Shown: in pieces, positions 1 through 64,000 of the stretch | Layout: every line of letters starts with the position of its first letter | How positions within the stretch are numbered: position 1 is the first letter of the stretch | Source: Fimicolochytrium jonesii | Taxonomy: Eukaryota | Direction: 5' to 3' | Assembly (NCBI RefSeq): GCF_025526975.1 | Contig: NW_026515674.1 | Span: 496,001 to 560,000 of the forward strand | DNA: 64,000 nt | The notes under the pieces: generated by a model | The model's database searches: none | The model's input: only the letters and a program-made list of their open reading frames with translations | What the model was told of the DNA's origin: nothing | Position numbers and translations under genes: made by a program

Positions 1-1959
1 CGACTTTCAGAATCACCCTAGATTTGTTCTATCCGTCCGATACAGCCTGGTTAGATACAGCGGCACAACGGATCGACGGCGCTTTCTTCGAGGAGCCCCC
101 GGAAAGCCGGGCGGAATTTGCCGAACGTCTCAACAACATGAAAGTCGCGTTATGGTCGACACATCGTGATGCGATCAGTGACGTGCGACTCGAAACGTAT
201 CTGGCTCGCTGGAAGGTGCCATATAAGTACGTGGACGACCCCTGGCCATCACCCGATAAACTCACACCTGCGGAGAAAACCCGCTGGAACGACTTGTTCA
301 AGTCCTTCGATATGGTAGTGGTTGACGATGTTGTAGATCAACTTAGATTTTTGGACGCCGTCATGGAGTCGAAGGATAACCCCGTGATTGTGTACACCAC
401 AACACTCGCAAATTTCAGTGAAGCATGCGCTGCGGCAGCGCCGTGGGACGGAAAGGTTCGTTTTGCCCTGAAGCCCCTTGGACCCGTCAAGCTCCTTCCG
501 CTATTTTGGGAATTCTTGATGAGCACCGAGGCACACTCGGTTGATAGCTTCGACGCAAACTTCCGCAAAATGATCAAGTCTCGAGGAAAACTCGACGTTG
601 ATCTCGAGATGGATCAGATGCGGGCGAGATACGATTTGGTCGGACTCGGTCCAGTAGGCGTCCCGCCCACAGATCAAGATCCAACGAATAATGACAGTGA
701 GAAGAGCCCGGAGGAGAACGGGTCAAAGACTCAAGACGATGGTTCTCAACAGTCACCGGCCGTGGAAGATGACTTCCGTGTGCTGATTGCCGAGGTACGG
801 CCTCTCTTCTTCTGCTTGTTCTTGTGTAATTAATGATCTCATCGCCGTTTTCCACCTCAACAACAGGACAATCCCAGTGAGTTTACAATCAGCCTTGATG
901 CGTTCGTTGTTCCATCGATGGGGTCCTGACGTTACAACTAGTCAATCAACAGATTCTGGCCACCTCACTATCGAGAAAACGGCTGAAGCATGACATAGTG
1001 GAAAATGGACAGCGGGCGGTGGACGCATGGACGGAGAAGCGATATCAAGTGGTAAGCACACTTGCTCCCTCTCGCACTCGCAAAGCTTAACGCTTCTTCT
1101 ACGTCCTTTCGAATCGGTCCTTTTATCATTAGATATTAATGGATGTCCAGGTAGGATTAGCAAGGGGAAAACGATCGCACATCACGAGCTCGCTCACCTA
1201 ACAGCCGTCTGTTCGTCCATATTTTGCAGATGCCAGTAATGAATGGCATTGATGCCGTTGCTATCATCCGCCGCCGAGAGAGAGAGTTCGCAGCCGAAGC
1301 CGAACGTACCAATGTGAAGAACTCTGCCAATACTACGGAAGCCGCACTGAATGGAAAGCAGGGAGCCCCGTCGCGCACGAACATCGTTGTTCTCACGGGC
1401 TTGGACAGCCCAGAGGATCAGAAAGCGGCAATGACGGCTGGCGCCGATTTGTTCTTGACTAAAGTGAGTGGTCGCTACTCACATGCGGCGTTTTCCGCAA
1501 AATCAGATCGTGGCGCGGCGCGGGCATTGGGTGAAACTCCGAAATAACGCTGTCCACTTACAGCCGGTCAGTATGAAGCGGTTACATGCGTATATCTCGC
1601 AATTGATCGACGTACCGACGTCTCATATCGAAAACATTGCGACCGCTCCCCGCCGAAACCTCACTCGGAAGGAAAGCAGAACCAAAAAACCAAAAGATGC
1701 GACTCCCACCAAGTCCGAGGCCGATAAGCCCTTACCGCGATTAACACGAAGACAGCAGGAGCAGCTCAACCATACCATAGTCACCTCCACTGATCTTGAA
1801 GACAATGTTTCTAAGGAAACCGAGCCCAGCCTTACTGTTGGCATGCCACCACACGTTGATCGCAAGTTTGGACATACGGCTCGTTCGCCGTCAAGTTCGT
1901 CTGACACAATATCTGAGATGTCTTCGAATAACAGCAGCATTGCTCTTCTTGGGGATTAG
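1..1959 (+). CDS. 3' part of a two-component response-regulator receiver protein (SSK1-like, or C-terminus of a hybrid histidine kinase); multi-exon, 5'-truncated by window
   Basis: Manual splicing gives RVLIAE-DNPINQQIL...ENGQRAVDAW...ILMDVQMPVMNGIDAV...IVVLTG...AGADLFLTK-PVS, a complete receiver domain. Uses micro-exons 867-876 and 1133-1150; stop at 1957-1959. Confidence 0.8.
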
Positions 1960-2348
1960 TGTACTTTAGACATGACGGAAGATATCGATGATCTCTCATC
2001 GCAGGGAAAGGACTTCCGTCGGACTGCATGAGACCCGGCTTGACACATAGACCTCTGCATCTTGTACATATACACAATCATCCCGTGGGCAGGATGGACC
2101 ACCAGTATGGGCCTTCGTAGGCCAACGTCATTATACATGGGCTATTGCTGCGTGCGCAAGCTACATTGATACCTGCCATGTCCCTACCATGCCACAATTT
2201 GCCGCCCACGGCGATGCACGAAACAAGAACCCATGCGGCATTAAGGGTCTAAGCAGAGGCTTATCCAGATTTTCGTTAATGGCCATGTCCAAGATTTGCA
2301 TTTCGCTGCTTTTTGTATGTACATACAGCACATACTGTACAGTACCTC

Positions 2349-2382
2349 ACGCGTCAGGCACGCGTTCAAAAGTGACGCGAAA
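2349..2382. promoter_or_regulatory. Cluster of MCB/SCB-like motifs upstream of DNAAF4
   Basis: ACGCGT at 2349-2354 and 2360-2365, ACGCGAAA at 2375-2382, about 100-130 nt before the ATG at 2482. Confidence 0.35.
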
Positions 2383-2481
2383 GTTTCCAAGTTCAAAAGC
2401 ACTTAGACCTCTTGCGTTGCCGTATGTTTTTGCAAGAAGCACATCTATACACAGTGCTCAACAGCGGTCGTTTCTGCGGGC

Positions 2482-4358
2482 ATGCCGATCATCATCAAAG
2501 AGTACACATGGACGGAGTCCTCAACGCATGTCTATTTGACGATTCCGTTGAAGGGTGCAAACCCCAAGAAGACGGATGTTTATGGTATGGGAGTCATACA
2601 AAACCTGCACCAAATGTCAGCTTCCGCTTACTGGATGCTGATATATTGCCCCGTTTTCCTTTCAGTCAATGATGTGTACGTGAAGGTCAATTTTCCGCCC
2701 TACTTCTTCGAGTTGGATTTGGCACATGAAGTGGATAGCGAAAATGCGGTTGCTACGATTGGCAACGGATGTGCGAAGTTGGAGCTACCAAAGGCATGCG
2801 GGACGCCATCGCATTACTTCAGTTGAACATATCATCTGATTCGTTCCTTCTGATAGCAAATCGAGCAGCCCTGGACGACGCTTACACACACGCCTACATC
2901 CCCGGACTCTCTCAAATCCCGACGCGCAAATGCAGACGAGAAATCCAGAGCTCGCATTGCAGCAGCGCAAGAAAAGAAGCTGGCAGCACGGCGTGAGAGG
3001 GAGAGGGCGCTGGTTCAGAAGCAGATTGAAGTGGAGCGAAATGCAAGGGAGGAGGTCGCCCGCTTGAAAGAAGAAGAAAGGCGTGCCGCTGTAGAAGACT
3101 TGGCGGGCTGGACTCGGAATGTGGAAGATGGGGAAAGACGGAGAGACCGGATGGAGTCGAATATTCGAGGGCAAACCTCGTCGGAGGACAAAATCACAGA
3201 GATATTCGAGGACGATGACCTTGTATCTACGCATAGCCGTGCGATCGAGAACGAATATACGTCGGGCCCTGAGGATGCGGTAGCCCAGGAGCCTGAAAAC
3301 ACGATCACGCATGCATCTTATATACAAGAAGTAAATGACTCTGAGGAAGATGAGGATGGATTGGACATGGAAGAAATCAGAGCGAAAGTGCGAAAGCAGC
3401 TGCAACGTGAGCCATGATTTGGGACCTGTGAGAGGAAGACGTGTTTGCTCATTCGTATTCTGGATGCCCTTTCGAATACAGCTAAGAGTGTTCCTCCCCC
3501 ACGGGACGTAGACCGGGAGATCATCATCTCTTTTACATCACGAGGATTGAAACCCACGAAAACAGCCCGGGAAAGCGAAGATGGTACGCTTGGGTAGCTT
3601 CCTCTATCCTGTTCCACATCGCTTCGCAAACCTAACCGCCATGTCGCTTTGGTAGTAAAATGGGAGACCCGCATCAAAGCGATGCAGGATGAGCACGAGC
3701 TGAAGCAGAAAGCGATAGCCGCCAAAGCCGCTGAGACTGACGCCAATGGCATTGACGAGACAAACCGTATGGATCCAGATTGCCATTTCATCATCGTCCC
3801 TTATAGCTAATCCGTCAGGTTCCCATTCAGCGATCTTCCTGAAGGACAAAGGAAACGCGTTCTACAGGACAGGAAACTTTGAAGCAGCAATAAATGCATA
3901 CTCGGCCGCATTGAAATTGGACCCGGACAGTCTGCCGTAAGTAGTTCTGCCCGAAGATTGTCCATTGGAACAATGCTCAAGCGTTCTGCCTCGTCCACTC
4001 ATCTCGCAGATGTCTCTCCAATCGCGCCGCGTCCTACCTCCACCTCTCTCAACATGACTCTTGCATCAAAGATTGTACAGCAGCTCTCGACCTTCTTTCC
4101 CGCGAGGAGAAGAACATAATTGAGAAGATGATCAACGACACTCCAGCGGCAAAGGAACAGCGACGGATCTCCAGGGTGAAATCACTTGTTAGGAGAGGAG
4201 CAGCGAGCTTGAAGAGCGGGAAGAGGACCGAGGCTGTGAAAGATTATACTGAAGCCTGTGGAATAGATCCTCGGAACGAGGGATTAAAGGATGATCTGGC
4301 CGTCTTGACACTGGCAGAGCCACTGCAGACGTTGGGCGCCCAGGAGAAGGGACGTTGA
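2482..4358 (+). CDS. DNAAF4: Axonemal dynein assembly factor 4 (DYX1C1); CS/p23 domain, coiled coil, TPRs; multi-exon
   Basis: N-terminus MPIIIKEYTWTESSTHVYLTIPLKG...YVKVNFPPYFFELDL...ATIGNG matches the DYX1C1 CS domain. C-terminal TPRs: LKDKGNAFYRTGNFEAAINAYS and VKSLVRRGAA. Confidence 0.9.
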
Positions 4359-4546
4359 GCTAGATTTATAAATCGGGACGTAGGGAGACCTTAGCTTTGT
4401 ATTTCCAACGAACATATGTAATTCGGTTGATGCTCCATTGTGGAAGCCGAGCTTACTTTTTCATCTTCCTTTTCATTACTCATTGCCCTCCTCCAAACTT
4501 GAAGATGACACCCCTCGCGCTCGAATCTTCGATATATATAGCTCAA

Positions 4547-4745
4547 CAGGTCGCAGGCCGCGCACTTGCCGATCAAGACCTGATTACGAATATGTGAAAT
4601 GTTCTACATAACTCTCAGTGAGCCGCTTTGGAAAAAGGTGTGACGGGCGGCCCTTGCTAAATGGCTACAAGTTGCCTTCATCGGCGACGCCTCAGGCAGA
4701 GGTACAATGATGTGGATGGCAGATAACCACCACGGAAAATGGGAT
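4547..4745 (-). ncRNA. Candidate Fanzor omega-RNA scaffold region
   Basis: Immediately 3' of the Fanzor stop. Inverted-repeat stems seen by eye at 4712-4733, 4673-4698, 4620-4653 and 4547-4582. Exact ends unknown. Confidence 0.45.
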
Positions 4746-4760
4746 GGGGTGAAATCTAGA

Positions 4761-7676
4761 CTACCGGTTACGGGAGAATGCGTCTGATCTGCGGCCATTG
4801 CCAAACACCACCGAACGCACAATCGAGAGGAAATTCTTGGTGCTCAGGACGTCCCAATTGTGCACTCTCATCCGTAGTCGTAGTGGTCGTCTTCCAGGAA
4901 TCTCAAATGGTGTCCAGTCTTGGTTGATACATTCGGGATTGGGGCAACCACCAATCCATGGACGTATTCCATTCTTCCCTTTCTAGCTTGCCATGGCCGA
5001 GATGACAGCCGCTGTAGGATGTTTTTCTTCACACGGCCGTGGCAGTCGGGACACACGGACGACGTTCGATACTCATCCAGCAAGTAGCATGGAATGCTGT
5101 TTCTTGCAAAGAGTGTGCGGAATCTGATTTCCATGATGAGTTAGCATAATAGAATACATAGTAGATACCACCAATCATGGTCACTCACCCCTTGGTCTTC
5201 GATGACTCCTGAAAGCGCATCGTTTTCCCAGCATCGCTCCAATCACCCAAGATGACCGAAAAATTCTTTCCATACCGGCGTCGCATGTTCTTAATGAGCT
5301 TGCTCTCAGACTTTTGCCGCAGTGAGAACGCCTTGAACCTGCGAGCGACGTGAATCTCATCCTGGTAAAACTCATCCAGGGCGGGATCTGGGATATGGAT
5401 GGATGTCAGCCCATGTATTACTAAATTTGAAGACAGCGCATAATACATCATACCTGCATGTATGTGATCCACAATGAACGCTGAGAACGCCTCGATGTTC
5501 ATGCTCTTGTGCGATGGAATATGTGATTCCATCTCAGCAATGCCGGCATTGATCTTTCGCTCTCTCATGTCTCTTTGAAAGTACCGAGACTTTGTCTCGA
5601 CCGCCCGTTGATTGGATGTGTATCTGGTTGAGGTGGTGCATTGTGAGAACGCTGCAACGGAATGTCGCCGCAATGGGGATGGTGGGCGGAGACGGGGGGA
5701 TGGTGGGCGGAGACGGGGGGATGGTGGGCGGAGACGGGGGGATGGTGGGCGGAGACGGGGGGCTGGGGGGCGGAGATGGGGGGCTGGGGGGCGGAGACGG
5801 GGGGCTGGGGGGCGGAGACGGGGGGCTGGGGGGCGGAGACCGGGGGGGGGTAGCAGGGACAGCAGGGCAGTAGTAATCAACTGAAACGTACCGAAATGGC
5901 CGCTCCTTCTTGATGTCTCGACAGAACAAGAGGTAATGCTTGCCCGGATCAATGCTGATGATGTTTGGAGCCTCCCGTAGTTTGGCGATGTGGTGCTCAA
6001 AATACAGCTGCTTGACTTCTTCCTGCATTTGGGCTTTGCTGCGCTTCCGGGCGCCATGGCCGTACTTGAGCCCTGGCTTCTTGAAGTGGATGGTAGCGGA
6101 ATACCCGTTTGTGCTGATTGACCCATCAAATTTGAGACCAAGCTTCTTTCGATGCTTGAAGACCTTGTCCTACAATCTGTCATTCAGCAAAGTAATCAGA
6201 TTGAAATAAGCGCAGAAGGATACAAACTTACATTGATGTTGAGAAACTGCCCCCACAGCTCCCGCTTGCGTTGATCGGTGAGTTTCCCCATGCAATGGTG
6301 GCTCAAGCCCAGGATATGAGTGGCTAGGATCTTCGTGTCGATCCTAACAGATGACTTGATTTGAGATTTGCGTAGCGGGATCACTGAAAACAGCCGCATT
6401 CCACAGTGCTCATAGAGGCGTGAGAGCTCACAATAGGCACCTGTGACGAGGCAGGTGCGGAGCAAGATTAGACAAAAGAGGAAGCTGGGGGGGGGGGGGG
6501 AAATATACTAACTCACCTAAATATGGCATTGCATCCACCGCAAGGCTGTACGCAAGCGGTTCATCCTGGGGAGGAAACAGAGCCCATAACTTGTCGAGGA
6601 CGGTCCGCTCAAGTCGTGTGAGGCGCGCAAACTCTTCTTCGGTTGGAAACTCTTCAAACGTCGCATACTTTTTAAACTGACGGACACGCTGATAATAGTG
6701 TCGCCGCTGCACTCGGTTGACTCCAGCTCTACGGAGATGCAGTACGACTTGCTTCAAACCAAGCCTTTCATTGACGTAGCGCAGAAACATTTGCATGAAA
6801 TGCTCTTGTACGTTAACTTTGAGGTTTGTGAAGATGCTCGTAGCCGTGTACGCTGCGGTCTGTTGGCAATACCGCATGCGGATGGGGGCAAATCCGTGAA
6901 CATCACAGTAGTCTTGAACCCATGGATGCAACTGTTGCGCGATGACCGGATTGCCGTTGTAGCCTGGATTGTTTAGCAGCTCAAATATCACACTGATGTG
7001 TTTGTCGGTGATGTCCGGGAAATCGTGTAGAGGATGATCAGCTGTGGTGGGGGGCAGACGTAGCAGTCAGGACATTGGTTTATGGGAAATATACAGTGTA
7101 CCTCAAAAACTCACCAAGGTAGTACTTGAGAAAAAAGCTGGTGTGGCGCGCAAGGATGTGAACATTGCCGATGAATGTTGTCAGGCGCTCCCTTTGCTCC
7201 CTTTGAACTTGATTATGGATGATTCGGTGAAGCGAAACCTTGGTGCTGGCATGTGTTTGCGGGCGGGGTCGTTGAACTGGTGGTGGTGGCGGGGGCTCAA
7301 GCACCAGGGATCCACCCGGTGTGCTGGGAAAAAGGAAAGGGATGGGAGCGCGGAGGTTCAACGGGCGCTGCAGACCCCTGTCCGCGGGTGAAAGCCCTCG
7401 CTGCGGCAGCTGCTGCTGCTGCCCGTCTTCATCGCCGGAGCTCTCACCGGAACTCTCGCTAACCATGTCTGCAATTGCTTGGGGCAAGTGGCGTTGGACA
7501 GACGGTGGGAATTCAAATCGCGGGGGTGGTTGCAATGGTGTCTGCACAGCGGTTGGCAGACGTATGGGCAACCGCGGGGTAACCGGAGCAACCTTCCTCC
7601 TCTTCCGCCGTGGTGTGGTAGCTCCGGTAAAGATGCCACACCACAGGTGCCCCTGGAGCGCCTGGTGTGATGGCAT
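4761..7676 (-). pseudogene. Fanzor1 (TnpB/Cas12-related RuvC endonuclease), 7 exons, about 768 aa after repairing one frameshift near 4950
   Basis: Exons 7676-7115, 7041-6517, 6440-6232, 6169-5892, 5623-5454, 5387-5189, 5123-4761, all GT-AG. Motifs: LFSVIPLRK..VRIDT, FDGSISTNGYS, RuvC-I IISIDPG, VILGDWS, RuvC-II LLDEYRTSSVCPDC, second zinc pair CPNPEC, RuvC-III NWDVLSTKNF. Exon total is 2306 nt, one base short of a whole number of codons. Confidence 0.9.
5675..5840 (+). repeat. G-rich 21-bp minisatellite (8 copies) inside Fanzor intron 4
   Basis: 4 x GGGGATGGTGGGCGGAGACGG, then 4 x GGGGCTGGGGGGCGGAGAYGG (last copy partial). Confidence 0.95.
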
Positions 7677-7945
7677 GATGGCCGTGCTGTGCCTTAAGTC
7701 AGCCGAGACGGGTGGTGATTGCCGTGATAGCTGTGGGTCAAGGAACTCACGTCAATGCTGTGGTAATGAGGCTGAGAACGGTGAGGAATTGCGGTTGTTA
7801 CCTGGTGGCGGTTGAAGGTGAAACCGGGGATGCTTACTGCTCACAATTGCGTTGGGAAGGAAGGGGGTTGGGAAGGAAGGTTGGTGGGAAGGAAGGGTGG
7901 TATGTAATTGGGAGTGAGGATCCCCACGTTTTTTACACGCGTGTA

Positions 7946-8267
7946 AAGGTAGCTTCCTGGTGAGCTGTGTGAATTCAAAAGTGATCTGTTTTAGTGTTTT
8001 CTCCCGAGTGCTACTGTCAGCAACGACAATACTGCGGAAGGCAGCCAAATCATCGTCAGAAGGCTGGTACTTAGCTGGTCTTCCTGTTGGCTTCTTCGAT
8101 TGATAGGCGGTTGGTGCAGTGGCACTCTCGTTCGCAAACCTCTCAATAGTGTTCCTCACAGTATTCCTGTGAACGTGCTCCTGCCTTGCAATTTCAGATG
8201 TCGTCTTGCCTGCTATATGGAGGGCAACTATGGCTGCCCTTTTTTGTGGTGTGAGAGGTTTCCCCAT
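7946..8267 (-). pseudogene. Truncated Tc1/mariner (IS630-Tc1) transposase; N-terminal HTH DNA-binding region only
   Basis: MGKPLTPQKRAAIVALHIAGKTTSEIARQEHVHRNTVRNTIERF...KPTGRPAK...TLKQI gives HTH1, the GRP AT-hook-like linker and the start of HTH2. No DDE domain follows. Confidence 0.8.
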
Positions 8268-8391
8268 AGCTGAGGTGGTGAAGATGTTGGCGTGCATTTC
8301 GCCATCACGGCTTCGTCGCTGGCTTCAATACTCAAGCTTGCGGCTCCAAAACGCGCGGTGCGCTTTGTGAAACGGTCATTGAAATCCATAT

Positions 8392-8424
8392 GGGGTGCAC
8401 ACAGCTTTTTGTCCACTGACTGTA
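8392..8424 (-). repeat. Tc1-like terminal repeat plus TA target dinucleotide
   Basis: Minus strand reads TA CAGTCAGTGGACAAAAAGCTGTGTGCACCCC, a CAGT...AAAA...CACCCC pattern typical of Tc1 ends, about 155 nt upstream of the transposase ATG. Confidence 0.65.
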
Positions 8425-8679
8425 CATGTACAGGTATTGCAGATGATTGCGGGACTTTTTTTTTGAGAAGGAAGCGCCTTTGGCAGTGCAGAGAATGCAA
8501 GCTACTCGGCACACCTTCCCGAAGACCCTGTTGTGGAACTCGTTACTTTATTCCCCTTCACACATACCACTCGTTTTATAGACATTTGATCGGACGGTCT
8601 GCACACACACACAACCAGCTCTCTATCTGCAGAGAAGAAAAGGGGGAGGGGTACGGTAGCTATAAAAAGGAAGCTGTGG

Positions 8680-9262
8680 TTGAAACTGGTTGTTTACAAC
8701 ACTCCCTCTCAGACTACAGATCGTCGCACCCCGGAGGAGATGGAGGCGGAGAGAAACCGTCTCTCATCGTTGAAGGCCCAGCGACTGCGAGAGAAGGAAA
8801 TAGCGACGATAAGGGCTGTGGCGGAGAAAGCTCGAAGGAAGGGCGAAAAGGCGTTAGCCGCAAGAGAGCTGGCCAGCCGAAAGGCAGAGGCAACGGCCCG
8901 CATGAAAGAGAAGCGAGTGGCAAGGAATCACGGTGTTCTCGCATCTCGCTTGAACATGGGCGCGACGACAACAGCAGCGGTCTTCGAGTCATTCTTGCGA
9001 GACGATGTCATCCCTAGAATGGAGCAAAATGGAGCAAAACCCTCGAGCCTGCGTTAATGAGGAGTATAGTTTTGTTGCGCACATCTCGTGGAGGCTGCCC
9101 CTATGCCGGGCTGCCTCAACACTCGAAGAAAATTTAACAGCACTGGGAGTTGAACTCTTGACCCATGCGTCCACAAGCCAAGCTTCTCCAACCACACCAA
9201 GTACCATTGTTGAGTTTGTGGATATCAGGGGGAGTGTACAGTGTATGTATTTGTTGTCGTGA
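8680..9262 (+). pseudogene. Orphan ORF with a charged helical N-half, frameshifted by a 10-bp tandem duplication
   Basis: ORFs 8680-9057 and 9005-9262 join in frame if one copy of AATGGAGCAA (9018-9037) is removed. TATAAAA at 8661. Confidence 0.4.
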
Positions 9263-9435
9263 AAACGGCTGCATGGCCTTCTGGCACTACTGTCAGAATC
9301 GCGGACCGCGTCTGCCGAATGTGAGCGCTGAGGCTCCCAACTGGAAGACTTGAAGCCTTTCTCCAGTAGCTCGAAAAACGAATTTGACATTCCCTACGGG
9401 CGACGAGGAGACGAGGCAACTATACAGTCAGCGCA

Positions 9436-11427
9436 ATGTTGACTCCAGCCTTCACAATCTCGCAGGACGATGAGTTCGTCACCGTGGTCTTGAAGTGTCC
9501 GTATGTCAAGGTACCTCCTACGAATTTTTATAAAGAATTCTTGCTTCCCTCCATATGAGTCTAAGCAATTGGCTGACTGAAGCCCTTAGGCACAAGATGT
9601 CGAGTTCTATATCAGTGACACCGAGTTCAAGTTTTATATCAGCCCGTACTTCTTGCGGTGAGCCCTGCAAAGTCTCACATTTTTCGCCCTGCCGCAATTC
9701 GGTTCTTATATTACGACCTTACAGGTTGAACCTCCCGGCGTCGGTAGTGGAGAACGGGCGTGAAACAGCAGCGTATGATGTTGACAAAGGCGAAGTCACT
9801 GTCAAAATACCCAAAGCGACGCCCGGGGAGCACTTCCCAGACCTGGATCTTCTGACGAAGTTATTAGCGCCGAAGGGACCGTTGCCGCCTGGACTGGGAG
9901 AGGGGACGGGGATAAGTGGTGGTCAAGCGGCGTCGGTCTCAACGAACGATGCGCCGAGATCGTTGATTCAGGTGGTTGGGGATATACCTGCAAGTGATCA
10001 GGATGGGGATGCGATGGATGAAGGGGATGAAGAAGATGGTAAATGCGAAGGCTTCTTTATGCAAACGCCGATCGGTGGCTCACGCTTGAACCTCCAGGTC
10101 AGAACTATCATTGGGACTTGCCACAAACGTTGCCAATAGAACCGGTAAGGCTCACCTTTTGTTCAGTGAACACTGAGATCCTGCAACGTATCGGCTCACA
10201 TCCTGATGAATAGGAACTGCGGATCACAAATCGCTATGGCTTCAACAACGCGTACAGCGGGATAGGGGATCACATCCGGGAGATTGCCCAGGAAATCATA
10301 CAGATCAGCAATGTGGACGAGTCCACCGCTCAGTCTCGAAGGGAGGAGCGTATTGCGCAAGAGGATCTGAAATTCGATGAAGAGCATTACATGTGCGTTG
10401 GACGGCTGTTCGTGGGATGCGCAATCAGTGCCAAAGCGTTTCTAATGTATGATCTTAGAGCAGACTATCTCAATAAGGACGAGATCGACCCTCTGATTCA
10501 ATTCAAACCGGAATCATGGAAAGTTCTGAAAAGGATACAGACCCAACGACGACTCGCGGAGGCGGCCAAAGTCGAGACCGCCAATGTCGGTTCAATCCCT
10601 TCGAGTGATCCGTCGTTGACCGAGAAGTGGCTCGCTTTCAGCGAGCAGGAGCAGGAACAAATGCGGAACCTACCGAATAAAGAATGTACGTAGCCGTTGC
10701 CTCCCCCCTCCCCTCCCCCCTGGTTCAAACACCAATCTCACATCCTCAACAGATCTGCTCGACGATGAGCGCGCAGCATATTTGGGGTTGGTGGATCTCG
10801 TCTTTGCATACAGCTACAACCATCGGACAACAGAGGGGGAGAACACGGTCGAGTCCCCGTGGACTATCGCAATCTTGAGCGCCACACTCTCGTCCTTCGA
10901 GGCAAGCATCTTTCATCCGCAAATCGCATCGTGCGAGTGATTAATGCTTGAACCTTCAATCAGACATTTGGCACCCTCCGGGAAACCTTAATAGCGTCCG
11001 TCCGCCGCTCTCTGGCGTTCCCACTGTACCGGTCCTTCGCGCTAGCCACGCGATGCATTGAGGACACGGCAGCGATGTTCAAATTGGGCAAACGGGCTCT
11101 GTTGAAAGCCGTTTTGCAGATCCAATCGTTGGTGGGCTCTGATGACAGGATGTATATCTTGCGAAAGATATGGATCGATGACTACGCCGTGTGGATTCAG
11201 CAGGCGAGGTGAGTCTCTGCGTGTGTCCTCAATCTGTATACGTGAAAGGAACGAATCTGACAACTTCCGTGGGCAGCGAGCGGAAGATTCAGTCGTTGGC
11301 CAGCGAGCTGAATCACATTAGCCTTAAGAAAGACGAAATAGGATGGGATCTCGAAAAGTTAGAGCAACTTGCAAACGATATGCCCCCCGAAGATGCAGAC
11401 CCTGAAGGGCCTCAAATGATGCTGTAA
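9436..11427 (+). CDS. SHQ1: H/ACA snoRNP assembly factor SHQ1; multi-exon
   Basis: MLTPAFTISQDDEFVTVVLKCPYVK...FYISPYFLRLNLP, GEHFPDLDLLTKLL, YGFNNAYSG, EDLKFDEEHY, ENTVESPWTI, RRSLAFPLYR. Confidence 0.93.
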
Positions 11428-11612
11428 GCCGTCAAAAGCGCATTCCAGCGATCGCTGGATTCTCAGGCGGCGCACCAAATCCGGAACTTATTCCACAAAA
11501 CGAACATCATATGTCCACTCGGATTCTCTCATCGCTTCATGTATTTAGACGCCGCTGAATCAACGTCGATGGGTTCCCTACCGCCCATGCACGTTGTTCG
11601 TTCTATCGCTCG

Positions 11613-12725
11613 TCAGTATTCCAAAATTGGCGCTCCCACTTCCTCTATACATGGAATGGTGCATTTCAGGTCAAAGGCCTTTGCCAGCACGATTTTAAAT
11701 ATCTTCTGCACGTTTATCGAATGTGATGTAGAGCAAAAGATCAGTGGTGCTTTCATTGCTTTTGCGAATCTCCGTGCCTGTGCGGGGCAAATATTAGAAT
11801 TGGGGTGACTCTGAGTTGGAACCGACATAAGCTTACCTGCTTGGTGATCTCTTCCTGCTCCTCCCTTGGAAACGCCGCGAATTGATCATATTTCGTCCCG
11901 ACCAGAAACGGGATGGCCGTCTATATGTCAGGACAGGGTCAACATCCACACCAGCCATCACTGTTCAGGACATATTGACCGCAATGCATCAGAACTAACC
12001 TTATTGAACCCCCTCGCTTGCCTATACCATTCCTTGATGCTATTCAGCGTGGACTTCCGTGACAGGTCAAACATAAACAGGATCGCTACAGCGTCGTTAC
12101 ACACCAGAGGCAACATGTTGACGAACTCCCGTTGCCCTGCATGAAAACCAGTTCCAGGAGCTGTGTTGTCGGCTTTTCAAGACAGCTCACATCCACGCAC
12201 CTCCCAAATCCCAGATACTGAACGTGATTTCCGTATTCCGGATAGATATCGTCTTTTCCATGAAATTCACCCCTTGATGACATTGGCGACGATTTTCAGC
12301 GAATGTTGGCATGAAGGTAACACACAAAAATATCGTGCATACCTAATGTTTGTATGTAGTCTTCGTCAAAGCTTCCCTCCACGTATTTCACCATCATACT
12401 CGTTTTTCCAATCTGGCTGTCTCCGACCATCCCGACTTTGATAACCACACTAGATGGAGAAGAACGCGCTCAGCAACTTGTACAGCGTAGTCGGGCGTCG
12501 CTCAGCCACCATTGCTTGCGCTCAAACTTTTTCGAACGAGACATTTGGGCGGGCAGTCCAAGCGATATCCTTCACTTGAAGACTATCGAAATGGCAGTAT
12601 GCTCCAGGAGTGCTGTGTCGAAGCGTGCCGGCCGCGACATTCAAGTAAGGCCTTACGGTGACCTACCTATTCTTCCGCGGAGTGGTGTCCGAAGATGACC
12701 CGGTCCCGGGTGCGGCCGTATTCAT
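11613..12725 (-). CDS. TEM1: Septation/mitotic-exit network Ras-like GTPase Tem1/Spg1; multi-exon
   Basis: [36 protein letters not shown]...[19 protein letters not shown]...[31 protein letters not shown]. Confidence 0.93.
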
Positions 12726-13086
12726 CGTTGCGCCGCGAGCGAAGGTAGAGTGGTGAGAATAGAAAGCAGATGGTCGTTGTAGGCGGTATCTTTCTACGGT
12801 GGGAAGTTGGCGGCGGATATCTCGTAAGTAGTCCATAAACGGAGACCTTCAAGTTCAACGGGAGAAGCGAACGACGCGTGCGACAAACGCGTGAGGAAGT
12901 TCGCAAAGAAGAAGCAGCGTTTTCCTTATTCTCATAAAACTATCTTGTGATTAGTCACGTGGCTGGCAGTCGTAGCTTCTCAACGCTGCCTCCGGCGCCC
13001 AGCACAAGCGAGAGCGTCGTCGACGCAATCGAGCCAATCCTCCTAGCACTCCCACCTACAACAAACCGAGAGGAAGTGTTGCTACC

Positions 13087-13669
13087 ATGTTGTTCTCTGC
13101 CGCCCTCCGACCAGCGGCCCGTCGCACCGTCGCTTCCCGTGCCGTACAGCGTCGCTTCGCTTCCCAGGGCCACCCCGCTAACTCCTCCGTCTTTGCCCGC
13201 GACAACTTCGCAAAGTACGTGCCGGACGTCAAAATCTCCCCCGAGACCACCCTCGGAGAGCTGTGGGAGAAGTGTTACGTCAAGTACCGCTACAGGCTCC
13301 TGTACCCCATTGCCGCTTGGGTTGGATTCCTCTACTACCAATTCTGGGTACCGTAAGTATCTTTTTCGGGACTTTCCGGGTGCAGGCAGAACGGTCGCAA
13401 TTGGGGGAAGTGGGATATACCAAAGGGTCGAACGAAATGCGCTGGAGGAGGGGGACACCGAAATCAAATGGACTTTACTGTGTCAACCCAGAATGGCCTA
13501 TAGGACGATCGGCTGAGTGATGGGTGCGGACCTTGTTTGAAATCTTGATGCCCTGACCGCCGCTTTCGCAAATCTCTTCCCGGCCTCTAGTTACACTCCC
13601 GCCTCTGAGAAGAAGAAGCTGAAGGCCAGGGAAGACTACCTCGCCGGTCTCGAATACCACGCCGTTTAA
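13087..13669 (+). CDS. Small (about 114 aa) protein with a mitochondrial presequence-like N-terminus and one TM helix; 2 exons
   Basis: MLFSAALRPAARRTVASRAVQRRFAS presequence, hydrophobic LLYPIAAWVGFLYYQFW, intron 13353-13590 (GTAAGT...TAG), C-ending codon bias. Confidence 0.7.
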
Positions 13670-14062
13670 ACGACCACCCGCATCAACATGAATATGAACT
13701 GATGGTATGTACAAATGCGATGATGTTCTCCATGGAAATTTGAGTGTCGGCAGACACTGATGCTTGAGTATTTACAGGTCACGTCTTCCGTGAAGGTGGC
13801 ACCCGGATAAGGCAGATATTCCCCCAGGGCGGAAGTCTGTCAATACGAAGACTGGACTTCCCACCTTCCCATACTTCCTTTATCCGTTATCCGCCTTCTA
13901 CTTGATGTCTCTTAAAAAAATGGATATCTGTTGGAGATACGTTTGCTCGTTGTTGCCGACATCGCGGGGCCCGTGTTCCGGGATGAGAGATCGGAATCCG
14001 TGGGGCCGGAAAGAGATACGTTGAGGACGAAGCCGTCGTGCCGGAATAGGGCGGGGACGCTG

Positions 14063-16954
14063 TCATGCGGAAGCCTCCACCACTCCCTCATTCCGGAGCA
14101 GTCCCAAAAAGTCGTTTTGCCGCTGATGGATCTGCGCAAAGGTTCCCGGGCATGAGCACATTGGGGAAAATGAAGATGGAGGCAGCCAAAGAAGCTTACC
14201 TCTTTCGTGATGGCGTCCGCACGCCGAGCTTGGATGTCCACGGTCTTACGCAACCGCCCGACTTCTTCTTTATATTCTTTGGCACGACCTTTAATGCTCT
14301 GCACTTTTGTTTTGAAGAGCTGTTGTGACTGTTCATCACAGGGGAAGGGAAGTGTCAGACCTTGGGAACTTTCTGCTTGACAAGTCCCAGCATTAGATCT
14401 CTGGAATCAGAAGTTTTACCCGCTGAAGCAAGTCCTCCAGTTCTCTCGTTTTGTCCTCCCAGTCCTGTTTCTCCTTCACGGCGAGCTCGAGCTTCTGTGA
14501 TAATGTTTGCTTTTCACGTGTCCATGTGCTCTGTTGCGGAAGGAAATATTTCCATCAGTAGTTGTTCGACAAGGGTATGCTTCATTGTAATGAATGTGCG
14601 AGTACTCACTTTCGCTCGCTCGGAGCGCGTGACGTAGGCTTCGCGCTCTTCCGCCGACAACGCCGTCGCTTGATCGAGTTCGGCCTGTAAGGATTGCAGT
14701 GCGCTCTCGGCTTTCTGCAGATCTGATCTGAAGGACAAAAAAAAATGTCTCAATGTTCTTGATCCATCTCACTAAACATCATGCAGGGCCGACAAGCGTT
14801 ACCTCAACCGCTCTACCTCCCTCCTCTCCCTCTCCCCCACCGCCCCAGCTTCAGCAGCCTGTCCCTCAGCCTCCTTCAGCTCCCTGCTCACCCGCTCCAC
14901 CTCCCGATTTGCCTTCTCCAGCGCCGCGGCAGCATCCGCCGCGGATTTGGCCAAAGATTCGTTATGGGATTGGAGAGCACGGTTAGACGATTTGAGTGTG
15001 GACAGCTCGTTTTGGAGGTCCCGGCGGGAGAGCGTGTGTTGGGATTCGAGGTGGGCGAGGTGCTCTTTAAGGGTTGTTAGGTCGGATTGGAGCTGTTGAT
15101 GAGAGTTCCGTGATGAGGAGTATTTCGGGGTAGGAAGAGAAGAAGGGCACAGCTACGAGACCGCTTACATGGTCCCGTTCGGCTTCTACTTGAGCTTTCT
15201 TGCCCCACTCTTCTTCCCTCGCCAGTCGGCATTTCTCCAGGGCGTCCTTCTCTGCGTCCGCAAGACGATGGCGGAAGGACTGTAGTGATTCTGCCGCCGA
15301 TTTGTTTTGGCTGGATAACATTTGCCACGTCAAATTTGTTATTGGCCGCTTGAGATGTTGACGGTAACACTCCATTTGCCCACCTTTCGAAGTCCGTTAG
15401 CTTCACTTTGAGATCAGCGATCGCATTCTCGTACTGATTCCGTTCTTTGAGCGCCGCAAGGTTCATATCGCTAACCTTGACCCTACACTCATCACAAAGC
15501 AGTCAGCTCGACAGTCCAACCCCCACATCCCCAGCCACCCCCAAGAAACGCACTTATAAACATGCACCCCCTCCTCGCCCAAACTTTTAACCCGCTCAAC
15601 CTCCTTCCTCAGCTCATTATTCCCCTCCGTAACAGCATCCAAGCTCCGCCGGGCCTGATCGAGCTCGTTGCTGAGCGCGGTGACCCGTGCGGCCAGGGCG
15701 TCTTTTTCGGATTGGAGCGCCTTGCCGTAGGAAGTTTCGTCGAGGAGTTTGCGGGTGTGGAGGCGGGTGGTTTGGTCCAAGGTCAGTTGGAGCTTTTCTT
15801 TGCTTGCGCTGCCGTGGTGGGGGGAAAGAATTCAGGATATGGGCGTATTCGCACTCTGGGTAATGATACACGTCCCCCCCTCACCGGAGTTCCTCAAGTT
15901 CAGGTAGCAGGCTCGCCACCTTCAGCTGCAAATCCGCGTTGTGGCGTTGGAGCTCGCGCATTCGTCGGGTATCTCCCGCAGAGTCTTCACACGTGAATGA
16001 AACGGTGGTATCAGCCAAATCATCCAAGTTGCAGAACTGCCCACCCCGCCCCGCAAATACATGCTGATACACACCCAAAGTCTGCCGAAGCTCCAACGTG
16101 CGCGCCTCCAGAGCCGCCAGCTCGTCCTGGTACAAATTCTCCATCTCTTTGAGTTTCGAGCTCGTCTGCGCTCGCTGTATGATGCAAAGTGATGTGTGAG
16201 ATCTCTGTCCGGCTGCCCCCTGTTGATCTGGAAGCATCATGCTCCTTGCGCTTACCTCCCGATCGATATCCGCCTTGGCCAACTCATGATCCCGCCTTAA
16301 CGCATAGTACAGCGATCGATACTTCTCCGTCTCCTATACATCCGTAGATCCCATCAATAACCGCCAACCCCCACAACCCCGCACAACCCCTCCCACCCCC
16401 CTCCCCACCTTCTCAATCTCCCTCCAAGCCTTTACCCTCCTCGCCTCCACCTCCCGCACCGTCCTCAACCGCACCAGTTCCAGATCCTTCGGGTTGGGAA
16501 TCTTGGCCCGCGCCGCTTCGAGTTCTTTGCGGTTCTGCTCGAGTTGGGTGTGGAAGTGCGTTGCGAGGTCGGTTGTTTGGGTTTCAAGGACTGCCTGGAG
16601 GGGGGGTTAGGGGAGTGGATGTAGGGGGAAGGAGGGGATGATGAGGGAAGTACGCACTTTTTCTTTTGCGATGATGTCGAATTCTGTTGTGAGGTCGGCT
16701 TGGCGTTCTTGGAGGCGTTCATGGTTCAGTTTTAACTAAACACAAGCGGCACTATGAAACACACAATTTCATGCTTTTCTCCAAATTTGGAAAACTCGTC
16801 AAGAACTTACGGTATCGAAATTCTCTTTGAAAGCCTCATTCTCGCTCCGTAACGTCTCCACAAGGTCCAAGGCCACTCTGAGCTTCTCGAGGACGGACGC
16901 GGAGACTTCGGCGTCGGCTTCCGATTCGGGGGGTGGTGGTGGTGGGGACGGCAT
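14063..16954 (-). CDS. CEP83: Centriole distal-appendage coiled-coil protein CEP83/CCDC41-like; multi-exon
   Basis: PNPKDLELVRLRTVREVE...EKYRSLYYALRRDHELAKAD, DTRRMRELQRHNADLQLKVASLLPELEELR and C-terminal QRQNDFLGLL resemble conserved CEP83 blocks. Confidence 0.7.
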
Positions 16955-17490
16955 GGTGTGCGTGATGGAGGGAGGGGGATAAGCTGGGATTGACGTGGAG
17001 GGGTTGTAACTTACTGGAGGTTGATGAATCTGGTGTTTTTTTGGAGGTCGGAAAATGACTGCGGAAAGAAGGGCGCGTCACCCACGCGTTTCTGTCAGTT
17101 CGCTGTCAATCTGCCGTCTCGCAGCTCTCCCATCTGCAGCTCGTACAAGACAGCCTTTTACGGCTCGCCAAAGACATATACCAACCCCACAGCATAAGCA
17201 TGAGAATCCTGTAAAAAGGTGTCCTTTTGGCACTCCCTAATCAACACATGAGATATATATACAAAGGCTCAATTCAAAAAATTGTGCATACGCGGGATGG
17301 GGAGAAATGGAAAGAGTCAAGAAGACGAGAGAAAAAAAAGTCTATAGAGATTCGTCCCATCTATACGGTCCGTCCGTCAGTCATGTCCAGTCTTACGCCG
17401 ATATCATATCATACGAAGAAGGGGGAAGAAGAGACGAAACAAACATCAAAATCTACTGGTAGCGTCCAGAGTTCTCCAAATGTCAGATTT

Positions 17491-19121
17491 TCAGAGGGAT
17501 CCGAGCACGACGACACCGACAGCAGCGAGGACCATCGATCCACCAGCGACGATGGTGGACGAGTCTGATGTCGGCTTGCTCGTGGTCGAACCGGCGTTGC
17601 TGCCACCAGCCGCGGGAGTGGCTCCGCTTGCTGGGGCGGCACCCGTGCCCGTCGAGGAGAGGCCTCCAGCGGCAGCAGCGGGCGCAACGGTCGCACCGTG
17701 GATGGCGGAGGCGGCGAGGAGGAGCTCGGTGGTGGGGTATTGGTCGTAAGCGCCGGCAACAGGCGCCGTGGCGGTGATCCACTGCCTGCTGCACATCCAG
17801 GTGTCATCGCAATTCTTGACGGCGGACGTGAGCGTGTTGTCGATGATGGTCTGGATGGAGGTCTTGAGGGCTGCGTCGGTGGTGACGGTGTAGAGAATAC
17901 CCAATCCCTTGGCGAGTTGTGGGAGGTAGACGACGTTGTCACGGGTGCAGGTGTGGACGGCGCATGGCGTTTCAGCGAGGATGCCGTTGGTTTGGTACTT
18001 GGCGATGGCAGCTTTGGCGATGTTGGCTGCGTCGTCTAGGTAGGACTGTACTTTTGTGGCCTTGTACATGTAGGCCAATCCGCTGATGAGGGTTCCCCCT
18101 GTGTAGGAGAAGTCCAAGGTATTGACGACACAGGTGGTAGCTTCCATTCCGTCGCGAACAACCCAGTCGGTACCGACGATCTGCGATGTCTTCATCCAGT
18201 TGTAGGCATTGGAGGCCCAGGTCAGGTAGGTTTGGTTGTTTGTCGCCACGGCCAAACGGGCACCAAGGACAATAGCTTCTGCGTTGGTGATAGCAGACTT
18301 GTAGTCCTTGCCCTTGGCAGCGTTTCTGTCACGAGACCAGTAAACACCTCCTCCGCACAGGGGGTCCCATTGCTCCCACATCTCTTGCATAGTCAGTTCT
18401 GCGATGCTCAAGAAGGTCTTTCCGTTGCTGTTCGGTGTTGTCGCAGAGAGACCATACGAGTCGGTTGCCGACATCACTGGAAGAAGGGAAAGGGATGAGC
18501 GAAGCGATGGTTAGTTGGGTGCATGCACTCGAGAAAGAAGCAGTACGATCAACGATCAACCATCGACAACCATCAACAACCATCAGCGTGAGCGTGGAGC
18601 GGATGATTGAACGATAGGAAGTTGGATTTGCGGTGGGCAGGAGCGTAGCTCGCTCCGCTCGGTCTCCCTCGCCATCAATCAATGTACTCACTTGCAATAG
18701 CCCACCAAGCGATATCGTCATTCCACTTTCCCCTTAATTTCTCTTGGATTGTGCGCATGGAACCACCGAGTAAATCCCCAGTTGAGCCAAAGCTAGCCTC
18801 GCTGATAGCCTCGCCCACCACCTGATCCTGACTCTTGTCGCCGTTCATAGCGGAGTTTCTGAAAGCGGCATCCCACATGATCCCACTTGCGTACCAAGAG
18901 ATGGTGTTTTGGTCGAAAGCACCCTCGACGCCAGCGGTGTTTCCAAAGCTGGTCTTTTTCGCGCCTGCCTTGTAGAGGTCAACGAGCTTCTGCATGGCGG
19001 CATGAGTAGCTGCGCCGAGAGCAGCTTTATCCTGAACATTGAGGTTCGCAGCTGAAGCACCACCCGCAGCGGTGACAGCGAGGGCGGCAGCGGCCCAGAG
19101 AGTGGAGCGAATGAGGACCAT
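17491..19121 (-). CDS. Glycoside hydrolase family 76 (DFG5/DCW1-like), secreted and GPI-anchored; 2 exons
   Basis: Signal peptide, catalytic WNDDIAWW, CGGGVYWS...YKSAITN, S/T/A-rich stalk, hydrophobic C-terminus. Intron 18691-18477. Confidence 0.92.
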
Positions 19122-19696
19122 TGTTGGATGCGGTCTGATGTGATGGCGAGTGTAACAAGTAAAGGAAGGGTGGGAATATGTATAGGGGGCGGGAGGGGGG
19201 ATGGGGTTACCTGCCGTCTAGTAGTACAGTAATGTGCCAGTGGCCTGCCCGTCTATTCTAGTCTATGCATATGGTTTGTCCAATACGTGGGAACCGCAGG
19301 CGGATATTTTTGGGCCGTTTGGGAGGGGAGCTAATTGTGGGGGGGTGCCGCCGCCCTTTTGGTTTGCGACATTGGAGTCTGGACACCCGGTGAAACGCGC
19401 ACGCGACAGAGCCAGGACTCAGGAGTGAGAAGGGATGCAGAGGGGATTCGAGCGCCACACATGCATTGATCATTTTATTATCTTGCCCATAATCATTACG
19501 TACAGTAAATTAATGAGTATGTCCAACCTCCCATGCTACATAACACCTTGTTAACCTTAAGTTCCCCTCACGCGCCGGAAGTCACGCCAGGTCCACCTGC
19601 CAGCCAGCAAGCAACACCTGGGGAGATTGGCACTCGATCTTGTCAACCTGTTCAGCATCACCCAGACTATACCCTTCTTTGCTCACACTGCCTAGT

Positions 19697-20997
19697 ATGC
19701 AACTGCCTGGTATGCGCGGTGTCGTCTCGCCGCTTCTCTCCTTCCACTCAAGAAATGCCGCTGGACGGACGTGTCGTCCTTCAAGGAGAGCGAAATCGAC
19801 GACTACGACGACGACGACATCCGGCGGCGAGTTTGTCAAGATTGTGGAAGTCGGCCCACGCGACGGTTTGCAAAACGAAAAGACCATCATCCCATCATCC
19901 ACCAAAATCGAATTCATCAACAAACTCTCCTCCACCGGCCTCCCCGTCATCGAATCAACCTCCTTCGTATCTCCGAAATGGGTACCTCAAATGGGAGACG
20001 CCACCGCTGTTCTCAAGGGAATCAAACAGAGGGAGGGTGTCTGGTACCCGGCACTGACGCCGAATTTGAAGGGATTAGAGGGAGCGATTGCGTCCGGGGT
20101 GAAAGAAGTCGCCATCTTTGGAGCTGCCAGTGAGAGCTTTAGTAAGAAGAATATCAACTGCTCGATTGAGGAGAGTTTGAAGCGGTTTGAGGATGTTGTT
20201 GCTAAAGCAAAGGAAAACGGAATCAAGATCAGGGGGTGGGTCTCTGAAAGAGGGCTCAAACATAATATCTAGTGTACTGTGTTGTTTCCTACGTGCTCAC
20301 TGATCGCGCCACCCAACAGGTACGTGTCGACAGTAGTAGGCTGCCCCTACGAAGGCCCCATCGCTCCCGAAAAAGTCGCACAGGTATCCCGCCGCATGTA
20401 CGACATGGGCTGCTACGAAATATCCCTCGGCGACACGATCGGAGTTGGCACCCCCGGCAAGTTCAGCACCATGCTCAAGCATGTGAAGCAGGTCGTCCCC
20501 GTTGAAAGTCTGGCGGTGCATTGTCATGATACGTATGGGCAGGCGTTGGCGAATATCCTGGTTTCTTTGCAGGTAGGGGATCTCGGGAATCGCTTTTCGG
20601 ATTGAACATGGGGTGGGACTCACCATGGCAATCTTTGTTTGCAGCATGGAGTACGCGTAGTGGATAGCTCGGTCGCGGGTCTAGGTACGTTTCTCATTCC
20701 TGCATCATACCCCCCTCAACCCCTGTCACTATTACTAAACACTCACATCTCCTCCTCCCCTATCTCACAGGCGGCTGCCCCTATGCCCACGGCGCAACCG
20801 GCAACGTCGCCACAGAAGACGTCCTCTACATGCTCCACGGCCTCGGCTACACCACGGGTGTTGACCTCCCCGCCGTCGTCTCGGTTGGGAACTGGATTTC
20901 TGAACAGTTGGGCAGGAAAAATGCTTCCCGTGTTGCAGCTGCTATGACCCGACCTGCGAGTAGGGAGAACGCGGAGAAGGCGGCGGCCAAGTTGTGA
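19697..20997 (+). CDS. HMGCL: 3-hydroxy-3-methylglutaryl-CoA lyase; multi-exon
   Basis: [59 protein letters not shown]; ends in AKL. Confidence 0.95.
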
Positions 20998-21013
20998 GGC
21001 CTGGCAGGGTCGA

Positions 21014-21033
21014 TGTGTGTGTGTGTGTGTGTG
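21014..21033 (+). repeat. (TG)n microsatellite
   Basis: About 10 TG units directly after the HMGCL stop. Confidence 0.9.
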
Positions 21034-21651
21034 TTGTTTACATCTGATTTTGCGTCGCTTGCTTGATACCCTCCGCTTACCGCACGTAGATAGTGCAACC
21101 GAGATGAGATAGATAGATTCCACAGAGATAGGGGTGAGACATGTGGGGCTGGTTGGTATGGGCGTTGAGTGCCAATGATACTGCTACCGCAATGGTCGAG
21201 TACCTAGATCCGATAAGTTGTACGGTTGGCCAACCCAGAGATTGCGACGGCTTGCTTTTTTTTCCGTCAATATCGAGTCGAGTAGTCAACGGATTGCGGG
21301 ACATACAAAAGTCGAAAATCCACCGTCCTCCCACCATATCAAGCAACCACCAGAGCGTTATCAGACAAATAAACAAGCAATATATTCATTCAGACCGCAC
21401 ACAAAAAACAACAGAACAACGCATTCAAAACCCAACAACGGGCAAGCGCTCGAGAAGAGGGGTTAGGATCCAAAACAGGACACCCCATTGATAAATGAAA
21501 AAAAAAAGAGGCCGAAAAAGAACGAGTTGAATATAGATACAGATAAACAAGACCGCAACGGATGTTGGGGTTCATGCTATGATGTGTGGTGTGAAAGAAA
21601 GATGTAGCAAGTGGATGATGCGTATGTTGAGTGGTCGAGGAGTGGGTGAGG

Positions 21652-24600
21652 TTATGCTGATGTCGATGCACTGACAAGCTCTGAGAGATCGGCCTTGTCC
21701 GCCCACTTCTTGACGGTGGCCTCGTCGCGTTTGTCTGATGGGAAGAAGGCGGATATCTGTATTGGTTCCGGGTGGGCTTCGTCCGTGGCCAATACTCGGG
21801 CCATCAGGGCATCGGAGCCTTCTGCCGCCTTGATGTCTTTCAACACTGCCGCGAGAATTTGCGTTGCTGGGGGCTTGATAGATTTGGATTCGATGATTGG
21901 CTCCGAGAACTTGAGAATATCCCATAGTGTGATAACCCCATCGGAGATCAACCGACCCAGCAGATCCCCGAGGTTGGTGAAGTGCGATGGAATATCGATC
22001 TGGACATCCTCGGCAAACTCGACATGCCCCGGTAGACTAGAGAAGGCAAGACAAAGAAGAATGCGTGAGCAAACAATCCCTCGTATATCAAGGCCATATC
22101 CCGCATGTATACTTACATCGCCTTGATCTGCTCCTGTGTAACGATTCCGTCCTTGTTCAGACTCGATACGAGTTTCCGTGTCTTCTTGATCACGTCAGGC
22201 TTTTTGTCCCACGTGGCGTTCAGAAGTTGGTCAACGAAAACGTCGTGGTGTGCGGGGGCATCAATGTCCTTCAGTGACAGCACGACCTCCTAAAAGTGAC
22301 AACGAACGAGGCAGAAGTCAATAACTGCCGACCGCGAGAAAAGGGAATGTGAGTCTACAACATACCTTCACATCACCCAAACCAACCCATTCGTCCACGA
22401 TTCCCTTATGCTTCTTGGCAGCTGCGTCCTTCGATATTGCCTTTTTAGGGGCATCCTCACGCTTGGGGCTCATAGAAGTGGGCGTCGACGTGTTGGATGG
22501 TGCAAGTGGCGGTTTGCGGCCTTCATCGACAGACTTCTTGCGCTCGTCCATCAAAACACCGAACATGTTCGACGCGGTGGTCAACGAATTGTCGGAGGAG
22601 CTCTGCGCACGGTTCAAGGCAGCGCCAGCGTCATCCTTCTTCTTATTTCCCCAACCCATCGCACCCTTGCCAAATCCAGGGCCTCCACCGGGCCCAAGCA
22701 TCAACGGAATGCCCGCCGCACTCTTCATCTTCCCAAAGTTTGCAAGCTCCCGTGGATTCGCAACGTTGTTCGACGAGTTCGTGCGACTCGGTCCCTGACC
22801 AACAGTGTTCCAGCCATCTGGTCCAGCTTGGCCACCCTTCGGGCCCGAACTTCCTCGCCCGTCGCCGCGACGATCTCGGTACTGGTCGCCCCCACGACCG
22901 CCACCACGACCTCCCGAACCACGAGAGGACGCCTGTCGATCCCGAGCAGCTGCTTCATCAGCCGCGGCTTTCCTCTCAGCGTCGGCGCGGATCTCGGCGA
23001 TCGTTTTGGGACCCGTGGGCTCGTTACGTCCCTTCCAGCCCTCCTTGCGAAGGTCGATCAGGTCCATCAACATGAACCGGATACGAGACGAGAGTTTTTG
23101 GTTCACCGAGAGCTCGGTAATCCGCTCGAAGTAGGCAGCCATGTGGGCATGCGCGTCCATGTGCTCAAGACGGGGACCGATAGTGGACAGAAGCTTGCAT
23201 AGGGACTCGACCTCTTCCTCCTCTGGGTCAGTCACGTTCTTACACAGCTGTCCGAGGCACGCGTGCATGATTTTTTCCGTAATCAGGCCCTTGATAAAGA
23301 GTTCTCCAATGAAGGAGATATTGCCGAGTACACGACGCTTGAGCTTTTGTCGTTCGTAGTCTTCCTCAGCGATATTCCGCTTCTCTTCATCTGTCATGGT
23401 AGCTAGGCGAGTCCGGGCTTCACGTCGTTGTTCCGTAAGCTTATCCTCTGCCTCGGACCATTTCGCACCCTTTTCAAATTCGCTCTGACACCGGCTCAGT
23501 AAGACACGTCGGAAGGTATTCGTCTTTGGCGTGGCGTCAATCCATGTTTCAATATTGGGCAACTCGTTTGACATGCGTTGGCACAACATAGCATACATGG
23601 AACCGAAGTTGGGTTCGTCCAGGGCTTTCTCAAAAATGAGATCGATGACCCCGCGGAGAAGGGGTTCATTTTGCATGCCGACGTGTAGAATTTGCCCGCA
23701 AATGGATTCGAACTTTTCGATCGTGAGCTTGTTCAGTAATCCTTTTGTCTTCTTCATTATTTGATCGAACTGGAGCTTGGCAGCGTCCTCGCCCTCGGCT
23801 TTCGTAGGGTTCTTCTTCAACGTCGCCGGTGTCCACGCATTCTCGGATTTCACAATCGGAGCCACGGGTTCTAGGTTCATATCGGCAACCGTGTCTGCGC
23901 GACCAAATCCAGGTCGTCCACCGCCCACACTATTGCGCGGTCCTCGGCTGCCGCGACTGTCCCTCCCTCCCGAATCGCGCTGCCCTCCCGGGGTTTCCTT
24001 GAAGGAAACCTGGCGTGAGATCGATCCGCGAGCGGATTGGGACGACTGGCGGGTCATGCGCGCGTTCATAGGTGGGGCCACGCCGCTCATAACCCCCATG
24101 ACGCCGGACACGCCCATGTGCCGCTGAGCCATGCTCTGTGCAAATCGGTCTTCACTGGTTTTGCCCGTAGGCCCATTGCTTGAACGGCCGATGTCAGACG
24201 TTGATCCTTGACGAGACAGGGGGCGCGATCCGGGGCCCTTGGAGTCCCTCCGATCGTTGCGCGGTGCGGTGCCCGCCGAGTCGAAGATCGAGTCCAGACT
24301 GCCGAGCCCCTCTGGCTTCTTCTTGATAAGGGGTTGGAACGACATCAAAAAGTCACGGTCATAAACGTATGGCTGACCGGGTTCCTTGACTGGGCTCTTC
24401 ACTTCCGGGGGGTAGGTGAGTCCCTCGAAGGTTTCCAAGCGGATCATCTTGGGTTTTTCTGCTTTCGAAACCGGTGTCTTCACGGGACCGTCTGCGGACG
24501 GTGCGGCTACTGACTTCTTCGAGGGTGCCGGGCTTTCCGGAATTTCGCCTTCTTCCAAGCTGCTCTCCTTTTCTTTGGGTTCGGGGCTTGTGACCGTAGC

Positions 24601-27566
24601 TGGGACCTTCGCAGGCTTGTCCCCTTTGACGTCAGCGTCCGCTGTTGCCTTAGGGGCAGCTGGTGTCTTCCCAGCGTCAGCTTTCGCGGTGACAACGGAC
24701 TCCTTCTGCGGTGCAACGACCGAGGGTGCAGTTTCCATTTCGGGTTTGATCTCGGCAACTGGTTTGGGTGTGTCCACGACCGAAGGTACATGCGCAATGG
24801 TCTTCTTGTCTTCGATCGCTACTTCAGTTGCTTTGGGTGCTTCCTCCTTCTTGGTCGGAACGGAAGGAACGGAAGGCGTTGGTTTTTTGTCCGTTGACAC
24901 AACCGCCGGTTCCGCCTTATCCGCAACTACCTTGTCCGCAACTACCTTCTCCGCAACAGCCGGCTTCTCCTCGGCCTTCACAACGGGCTTGGAAGCTGCC
25001 TTCTCGGCGGGCTTGAGCTGTTCGACAGGCTTTTCCGCAGGTGCTGGGATGGGCTTTACGACAGGTTTCTCTGCAACCTTCGGTGTTTCAACCACTACAG
25101 GAGCGGCTTTGGGTTGCACAGGCTCCGCTTCCTTCGCAGGTTTGGGGGCTGCCTCTGCGACGGCGGGCTTCTCAGCGACCTTTGGGTTCTCGATAGCAGG
25201 AGCCGCGACTTCCTTGGCTACCGGTGCCTCTTTCGTGGTTTTGACAGACGCCTCCGTTGCCTTCGCAACCGATACCTCATCTTGCTTCGATGGAGCGGAA
25301 ACAGCAGCCGGTCCGTCCGCGTGGGCCTTTGGCGCAGAGACGCTCGACACCGACGCAACAGACGCACCTTGGGATAAGACGACCGACTCGCCGGTCTCCG
25401 GATTTTTTAAGGTGATCGGAGTGCGTTTGACGGGGGCAGGCGCCGAAGGTGTGGCTGCCGGTGGAGCTGCAGTCGCTGGCGCGGGCGTTGCTGTCGGTGG
25501 TGCGCTGATGGTCGGTCTAGTTGTAACCGTAGCCGATGAGCTCTTTGGAAGATCTAACGCTTTGCCGTCCGGCGTTTTGAGAGAGATGGCGGCTCTCGGC
25601 TTAGGCTTCGCTGGTGTGGCCTGCTGAACGGCGCCACCTTGCTGAGACGACTGGTTCAGGATTGGTGGGCCAGTGTACCGATTCGAAGTCGGGGGCGCGC
25701 CGCTCTGTGGCTGCATGCCTTGAACCATATACCCTTGTTGAGGGTACTGTTGAAACGCATACATGTTGGCGTATTCCGGCGAGTAGTACTGAGGCATATA
25801 AAACATATGCTGTGGAGAACCCATGGACGTGGGGGCCATCGGTTGTACTCCCTGTGGCATTGACATGCCAAGGGGCATCCCTTGGTTGCGCGGGTTCCTT
25901 CCTTGGTACCCGGGCATTGGGGGCGGCCTCATGGAATTGCCGTGCTGGGGTTGCACGTTTCGCGCGTATGCGTGCTGCTGGGCTTGCGCCCATTGGTGCT
26001 GGTTGGTGCCTTGATAGTGGTTAGGCGGCGCGTGATGTCCCTGGCTGACATTGGTTGGCGGGTGGGGTAGCCCCGCATGGTGAACGGACGCCGTCCCAGT
26101 CTGCGCCGCCGGATGCGGTGTTGGGGTATCTGCGAGCGGTGCAGGTATTGTGTGGGTGGCTTCGGAAACAGCGGCGGGGGTACTCGCGACGGTGGTTGGT
26201 GGTACTTGTTTTATTGATGGGGGTGCGGACATTGTCCTTGGTATCGCTGCCTGAGGCGCCAAGTTTCGGACGGCTGCCGGTATGGGGGTCGGTTGGGCCG
26301 TTATCGGTCCGGCAACCGAGGGTGTTGGCAGTGCCGCAGGAGAAACCGACACTTCCGGCGCAGCCGGTGCCTCTGCAATTGCCGTCGCGTCGGTAGTCGT
26401 CGCGGCATCTGAAGGCAGCGGGGCAGCGGTTGCCTCGTCGAAGGAGCCGAAGCTCGGCTTCTTATTCTGAGGCCCCGCAGAGGCCGATTGTTGCAGTTTC
26501 CGAAGGGCTGCACCCTTGAATTGAACACCCGTATCGGGACTAGCCGCCGATTGTCTGCTTGAGGGAGGAGAACGAACAACGTGAGCAACCATCAACAATC
26601 AGGATATCATCAACCCTGAAACTATCAGCGATCATCAACCATCAACCAATCAAGTTGGTTGATTGGTAAGATGGTTCGATCGATGCATGAGTGAGGGGAA
26701 TCTTGAGCGCGCAATGTGGTGCTCGCTTCGCTCGCAAACAATCTGACGCTCGCTGAGGCTCGCTAAGAGCCGTAGTTAGGGGAGTATTGTGACTTTGACG
26801 AAGAGGTTCGCTCGCTTCGCTGCGGTCTCCCAGGCTGAACCAGCCTCGGTTCGCTCAACAAACGGCTCCGCTCGGTAAACCCTCGGCTCGCAGCTCACCT
26901 TGCATTAGCGTCCTTCTTTTGCTGCCCTTTGTTCCCACCGGCGCCGCCCTTTCCCTTTTGATGCGTTCCCCGTGGAGCGTTCGCGTTATCCCCATTAGGC
27001 GCTTTTGGGGGCATCGAAACGCTATGCACTGGCGCACCTTTTTGCGGTCCATTGACCGTCCCCAGTGCCGCCGCCCAACTCAGTGGCTTGGTTGCGGTGG
27101 TCGGTCTTGGCTGCTCCCCATTGGCGACCGGAGTAGCTTCTGTCGCTGCTATAGTGGTGGGAGTATGAGTATTAGAGAGTGCGGGAGAAGTGACTTTGGT
27201 GGTGGAATGGGGTGCTGTTTCAGCGACTGATCGAGTGGATGCCGCTGACGAGGGACGGCGTTGGGATTGTACCGGGTCACTTGCAGGCACAGCACCTTTG
27301 GGCCCGTCCTTGGCAGCAGAAGGTATTTGCTTGGCTTTGTGGCCGGTATTCTTCTTATGGTTGCCCGCAGTGCTGCCTCCGAAGCCACTCTGATCCGTTC
27401 CTGTCCGTTCGGGTTTAGGCGGGCGTTGCTGTTGCTGCTGCTGCTGCTGTGCCGGCTGCTGCTGTGCGGCAGGAGCAGGCGGCTGCTGAGGGTTCGGTGG
27501 CGGCACCGAAGCCTTCTTGGCCGCACCCGAGGAAGCACGCTGTGCCCAGGTTGTTGTCGTGGTCAT
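21652..27566 (-). CDS. TIF4631: Translation initiation factor eIF4G; multi-exon
   Basis: eIF4E-binding motif YDRDFLM, MIF4G domain (LLNKLTIEKF...FEKALDEPNF...RRVLGNISFIGEL...SSRIRFML), C-terminal MA3-like domain. First intron 26898-26555. Confidence 0.95.
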
Positions 27567-29179
27567 GATGATGTGGGTGGTGGGAGGGGGAGGCGGGTCG
27601 ATTGTGTCCGCAACACCCGTAGTGGGACTGCGACGTGAAGTAAGACTCTTGACGAAGCCCAAGGAGAGGATGGGGTACGTTACGATCCGGTGCGGGCTTG
27701 TTGTGAAGGTGGGGACGGTGTGCCTACGGCGGCTACCGCTGTGCGAGTGGGTGAGGGAGGGTTGGATCCCGTTGTCGAACGAGGGTTCCAAGAGGGCGGG
27801 GGCCGACTTGCGTTGGGGGGTCTTGCCGAGACCGAGAGGGCAAACAGAAAAACAAAAACCGCGAGGGGGAGTCACCACCACCGGCTGCCCACTCAGCGAC
27901 GAGGCCGACGAGGAGGCGGACGAAGAGGCGGAACGCGAGCGGAACAGTGGGTTGCCCATTTGAAATGATTGATGTGCTGTATGAGGGGAAAGGGGCGGTG
28001 GCTTGCGTGTGTCGAACAGGGAATTAACGCGTGCGTGGGCAAGCCATCATGATGATGATGAGAGAAAGAAAAGAGAAGTAAGACACGTGAATATGACTCA
28101 TTGCACAATTAAAATGTGAGATATAGATGATCAAGCTCCTCACGTGAAGACGCGGTGTCCGAATGAACTGCGCAGTAGTCGGAGAAGGATTCAAGGAGCG
28201 GAAGAACGGAAGGAAGAAACCTGTCAATCGCACAAATTGTTGGAAGATGTGTCAGTTGACCCAACAGAAGCAATCACATAATCTCAGGAGTCGCCTTTGC
28301 ATTGCCCGCCGCCGCAGTTGACGGCGTCCGTAGCAATGGTGGCGGACAGTATCACATATAAGATGGCAGTTGGGAGGCAGGTCGCCCCGACGAAGCCTTT
28401 GGCAAACGTCTCTTGTTCATCATCGTAACCATCCTTTGCCTAGCTGAGATGCGCTCGCTTTTCTCGCACACATCGCTACCAGTAGACCACGGTTGAGCTC
28501 AATCAAGCTCCCTCGGCACTCTATAGACGCTTTTTCAGAAGTAAGTCACCTGTTGGTTTGAAAAACGGATTGATTGGCGATTGTGGCGGTAATGGCGGTT
28601 ACGATACGGCAACGATGTGGAAGAGGGAAAAAGGGAAGCAGGCGGAGGGGGTGGATTCCTCCACGGGGTATAAATACTGGAAATCTAGTGCACTGGGGAG
28701 TACGCCATCCCGGGCCTAATTCCCTCGAGCTTCTTAATACACAAGTTCGCCTCTCTTCGAAAAACTTAAGATCCGCCCCCGAATTCCCGTTCAAAGTCCC
28801 ATTTCCCGAACATCGCTTCATTACATCTCAATCGCTAGTGAGGCGTAAAGGAGACCTGGCCCGGTGCGGGAGGACTTCTTTGTTCTCCTCGCCGCCCCAT
28901 CAAATGGCTGAGTTGTTTACATCGATGTTGCGCAAAACCCGCTCAATTGCGTCAGTGCGAGAGAGAGCGAGAGAGAAAAAACGATCCAGGCCAGTGTGCA
29001 TTCGCCAAGTCCGTCGACTCGCTTAACCTTGTTTTCATGGACGCCGTCGTATGCGCATCGATGTTTGCCTTTTTAAACGTCTGGAGGCAGGGCATGTCTG
29101 GGAGGAGATGGCGAGAGATAGCATACGCTTAACTCGCGCGTGTCTCAACCGGCCTTTAAATGGACGGGCTGGGTCGGAT

Positions 29180-29180
<1 letters not shown>

Positions 29181-29210
<30 letters not shown>
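29181..29210 (+). repeat. C30 homopolymer in a long intergenic region
   Basis: 30 consecutive C. Confidence 0.95.
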
Positions 29211-31331
29211 TTGCATTTTTCAGCAGTGGTGGGTCGGGCGAGAACCGAGACGGATGAGGACAGACACCCCGTATGTACCAGACGAACCAACCAACTGTAA
29301 GTTCTACACCCTTTCGATGCGTTCAGAGAGACGTACTCGGGACCCACCTGTCTCGCAGACGCCTAACCCCATCGAAACAGGTCTGGAATGGTCTGGAAAG
29401 AGATATATCGAGGAACAATACCAACGGATACCTGTAATGATGACGAACATCGATGAGCGCAAAGCGATATGGTTTGGGACTAGTTGGGCGGAGCATGGGT
29501 GCGCAAGTAGTGGAACGATTGCATGGACTGGGGGCGCCATGCGATTTGAAATGGAATACACGGGCCCGGAGAGAACCAAAATGGGCTCGAATGACAGCAC
29601 TGTTTCCATGCGGGCGACATTATGGTATAGGACGGCACCTCCCTGTTTGCGAGGGCAGGACATGTGTTTGCACGGGACTCGGCGTCGATTCAAGCGATAT
29701 TGTCATGTTTCTTGGGCGGTCTCCTCATATACATATGGTGGCGAGACAAGCGATGGTGAATGCATAGGACAGTAATCCACCAGCGCACGATGTACGGACA
29801 GAATAAGTGAAAAAAGCAGATGAGAAGTGCAACGAGGGCGCATTGATGAGTTCAGACACATCTTCCAGCCTGGGCGCTAAATAGGTTTGCAGTGATGCTG
29901 TACGTGGACGGTGCGTTTCCTCGCCAATCCGGAGACAGTTAGCATGATGATGACCATAACATGTCACCAATCGCATACCAGGAGCTGTTATTCGCCGTAG
30001 TTGGACCTTGGGGGAAGTTACGCGAGCGGAGTTATCGAAAAATGACATTATTGACACATTTTGTGGGGGACGATGATTATGGCAACAAGCACATGTGAAA
30101 ACCGCGACGGTGATGGAATTACAAAGGGGCGGTTGCAGCCGGACACATGGGCTTACTGAATCAATCATTGGAGACCCCCACATTGGACAGTGTCAAGAAT
30201 TGGGCCCATGATGCTCCCATGCGAAAATGAGATGGGAAGGAGTCTATTGGAAAGGGACGGTTTGAGGCGATGTGGCTCTGAGCGATGAAACGCTTGAAAA
30301 GTCCCTATCGTGCCCACGGAACAACAGGACTGGCGTAGCTGGGCTATCTGCAATACATTTGCAAGGAGGGGCTGGACGCCTGGACAGCATGGACCGATGA
30401 CAATATTTGACGAGGCGCGCGAGTTCCGGAAAAAAAAACCTACTTCGGCGAGTACACGCGAAGAAGTCCAGACGAGGAGGATACCGTAGAATGCTAGCGC
30501 ATGCACATGTGGCAGCTACATGCAACGAGTTCACATCGCGCTTATGCTATGGACGATTTTCAAAGCGCGTCTTTGATGCCCCACATGCACTTTTCGGGTC
30601 GCGGGAGGAAAGGAACCGTTTGCTACTATGTATTTCGAGGCGCGACACGAAAAACATGCAGATGGATGGCATGAAAGTGCCACGCTGGCTCAGGGAAAGA
30701 ACCATGGATGCAGCGCGCCCGGGAAGCAAAGGATTGCTCGGATGCCCATCACAGTGGAAGAGGTTTTCCTTACAGTTCTCCGCGAGGTCGCGCGTTATCT
30801 GTCGAAGATGACGTCGAAGTTCGATTTATGTAGACGGCGAGCGAGTCTGATTCAAGGGATCACTCGCACAGCGGAAGCGAGGATTTGTGGAAAGTAACTA
30901 CCTGGCTACTCTCGAATTTGCTTGGGGTGCCAATACGTTGAGTCTAAAGATTCCTCTTTAGGGTCTCATTTTCAGCATACGGACTAGGGTTTCGTAGGAT
31001 ACATGAAGGCCAACGGTGCCCAATCTCTAGAACGGTAGGGTGAGACCGCGGGATGGAAGCAGCATACATACGGTTCGCTGGAGTGATGGAGAAAGGGCAT
31101 CAACCTGCTAGGGAGAGCAGACATAGATGGATGGATGTAGCGAAAATAAAGGTATTGGCGAGAGCAGGGTGGTGACACCGGATTCCTTCCTTCTCGAATA
31201 AGGGGAATGTAGAAAGACTAAGATAGCAGCCAGCGCTTTGCTCATTATCAAAATATGTACAAAAAGCAGCTTCAGTCCCATCTAAAACAGCAATTCGAGT
31301 GATAGTAAGGGTATACATGTCTTTTGCAACA

Positions 31332-33104
31332 TCACTTCGTATCCACAGCGCCCGATCCAAATTGTGCAGTTCCGACTGTAGTTCCACCAACTTCCACCTC
31401 TTGCTCTCTCATTCGAACGTCCGCGTTACTGGCTTCCGCTTGCGCCTCCGCCCACAACCTCTTCATCCTCACAGTCGTCGCGATACCGAGCGAAACGCCC
31501 AGAATCCCAACAACGGGCATAACCCAGACCTCATATCCGCGGACATTGTCCGCCCCGACGCCCCGTCTTATCCCATCCGTGACGAGCGCCATAACCAACC
31601 CAAAGATCTGACCGGTGGCCCATAAACCCGACGCACCGATCCCTTCCACTCCCGCTGCGGAAAGCGGCGGCGCTACAACCTCTGTGTGGGCAACATTGGC
31701 GCTGCTCAAACGCTCCGGCTTGATGTAGGTAATCTCAACCATGAGTTCAAGCGAGGTGGGGAGGACGGCGAATGCAGCGAACCCGAATATGGCGGAGAAG
31801 AGCATGAGGAGGGCGAGGTTGTTTTCACGCATGGATGCTGAGAAGGCGATGAGGGAGAGGTAGGCTAACGCGTAGGCGGTCTTGAAGATGAATGAATGTG
31901 GAGACACTGGGTGATACCATCCATTTTTCTTGACACTAGCAGGAGTTTGTGGTATCGCCGCAAGGGGGGTGGGTGCAACAGTTGGAAGATCCGTCGTAGA
32001 CGACGGCTTGGAAAGGGATGCTACGTTCGCCGGAGCACGTGCGCGGAAGTACTCGAACCGATACGCCCGGTCCAGAAATACAGATGCAGCCAGCGATCCA
32101 AAAATCCCGCAAATGATAGCCGCAAACCCGACGTATCCCGCCTCGTCTTCCGAATACCCGACCTCCCCAGCGATGAAGGACAACTCGGAAACGAAGGTGT
32201 TGAAGATGCCGATGGCGACGCCGAACCCGATCATCAGCTTGATGTACTGAGGATCGTTGACTAGCTTATGAACACACACCATGAATTCTGCTCTTGTCAA
32301 CGTGTGGCCGGCCGGCGCAGGTTCCGGGTGGGGCGGAACCATCGCGGAATGGGGGCTTGTAATGCCTTTCGATGGAGATGGTGGGTCCTCTGTGGTCCCA
32401 CTGCTTCGTCTCAGAAAGCCCACCGACGTGGTGGAATGTGGGCCGTCTCTGAACAGAAACCAGGAGAACGGAACCGGTAGACTAGCGACTATGGCCGCGA
32501 CGAGCAGAGCGGACGGGATATTCTCGGGCTTCGAGTCCACGACCATCGGGACGGTGACGAGGGCGACCGCGGCTCCAATCGGATTGGCGATGTTCATAAC
32601 TCCATCCGCCAACGCCCGCTCGTTCATCGGGAAAAAGATATTCGCAATCTTTGGTGGTGCAGCAAGGATGAAAGGCTGCGCGGTGGCCGACAACACCTGG
32701 CCCACGAACGCCAGAGCAAATCTCCCATCCACGCCGGGAAGACTTGACGACGCGTACCTAATCCATGCCCCGACGACGTTCAGAAGCGTTCCGAGTAGCA
32801 ATCCGGCACGTAGGCCGTAGACATCAATGACCCACGATGCCACGAGTGTCAGTGGTATAAACACGGCCATATACGAAAGCGAGAACCATCTGCAGAAAGG
32901 GGGATGTCTGTGAGGATAAGCTCAGTCAACAACGCGAAAACAGGCCGCGATCTTCATTTACGTGATGGCCGATTCGTCTCTTTCATAATACTGAGCGCTT
33001 GTTTTGGAGGCGCCGGCGTACGTTGACCATAGCCAGGCATTGGACAGATTTAAGAAGGCGGCCGCCACGGCGAACGGCCAGCGAAGACGTGAAGGGGAGG
33101 GCAT
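31332..33104 (-). CDS. MFS transporter, SLC49 (FLVCR/DIRC2)-like; 2 exons
   Basis: RWPFAV...LNLSNAWLWSTYA...WFSLSYMAVFIPL...DVYGLR...GAWIRY...GQVLSATAQPFILAAPPKIA..FFPMNERALA; many TM helices. Confidence 0.88.
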
Positions 33105-34030
33105 GTTTCAGTACCCTTCGCACTCGAACTTAGAAAGAAAAGCGGACGTTCAAGCCGCGCAGCACGGAAAAGGCCACCAAGAAATCCAAGCGCACCAGGG
33201 CTACAGGGGGCTGCGGGCAACAGCGCTATTTATATGTTTCTCGTTGGGCTTCGTTCGGGGCCATAGCCGCGCAGGGACCAGAAAGTGACAGATTGTTCAA
33301 ATTTCGGGCGTCCGTGACCGTGACCGCGTCCACAACCCACCAGATTCTAGATCTACGCCGCCCAGGTCACTGGTAGTCGGTATGCACTTCAGCACCTTGT
33401 GGGCGGCCATAATGGCTGCCAGCGTCCTCGTCCCATGGACACAAATGGGGCAAAGTATATAATGTACGAGTCGCCAAGTGCAGCACAGAACTGTCAAGTT
33501 CAAAGGACGTGTATAGCGCTCTTGAACCCTCTGATCTCAGATGTCATCAGCTGTGCGGTTGACTCCGATTCGCGTCCATCGTACAACGACGAACGAACAC
33601 GGCCGCAGTCAAAATCACCCGGTTCCCATCCAGTGGCCAAATCACGAAAAGTGTATCATGTATGTAGTCGTTCCGACCACTGGCATTCATTTGCACAACA
33701 TATTAGCTTTGCCAGGGGTTTACAGTTTGATTTTGTATTCGGGCCGAGGGCAAAACACATGGTTTTTAAATACAATGAGCCCGGCAGCTTTAAGCACTAA
33801 CACAAGACCACAAGAGTTGCAGGTCAACTCTCACTCATTTAACAAGCAGCTTTGGCGACCCTAACGTTTTTGTGCAGGAATCGAAGGGTTACAGATCGCA
33901 AGATGCAAAAGCACAGACGAGAGGGCGAGGCCAAAGCTGTGTTTCTTCGGTGTTCTTTTTTGGGAGTCCAGATCGATTCTTCTCAAGAAGCAGACCGCCT
34001 TCCTTTGATGGTTGAATCTGAGTTTCGTTT

Positions 34031-37000
34031 TCAGGACGACGAGCTACCACCGTCTGATCCTGCCGCTCCATTGTTCCTGTTTTGAGTCCCATTGGGTTGG
34101 TAGGCGGGGCTCATCGGGCTGTAGGTGCTTCCGCCAGCAGCTGGGCTCATAGGAGTGTACGACGGCGTGCTGGGCGAATACATCGGACTTGCCGCCGCGG
34201 GGCTGTAACCTCCTCCCGCAATCGCTGAACCTCCCGCTGGCGAGTTGGGCGAGAAGGTTGGGCTAGTCGGAGAGTAGGTGGGGGACGTGGGGGAATATGT
34301 GGGCGAAGTGGGGGAATAGGTAGGCGATGTCGGCGAGTACGTTGGTGAGGTTGGTGAGTATGTTGGAGATGTGGGCGAATATGTAGGAGAGGTGGGCGAG
34401 TACGTCGGAGACGTGGGAGAATAAGTGGGAGACGTTGGAGAGTAACTCGGCGACGTAGGGCTGTAGCTCGGGCTTGTCGGCGAGTAGTTTGGACTGGTTG
34501 GACTGTAACTGGGGCTCGTCGGAGAGTAGCTAGGACTGGTGGGCGAGTAGCTCGGGGATGTTGGGGAGTATGACGGACTCGTCGGCGAGTAGCTCGGGCT
34601 AGTTGGAGAGTAACTCGGCGACGTTGGGGAATAAGATGGACTCGTCGGCGAATAGCTAGGTGACGTCGGTGAATACGAGGGGCTTGTCGGCGAGTAACTC
34701 GGAGATGTCGGACTGTAGCTGGGGCTGGTCGGACTGTAGTTCGGACTTGTGGGGCTGTAACCAGGGCTAGTGCCACCTCCGTAACCAGGGGTGAACGCAG
34801 GTTTCATACCCGCATCTGGACCGTACGGCGAGAAAACGACGGGTCCCATAGGGGAGTACCCACCCATAGGGGTGTATCCGCCGCCAGCGCTGCGATCGAA
34901 GTACGGGGTGTGGGCGGGCGACATGAAACCCGGGGTGAAGCCACCGGTGTCCATGCCGTGGCTTGAGCCAAGACCAAGGTCCACCGGCGCGTTCTTGAGA
35001 ACGTTCTCGTCCAGGATTACATCAATGAACCCGGTCCCCATGGGTGCCAGCTGCCCAAGAATGATGTTCTCGGACACACCCCGACAGTCGTCCACCTCAC
35101 CCTGTCCAGCCGCCTCAACTAGCAGCTCAACCGTCTCTTCGAAAGACGATCGAGCAAGAGCGCCAGCTTCCGTGCGGTTGATGCCATGACGCGTGATAGC
35201 CATCAAGGTTCCCCGCTGCGTCATGATATCACAAAGCATCGCCAAATGCCTGTAATTGACGTACGAACCGTCGTTCTCAATGACTCCACGCACTTCTTTG
35301 AGGACAGCCGCACGAGTCGCTTCGATACCAAACACTTCGCCGATCTCGACGATGAAGTTGGACGTGGTCTGTCGTTGATCGACACCTTCGTGAGCCAACA
35401 CGGCAGCAAGACCGGTTCCTTCCGTTTCCAGGTACCACTCTTTGATGCCCGCTGGGTTGAGCCTTCCCGTTTCATCGTACGTCGGCCGAGAGATCTCGCT
35501 CAGGTAGGCACGATGAATACCAGGTATACCCGCCAACGTGATCTGATTTAACATGTTCTCCTCGACTTTTCGCAAGAACTGGTCTTCATCCAACTTGCCG
35601 TCCTCATCCCCGTCGCCGTCCTTGGTATCGGTTTTGATACGAGCCAGGATAACCATATCCTTCGCGTTATCGTCGGACACCCAGCATTTGACATCCTGAT
35701 CAAACACTTCTTGAATTTTCGTACTAATGTCGAACAACGACAAATTTTTGTCTGACTTCGCCTTGAAGTTCAAGATGATACGAAGGACCCACGGCGAGTA
35801 GTTGCCCAACTCCGCTGCGTCTTCCATTTCCGCCCAGGCTTGCATGATTTCCCGATCCGATTCGATGACCGAGTTCAAAGGATCAGGGTCGTACCAAATC
35901 TCAGTTTTACTGGTCAGGTTTAACAAAGTCGTGTGTTGCAACTGTTCCGCAATGACCTTTGCCGTATCGGCCGAGGCGCTGAACTCTGGTAGCAGATAAA
36001 CCGAGAGACCGGGCGTCTTCGTGTTTTTCGCCACGTTGATAATCTCCTTCAAACGCGGTACACCCTGCGTGACGTTCTTGGAACCCACACCAGCCAAGTG
36101 GAAAGTGTTCAACGTCATTTGAGTCGCGGGCTCTCCAATCGACTGAGCAGCAAGCACTCCGACCATCTCGCCGGGGTTCACCAAGCACTGGTTGAAACGG
36201 GTGTTGATTTCGTCGATGATCCAATCGAAAGCTTCGCTGGTGAGATGGAACTCTTCAATGACACGGCGCGACGAGAGAACGCTACGAATCAGGATATGGA
36301 ACAGAAGAGTCGCGTTTTCTTGACCTTCTTTGGACAATTCATCGTGTCCACGAACAACAACCAGCCTGTCAAGGAGACTCTTGACCGAGTCCATGACGTT
36401 CAGAGGGTGCAAGTTCGTAGGTTTCCTCCGGTCAATGTTGAACGCATGTTGTGCGTTCCACACCATTCGATGGATGTTGAGTGGTAGCGGCCACGCTGTG
36501 CTGCTATTCCGCCCGAAGATCTCCTTTCGCAGCGTTTCACGATCGAGCTCCAGCTGCTCGAACTCAGCGTCAAAGCGAGCCTGAGCACTCTCGTTCATCA
36601 GATCCTCGGAGATCTTGAACTCCAACGAATTGTTCTTGAAACGGAACTTGTCCGACGCCATGTCAACCTTGTATTTGTTCACAAACTCGTTGTCGTCAAT
36701 CGCAAAGCTGTCCAGTGTCTGCCTCTCGACCTTGGCTCCGTCCATTCCGTCTTCACCGTAACAGAACTGGACAATCTCTCCAAGAGCGTTCCGAACAGTT
36801 CCGTCGTATTGAGCCATCAAATCTTCCAGCGCCTTCACCAAACGACGTTGGATATAACCGGTTTCGGCAGTCTTGACGGCGGTGTCAATGAGACCTTCAC
36901 GACCTCCCATAGCGTGGAAGAAGAACTCTTGCGGTGTGAGGCCACGCAAGTACGAGTTTTCCACGAATCCACGGGCTACAGGTGTGTGATCATCCTTCGT

Positions 37001-39919
37001 GAAATGCGGAAGCGCGCGGTATTTGAAACCGAAGGGAATGCGCTTTCCTTCGACGTTCTGCTGACCGACACAAGCGGACATTTGCGCCACGTTAATGTAT
37101 GATCCTTTGGACCCAGCTACGACCATCTGCTTCACGTTGTTGAACTCCTTCAAGGTGTTCTGAGCACTTTTACCAGCTCCGTCACGGGCTTTGTTGAGTT
37201 CCTTCGTGATTTGAGCTTCGAAGGTTTCGCGGACGTTCATACCAGGAATCACCTCCAGTTGGCCCTGGTGCGCCGATTTGATGATTAGATCGCAAGCCGA
37301 CTTCGCTTTGCTAATCTCGTCGTTGATCTGCTCAGTAGTCTGGGCGTCAGCGATGGTATCTCCAATGCCAATGGAAAAGCCGTGTTGCAAAAGCCAGTAG
37401 TTGACAACGGTCTGACATCCGTTGAAGAACTTCTTCGCCGTTTCGGGACCATGCTCGTTCATGGTGACGTGAACAATACCGCCGGCGGTCGCACCAACCA
37501 TCGATTTGTCCAGAATACCACTCAACAGCTCCCCATCTTGAATCAGCACGCGACAGTCGGGAATATCTATGTCAGGGTTCGTTGCTGAAGCCACGAACGC
37601 GGTATGTTTTCCGTTGACATTGATCTTCGGCGGCAGGACCAGACTGATGATTTGCTTCCCGGTCCACAGAGGCACCGGCTTCAGGATCGCTGGTTGCGGT
37701 ATTGTTCCATCCCAGTCCGGAACCCACATCAGCAAGTTCATGACCAGATCCTTGCGCATGAAGGTGTCACGCTTCGTAAACTTGCGGATACCGCAAAGGG
37801 TGTCCTGTACAATACCCATGATCGGGGCATTTTTCTGCGGCGACACAATCTGCTTGGGGACCATGCAAATCTCCAGAAGCTCGGCCTTGGTCTCGTAGGA
37901 TCTTTTAACATTATTTCAGCTGTGCTTCCATAACCTGACCGTTCTTTGTAGTTTCACTTACTGCGGAACGTGCAAATTCATTTCGTCTCCATCGAAATCG
38001 GCGTTGTAAGGACTTGTAACGGACAAGTTCAACCGGAACGTAGAATACGGCATGACTCGAACTCTGTGACCCATCATACTCATTTTGTGCAATGAGGGCT
38101 GACGGTTGAAGATGACAATGTCATCGTCCACGAGATGTCGCTCCACACGATAGCCACTCTGCAGATGGATATCTGCACCGCGCCTGTTGTATCGCAAATC
38201 GATACGCTGTCCGTCGTCCTTGATGACGTACTTGGCACCAGGATGCTCCATCGGTCCATTCTTCACCATCGCCTGAAGTTTATGGATGTTGTACGGCGTG
38301 ACCATTTCTGGGAACGTCAAGTTTCGAGCGATACTGCGTGGAACTCCGACTTGATCGATGGACAAGTTCGGATCTCCCGTGATGACCGTACGTGCGGAGA
38401 AGTCCACTCGCTTCCCCATCAAGTTCCCACGAAGACGGCCTTCCTTCCCCTTCAGACGGGCGCGAATGGACTTCAGGGGCCGACCGGACTTTTGCAGAGA
38501 TTGCGGTACACCTGCGAGATCGTTATCCATGTACGTCGCGATGTGGTATTGCAGGAGGTTTTCGTACTCGGTGATGATGTGTGCCGGAGCGCCATCGGTC
38601 TCATGCTGCCGTAACGAATTGTTGGCCAGAACGATATCGCGAAGCTTGTGCGTTAAATCGTCCTGATTGGTCGCAACACCGTCCATGCTCACAGCTGGTC
38701 GGACAGCCATTGGGGGCACTGGCAGAACTGAGATCAACATCCACTCAGGGCGGGCCCATTGAGGATTGAGACCCATGCTGACGCAGTCTGCATCGGTGAT
38801 TTTTTGGAAGAGCTGCAACACCTTTTCGGCGGTAAGAGGGAGCGACTTTGCCGCCTCCTGGCCGCTTTCAATCTGCAAAAGGGTTTTACATAAGCAGGCG
38901 TTATGAGCGACCAGGAGAGCACAAACCCTTACCTCGTCCTTGGTGGATTTCCAGAACGTGGACAATGAAAGCGTGCCGTCCTTCTTGAACACTGGTTGCC
39001 TTCCGCCACAACCCCCGTGATTATTCTTCTTGGGCTGCATTGGGTCCTCCATCTGAAGCGAAGTAGATTAGTCTGAGCACGATCGCCCGGGGAAAATAAT
39101 GCAGGAACATAATGTTGCCATGCACATACATCATCGTCGTTCAGTTCTGCGCCTTCACAGATCATTTTCCCTTTGCAAAGATCCCATGTTTCCTCAAAGA
39201 GCCGTGCCCGGTTTTTCAGTCTTTGCAGAGCAGCGAATCTCGTGTTCGTGTAGTCAACCTAAAACGTGAACCATTCCGATCAGCAGAGGGGATGAATAAT
39301 GTATAGTTGACTTGCCAATTCTCACCTTCAGTTTCCCGCAATGGAAACAGACACATTCCAAAACCTTTTTGACCTTCTTGATCAAACCTGGTGCCCAAAA
39401 TCCAGGAGAGTTAGTTACAGTTGAGGGGAAGAGCATGAGGAGCCTGGCCCCCGATACCGACCTCCATGGAAAACAGGTTTGGCAAGGTCAATGTGACCAA
39501 AGTGTCCAGGGCAGTCCGTCATGTTCTCGCCACAAGTGGCACATTTGAAGTTCCTATCGGTCGTCCCAAGTCTCCGATCCAGAAGACCACCTTGCTTGGG
39601 ATTGTTTTCGGATTCGTAGAACTCGGAATGCTCAACTTTGACTACAGACATGGCTTTCTGTTGTTTGCCAAACGCCGTGCAGAATGAGCATAAGAAAGGT
39701 CAATCAGAGGTTTCCAGATGGATTTACGGAAGGCAGATGGAATAGAAAGTACGCCGCAAGGTCTGAGAAAACCTTCAACAGAAGCCACAATAGGATAAGG
39801 AGCAACGCCAGATAACATACCGTATCTTCAGGCGAGAGCACACCGAACTGGATTTTTTGCGTCTTCCGCAACGGCATAGCCGAAGGCGGAAACAGGTGAA
39901 TTCCTCCGGAGTGAACCAT
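34031..39919 (-). CDS. RPB1: RNA polymerase II largest subunit; multi-exon
   Basis: [30 protein letters not shown] and a CTD of 24 YSPTSPx heptads. Confidence 0.99.
34256..34759 (-). repeat. RPB1 CTD heptad repeats (24 x 21 nt)
   Basis: 15 YSPTSP(S/N) followed by 9 YSPTSPT. Confidence 0.97.
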
Positions 39920-40988
39920 CGTGAAGATTCGATATCAGAGGTGCGAAACTTTTGAATTGGACTCCGAAAGGCCGGGCGGTAGCAACGGAAAGCGGAGAGC
40001 GGACGAGTCTCTTTCGATTCGAGCACGTTGACCACTTTCACGAGCGGACTGAGGTTATGTCACGCTTGCTGATTACGATGCTCGGACGTGCAGAGAGAAT
40101 CTTGCGATCAACTTCGAGCGCACCGCGGCAATTCCGGCCACCGTGAAGAAGTCCGCGCAAGACGGCAGGTCCAGCCGAAGCTTGATCGATCGAACTTTTA
40201 TACGGTTTGCGTGGGAGATTCAGTTTGAATCCATGAAAAAAATACGCCAGACAAAACAACTCCCTGAGAGAGGGTTTACAATCTTCGAACGCAGAATCTC
40301 CTTATGCTCCTCGTCACTTTTTTCATAAGCGGAAGGTAAGGGTGGTATTCTCTCGGAAGCGACGACACTTTTGTCACCGAACCAAGTCTGTGAAGGCAGC
40401 CAAATCAGAAACAAGAACTCGCGAGATTCGTGGATCCTCCGACCCGCCACCCTTCTCTCGCGCTCCACACTCCGTCCTCACAGCAAGCAGCAGCAGCAGC
40501 CAGCAGCAGGCCTCCAGAGCCCGGGAGGGTATGCAGTGTACCTTTTCGTTCTCGTTTGGTCGTCTTAGCAGTGAAGCAGGACGAGCGCGAGACGGAGATC
40601 GATGGAAAGGGAACGAACGACCGGCTGGCTGTCGCTGCGTCGTCGCTTGTGGGAAAACCCTTGGTTGGCCCCGCAAGTCGCTGCCCCTCTCATCAGTCTT
40701 CCATCACACGCACATCACAAATCAAACTGGGACACGTGACGTGTTATATTCCCTTGCGGTTTTCACCAACAACGATCTCATTTCAGAACCTACGTACGTG
40801 GACTCAATAGCGTAGTAGTGTTGCTTGCTCTATATGATCTGACGGATTAAATTAAGAGACACTGTACAATGCTACATGCAAAGATGCAACGATGCCTGTT
40901 CGTTCGTAGCGGATGACCATTAGGAACCAAGTCCACAGGGGCACATGCTAACCAACTTCCTAATGGCTCCATTCGCCCTTGGACTAGC

Positions 40989-42825
40989 CTACATGATCCT
41001 AAATCCATCCTCTGCCACGCCGTTGGACACCTTGATCTCATCAACCGGATCTGCTTGGCGGACACCGCTCGCCAATGATGCCGACTGTCCCAGGAGACCG
41101 GCAAAAAGTTCCTCACTCATCTCGTCGTGCCATGTGCCTTGCGGCTGTGGTGCCATGTAGTTCGTGAGCTTCTCGTGTATATGATACCGGATCTTACGGC
41201 CTTTGGAGGCGCGGGTGTCGACCTTCTTCTTTTTCTTGGAGCTGTTCTTGAGCGATTTGAAGTGCGCCCATTTTAGACCGTTCAGCACAGCATCATCTAC
41301 GGAATAGGATAATTGTCAGACCACGGAAGAGTTACATGAGTGAGGAAGGCTTCATGCTTCACGCACCTGTGTCGGTCATACGGCTTTCGATGAGCTCCTT
41401 CAACAGTTGCTGATAGAAATCACCATCATCGAAAATCTCCGCGTCGTGATTCGATAAGTGCGCATCTGCACCGTTACGCCCTTCAGTCGCCGCCCTTTCA
41501 TCCTCTTCAGTTTTCTCTTCTTCCCCCAAGCACCTATAATCCGATCTCCGCAGCTGAGACCGTTTTATCAACCGCTCCTTATCGCCAACAGTCTGTCTGA
41601 TTTGGCTGACTACGCTCTGATTGATTGATTTGAACTTCTTCTGCAGTGGCGCCAATGCCCCCGTCGCCATTTGCACCTTGTTGTTCCATTTGTCGATGGT
41701 AGCATCCCGATATTGTTTGAATTGTGTGTCAATAGGGTTCAGTTGTTTCCAGAGGGTTTCCAGCTGTATCTCAGTGGTATCCGACGGATCGCGCTTCCGT
41801 TTTCGTGCGGATTCGGCGGCAGGAACCGCTGCAGCGACTTGAGGATTTTGTGATATCAGAGACGTCCGAAGCGATATCAGGCCGTCCACCAAGTTGAAAA
41901 GTTCATCCGATGTCTCCGCGAGAGCCGCCCGGTCGGTCTCGGAAGCGGTGTTGTAGAAAGCAGGGTAGGTATCTGGTTTGGGAAAGCGGTTTGCGATAGA
42001 AACTGTCCTCTGAATACGGATTCGGCTGTCTAGAAGATTGTCCCAAAGCATCTGTGCATCGAGAAATTAGTTCGACCTTACTCAAATAGAGCGCAGTACT
42101 TTTGTGAGCTCAAATGCACGCGAGATTACTCACAATCTGTGCGCGGACATGGTGTCCTTTTTCCACATCCGCTTTCGCTGACACAGACATCTTCTTTATG
42201 AGTTTGCTCTCTTCTGCGGCCAACTGCTGGAGTTCCTTTGCAACGCGAGCCTGGGAATGGGAGATTCCCTCTGCTTGGCTCTGGTCCTCGCTTTCTTCCT
42301 CCTCGTTGTCAGACTCATCATCCTCGCCCACTTCGTCCTCATCGTCTTCCTCGTCGTCTTCGTGACCGCCTTCACCAAAATCTTCTTCAAAATCTTCGCC
42401 TGACGCAGACTCTCCTCCATCTGCGCTTTCCAACCCTTCTCCATCCTCCGATAACCCCTCCTCCTCGCCATCGTCAGAACCGTCCTCGTCGCCACTCCCG
42501 CTCGCTTCGTCGCCGAAAATCGCGTTTCGGGACACTTTTTTGCCGCCGTACTTTACATGATCCAGCTCAACCCCCGCAAGATCTCGGAGACGGCCACGCC
42601 TTTCGGGAACCCTCCATGTTAGCTACATTGCCCATGTGCCCAATAGCGTTCCCATTTCTTAACTTACCCCACTTTCACATAGTGCTCCGTCGCGTCTTCA
42701 CCCTCGTCCGCGCTATTTGCATCCGAGTCGTTTCCGCCAAAAGCGTCTGCTGCATCCTTCTCTGGGTCGTAGTCGACTGGCTTCGTAGAGGAGACGTCCT
42801 CCAATAGGCCTTGTAGAAGCGACAT
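40989..42825 (-). CDS. BFR2: SSU processome factor BFR2/AATF; multi-exon
   Basis: Acidic N-terminus, LWDNLLDSRIRIQR, IFDDGDFYQQLLKELIE, KKVDTRASKGRKIRYHIHEKLTNYMAP. Confidence 0.95.
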
Positions 42826-43242
42826 TCTAGTCGTTGCGTGAGGTGTGCGTGTCAAAAGTGCGAAAGTTGGGGCATCTACTACAGGTGCTGCTGCGGGGCG
42901 CCACGTCGACGCCACACGCGTCTTCACGTGACTTTCTTTTTAATAGTTTATCGCCACCCATGCCCTTGTCTTCACCGCCGAAATACCATTCTCGCCAGAG
43001 GTAGACTTTAAACGACATCGGAAAGACTATCGGAGGGATCTCATAGCCCACCGCAACTATAACGTCCGCAACCACTATGATGCCTGGGCCCAACGGCGAC
43101 GCCCTGCCGCACCGCGCCCTCCCCATCCCCAACCATCTCACTTATCACCTTGGCGGGTGAACTGGTGTCGGTGGCATTATGGCTGGCAGTGGTGACACAG
43201 TCCACGGCCTTTCAAATCGAGGGCCAATGATCCACGACGACG

Positions 43243-44419
43243 GTGAGCAGACACGGTATCACCCCGATGCAGCGTCCACATCTATTGGTGTTGACGAAGC
43301 GGCGGGCAGCGAAACAGCGCAAGCGTAGATACCGGGCAAAGATAGATATCGACGCGAAACGGCATCTACGGGCAGGGCACCACCCACATCCGCGTCCGCC
43401 GTCCCGCCACATCCGCAACAGCAGCAAGAGCAGAACCAACGGCAAGCCGCATCTCTCCAAGTCGTTGGCGGTGGCCTCGCACCTCCCCCAAGTGGTTCTC
43501 GCACGCCCACCACCAACGTCACCCGTCCTGACTGAGTTTGCACCAGCGTACTTGGCGTTCTCTCAGGCGATTGGGAGCTTTGTGGCTGTTCTCGCACAAT
43601 TCGCACCCGTGGCCTCGGCCGCTTTCACAAACGCCCTTGTCACCTTCTCGGCCTCGTTCGCCAGACTTTCCTCAAATGCGGGGCGCACGGATGCATACAT
43701 ATCGGAATTGGAAAAGCAAAACGAGTGGTATCGAAAGAAGATTCAGCGACTGATGTCGCCGCCAACCCCTTCTCCTTCCTTAACAATTCTCTCAAAGTTT
43801 GCTGAGGAAAAGAGGGAATTGGCCACACTCTGTCAAGTGGGGGAAACGAGCGAAACATTTCAGGTGCTGCTTACCTGTTTTCCCGTCTTCCACGGATCCA
43901 AGGCCCGTACGTCATGACATCCGCGAGTATTGGGCCAACAACCTACAAAGCCGTCATCTATTTTGCGTACGTACGAGAAGCTATGGAATCAACATTCCCA
44001 ATGCTTGGATTCAAACATCTCTACAGCTTATTGTCAACCACATCTTCTTCGCCGGCGACAAAATGCTTTATCTTGTAATGGCATGGAATGCGGTCATTGC
44101 GGAGGCAGGGGACCGAATCAGAACCCGTCACATGACGAATCTGGAGAGGAAGCATGCGATCAATCTCCTGCAGCTCGTCGACGTAGCGTTTCTCTATGGA
44201 CTGGTTATGGCCATGATGCGGCTAGGCATTAGCACCTTCAAGGCTGGTGCAGGCCCAAGTAATGGGCACAGCGGGCACAGCGAGGGTTGTCGGGTGATTA
44301 GTGAGTACTGTTTGGCGACCAGAGCTTCGTCGACACTTACCTCACCTCCGTATCGGCTGAGGCCACCGAGTGGAACGCTAGGCCCGTATCCTGGCCCGTA
44401 TCAGCCCATTGCATTGTAG
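43243..44419 (+). CDS. Hypothetical or decayed orphan gene; structure unresolved
   Basis: Two overlapping ORFs over 200 aa with a short coiled-coil and hydrophobic stretches; no recognisable motif. Confidence 0.25.
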
Positions 44420-44937
44420 CCAGATCAGCAGATCCGTGCCTTTTCGACTAGGCCAGCGAATGGCAACTCTTTCAAAAACCTCCAATCCTCAAACAAGCGA
44501 ACACTACCTGCTCCACACAATATTGGAATCAATACTCGTGCCAAGGTCTCCTATCTACTCGCCCGCAGTCGCGCCCTGGAAGTTGTGAGTGCCCGGCTTC
44601 ACGCAGCGCGGGAAGTACCGGGTCGAGTATGATGCGAGACCTTTGGCACGGGTATCCTGTGCAAGGCACCCGCAATATAGCCATCGTCCACCCCACCATG
44701 CAGATTGGGCATGCAGGCAAGTTCGGACATCGGGGATTCTGATGGTGGTGGGACGGGTAAACAACACCTTAACGAAGCGAAACATGGAATACGACTCAAA
44801 CCTGCCACCGCCCCACAACACCTCGGACACATCTCGGACACACCGCTTGCTTCGCTACACGCACACTACACCACCATACGGAAAGCGCCGAAAAGATCAC
44901 AGAGTTCAAGTATTAGTTAAGGTGTGGATAGCATAAC

Positions 44938-45130
44938 ATGCAGCAGGATCTCTCGCAACGACAGTCCCTCCTCCGATTTTTCAGCCAGAGCCAGACGGGA
45001 GGCGCCGGCGCCGCGCAACTGCTCAATCTTAAGAACCTGACGATATGGTCTACGACGCGGGATATCGTGCGGCAGGATTCCGTGTGGGCGCTATGGAGGG
45101 GAACGTGGCCGACGGTGCTGAGGAACGGTT
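44938..45130 (+). pseudogene. Isolated fragment of a mitochondrial carrier (SLC25 family, possibly SLC25A38/Hem25-like)
   Basis: MQQ...IWSTTRDIVRQDSVWALWRGTWPTVLRN is the matrix helix plus carrier signature; no flanking carrier sequence. Confidence 0.6.
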
Positions 45131-46154
45131 GATGGGCCAGTATTCCGACAACTATGGAATGGGACACAACGCAACGAAGATGCATGTCTAGTTCCGCGCT
45201 GCTGCTGGGGACACAACCATCGCTTCGCGGCATCCTGGGCAGGCTGGATCCGAAGCTGTCCCATTGAGAACGATGGAAGACGGGAGGCTGGGGTGAATCC
45301 GATGAGCATCATTTACGGCTCGCAGTTCCCTCTATGCTGTGCTGTTTCTCGTCTCGTTTTTAGAATTGATTTCCCTCCCTAGCTGAACCCTCGTGGCGTA
45401 CTCCATAGCATACCCTCTTGGAATACCCTATAGCAGTAGCGCTTCTCAATATATCCATTGATAGACTGATTACATACTCATTTCTGGGACTGGTTCTTCT
45501 CGATGTCAGAACCGCAGCCAACCGGTTCAAAAGAACCTCTCCTCCCACTGCCCACTGAGGAACACCTTACACCGGCCGGCAAAGCGTTGCCTGGAAGGCA
45601 ACATCGTCGAGGCGGACTCTTCTAGATTCCCGACGCACAGCATAGATATATAGATACAAACGGTCGTCCTGTCTCTGGTCCCCTCATTGAACTACTCAAC
45701 CCAGCGTGTTGTATTTTGTGATGTTGAATGAGGATTGGGTTGAGGAAGGTTGGGCAGACTTTTGGCGCCGTTATTACCCAATACGCGTTTTAACCAAACG
45801 AGAAAAAAGCATAAAGAACGGTTTGATATCCTTGCCAGGTCTAAGCCACACTCATTTTAAGGGAGGAAATCATTTTTTTGCACAACGCACGGGGTGGATG
45901 GGTGACGACGGCGCTCGCCCCTTCCCTGCTTCTGGTTTTTTTGTGAACTTGCACTGTCCCCACACGTTGTTCTCCCTTCCTACCCCACAACAACCCTAAT
46001 GTAAGCATCGGAGGCAGTCCTGTCGGCGGTGACGACCTCACAATACCCTCAGGGTTTTGGATTACTTTGGGTGGACGAGTGATCTCGGAGCCAGCATTGC
46101 TTCCGCTAGAGTTCATGTTCTAATTTCTTCTCGCTTCGATTCCCGCAGATCAAA

Positions 46155-46908
46155 ATGGCCGACGAGGAGCAACACGAAGAGTTCGAGACCGTCGGGGGTG
46201 CGTACGCAGTATATCTTTATGTTGGAACGGATAGAGGGCACTAACACTTCCTTCGCTTCATCTAGCCGGTGCCTCTTTGACCTACCCTATGCAGGTTTGT
46301 TTCGCAGGAATTGCCTATGGCTTTACATTTTTTGGACACTGGGAAACTGACATATGCAATTTCTAGTGCTCGGCTCTGCGTAAGAACGGTCATGTTGTCA
46401 TCAAGGGTCGTCCTTGCAAGATCGTTGACATGTCTACCTCCAAGACTGGTAAGCACGCCCGTTCATTGTCTTAGCTTGGCCAACTCAGTCTAACGCTACG
46501 ATGCCACAGGCAAGCACGGTCACGCCAAGGTCAACTTGGTTGCCATCGACATCTTCACCGGCAAGAAGCTCGAGGATCTCTCTCCTTCCACCCACAACAT
46601 GGACGTGCCCAATGTTGTCCGCATCGAGTACCCCCTCCTCGACATCGACGATGGTTTCTTGTCCCTCATGAAGGACGACGGCAGCACCAAGGACGATGTC
46701 AAGGTCCCTGACAACGACCTCGGCAAGAAGATCACTGAGGAATTCCAGGAAGGAAAGGAACTCATTGTGACTGTTGTCGCCGCTATGGGTGAGGAGCACG
46801 CCTTGTCCTACAAGGAAGCCCCCAAATGTAAGCAGACGAGTGTTGTTTGTTCCGTCCACCCTACATGCGAACGTCAAACTGACATCCCCATCTCCACTTA
46901 CAGCCTAA
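46155..46908 (+). CDS. HYP2: Translation factor eIF5A; multi-exon, with a probable 5' UTR intron
   Basis: [40 protein letters not shown]...PSTHNMDVP. Confidence 0.97.
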
Positions 46909-47357
46909 TCATCTGATTGCGCATCTGCCGCGGTGGTTCCGGTGTTTGCGGCGAGATAAACACTTACGTCCCGCTCCCGCATCACTCAACATTACCTACC
47001 CACAATCCTCCCACTGTCTTCGTCTTGTAACATAGAAGAGGCTTTTCCTTTGTAGTTAGTTCTTCCCTCCATAGTCCCGCATCACAAGCATTTTTTTCCT
47101 CGATCCGCTTTTTGACCATCGGAGACGACCGCAAACAAATGTTCGCCGACGTTCCCTTATACAATACATAATATGTGTGCTCAGCTTCGGTTGCAACTTG
47201 GCTTGGGAGCGGGCATAGCAACCCAATGACTCTGCGCCCTCAATGCGTCCTCAACTGGACATGATGCAGTTTGATATTAAATTGCGGAGCTATGTACATA
47301 TTTCAAGCAAGGAACCCGTTCGTTGAGGCTTTCAATCGTGAGCGGGTAGGGATCTTA

Positions 47358-47721
47358 TCAAGCAGTCTTGGCGTTGGTGGCGGCTGCCCCCGACGCTGCC
47401 CTTGGGACCGGGATGTCAAAGTCGTCGTGCCCCGTCTTGTACATGGAGTACACATCTAGAAACACACCGGTCAGCTGAAAGCAACCGACGTCCCAGAGGA
47501 TCCACCTCTCCTCCTCCCGATGCAGCTCCTCAAATAATCTCCCAGAAGCAATCTCCATCCGACTTACATATCCCCAACACAAAGGCAATCAATCCACCCC
47601 CGACTGCCATATTCCTCGTCTTATAAGGTCTCATGATCTGCATTTTCGCCTGCATGAGCTGCTCGGGTGTCATCCGCCGCTCAATTCGGTTGATGTGCTT
47701 GTACGCTTCTGTTACGGGCAT
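47358..47721 (-). CDS. COA3: Cytochrome c oxidase assembly factor 3; 2 coding exons
   Basis: RPYKTRNMAVGGGLIAFVLGI-YVYSMYKTGHDDF matches the Coa3/CCDC56 pattern. Confidence 0.8.
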
Positions 47722-48476
47722 CTAGAAAATGAAGGCAATATCCGAAAAGGTAAGCAAACGTTCAGGGATAGACGATACGGCGGTCCCATTGACGAGCGGT
47801 CGAAGGATCGCGTGGGAGAGCATCGTTAAAGGCCCCACCAACAGAGTGATCTTCCGTTCACTCATGCCTACGGTTTCGGCCGCTTTGCCATTGCTGCTGT
47901 CTCCCTCCCTCCCAGCTCCAGATTTTGACGAGACATTTCGTGGGAGAAACACAACTCACCCCAGCGAAATCCAGAGGGTGTGACTGGGGGCGCGGCGGCG
48001 CAGCGGGTGTCGGTGGGTTGGCCATTTTCTAGGTGACGTGAGTGTTGGATTTCGATAGCTGGATGCCTTGAAAGTTTAGTACAGAATGGCAAGTAGGGGT
48101 CGTCCACTTGTGTTCGAAGCAGGGTCGAAGTCGGAAGCGGGAGAAAGCCGGCGAGCAACGCAGACACGCGGGCGAGGAAAGTCAAAAAGCTCTTCTCCGA
48201 ACTCCCTGACAGAACCCGCCGGCCCAAAGTCACATAAAAGGTTAGGAGCTGCATCGACAAGACCGGCATACAGTACAGCGAAGAAGGAACCCGCCTTATT
48301 GCAGTAGCAGAGCTCAAACAGAGACGTCCATCAAGCAAGTTGTCGTCGCTCGAGTCCTCCGACTCCTCCCTTTACTCGGGGCACATTTGTCAGCCAAAGC
48401 TTGGCCTTCCCAGGCCTTCCCGCTGTCGCTTTAGAGCAAACTCGAACTGGGAAAAAGTCCCTCTTGCGGACCGGCA

Positions 48477-49704
48477 ATGACTCCACCGGCCTTTCATATG
48501 CTAGACCACGGTCTGACAGAGCAAGGGTCCCCCCTGCTCCCACCTTCGATGGAAAGGACGCCTTCTCCGTTCTTTGCCGGACATGCACATCCCCGGCCCT
48601 CCTCCACTTCACCCTCCGGCCCGAGACGAGTGACAACGAAGCTAGCACCGCTGGTCGTGCGTTGCGAAGTACGGAGCCGCATACCATCACAGTTTGGCGG
48701 ACTGTGCTATGTGCACTTGTACAGCAACAACAAGGACGACGAGGAGCACCTTGCGTTGGTCTACGGGGAGGACATTGAAAGCGCCACGTTAGAGGAAATG
48801 CGTCCGGGGGATACGGATCAGGAGCGGATGCTGCGGGGTGTAAAGTCCGTGGCTGGGGAGCGTCAGACGACAGAAAATGGGTCCGCTGACGGGGTTGTGA
48901 GCACAGCGCCATTAATACGGATCCATTCGTGTTGCTTTACGGGAGAGACGTTGGGATCGCTGCGCTGTGACTGTGCGGAGCAGTTGGAGGAGGCGATGCG
49001 CCTTATGGCGGCGGAGGGCCGTGGCGTGGTTTTGTATCTGAAGCAGGAGGGCCGGGGGATAGGGCTGAGAGAGAAGCTGAGGTGAGCATCCACTTGCTCC
49101 TTGATCCAATTGATAGGGACGAAGGAATATCTGGTTGAACGACCCACGTCTTTCCAGGGCATACAATCTCATTGACCTGGGCCACGATACGATGGCAGCC
49201 AACATCGCGCTCGGACATCCAGCGGACGCCCGGACGTACGAAATCGCGAGCGCCATGTTGAAGGACCTCGGAGTTCTCAAGGCGCGGCTGCTGACGAACA
49301 ACCCAGACAAGCTGTACCACCTACAAAATGACGGCATCGAAATAGTAGAGCGAGTGCCTATGATTCCAGCAAGTTGGAGGCGGATGGGCGTCAACGTCGG
49401 CATTCCTGTCGAGAAGCTACCGCCTTCTGCCATCACCACCGCATCACAATCATCTGTCTCACCATCTGCAGCAGCATCAACATCACCATCCTCATCATCA
49501 CAACCTACAACACTACTTAACACCAACGGCACGCATGCAACGCCGATACAGTTACAGGACAGAGACGAATACCTGGTTACGAAAGTGCAGCGGATGGGTC
49601 ACATCCTGAACATCCCGTCGCAGGTGCTGGAAGCCGTGAATGGGGTGGCATCCGCTCACGCGGCAAAGACAGTTCTTTCCCAAAGTGGGACTCCTCAGCA
49701 TTAG
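48477..49704 (+). CDS. RIB1: GTP cyclohydrolase II; 2 exons, start uncertain
   Basis: [62 protein letters not shown]. Confidence 0.95.
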
Positions 49705-50054
49705 ATTTTCTCATCGTATGTATACGTAGCACGCCCATCGGTTTCCCCCTTTCCCTTATAACTGGATGATCGTCATCCCTGCACCGGAGATTAGCGCTGG
49801 AAAGTGGTGGAAGAGGAAGATCAGTTGCTTGCTTGGGGTTTTTGGGCAGGCGGATTTGTAGACGCATTATATATACTCTCTCATACCAAACGATGAATAT
49901 CTTTTTCACTGCTTCATATACACACGGATGTTACTCAAAAATCGAACGACAGAACAGGGAGGAAGATGAAAATGCCTCGCTCGTGGTAGAAACACGATTT
50001 GGTTCCCGTCGCCCACGACGCTAAACCTACGCCGTCGGGAAAATCCTAACATGC

Positions 50055-50840
50055 TCACTTATACTTCCGGCCCTTGTGCCCCTTATGCTTTCCCCACCCG
50101 CCCTTATGTTTACCCCACCCCTTATGCCCCTTATGCTTCCCTCCCTTATACTTCTTGTGCTTGCCACCTCCCATGTGTCCTCCACCCATCATTCCTGGAA
50201 TCACCCCTCCGCCGGGAAACACGCCATGACCTCCTCCACTTGAGTGACCACCACCATGGGTTGCGGCGTTCATAAGCCCGGAGATGGCAGCAAAACCGGC
50301 TGCGCCGCCCATAACGCCGAGACCCATTTTCCCAAGGCCTTTGTCATCTTGGGCACCACCAGGCGGTGGGTTGTGGTGCGGGGGAGGACCTTGCTGCTGC
50401 TGGTATTGAGCGTACTGCTGGGGCGTCGGGGCATAATTCTGCTGCTGTTGTTGTTGGTGTTGGGGAGGATAATTCTGCTGCGGCTGACCGTGTTGACCGT
50501 AATTCTGCTGCGGTTGACCCTGCTGGCCCTGCTGACCATAGTTTTGAGGAGCACCCCCAGGTGGACCCCTTGGGTCCTCCCAAGACGATTTCCCGGTGGT
50601 CGTGTCTGGAGGTAACCTGTCCTTCAGCGAAAACTCTCGGATGCTATGCGTGAGGGGTATGCTTGACTTACCGACGAAGAAGTTTCTCTGGTAATTTGCA
50701 TCCCACTGCGTGATCCAGCTACGTCAAAAATAAGATTAGTTCTTGCAGTTCACACATCAGCACCATCGCGCGCGTCAGTCCAGGGTGGTGGGCAATGGCC
50801 GTGCATACCCGGGAGGCAGGGGTCGGGGGTCGTTGTTCAT
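50055..50840 (-). CDS. WW-domain protein (Wwm1-like) with a Q/P-rich middle and G/K/H-rich tail; 3 exons
   Basis: Spliced N-terminus MNNDPRPLPPGWITQWDANYQRNFFVDTTTGKSSWEDPR is a canonical WW domain. Confidence 0.85.
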
Positions 50841-51202
50841 TTTGGCGAAAGTGAGATGATGTTTGGAGCCGGAGATGGGTTATGGCTCTTGTGTTGGGCG
50901 TAAAGATGCGAGCGCTCTTGAGAGTGGATGTGGACATGTCCTTCGTCACCGTAACTTTACCGAGGGAACCGGCTGCGGGTCTAATTGTACCGAGAACCGG
51001 GTACCCTTTTTGACGGCCGTCAAAAAAACACGTATCCAGTTGCACTGTCAGTTGAAAGTTTATGCTAATGGATGGACGAGGGAAGTAGTCCTCGAGAATC
51101 GAAGGTAACATCTATCATTCTTCGCAACTTGAAACAAAGAGTGTACTACATCTAAGCCATGGCGCACATGCAGCCCACGCGTAATCATGCTTAGCGGAAA
51201 AA

Positions 51203-54200
51203 TTATGCTTCCACGAACGAAGACTTTTGAATGGCTCTCCCCGCCGAGCGAATCGGAGACGTAGCGGAACTTGCTTTTCCTCCTTTAGCATTTCCAGTAA
51301 TTGCTGAGAAGAACGAGTCGCGGGCAGCAGACGTTGTAAACCGGAGCTTGAGAGTCTCGTCCTGGGATTTGAACAAGATCTCTGTTTCGCCCACCTGAGT
51401 GAAGTTACCCGGAGAATAGTCGTAAAAGGAGGCTGGCTGCTGCCGGAACTGCAAATATACTATATGGTCAGCACCAATTACACAAGAGCGGAACGTTGGC
51501 GTCGGCCAAACCTTTTTCAGAATCAATCGATTCGAGTCTTTCAAAATGACTGCTTCGTGCGCTGTATACTTTGAGAGTAGGCCGCCAGAAGATACTTGGA
51601 GCATCGGCACCTTTGCAAAGAACAAGTGAGTGGATAGTTAAGAGTAGCAAAACCAACAAGAAGCAGCTCAGGATTTGCTGACCTCTATGTACAGCTTTTC
51701 TGCTGAAGGGTCGCTTTTGGCGGCAGGCGCCATGATCGTCGAGCGTGCGCCGCCGCTGCTCTCTTCGATGGAGGACCCTGCTTCAAGAGTGTTTTTCGAA
51801 GATGCGCCATGGGTCGCCACCCAGGCTACTGAGGCGATGAGTTTTGGAACGAACATTTGGCATACGAGGAATGTGCTGGCCACGACTTGCAGAAAACACA
51901 CGAATATCGAGCGAACCCTAAAGGGAAGCACGGTGGACGTGTAATTTATCGGCGTGAGGATCAGGGATACGAGTAGGAGTATGTAGATGCATGGGATAAT
52001 GTGCTGTAAAGGTCACCAAAGGGTTTCTTCAGTTTGAATCCTCATGTTTGGTGCGATATAAAACATAGGACGTACTTGCGACTCATTGAAGTCGGATTTG
52101 ACGTTGCGAATCCTAACAGCCAGGTAGATCCCAGAGAAAAGCCAAAGAGCATTGTACGCGATCAGTATGGCGCTTGCCGCATCACCGGTTGACGGTTTGT
52201 TCGACGCGCAGCCAACTGACATTAAAAAAAAACATGCGTCAGAGGCAGATGACATCCAAGAGCAGAACCTTTCACACACATACTGTATTCTGATCCATTA
52301 GGGTCCAGCAGGAGTTTCGGGCGAGGGATGTCTATGCTGTACCACACAATCAAGATGATCTGATGACGTGTCAATTAGTAGGAAGAACATTCAGAGAGGA
52401 AACGGTGAAGAGATGTTCTGCTCACGATATCGACTGTCACAGCGAGAGCAACCATTAAGCCTAGAAAGTTGGACTTCAGCATCCAGGGAACATTCCTCGC
52501 CTTTCTTGCATAATTGCTGTGGGCAAGGTTAGTACATTGAAGCTCTTAACCGTCTGTGCAATCGACGATAATTACAAGATGAAATGGATGCGATAAGTCT
52601 AAACAAAGAATGCAACAGTTAGAAGGCCGAAGAGAACACGATATCATTGGACTTCTGCATGTGTGTGCTGCTCACCTTCAGGACAAGGTTCCCCAATGCC
52701 AACGTGAACCCAATAGCCACAAGAGCCGGTTGCAAAGCGCAGGACAGTCGGCTGGGCATTCCAATGTACGTGTATACATCCGCCAGTCCCAGTAAACCCC
52801 CGGCTACAATCAGCATGCAGAACGTCGGGCTTGCAGCCACCATCGGCTTTGCGTTCCGGAAGAATATGATTGCAGCGGCAATGGCAAACGTCCCGAGAAT
52901 AGCCAGCGTGTTGATGGAAGCGATGGTTGCGCCGATACCGGACGACCAGAGAACGTCCTGATAGGTTGCGCAGCGAGTGTCAAAGCTGTAACCGTCGCTG
53001 TACTCTCCTAGCGGGCATTCCTCACATTTCCGGTCCGCTTCGTTCAAGTATGTCCCCGGTGGGCATTTGATGTGCACATTGATAGTCTGGCAGAGTCGCT
53101 CCACTCTATCCCATCGAAAGCCTTGTATGCGAATGCAGTACTCCAAGTACGGGATTGACAATTATCACCTCGACCGTGTCCGTTGCGGCGAGGCGGGTTC
53201 CGACGGTGGCAACCTTTCTATTCACCCTCAAAAGTGACCTCTCGGGATCCGGGATAGCCGCTATCTCGAAGGTTAACTTATCCCCGTCCGGGTCTGGCCC
53301 CGCCAGATTGATGTTGACTTTGGATGAGGTACCGTTGAGAACCACGGGAAAGCCGTAGCCCCCTACAGGGGCACCTGAGGGATACAGAAATGGTTGGGCG
53401 CCGGAAAGCTGAGCTGTGCCGTTGCTGTCCCAGCAGGGATGCTGCGGTGGCTCCAAAGCATTGCATTTGCCATCCCCAAGTGGACACCACGGTAACACGT
53501 TCGGCGTGCAACCACCAGGCACAAGCAGCCGTCCACTCCCACTTGCATCGGCAATCGGATCCGAGTTGGAGAAGGGAGTGGAAAATGCAAGTGCATCGCG
53601 GTGTGAGTCAAAGGTATAGTACGGGAGTAAACCGGGTTGCAGCTCGGGTTGTAGCTTCTGATACATTGTAGACCTGATTTGAGCGGGGCCTCTCGAGTAA
53701 TTGAAGACTCTGAACTCGTCCAAAAATCCGCGGAAATAATGGTCTTTCCCCCAGAATGGCCAATGACAGACATGGAGGCCACGGAGCATATGCCCTGTGA
53801 ATGGGAACGTGGGCGAACTTGCGGCGGCTTGGCCATCTATATAAATGGAAATGATGTCTCCATCCGAAGTCACGGCGACATGGTACCATCGCTGCTGATA
53901 CGGGGTTGCATCGGCTATGGCTGCTCCGTCTCCCAGCTGTTTCCACGAGTGATAAGCTTGAATTTGGCCGGCCGCGTTGGGAGCGTGGGCCAGGAAACGA
54001 CCCTGACAATAGTCCGTCACTTCCCAACGAGTCTTGTTGGATGTTCTCAGGTCATTACACCAGCTTCCACCACCGGCATTGACCTCGGAGTTTCCAATGC
54101 TATAAACAGTGCCGTCCAGCTGCGGGTCCCAGTTGTACGCCCACCATTCGATGGTGTACTTTAAATCGGTGTTTGGTACCCCGAAAGTGAAATTTTTGTC

Positions 54201-56404
54201 ATATGCGAAAGAGTTGCCGCCTGATGTGTGTTTGTTACGTTAGCCCTCACTATATATAACCATGCGCGGTTCGCGGCTATGCATACCATCGCAGAAGATA
54301 GCTCCTCCCGCATCGCCCACCATGGGTTTCCTGTTCGTTTTCACTATCAAATCGAGCTTAAGACCCGTTCCCAAGGTAGAAGCGCCTTGCAGCACATCAT
54401 ATTGCAGAAAACACGACCGATCTTCCTGGGGAGTGGTCGCAGTGGCGGCAGGTGCCTTCAAAACTAGGGTCACATGCCCAGGCAGCGAAACAGGCCCCGT
54501 CAAAACACTTCCATCGTCCTTCCTCGAGATAACTACATTCGGTGATGAGCATGCTGGTAAAGCGGTGATCCGGATCGTTAGTGTGGAGGCGTCGCTGGCG
54601 GACTGCCCCGGTAGAAGTGACAATTCATCTGTGAACAAACGGCTTAGAAAAGTATCTTGGTCCACATGCATCGCAACGACGTACATGTGCCATTCCAGTG
54701 AGGGGTGGCGCGAATTGCTTCCAGGACATGCACCAGGGCTCCGTAATACGGAGCATCCGATGGGAGGATTGTGGGCATCAGGCGCTTCACTGGAACACTC
54801 TGCGCTTGACTCACTGCCTGCGGACAGAATGTTAAGCCTCACTCGAGCCTCACTCAGAATGCGGACGGCGTCATCAGTTATGGTTTACCATGGTAATATC
54901 CCACGCACTGGGAGAGAGGTCCTGAGTAACGAAACCGATATCAACCACTGCACGTGGATCTGGAAACCACAGTCAGGAAACTACACCAAGATCTACCGGC
55001 AAGTTGAATGGTTGTGAATAGTCCCAACTGTCGGCATTGTAGTATGCGATCAGATTAGCATGCTCGCCGCTCGTCAGCGACCGGTACCTCGCCGCCGCTA
55101 TTTCAGTCTGTGAAGAATCAATCCGATTACGAACGCCGTTAGAGCTGATTGGCCTGCGTGCTGGATGAGTTGACGTGAAAGCGTCCGGTAGTGTACCTGA
55201 GTGCGCGCAACTTTCCACACCCTGACCTCATCCAGGTCACCGGCTGTAAATGCATGTCTGATCAGTTTCTCCATACTATACCGAAGCATCCAGCACTCTC
55301 CGTCGGGACGACGACTTACTCAGGGAAGACGGCTGATCATATTGTGTCCTCCCTGTAATCAGTAGTGTTCAGTCTATGTGCAGTGTGGCAGCACGGTAGT
55401 ATCTAGCTCACCGATGTTTATAGATCCGCCCTGAAGGTTCAAGGAACCAGTGCAATGTACCGATGCAACCAAGTTCCCATCAACGTATGTATTGACTGTC
55501 TTTGCGGCGCTGTCCACCGTTCCCGCTAAGTGGCTGCCCAAGCGTTCCAAGCGCATCAAAATGAGTCGCCATGCGTTTGTTTGGCTGAATACGACAAAAC
55601 CAGTTCAAATTACTGCCAGTTTCCGTCAAAAAGTTTTAGCCCTTCCGTCACTGAAGCGGGCAACTATCGGTCGCCCTCGAAGCATGGGTCGGTCGAATCG
55701 AAACCCTCGGTGACGAACATGGGACTTCCATTGTCCCCTACTTTTAGGGCTATATGGTGGGCTCCCGCTGTCATGGATATTAGCCTGAATGCTTTTCGTG
55801 TGATGATATATGTATAGACAGTGGCCCTTTACTTTTGGTGCCCCAGAAAGTCTCCAGAATCGGCCAACAACATCCTGGCGAAGTGGACGGTTTGTGAGAA
55901 TTCATTTGCCAGCACGTGGAGGGCTCAGACGGGTATCATGAGTACCCTCGTTCTGGTCCGTGAATACCTTTGCCTGGATTATCTGGGTCAATCGTGGGGC
56001 GTACCCATCCTTCTACAGTAATGTCTAGATGTACAAAAGGAATCAGTTCCTATATCATCAATGATGTTCATCATTTTGTCGGATACCCACCACTGTAGGC
56101 TTCAAATGCCCGTGATGAGCCAGCGTTGTACTGAATCTAGGAACGCCTGGATATAAGAAGCGCTTTCGAAGCGGCGTCGGAGCATGTTACATACCAAACT
56201 GGTTGGTTTGCCTCGAACATTATAATCAAACTTGTTCGAGTCGAGTAGATTGCGATATGCAACCTCATCCGAAAACTCTGTAGAGGAGTCAAATTGAAGC
56301 ATCAACCCTGCGCCTCCGATCCTACTTGTGTCGACCGCGGCGCCGGCCGCCGATATCATCAACAATGGAAGAAGCCATTTTGAGATTATGGCTGCGGCTG
56401 GCAT
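51203..56404 (-). CDS. Class C (7tm_3/GABA-B-like) GPCR with two LamG/pentraxin-like ectodomains, a Cys-rich linker and a possible PH-like tail; many exons, may be damaged
   Basis: Signal peptide; DGNWHHLAGT...YVDG...GDLDEVRVW; WYHVAVT...YIDG...GFLDEFRVF; CPPGTY..CEECPLGEYS; ASPTFCMLIVAG..C..QPALVAIGFTL; IRNVKSDFNES. Confidence 0.8.
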
Positions 56405-56803
56405 GGCTGGGGATGGCGTCCGGTTCGTCCGGTGCGAATGCCGTTAGTTTGTGACCGTGCCCTTCACGGACACTTTCCGCTTTGTATGGGGTCGTTCGTC
56501 AACGAAAAGCTGCACATGCACCAGGGTGCAACATGCACAAGCCGAATTTGGCGCAGGGTCAAAGGTGTCGAATCTGCTTGTGTCAGCACTCCGACCTTCG
56601 CGTCGTGGAGGGACGCAGCAAAAGCGGCTTGACCAACTAAACGCGGCATCTTGCAGATCTCCACAACCACACGTCTCGCAACATGGATATCTCGGATCTC
56701 GACAAGATCAAGGACAGTCTACAGAAGGGTCCGTCTCAAAGTGTATCTCATGAAGCACGGGCTTGTCTTTGCTGATGCCCCCTTGCCCACAACAGACCTA
56801 TCC

Positions 56804-57602
56804 ATGGCCTCGCACTCAGACTTTAGAGGTCATTGCGAGAGGTGCGGCGAGCCTGTCCTCAACGATACTGGACCTGGAGTCTCCTACAGCCAGGACAACA
56901 TCTCGCATTCTTTTCACCGCAAATGCTTCCTATGCGCCGGTTGCAACAATTCTATCGTAGACGAGTTTTTCATGCATGGAGACAAACCTCATGGCAAACC
57001 TTATTGCAAAGCGTGTTATGAGAAGCTTCTCGGCTCGTGTTCAAAATGTCAACTTAGTCTGATTGGCTCGGAGATAATACTAGCTGGTAAAAGTGCAAAG
57101 TTCCACCCACAGGTATGGGGCGACGACCAATGACAAATGCAGGGTAGAAGCTGAGCTCACTCGGTATCTGCTAGTGCTTCCTGTGTTTTAAATGCAAAAG
57201 TCCGCTGCAAGCGCGATACTTTCAACAAGATGATCATCACTATTGTCGGACATGCTACGAGGAAAAGTTTACACCCGAATGTGCACGGTGTACGCAAAAG
57301 ATCCTTCCAGATCAAGCGTCGAAAATCGCCATGGTCGAGTGGAAGGATAAGAAATTTCACCAGGATTGTTTCCGTTGCAAGGTAAGACACCATCTGCATG
57401 ACATGTCGTTCTCTGCTGATAGCTTCCTAGTAACAGTTGTTGATGTTTACAGAAGTGCGACACGCCATTTACAGACCTGAAAGCGTTACATCACATTGGG
57501 GAGCTTTATTGCGAGGCATGCTACTTTGTGGTCATTAAGGAAATGGATATATCGATAGTCGCTGCAGAAAGCGGCGGCGCAGGGAAAGGGAAAAGGCCCT
57601 AA
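56804..57602 (+). CDS. Three-LIM-domain protein; 3 exons, start uncertain
   Basis: Three CxxC...FHxxCFxCxxC...YCxxCY units after splicing. Confidence 0.88.
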
Positions 57603-57834
57603 GTACCTGGCGAAATCTGGGAGACGTTTCCGTAGCGGCATCCGTAGAGGCTGTAGAGGCATAACGATTCAGGCAGGCTTGCAGATCTTAGACGGCCTGC
57701 GCCACTAGTTCTTATACCCCGTTACTAAAAGAGAAGGGTCACTTCAATAGTCGTGGTTATAAATTCGGCGAGAAGCATGTTCATTATGAGACATACTAAA
57801 GACTAAGATCGCCCCGGCGCGCCTGATAGATCTA

Positions 57835-60800
57835 TTAGTCCCAGTTACTATCGTCGTCAAGATCCAGGTCTTCATCTTCAGTGATCGAGCCAAGCTCTTT
57901 CAGCACGTCGGCAACGTTCTCAGAGTTCGGATCGGGTGTGGGTCCTGTAGCCGATACGTTCGAGGCCTGCCTCGATGATGCGCCATAGGACTGAGGGTCC
58001 TTCCCGAGTGTTTTGCCTACAGGTCTGGAATGCGCAATATTCAGGTCAAACTCAGGTGTAGATCGCGATGAGTCGCATACCGAAACGGAAGAAAACGCTT
58101 ACCTGGACGTCACCTTCTGGACCGGTTCATCGGATGAGTCTTCCGAAATCAGGACATCGTCCAAGTCATCGAAATCATCTGTGACGATCGACGCCTCCGA
58201 AACTTTTCTCAGAGGGACTCCTGTGCTCGGCCCCGACTTCGGAGCAGTCCCCAGCGGCCGCGTACGAGATGTCTCGCTTTCGCTGGCATCCAACGAGCTC
58301 ACATCAAAGTCCGATTCGTCTTTCCGTTGTGGGATACTTCCAGCTGCTTGATTCCGCGGCGGTAGGGAGGACAGACCGAGCGCCGCCTGTGCTCGTTCGT
58401 AGCCTGTTCTCGCCGGAGCTTGTTGTTGCGCTGGTATGGAGGTAGGTATTGTTGTGGGCTCTCTCACAGATGGAAATAGGGAGTGCGGCTGAGACTGTAT
58501 CTGCTGGTGGGGATGCTGTTGTGCACGGGATGCGGCATTCATGCCTGGTAGAGGCACGCGAGTAAGTGGGCGGACGTTCGGAAGCCACTTACGGGGGACA
58601 TTTGACAACCCGCTTTCTTCGCTTTCTTCCAGGATGGCTTGTACCGCGCGATTGCCCTGCTTTCCTGCATGCCCACCTCTGTACCGCGGTGCAGGTTCGG
58701 GGACTGATACGTCCGATGCCGTCTCGCTATATGACAACGCATCAGATGATTCTGTCCGCGTTCCATCACTCATGGAGGAAACCGCAGGTTCACCCCTTTT
58801 CCGGCGTTGCGGTCGATGCGTGCCACGGGCCTTTCCCCTCGGTGGAGACGGTGAAGGGGAATCCGCGAAAGCCTCCACAGGGGTGTGCTGTAGAGGTTTA
58901 GCACCCCGTTTTGGTTTGTGACTCCGCTGAGGGCGTTGCGGCGAGATGGATTCTTCTTCTGATTCCGATTCCGTTTCCACTTCTTTTCGGCGATCCTGTT
59001 CTGGTGGACGGCGATGCTTTTGCGCATATGGTGCATGCCTCGGCGACCGTGTGGGTGAACCTGGACCGTCTCGCCTCTCTTTACGTTGATTCCGCTCGAA
59101 GGGTTGGGCGCTCATCGGTCCGTTTCTGTACTCATTTGGCGCGCGGCGAGGTAGAGCAGACATGGGCGACGGAGGGATTGGGGAGCCGTTCATTGATGCC
59201 TTCCGTCCCCAATAATCCGCTGCTGACGGCTGTGCCCTGGTGAAAGACAATGCCCGGGTCAGTCGCGAGAACCCTTCCTTAAGTTTGTTCGGAGATGGTG
59301 GCACGGAGATGGATAGCCGTCGATTAGGAGGCATGACAACCCGTGGGCGGCCGGCTGGAGGATGCTTAGACTGTCCTCGACCCCGCTGAGGGCTGGGAGG
59401 CATGTTCTCACGCGTGGACCTGGCAGAGTGTGGCGATTTGGCCTCGAGTTGGCGTTCAAAGTTTCGTCGGCGAGACGATTTGCGCGGCGATGGGGCTCGC
59501 TGCGGTCCCTGGGTGCGTCGGACTGGGGAAGAAGCTGTGGCATCGGATCCAGAATAGTCGCTGCTGCCTTCATCGTCCCAATTCACGTCCGCTTCCTGGC
59601 CGCCCTTTGCGCGTTTCAATGATGGAAACCGCATACCCCCAACAGTCGGTGTTGGCGCCATCGCCGAATATGGCGACGGGCCCGGATCTCTTTTGAACGT
59701 GGACAAAAGCTTGTCCTTTGCACCTCCCATAAAGCTGCTAATCACACTACCACGCGGCTGCGAAGCTAATAGTAGTCGTCCACGGTCAACGCTTACCCCA
59801 CCCCGCGAACCAGCCGCGAGCGAGAGTCCTCGCGCAGACCCAGGAACAGCCGATGGCGGTCCAGTGGTGGCTCTTCCGCGTCTGGGTCGGTCCTGCCGGG
59901 GCCCTCGGCGGGTGATCTTTCTTCCTCGTTCCTCCGCGTTTGGCGTATGCGGCTCAAAGCGCATCGGGGACATCTTCGCATCCGTCACAATCGGCGGAGG
60001 CTTCAACCCTCGCTTTCCGCGATGCCCTTTTGCCACGTCGTCGACAGTTTCTTCCAGCCAGGCACGCATCCGAGCATACAATGGGTTCTTGGTCGCTGCT
60101 TCCGCCTGTCTCCGGTCTAGATTGGCTTGTGCGGTATCAAGCAGGGTGGAAATGTCTCGATGTGTCTCCTCTATCCCCCACTGGGCGTAAACATCTGGCG
60201 CATTTATGCCTAGCTTGCTCAGCTGGTGATCGACTGCGGCGCTGATGTCGTTTCTCTGTCCCGTCAGCATGGCCGGATCGTGAGGATACATGGTTTTCAA
60301 CCATGAAGAAGTTGGTATTGGGGTCTCTGGTTCGTTTGAATTTGGTATCAGAATAGGCCGGCTTTGACGGAAGGCCATACTCGCTCCCATACCTTTATGC
60401 TCTTTCATCAACGCTTCTACACGATCCCAGGTCAGTGGCTGAGCAGAAATGTGAGGAAGTGAGCAAAAGACATCACATCATACGGGAGCATGTGATATCG
60501 TACCTGATTCTTCTTGACCCTTGCCTCAGCGGGAAAGGTGACTAGCTCAGGCCCGGAGTCGGAATCTGTGTACGCGAATGCCTGCACTCCACCCTGTGGG
60601 AGTCCCGAGCCCTGATCAAGGCGTGTTTTGAGGGTTTCCAGAGACCCCTTTGACAATCCGACACGAGCTCGTCAGCAAAAAGCCTTCTGATCTCTCCAAG
60701 GAAGACACACTATACCTGCAGTTTTGCAATTCGCGCCGCATCCGCCGCGCGTTTGGTCTCCAAATCTCTCATCTCCTGCACATGCCTCTGACAGTCATTC

Positions 60801-62278
60801 GTCTGTCTCCGACTCAGCTCGTCGTTCTCATTCCGCTCGTCCTCCAGAGCTTTCTGCAGCGCCTCGATCTGCGATGCGGCTTTGCTGAGATGAGCATTGA
60901 CTCCGGTCTGGGCGCCGCTCTGTGATCCAGCAACAGCCCTTTTCAAATCATCGATGTCTTTCTGCACCCTCTCACGTTCCAATCGACGGGCTTCTTCCTC
61001 CTTGTCATCATCTACGTCTTTTTTCCCCGTATCTGATCGCAAGCGTGATTTTGCCTCCTCCAACTCCAGACGTTCGCGCTCACGCTCCTGCGTCGCCGTT
61101 GTTCTTAGATGTTGTAATTCCTGCTCGAACCGCAGCTTCTCCTGAGCCAACGCATCATCTAATGCCTTTTGCCGGCTGGCCATTTCGTTTGCTACTTTGG
61201 CCTCCATCTCTTCTCGTAGCTGTTTCTCCACGTCGCCGATTCGCCCACTGACTTTATCGAACCCTGCCATTATCTCTTCCATTGTCGGCTGAGCCGGTGG
61301 CTGCTTCGGCTGCTCAGCTTTCGGTGCGGCTTTTTGTGACTGTGGCATGTCCCCGTGCCGTCGTTGCACGTGGCTTTCAACATAGGGGTGGTTCACGAAC
61401 ATCTTCGGGCAAAACGGACATCGGTAATAGGTGGTTGGATGTGTCTTTTCCTTTGGCGGCGGCGGAGCGGCCGCCGGCCCAAGTTCTCCCGGCATTTTGG
61501 TCATGAGCTGATACGCATACATGCTTTTTCGGAGCACGCGAGTTTCTTTCCGAAGCGCTTGTATCTCTGCGCTCTGCTTAGCATTTTCTGCCCGCATTCT
61601 CACAACGGAACCATTGAGAGCCTCGGTTTGTCCTGCCAAAGACTGACGCTGATCCAGCAGGTAATTCTGGCAGTGTAGCAGGTATTCGATTGTGAGCTGA
61701 GATAGTTGAATCAGCTTGATGAAATTTGGATCGGCATATCGATCTTCAGCCTCGATGTCGCAGAAAGTGAGGTTCTCCATCATTTCCTGCAAAGACTTGA
61801 TGTCAACCTCCTTCGTGATCTGGTCCACATTCAAGGACGCTAATAACTTCCAATTCAGCCTTTCTCTCCGGCGCTTGAAATAGAATCCAGCCATGACGGC
61901 TGGTAGAGACTCGATCATCGACGCGGCCGCCGACGTGCTATTCAGAAAGACACCGGGATCTCCCGCATGGGGCATTCTTTGCTGCATTCCACCAGAATAC
62001 GGATTTGGCATGGTATCCGGAATCAAGTCGCTGTTTCGTCCAAAGCCCTTTGAAGGTGACGGCGGGTTAGGTGGTGGGACCGGGTTTCGTTCAGCTGCTT
62101 TGCGGTCTGCGGGTTGATGGAAGCGAGACCCGTGCCGAAGCAAATTGTGGACGCCGACGTGCTGGGCAAGGTAGGTTCGTGCACCTTGCGTCACCGACTT
62201 TTCCAGCTCAGAGTCTTCGGCGTTGAGGGTTGGGATTGGGAACCAAGGTGAGGACGCGGCTGCTGCGGCGGCGCTCAT
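57835..62278 (-). CDS. DZIP1: DZIP1/Iguana-like basal-body protein with a long low-complexity C-terminus; multi-exon
   Basis: Dzip-like N domain FKRRRERLNWKLLASLNVDQI...LTFCDIE...DPNFIKLIQLSQLTIEYLLHCQ, C2H2 finger CPFCPKMFVNHPYVESHVQRRH, coiled coil. Confidence 0.88.
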
Positions 62279-62757
62279 ATGGGCGTGGACTCGACCCGGC
62301 AGCTGCTCTAGAGCCGCGAGGCGAGCTTCGGATGTGGCAAGCTACGGGAAGCGCAAAATGACGGTAAAAAAAGCGCTGCAAAATCTCCTGACTTGTCAGT
62401 ACGCAATGAGAAGGCCGGATGGCAGAGATGAGAGACGCGGCATCTCGACGTGGGATTTGACGCGAGATTACCTAAGCCGCCGACGCGAGAGACGCGAGAG
62501 AGATATGCAGCTCGATGCGGGCAGCAGGCATGCCAAGACACAGGATAACAGTAATGTGGTTGAACCACCGAGGCGAACACCAGATGCAGTAATGAGTTAT
62601 GCGAAGACGCTGCATTCGTCCATCGGCTATCCTGCGAGAGTGTCTCTCGTACAATTGAAATATGGAAATCTGGTAAGTTTCAACTTCTAAGTTCGGCGTC
62701 CTATCTAGCCTGTAATAGGAGTGGGCCTTCGCTGTGTAACAACGACTGGGCCCTATA

Positions 62758-64000
62758 TCATTCCGCTAGACGGCTGGTCACCAAGACATTTTGGCGACCG
62801 TTGCGAGATACGCCTGCCAAAGAAGAGCTTGTCGCGCAGCTCCTCAACGATCCTCCTGCGTAGAAACAGCGAGCACCGTTTCTAATTTTCGCTTCTGGTT
62901 CTGCGTGCTGCGAAGGTCAGTGAATGACTCCCAACATGAGAAGCATCGCACTATACAAATCAGATGCTCATACCCTTGTCATCCGATCTGTATGTGGCGG
63001 AGGAGGCAATCGTTTCTTCTCCCGTTTGACCTTCACGGCCGGTGGTGGCGGTTCCGTGATTGCAACAGTGCGAGTAACAGCCGCCGGAGTAAGCCTCCCG
63101 CTGCGCCGCGGAATAACAGGATTCGAATCCGGCTTTCCATCCTCTACAATCAGAATCGGAGACGCAGTCCGTGTGATGACGTCTGCTGCATCTGGAGAGT
63201 GCTGTGGAGCGGCTGTAACCGAAGTCATAACAGCCACTTCATTGTTACTCTCATCCTTCGCCGGGGAATACGTCAGGTCAAACCAACTATGCAACAAAAA
63301 CTAAAGTTTAGTTCCGACGCAAATCGAATGATTCGGTTCCACGGGTACCTGTCTTCTCCGAAATCCAGTGGATAGACGCCTCCTGTGCCGTTCTGGACAT
63401 ATGGCAGCAGCGACCGATTTCGATGCTCGGGGGGCAGAAAACCTGCTGCGAACATGTTCAACAAATGCCCGACTGAGTAACCGCACACCCTCTTGCACCC
63501 CTACCTGTTCGAACAGCTTGCTGCGAATTCCTGAATTGCGTCAATGCAGGAGCTACACTCACACCCACGGCGCCGTTGATTTCAGAAATGAAAGACTCGC
63601 GGACAGAACCGTCAGGCAACATCACTGTCTGCTGGGTAAAATTAACTGCAGGGGTCTTTACGTCGTTGCTTGCTAGATTCCCGAGCCGGTGACCATCAAG
63701 GCTCAACCTGCCTTCTATCGACGGATGATGGTGGATAGAGCCAGGTCCACGCGGCATCAAGGGCGAATTGGGTAGCGGCGGCTCAATGCTCTTTACGAGC
63801 GTTTCCATGCGTTCCAGGAACGACTCCAAGCGTGCTTCCACTTTTTTCGCCGATTCCGCAGAATGAGTATGCAATAGGGCGGAAATAGTATCTATATCAC
63901 ATCCAGGCGGGACCGAGGGTGGATTGGGTGGCGGTGGCTCAATGCTCTTTACGAGCGCTTCCACACGTTCCATGAACGACTCCAAGCGCGCTTCCACTTG
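62758..64000 (-). CDS. 3' part of an unknown gene with an internal repeat; truncated by window, 3' exons uncertain
   Basis: ORFs 63458-63997 and 62968-63297; repeated VEARLESF(M/L)ER(V/M)E(A/T)LVKSIEPP. Confidence 0.5.

Follow-up and report, generated by a model that had tools for sequence, protein, structure and literature searches.

The 64,000-nt stretch of Fimicolochytrium jonesii DNA that we analyzed (the window) contains, at positions 4761-7676 of its minus strand, pieces of coding sequence that together resemble a eukaryotic RNA-guided nuclease. The question raised by this locus is whether the pieces make up one gene, what kind of gene it is, what carries it, and whether this copy could work. 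The original prediction was of a hidden and divergent chytrid Fanzor1 nuclease interrupted by introns. Our analysis indicates that the locus is most probably a frameshifted, likely inactive copy of a multicopy, six-intron Fanzor1 gene on a likely Tc1/mariner-type DNA transposon.

Exon-intron structure of the gene

We found all six of the GT-AG introns originally predicted on the minus strand (7114-7042, 6516-6441, 6231-6170, 5891-5624, 5453-5388 and 5188-5124; predicted splicing). Five of the six are 62-76 nt long and the remaining one is 268 nt, and a branch-like motif lies within the last 45 nt of five. Straight splicing of the seven exons gave, letter for letter, the database gene model P0002 (KAI8822539; 732 aa), named in its source as an uncharacterized protein of Fimicolochytrium jonesii. 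P0002 was predicted separately with these six junctions, presumably from the same DNA. It aligned with SpuFz1 in one unbroken stretch (aa 138-713, E 1.5e-133) that spans all six junctions. Because of the identity with P0002 and this colinear alignment, the six-intron splice is beyond chance.

The exons, all on the minus strand, can be assigned to parts of the protein. Exon 1 (7115..7676) encodes a predicted disordered extension of ~125 aa with a basic PRRKRRK patch, likely a nuclear signal, followed by the start of the core. After intron 1 (7042..7114; 73 nt), exon 2 (6517..7041) encodes the helical REC region and a Gln-Gln pair whose SpuFz1 counterpart contacts the TAM, as described in PMC10432273. 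Intron 2 (6441..6516; 76 nt) precedes exon 3 (6232..6440), with the LFSVIPLR..IDT block, and intron 3 (6170..6231; 62 nt, phase 0) precedes exon 4 (5892..6169), with FDGSISTNG and the RuvC-I Asp506 (5950-5948) in DPG. The DPG is followed by His-Tyr here, compared to Arg-Asp in the family. Intron 4 (5624..5891; 268 nt) contains a 21-nt tandem array (5675-5847, 8.2 copies), and exon 5 (5454..5623) was placed by the splice coordinates and comparison with SpuFz1. Intron 5 (5388..5453; 66 nt) is in frame and free of stops, and its translation has no counterpart in SpuFz1. Exon 6 (5189..5387) encodes the GDWSD strand and the lid region, and intron 6 (5124..5188; 65 nt, phase 2) has a junction in common with P0002. 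Exon 7 (4761..5123) contains the RuvC-II Glu665 (5074-5072), a CxxC and a frameshift at 4950-4951. Past the frameshift, the other frame encodes the second zinc pair, Trp738, the RuvC-III Asp739 (4853-4851) and the family stop codon.

All of the motifs named in the original prediction were present, including IISIDPG, CPNPEC, NWDVLSTKNF, LFSVIPLR..IDT and FDGSISTNG. The predicted product of ~768 aa was not obtained. The exons total 2,306 nt (3n+2) and cannot be divided into whole codons, and the straight splice ends at aa 732; a length of 768 aa results only when the break is read through with an X inserted.

The gene is a chytrid Fanzor1 close to SpuFz1

We compared the locus with a set of proteins (P0001-P0203), in which models with at least 72% identity to P0032, a 761-aa sister copy, were defined as the family. 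Among solved chains, P0032 matched SpuFz1 (E 4.6e-149), PpFz1 (2.4e-37) and GtFz1 (2e-4), and there was no Fanzor2, TnpB or Cas12 chain among its seven sequence matches up to E 1. [quoted passage not shown] Pfam named none of the Fanzor pieces, the best relevant match being Cas12f1-like_TNB at E 0.018, below the cut-off, and gave no family for any of nine homologues.

The locus and its sister copies were compared with traits described for Fanzor1. A RuvC-I signature of the DPG type is a Fanzor1 trait according to a figure legend (PMC10711439, Fig. 1), and here it is IISIDPG, with Asp506 aligned to SpuFz1 D383. Fanzor1 proteins are also described as having an alternative RuvC-II Glu just ahead of the zinc finger, with Gly or Pro at the canonical site (PMC10530073, PMC10711439). 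The alternative Glu is present here as Glu665 in LLDEY, aligned with SpuFz1 E541, and the ILGDWS strand is in the same register as VMGDWS of SpuFz1. The definition of Fanzor1 given in PMC3627910 includes a C4 zinc finger followed by RD, the D being the third catalytic residue. The triad and four Cys occur together in 18 of the 44 family models; in the window copy neither the second Cys pair nor the Asp is in frame, and the motif is WD.

A single-sequence fold of the 732-aa product had a pLDDT of 36.8 and was unusable as a model. P0032, folded from a 138-row alignment, had a mean pLDDT of 84.5, with residues 1-120 disordered (pLDDT under 50). Ranks 1-7 of a Foldseek search with this model were SpuFz1, PpFz1 and GtFz1 (E 1.5e-53 to 6.7e-20), the best being SpuFz1 (E 1.5e-53, TM 0.92 by target, 42% identity), and Cas12f and TnpB chains appeared only at E 1.6e-5 or weaker. 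As modeled, P0032 has a Fanzor1 fold with an enlarged REC region, nearer to Fanzor1 than to Fanzor2, TnpB or Cas12. In a quick tree of 46 rows, built without a Fanzor2/TnpB outgroup, the window sequence fell inside an eight-row family (support 100) that is sister to P0015 of Gaertneriomyces (support 99). A 17-row group joins the family and P0049 of S. punctatus with weak support (88).

These results support the assignment of the gene to a chytrid Fanzor1 close to SpuFz1 and not remote from it. The predicted class is thus supported by sequence and sister-copy fold, and the quick tree is in line with it, with the match to SpuFz1 found by sequence for P0002 and P0032 and by fold for P0032. The description of the family as divergent did not hold: identity of the locus to SpuFz1 is 42-45%, which places it among the closer SpuFz1 relatives, and the superposition of P0032 on SpuFz1 likewise argues that it is not very divergent.

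Copy family and intron history

There were 44 family gene models, and all 39 of those whose names were looked up carry the F. jonesii name. The RuvC-III Asp is present in 25 of the 44, which gives a lower bound of at least 25 copies, counted from gene models and not from a genome-wide DNA alignment. This supports the family proposed originally. Of the 18 models with the triad and four Cys, two (P0032 and P0033) also cover 95% of the core and look complete. P0032 and P0033 also carry private changes, one of which is Lys for Thr after EYR in P0032. The short models could represent damaged copies or faulty gene predictions. One protein that was grouped in the family cluster, P0040, was unrelated by eye. 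With its spliceosomal-type introns, the host genes that flank the element on both sides, at least 25 copies and a repeat end with variable flanks (see below), the gene is eukaryotic, transposon-borne and multicopy.

Spu-1 is described as a single ORF (PMC3627910). We viewed the gaps in six of 32 related metagenome loci, and four of these (L001, L003, L004 and L007) share an intron after RLG/RVG that the window copy lacks; L001 has a second intron, after LLG, that is also missing from the window copy. The six intron positions of the window fall inside unbroken tblastn stretches of L001 and L002. Sister gene models, inspected by eye, run on into these six introns or are wrongly spliced there. 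Among the loci examined, the six introns are confined to the F. jonesii family. The family spread as DNA without losing them, consistent with transposition at the DNA level. Gain of introns by Fanzors has been described previously (PMC10530073).

The right end of the element, a candidate omega-RNA and the predicted TAM

The right end was located with contigs from a single soil run (X1; share of words 0.06). These contigs cover most of 4585-8707 and almost nothing of the flanks, the pattern that a repeat would give when its organism is sequenced at low depth. Three X1 contigs depart from the window at a TA dinucleotide (4666..4667) into flanks that differ from one another, one at 4665 and two at 4666, among the six of 18 loose ends listed. 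The TA is likely a target-site duplication. Neither this repeat end nor the transposase fragment described below was part of the original prediction.

The stop codon and the repeat end are separated by 93 nt of non-coding DNA (4668..4760, minus strand). In Spu-1, the omega-RNA is described as a 75-nt scaffold in the interval from stop codon to element end plus 14-15 nt of flank (PMC10432273). Because the Spu-1 scaffold occupies the same place, 4760-4668 is a candidate omega-RNA scaffold by position. The 93-nt end was predicted to form three small hairpins (-21.9 kcal/mol), no better than shuffled sequences, 32 of 200 of which folded as well. It had no Rfam match and no blastn similarity to any of the 32 related metagenome loci. 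It is plausible that the family has its own omega-RNA and TAM.

We compared the six TAM-contact residues of SpuFz1 with those of the family. Gln129, Gln130 and Tyr345 are conserved. P0032 retains Arg291, which is His in the window copy, Asn133 is Ala, and Arg96 is not matched by an Arg. Together with the TA flank, these changed residues suggest a TAM that ends in TA and may differ from CATA.

A Tc1-like fragment upstream, and what carries the gene

Upstream of the gene, on the same strand, there is an N-terminal helix-turn-helix fragment (7959..8267), likely of a Tc1/mariner-type transposase, that is broken off at 7959. It matched Pfam HTH_23 (E 4.4e-9) and, weakly, the Sleeping Beauty helix-turn-helix and PAX; 'Transposase Tc1-like' was rank 2 in Atlas (0.92), and the fragment is 61% identical to P0046 over 74 aa. 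A search of solved structures with the fragment gave only GerE (E 0.07). At 7959 one X1 contig leaves the window sequence and stays in frame with GLQVSAKTVR (hand translation), which resembles the second helix-turn-helix of Tc1-type transposases. Because this contig runs on in frame, the window copy of the transposase looks cut short. No DDE/D catalytic domain was found within the window or in the one longer homologue that we found.

A candidate left end (8395..8424, minus strand) begins with TA at 8424-8423 followed by CAGT (8424-8419), which we take to resemble the start of a Tc1-like element. It is unmatched by the right end, and X1 depth runs past it into the 8491-8707 bin, so a left end at 8424 is not established. 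Searches for an inverted repeat of the right end were negative, both in 7677-9100, where the best local alignments were equaled by 48 and 138 of 200 shuffles, and among the 25 longest inverted pairs in 1-20000. In this respect the element departs from Spu-1 and from the usual Tc1/mariner structure.

On balance, we favor the view that the fragment and the Fanzor1 gene form one unit. The alternative is that Fanzor1 sits in its own non-autonomous element and that the Tc1-like fragment is a chance neighbor, and we consider this credible but somewhat less probable. Two separate elements would account for the lack of a shared terminal repeat, for the 7623-7839 bin, which has no depth and is bridged by no X1 contig, and for the finding, over 47 queries, that no sister gene model reaches the fragment from the start of the Fanzor gene. 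In addition, the helix-turn-helix fragment was unmatched in all 32 metagenome loci, and Spu-1 elements are described without a transposase in PMC10432273. In contrast, the strand and order of the two parts are those of the Mariner-Fanzor1 elements PGv-1 and PUl-1, as described in section 7 of PMC3627910, there is a TA at the right end, and X1 contigs cover both parts while most single-copy flanks are uncovered. The CpG-poor, TG/CA-rich composition of the element (see below) also continues without a clear break from 4601 to 8600.

A more ambitious form of the single-unit reading, which we consider rather unlikely, is a still-mobile composite in which a nuclease of the SpuFz1 clade travels behind its own Tc1-type transposase, the ends no longer matching since remodeling turned the right one into the omega-RNA, and the six introns gained in the lineage. 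If true, it would provide the transposase that has not been found for Spu-1, together with a natural nuclease whose TAM differs from CATA, and the service of Fanzor1 to its transposon could be tested in one chytrid.

Other searches were negative. An ACGCGT site that lies upstream of the gene is no commoner than chance predicts (18 occurrences in the window compared to 14.9 expected), a scan with bacterial promoter and terminator models, which are inapplicable to this DNA, gave nothing, and none of 14 pattern matches in viral contigs was confirmed.

Frameshift and decay of the window copy

At 4950-4951 (minus strand) there are two bases where sister copies carry one whole codon, Val in 24 of the 26 models that cover the site. 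VHGL is encoded up to 4952 and GCPNPEC from 4949, two bases further on, and this spacing puts the straight splice out of frame and stops it at 732 aa. The 732-aa product has neither the second zinc pair nor the RuvC-III Asp, since CPNPEC and NWDVLSTKNF are in the other frame. It has also lost the C-terminal helix with which RuvC is completed (H730-747 of modeled P0032), and without this last helix the product should not cut, judging from the model. A seventh intron absorbing the frameshift was considered and rejected by eye, as the gap is only two bases and splicing at a nearby GT removes the second Cys pair.

The break is one of 20 positions at which the window copy departs from the family majority. 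Four departures fall on residues that the outside relatives in the comparison likewise retain: His510 (Arg in 28 of 32 family models), Tyr511 (Asp in 30 of 32), Trp738, immediately before Asp739 and giving WD for RD (Arg in 23 of 25), and Ser761 (Pro in 22 of 23). The base composition of the element is also unusual. Its CpG observed/expected ratio is 0.81, compared to 0.90-1.12 in all 16 other blocks, and its TG/CA ratio is 1.29, compared to 0.98-1.20 in the same number of blocks. The family comparison listed seven Arg losses, and in five of them the codon is one CpG transition from Arg. We infer methylation-driven decay of a repeat from this composition.

The frameshift, the Trp in place of a conserved Arg and the Tyr in place of a conserved Asp make it likely, from sequence, that the window copy is inactive as a nuclease. 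The frameshift and the two lost conserved residues thus speak against the original view of this locus as a nuclease.

If the frameshift were instead an assembly error, the locus would encode a full 768-aa Fanzor1 that is possibly active, which we consider improbable. An error could have occurred because the single missing base lies within a short G run and no X1 piece covers 4950-4951 among the eight of 36 listed, which stop at 4933 and resume at 4996. D506, E665, D739 and all four Cys are also present across the break. However, restoring the base would leave the independent lesions Trp738, Tyr511 and His510, the first of them in the RD motif as defined in PMC3627910. Moreover, a soil contig carries the Arg-type base at 4856, and other copies are broken differently, with P0004 having its own frameshift nearby. 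It is extremely improbable that the 732-aa protein is a retained, nuclease-dead RNA-guided DNA binder, a repressor of the TldR kind: a gene model was called at the locus, and the frame is kept through the REC and WED regions and the first two catalytic residues, but the lesion is private to this copy among the covering models (Val in 24 of 26), the RuvC-completing C-terminal helix is gone, and the lesions across copies resemble random decay.

Proposed mechanism and significance

The window copy being a likely dead member of its family, a mechanism can be proposed for intact copies, largely by analogy with SpuFz1. An intact copy would produce a spliced protein of ~760 aa that enters the nucleus and binds an omega-RNA made from the 93-nt right end and ~15 nt of flanking DNA, the latter acting as guide. 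The complex would recognize a TAM that likely ends in TA and, like SpuFz1, use its Asp/Glu/Asp RuvC site to cleave double-stranded DNA. The natural target would presumably be the element-free insertion site, and repair would help to keep or restore the element; the role of Fanzor1 in transposition is described as open in the Discussion of PMC10432273. The window copy would make at most the 732-aa protein, which has neither the second zinc pair nor the third Asp. The right end of this copy might nonetheless supply omega-RNA to sister proteins, like the ghost loci of Spu-1. In this scheme, the exon arithmetic, frameshift, homology, sister-copy fold, copy family and right end are observed, and splicing in vivo, the omega-RNA, TAM, cutting, unity with the transposase fragment and biological role are inferred.

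The locus itself matters little, as the copy is likely dead, the gene is of a known kind and its family already appears in a published list, and the intact-looking sister copies are more worth testing. What the analysis adds is a map, comprising the exon structure and a right end that fixes where the omega-RNA and guide would sit, and two complete-looking models (P0032 and P0033) missing from the published list. The changed TAM-contact residues could give an SpuFz1-like editor another target range. Two further contributions are a possible transposase partner for the SpuFz1 clade and an example of a mobile gene that gained introns in one lineage.

Comparison with known systems

The family was not hidden, as had been supposed, because Table S2 of Yoon et al. 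2023 (PMC10711439) gives 33 F. jonesii proteins as Fanzor HMM hits. These are of the same family, the rows including P0028, P0029 and P0031 by accession, and the table presents them as list entries, without gene or element anatomy. None of five accessions checked was in Table S2, including those of the locus (KAI8822539) and of P0032/P0033 (KAI8821362, KAI8822135). Fimicolochytrium is not named in the searched supplementary files of PMC10432273 and PMC10530073 or in the main text of PMC13434818. No Fanzor study was found, by title or start of abstract, among the 15 listed of 17 papers naming the genus.

PpFz1 (9cf0-9cf3) and GtFz1 (9cer) have the Fanzor1 fold and the DPG motif, as here, and are far more distant than SpuFz1 (20% and 16% identity, respectively, in the fold alignment). 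GtFz1 is described as having Asn at the third catalytic position (PMC11423790), whereas the F. jonesii family has Asp. The nearest outside relative is Gaertneriomyces P0015 (KAJ3177236.1), which is 54% identical to P0032 and has an intact triad and zinc finger; it is 637 aa long and lacks the long N-terminal extension.

The elements PGv-1, PUl-1 and PUl-4, as described in section 7 of PMC3627910, have TA flanks in common with the window element, and PGv-1 has a Mariner transposase in its 5' part and Fanzor1 in its 3' part. All three have terminal inverted repeats, whereas at this locus we found only part of a transposase and detected no repeat pair.

The closest known system is SpuFz1/Spu-1 of Spizellomyces punctatus (PDB 8gkh, 9ceu-9cez). 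The window copy differs from Spu-1 in having six predicted introns and not a single ORF, a frameshift, and a transposase fragment upstream where Spu-1 has none within it; the 30-33 bp inverted repeat of Spu-1 was not found here. Compared to SpuFz1, the protein has ~125 aa of extra disordered N-terminus, Gly for Asn385 and Ala for Asn133, no Arg aligned with Arg96 and, in the window copy, His for Arg291. The core is colinear with SpuFz1 over ~630 aa, and the C4 zinc finger, the positions of the catalytic triad, Gln129, Gln130 and Tyr345 are alike. The family also resembles Spu-1 in its short non-coding right end, its TA flank and its many copies in a chytrid genome.

Genomic setting of the Fanzor1 element

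The element carrying the frameshifted Fanzor1 copy lies between two host genes, both on the + strand. Its left neighbor (2407-4358) encodes a CS domain and TPR repeats and resembles DNAAF4/DYX1C1. Approximately 300 nt separate the stop codon of this gene from the right end of the element. The right neighbor is SHQ1 (9388-11209).

Ordinary host genes were found elsewhere in the window, between 17494 and 62341, with Pfam matches to GH76, HMGL-like, eIF4G, an MFS transporter, RPB1, AATF, GTP cyclohydrolase II, LIM, and DZIP1. The RPB1 gene contains 21-nt arrays (34266-34759) that are consistent with the RPB1 C-terminal repeat. There was also a run of 30 C residues at 29181-29210. Adjoining ORFs on the - strand at 52622-54239 may all belong to a single receptor gene: they encode a laminin G-like domain and a class C GPCR 7tm_3 domain, along with a weak TNFR-like repeat.

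Sequence past the candidate left end

Sequencing depth in the soil run X1 extended past the candidate left end of the element, into the stretch 8491-9057, and one loose end in X1 was located there, at 8528. This stretch may be further element sequence or a different repeat. A charged ORF of 105 aa starts at 8741 (+), and a Pfam search with it gave no convincing match. The TA at the candidate left end is spanned by a perfect palindrome of 12 bases (8420-8431). A second perfect palindrome, of 16 bases (7932-7947), is just beyond the break of the transposase fragment; the frequency of its ACGCGT core in the window was at chance level.

Intron 4 array and Fanzor1 relatives

Intron 4 of the Fanzor1 gene contains a G-rich tandem array with 8.2 copies of a 21-nt unit (5675-5847). 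Because the gene model of a sister, P0013, runs into a similar Pro/Ser-rich stretch, this array may be common to other copies of the family. Another gene model, P0018, joins a Fanzor1-family fragment to an unrelated N-terminal part that resembles a tyrosine recombinase of a DIRS-type element.

In metagenomes, a C-terminal Fanzor1 fragment (L006, 2863-3336) is surrounded by intron-free ORFs on a gene-dense contig that, judged by eye, looks virus-like. A two-intron Fanzor1 relative that looks intact was present on two contigs representing the same site (L001, 5644-7930; L002, 302-2585), and its match to P0032, a complete-looking sister of the window's copy, was 41% in the main stretch.
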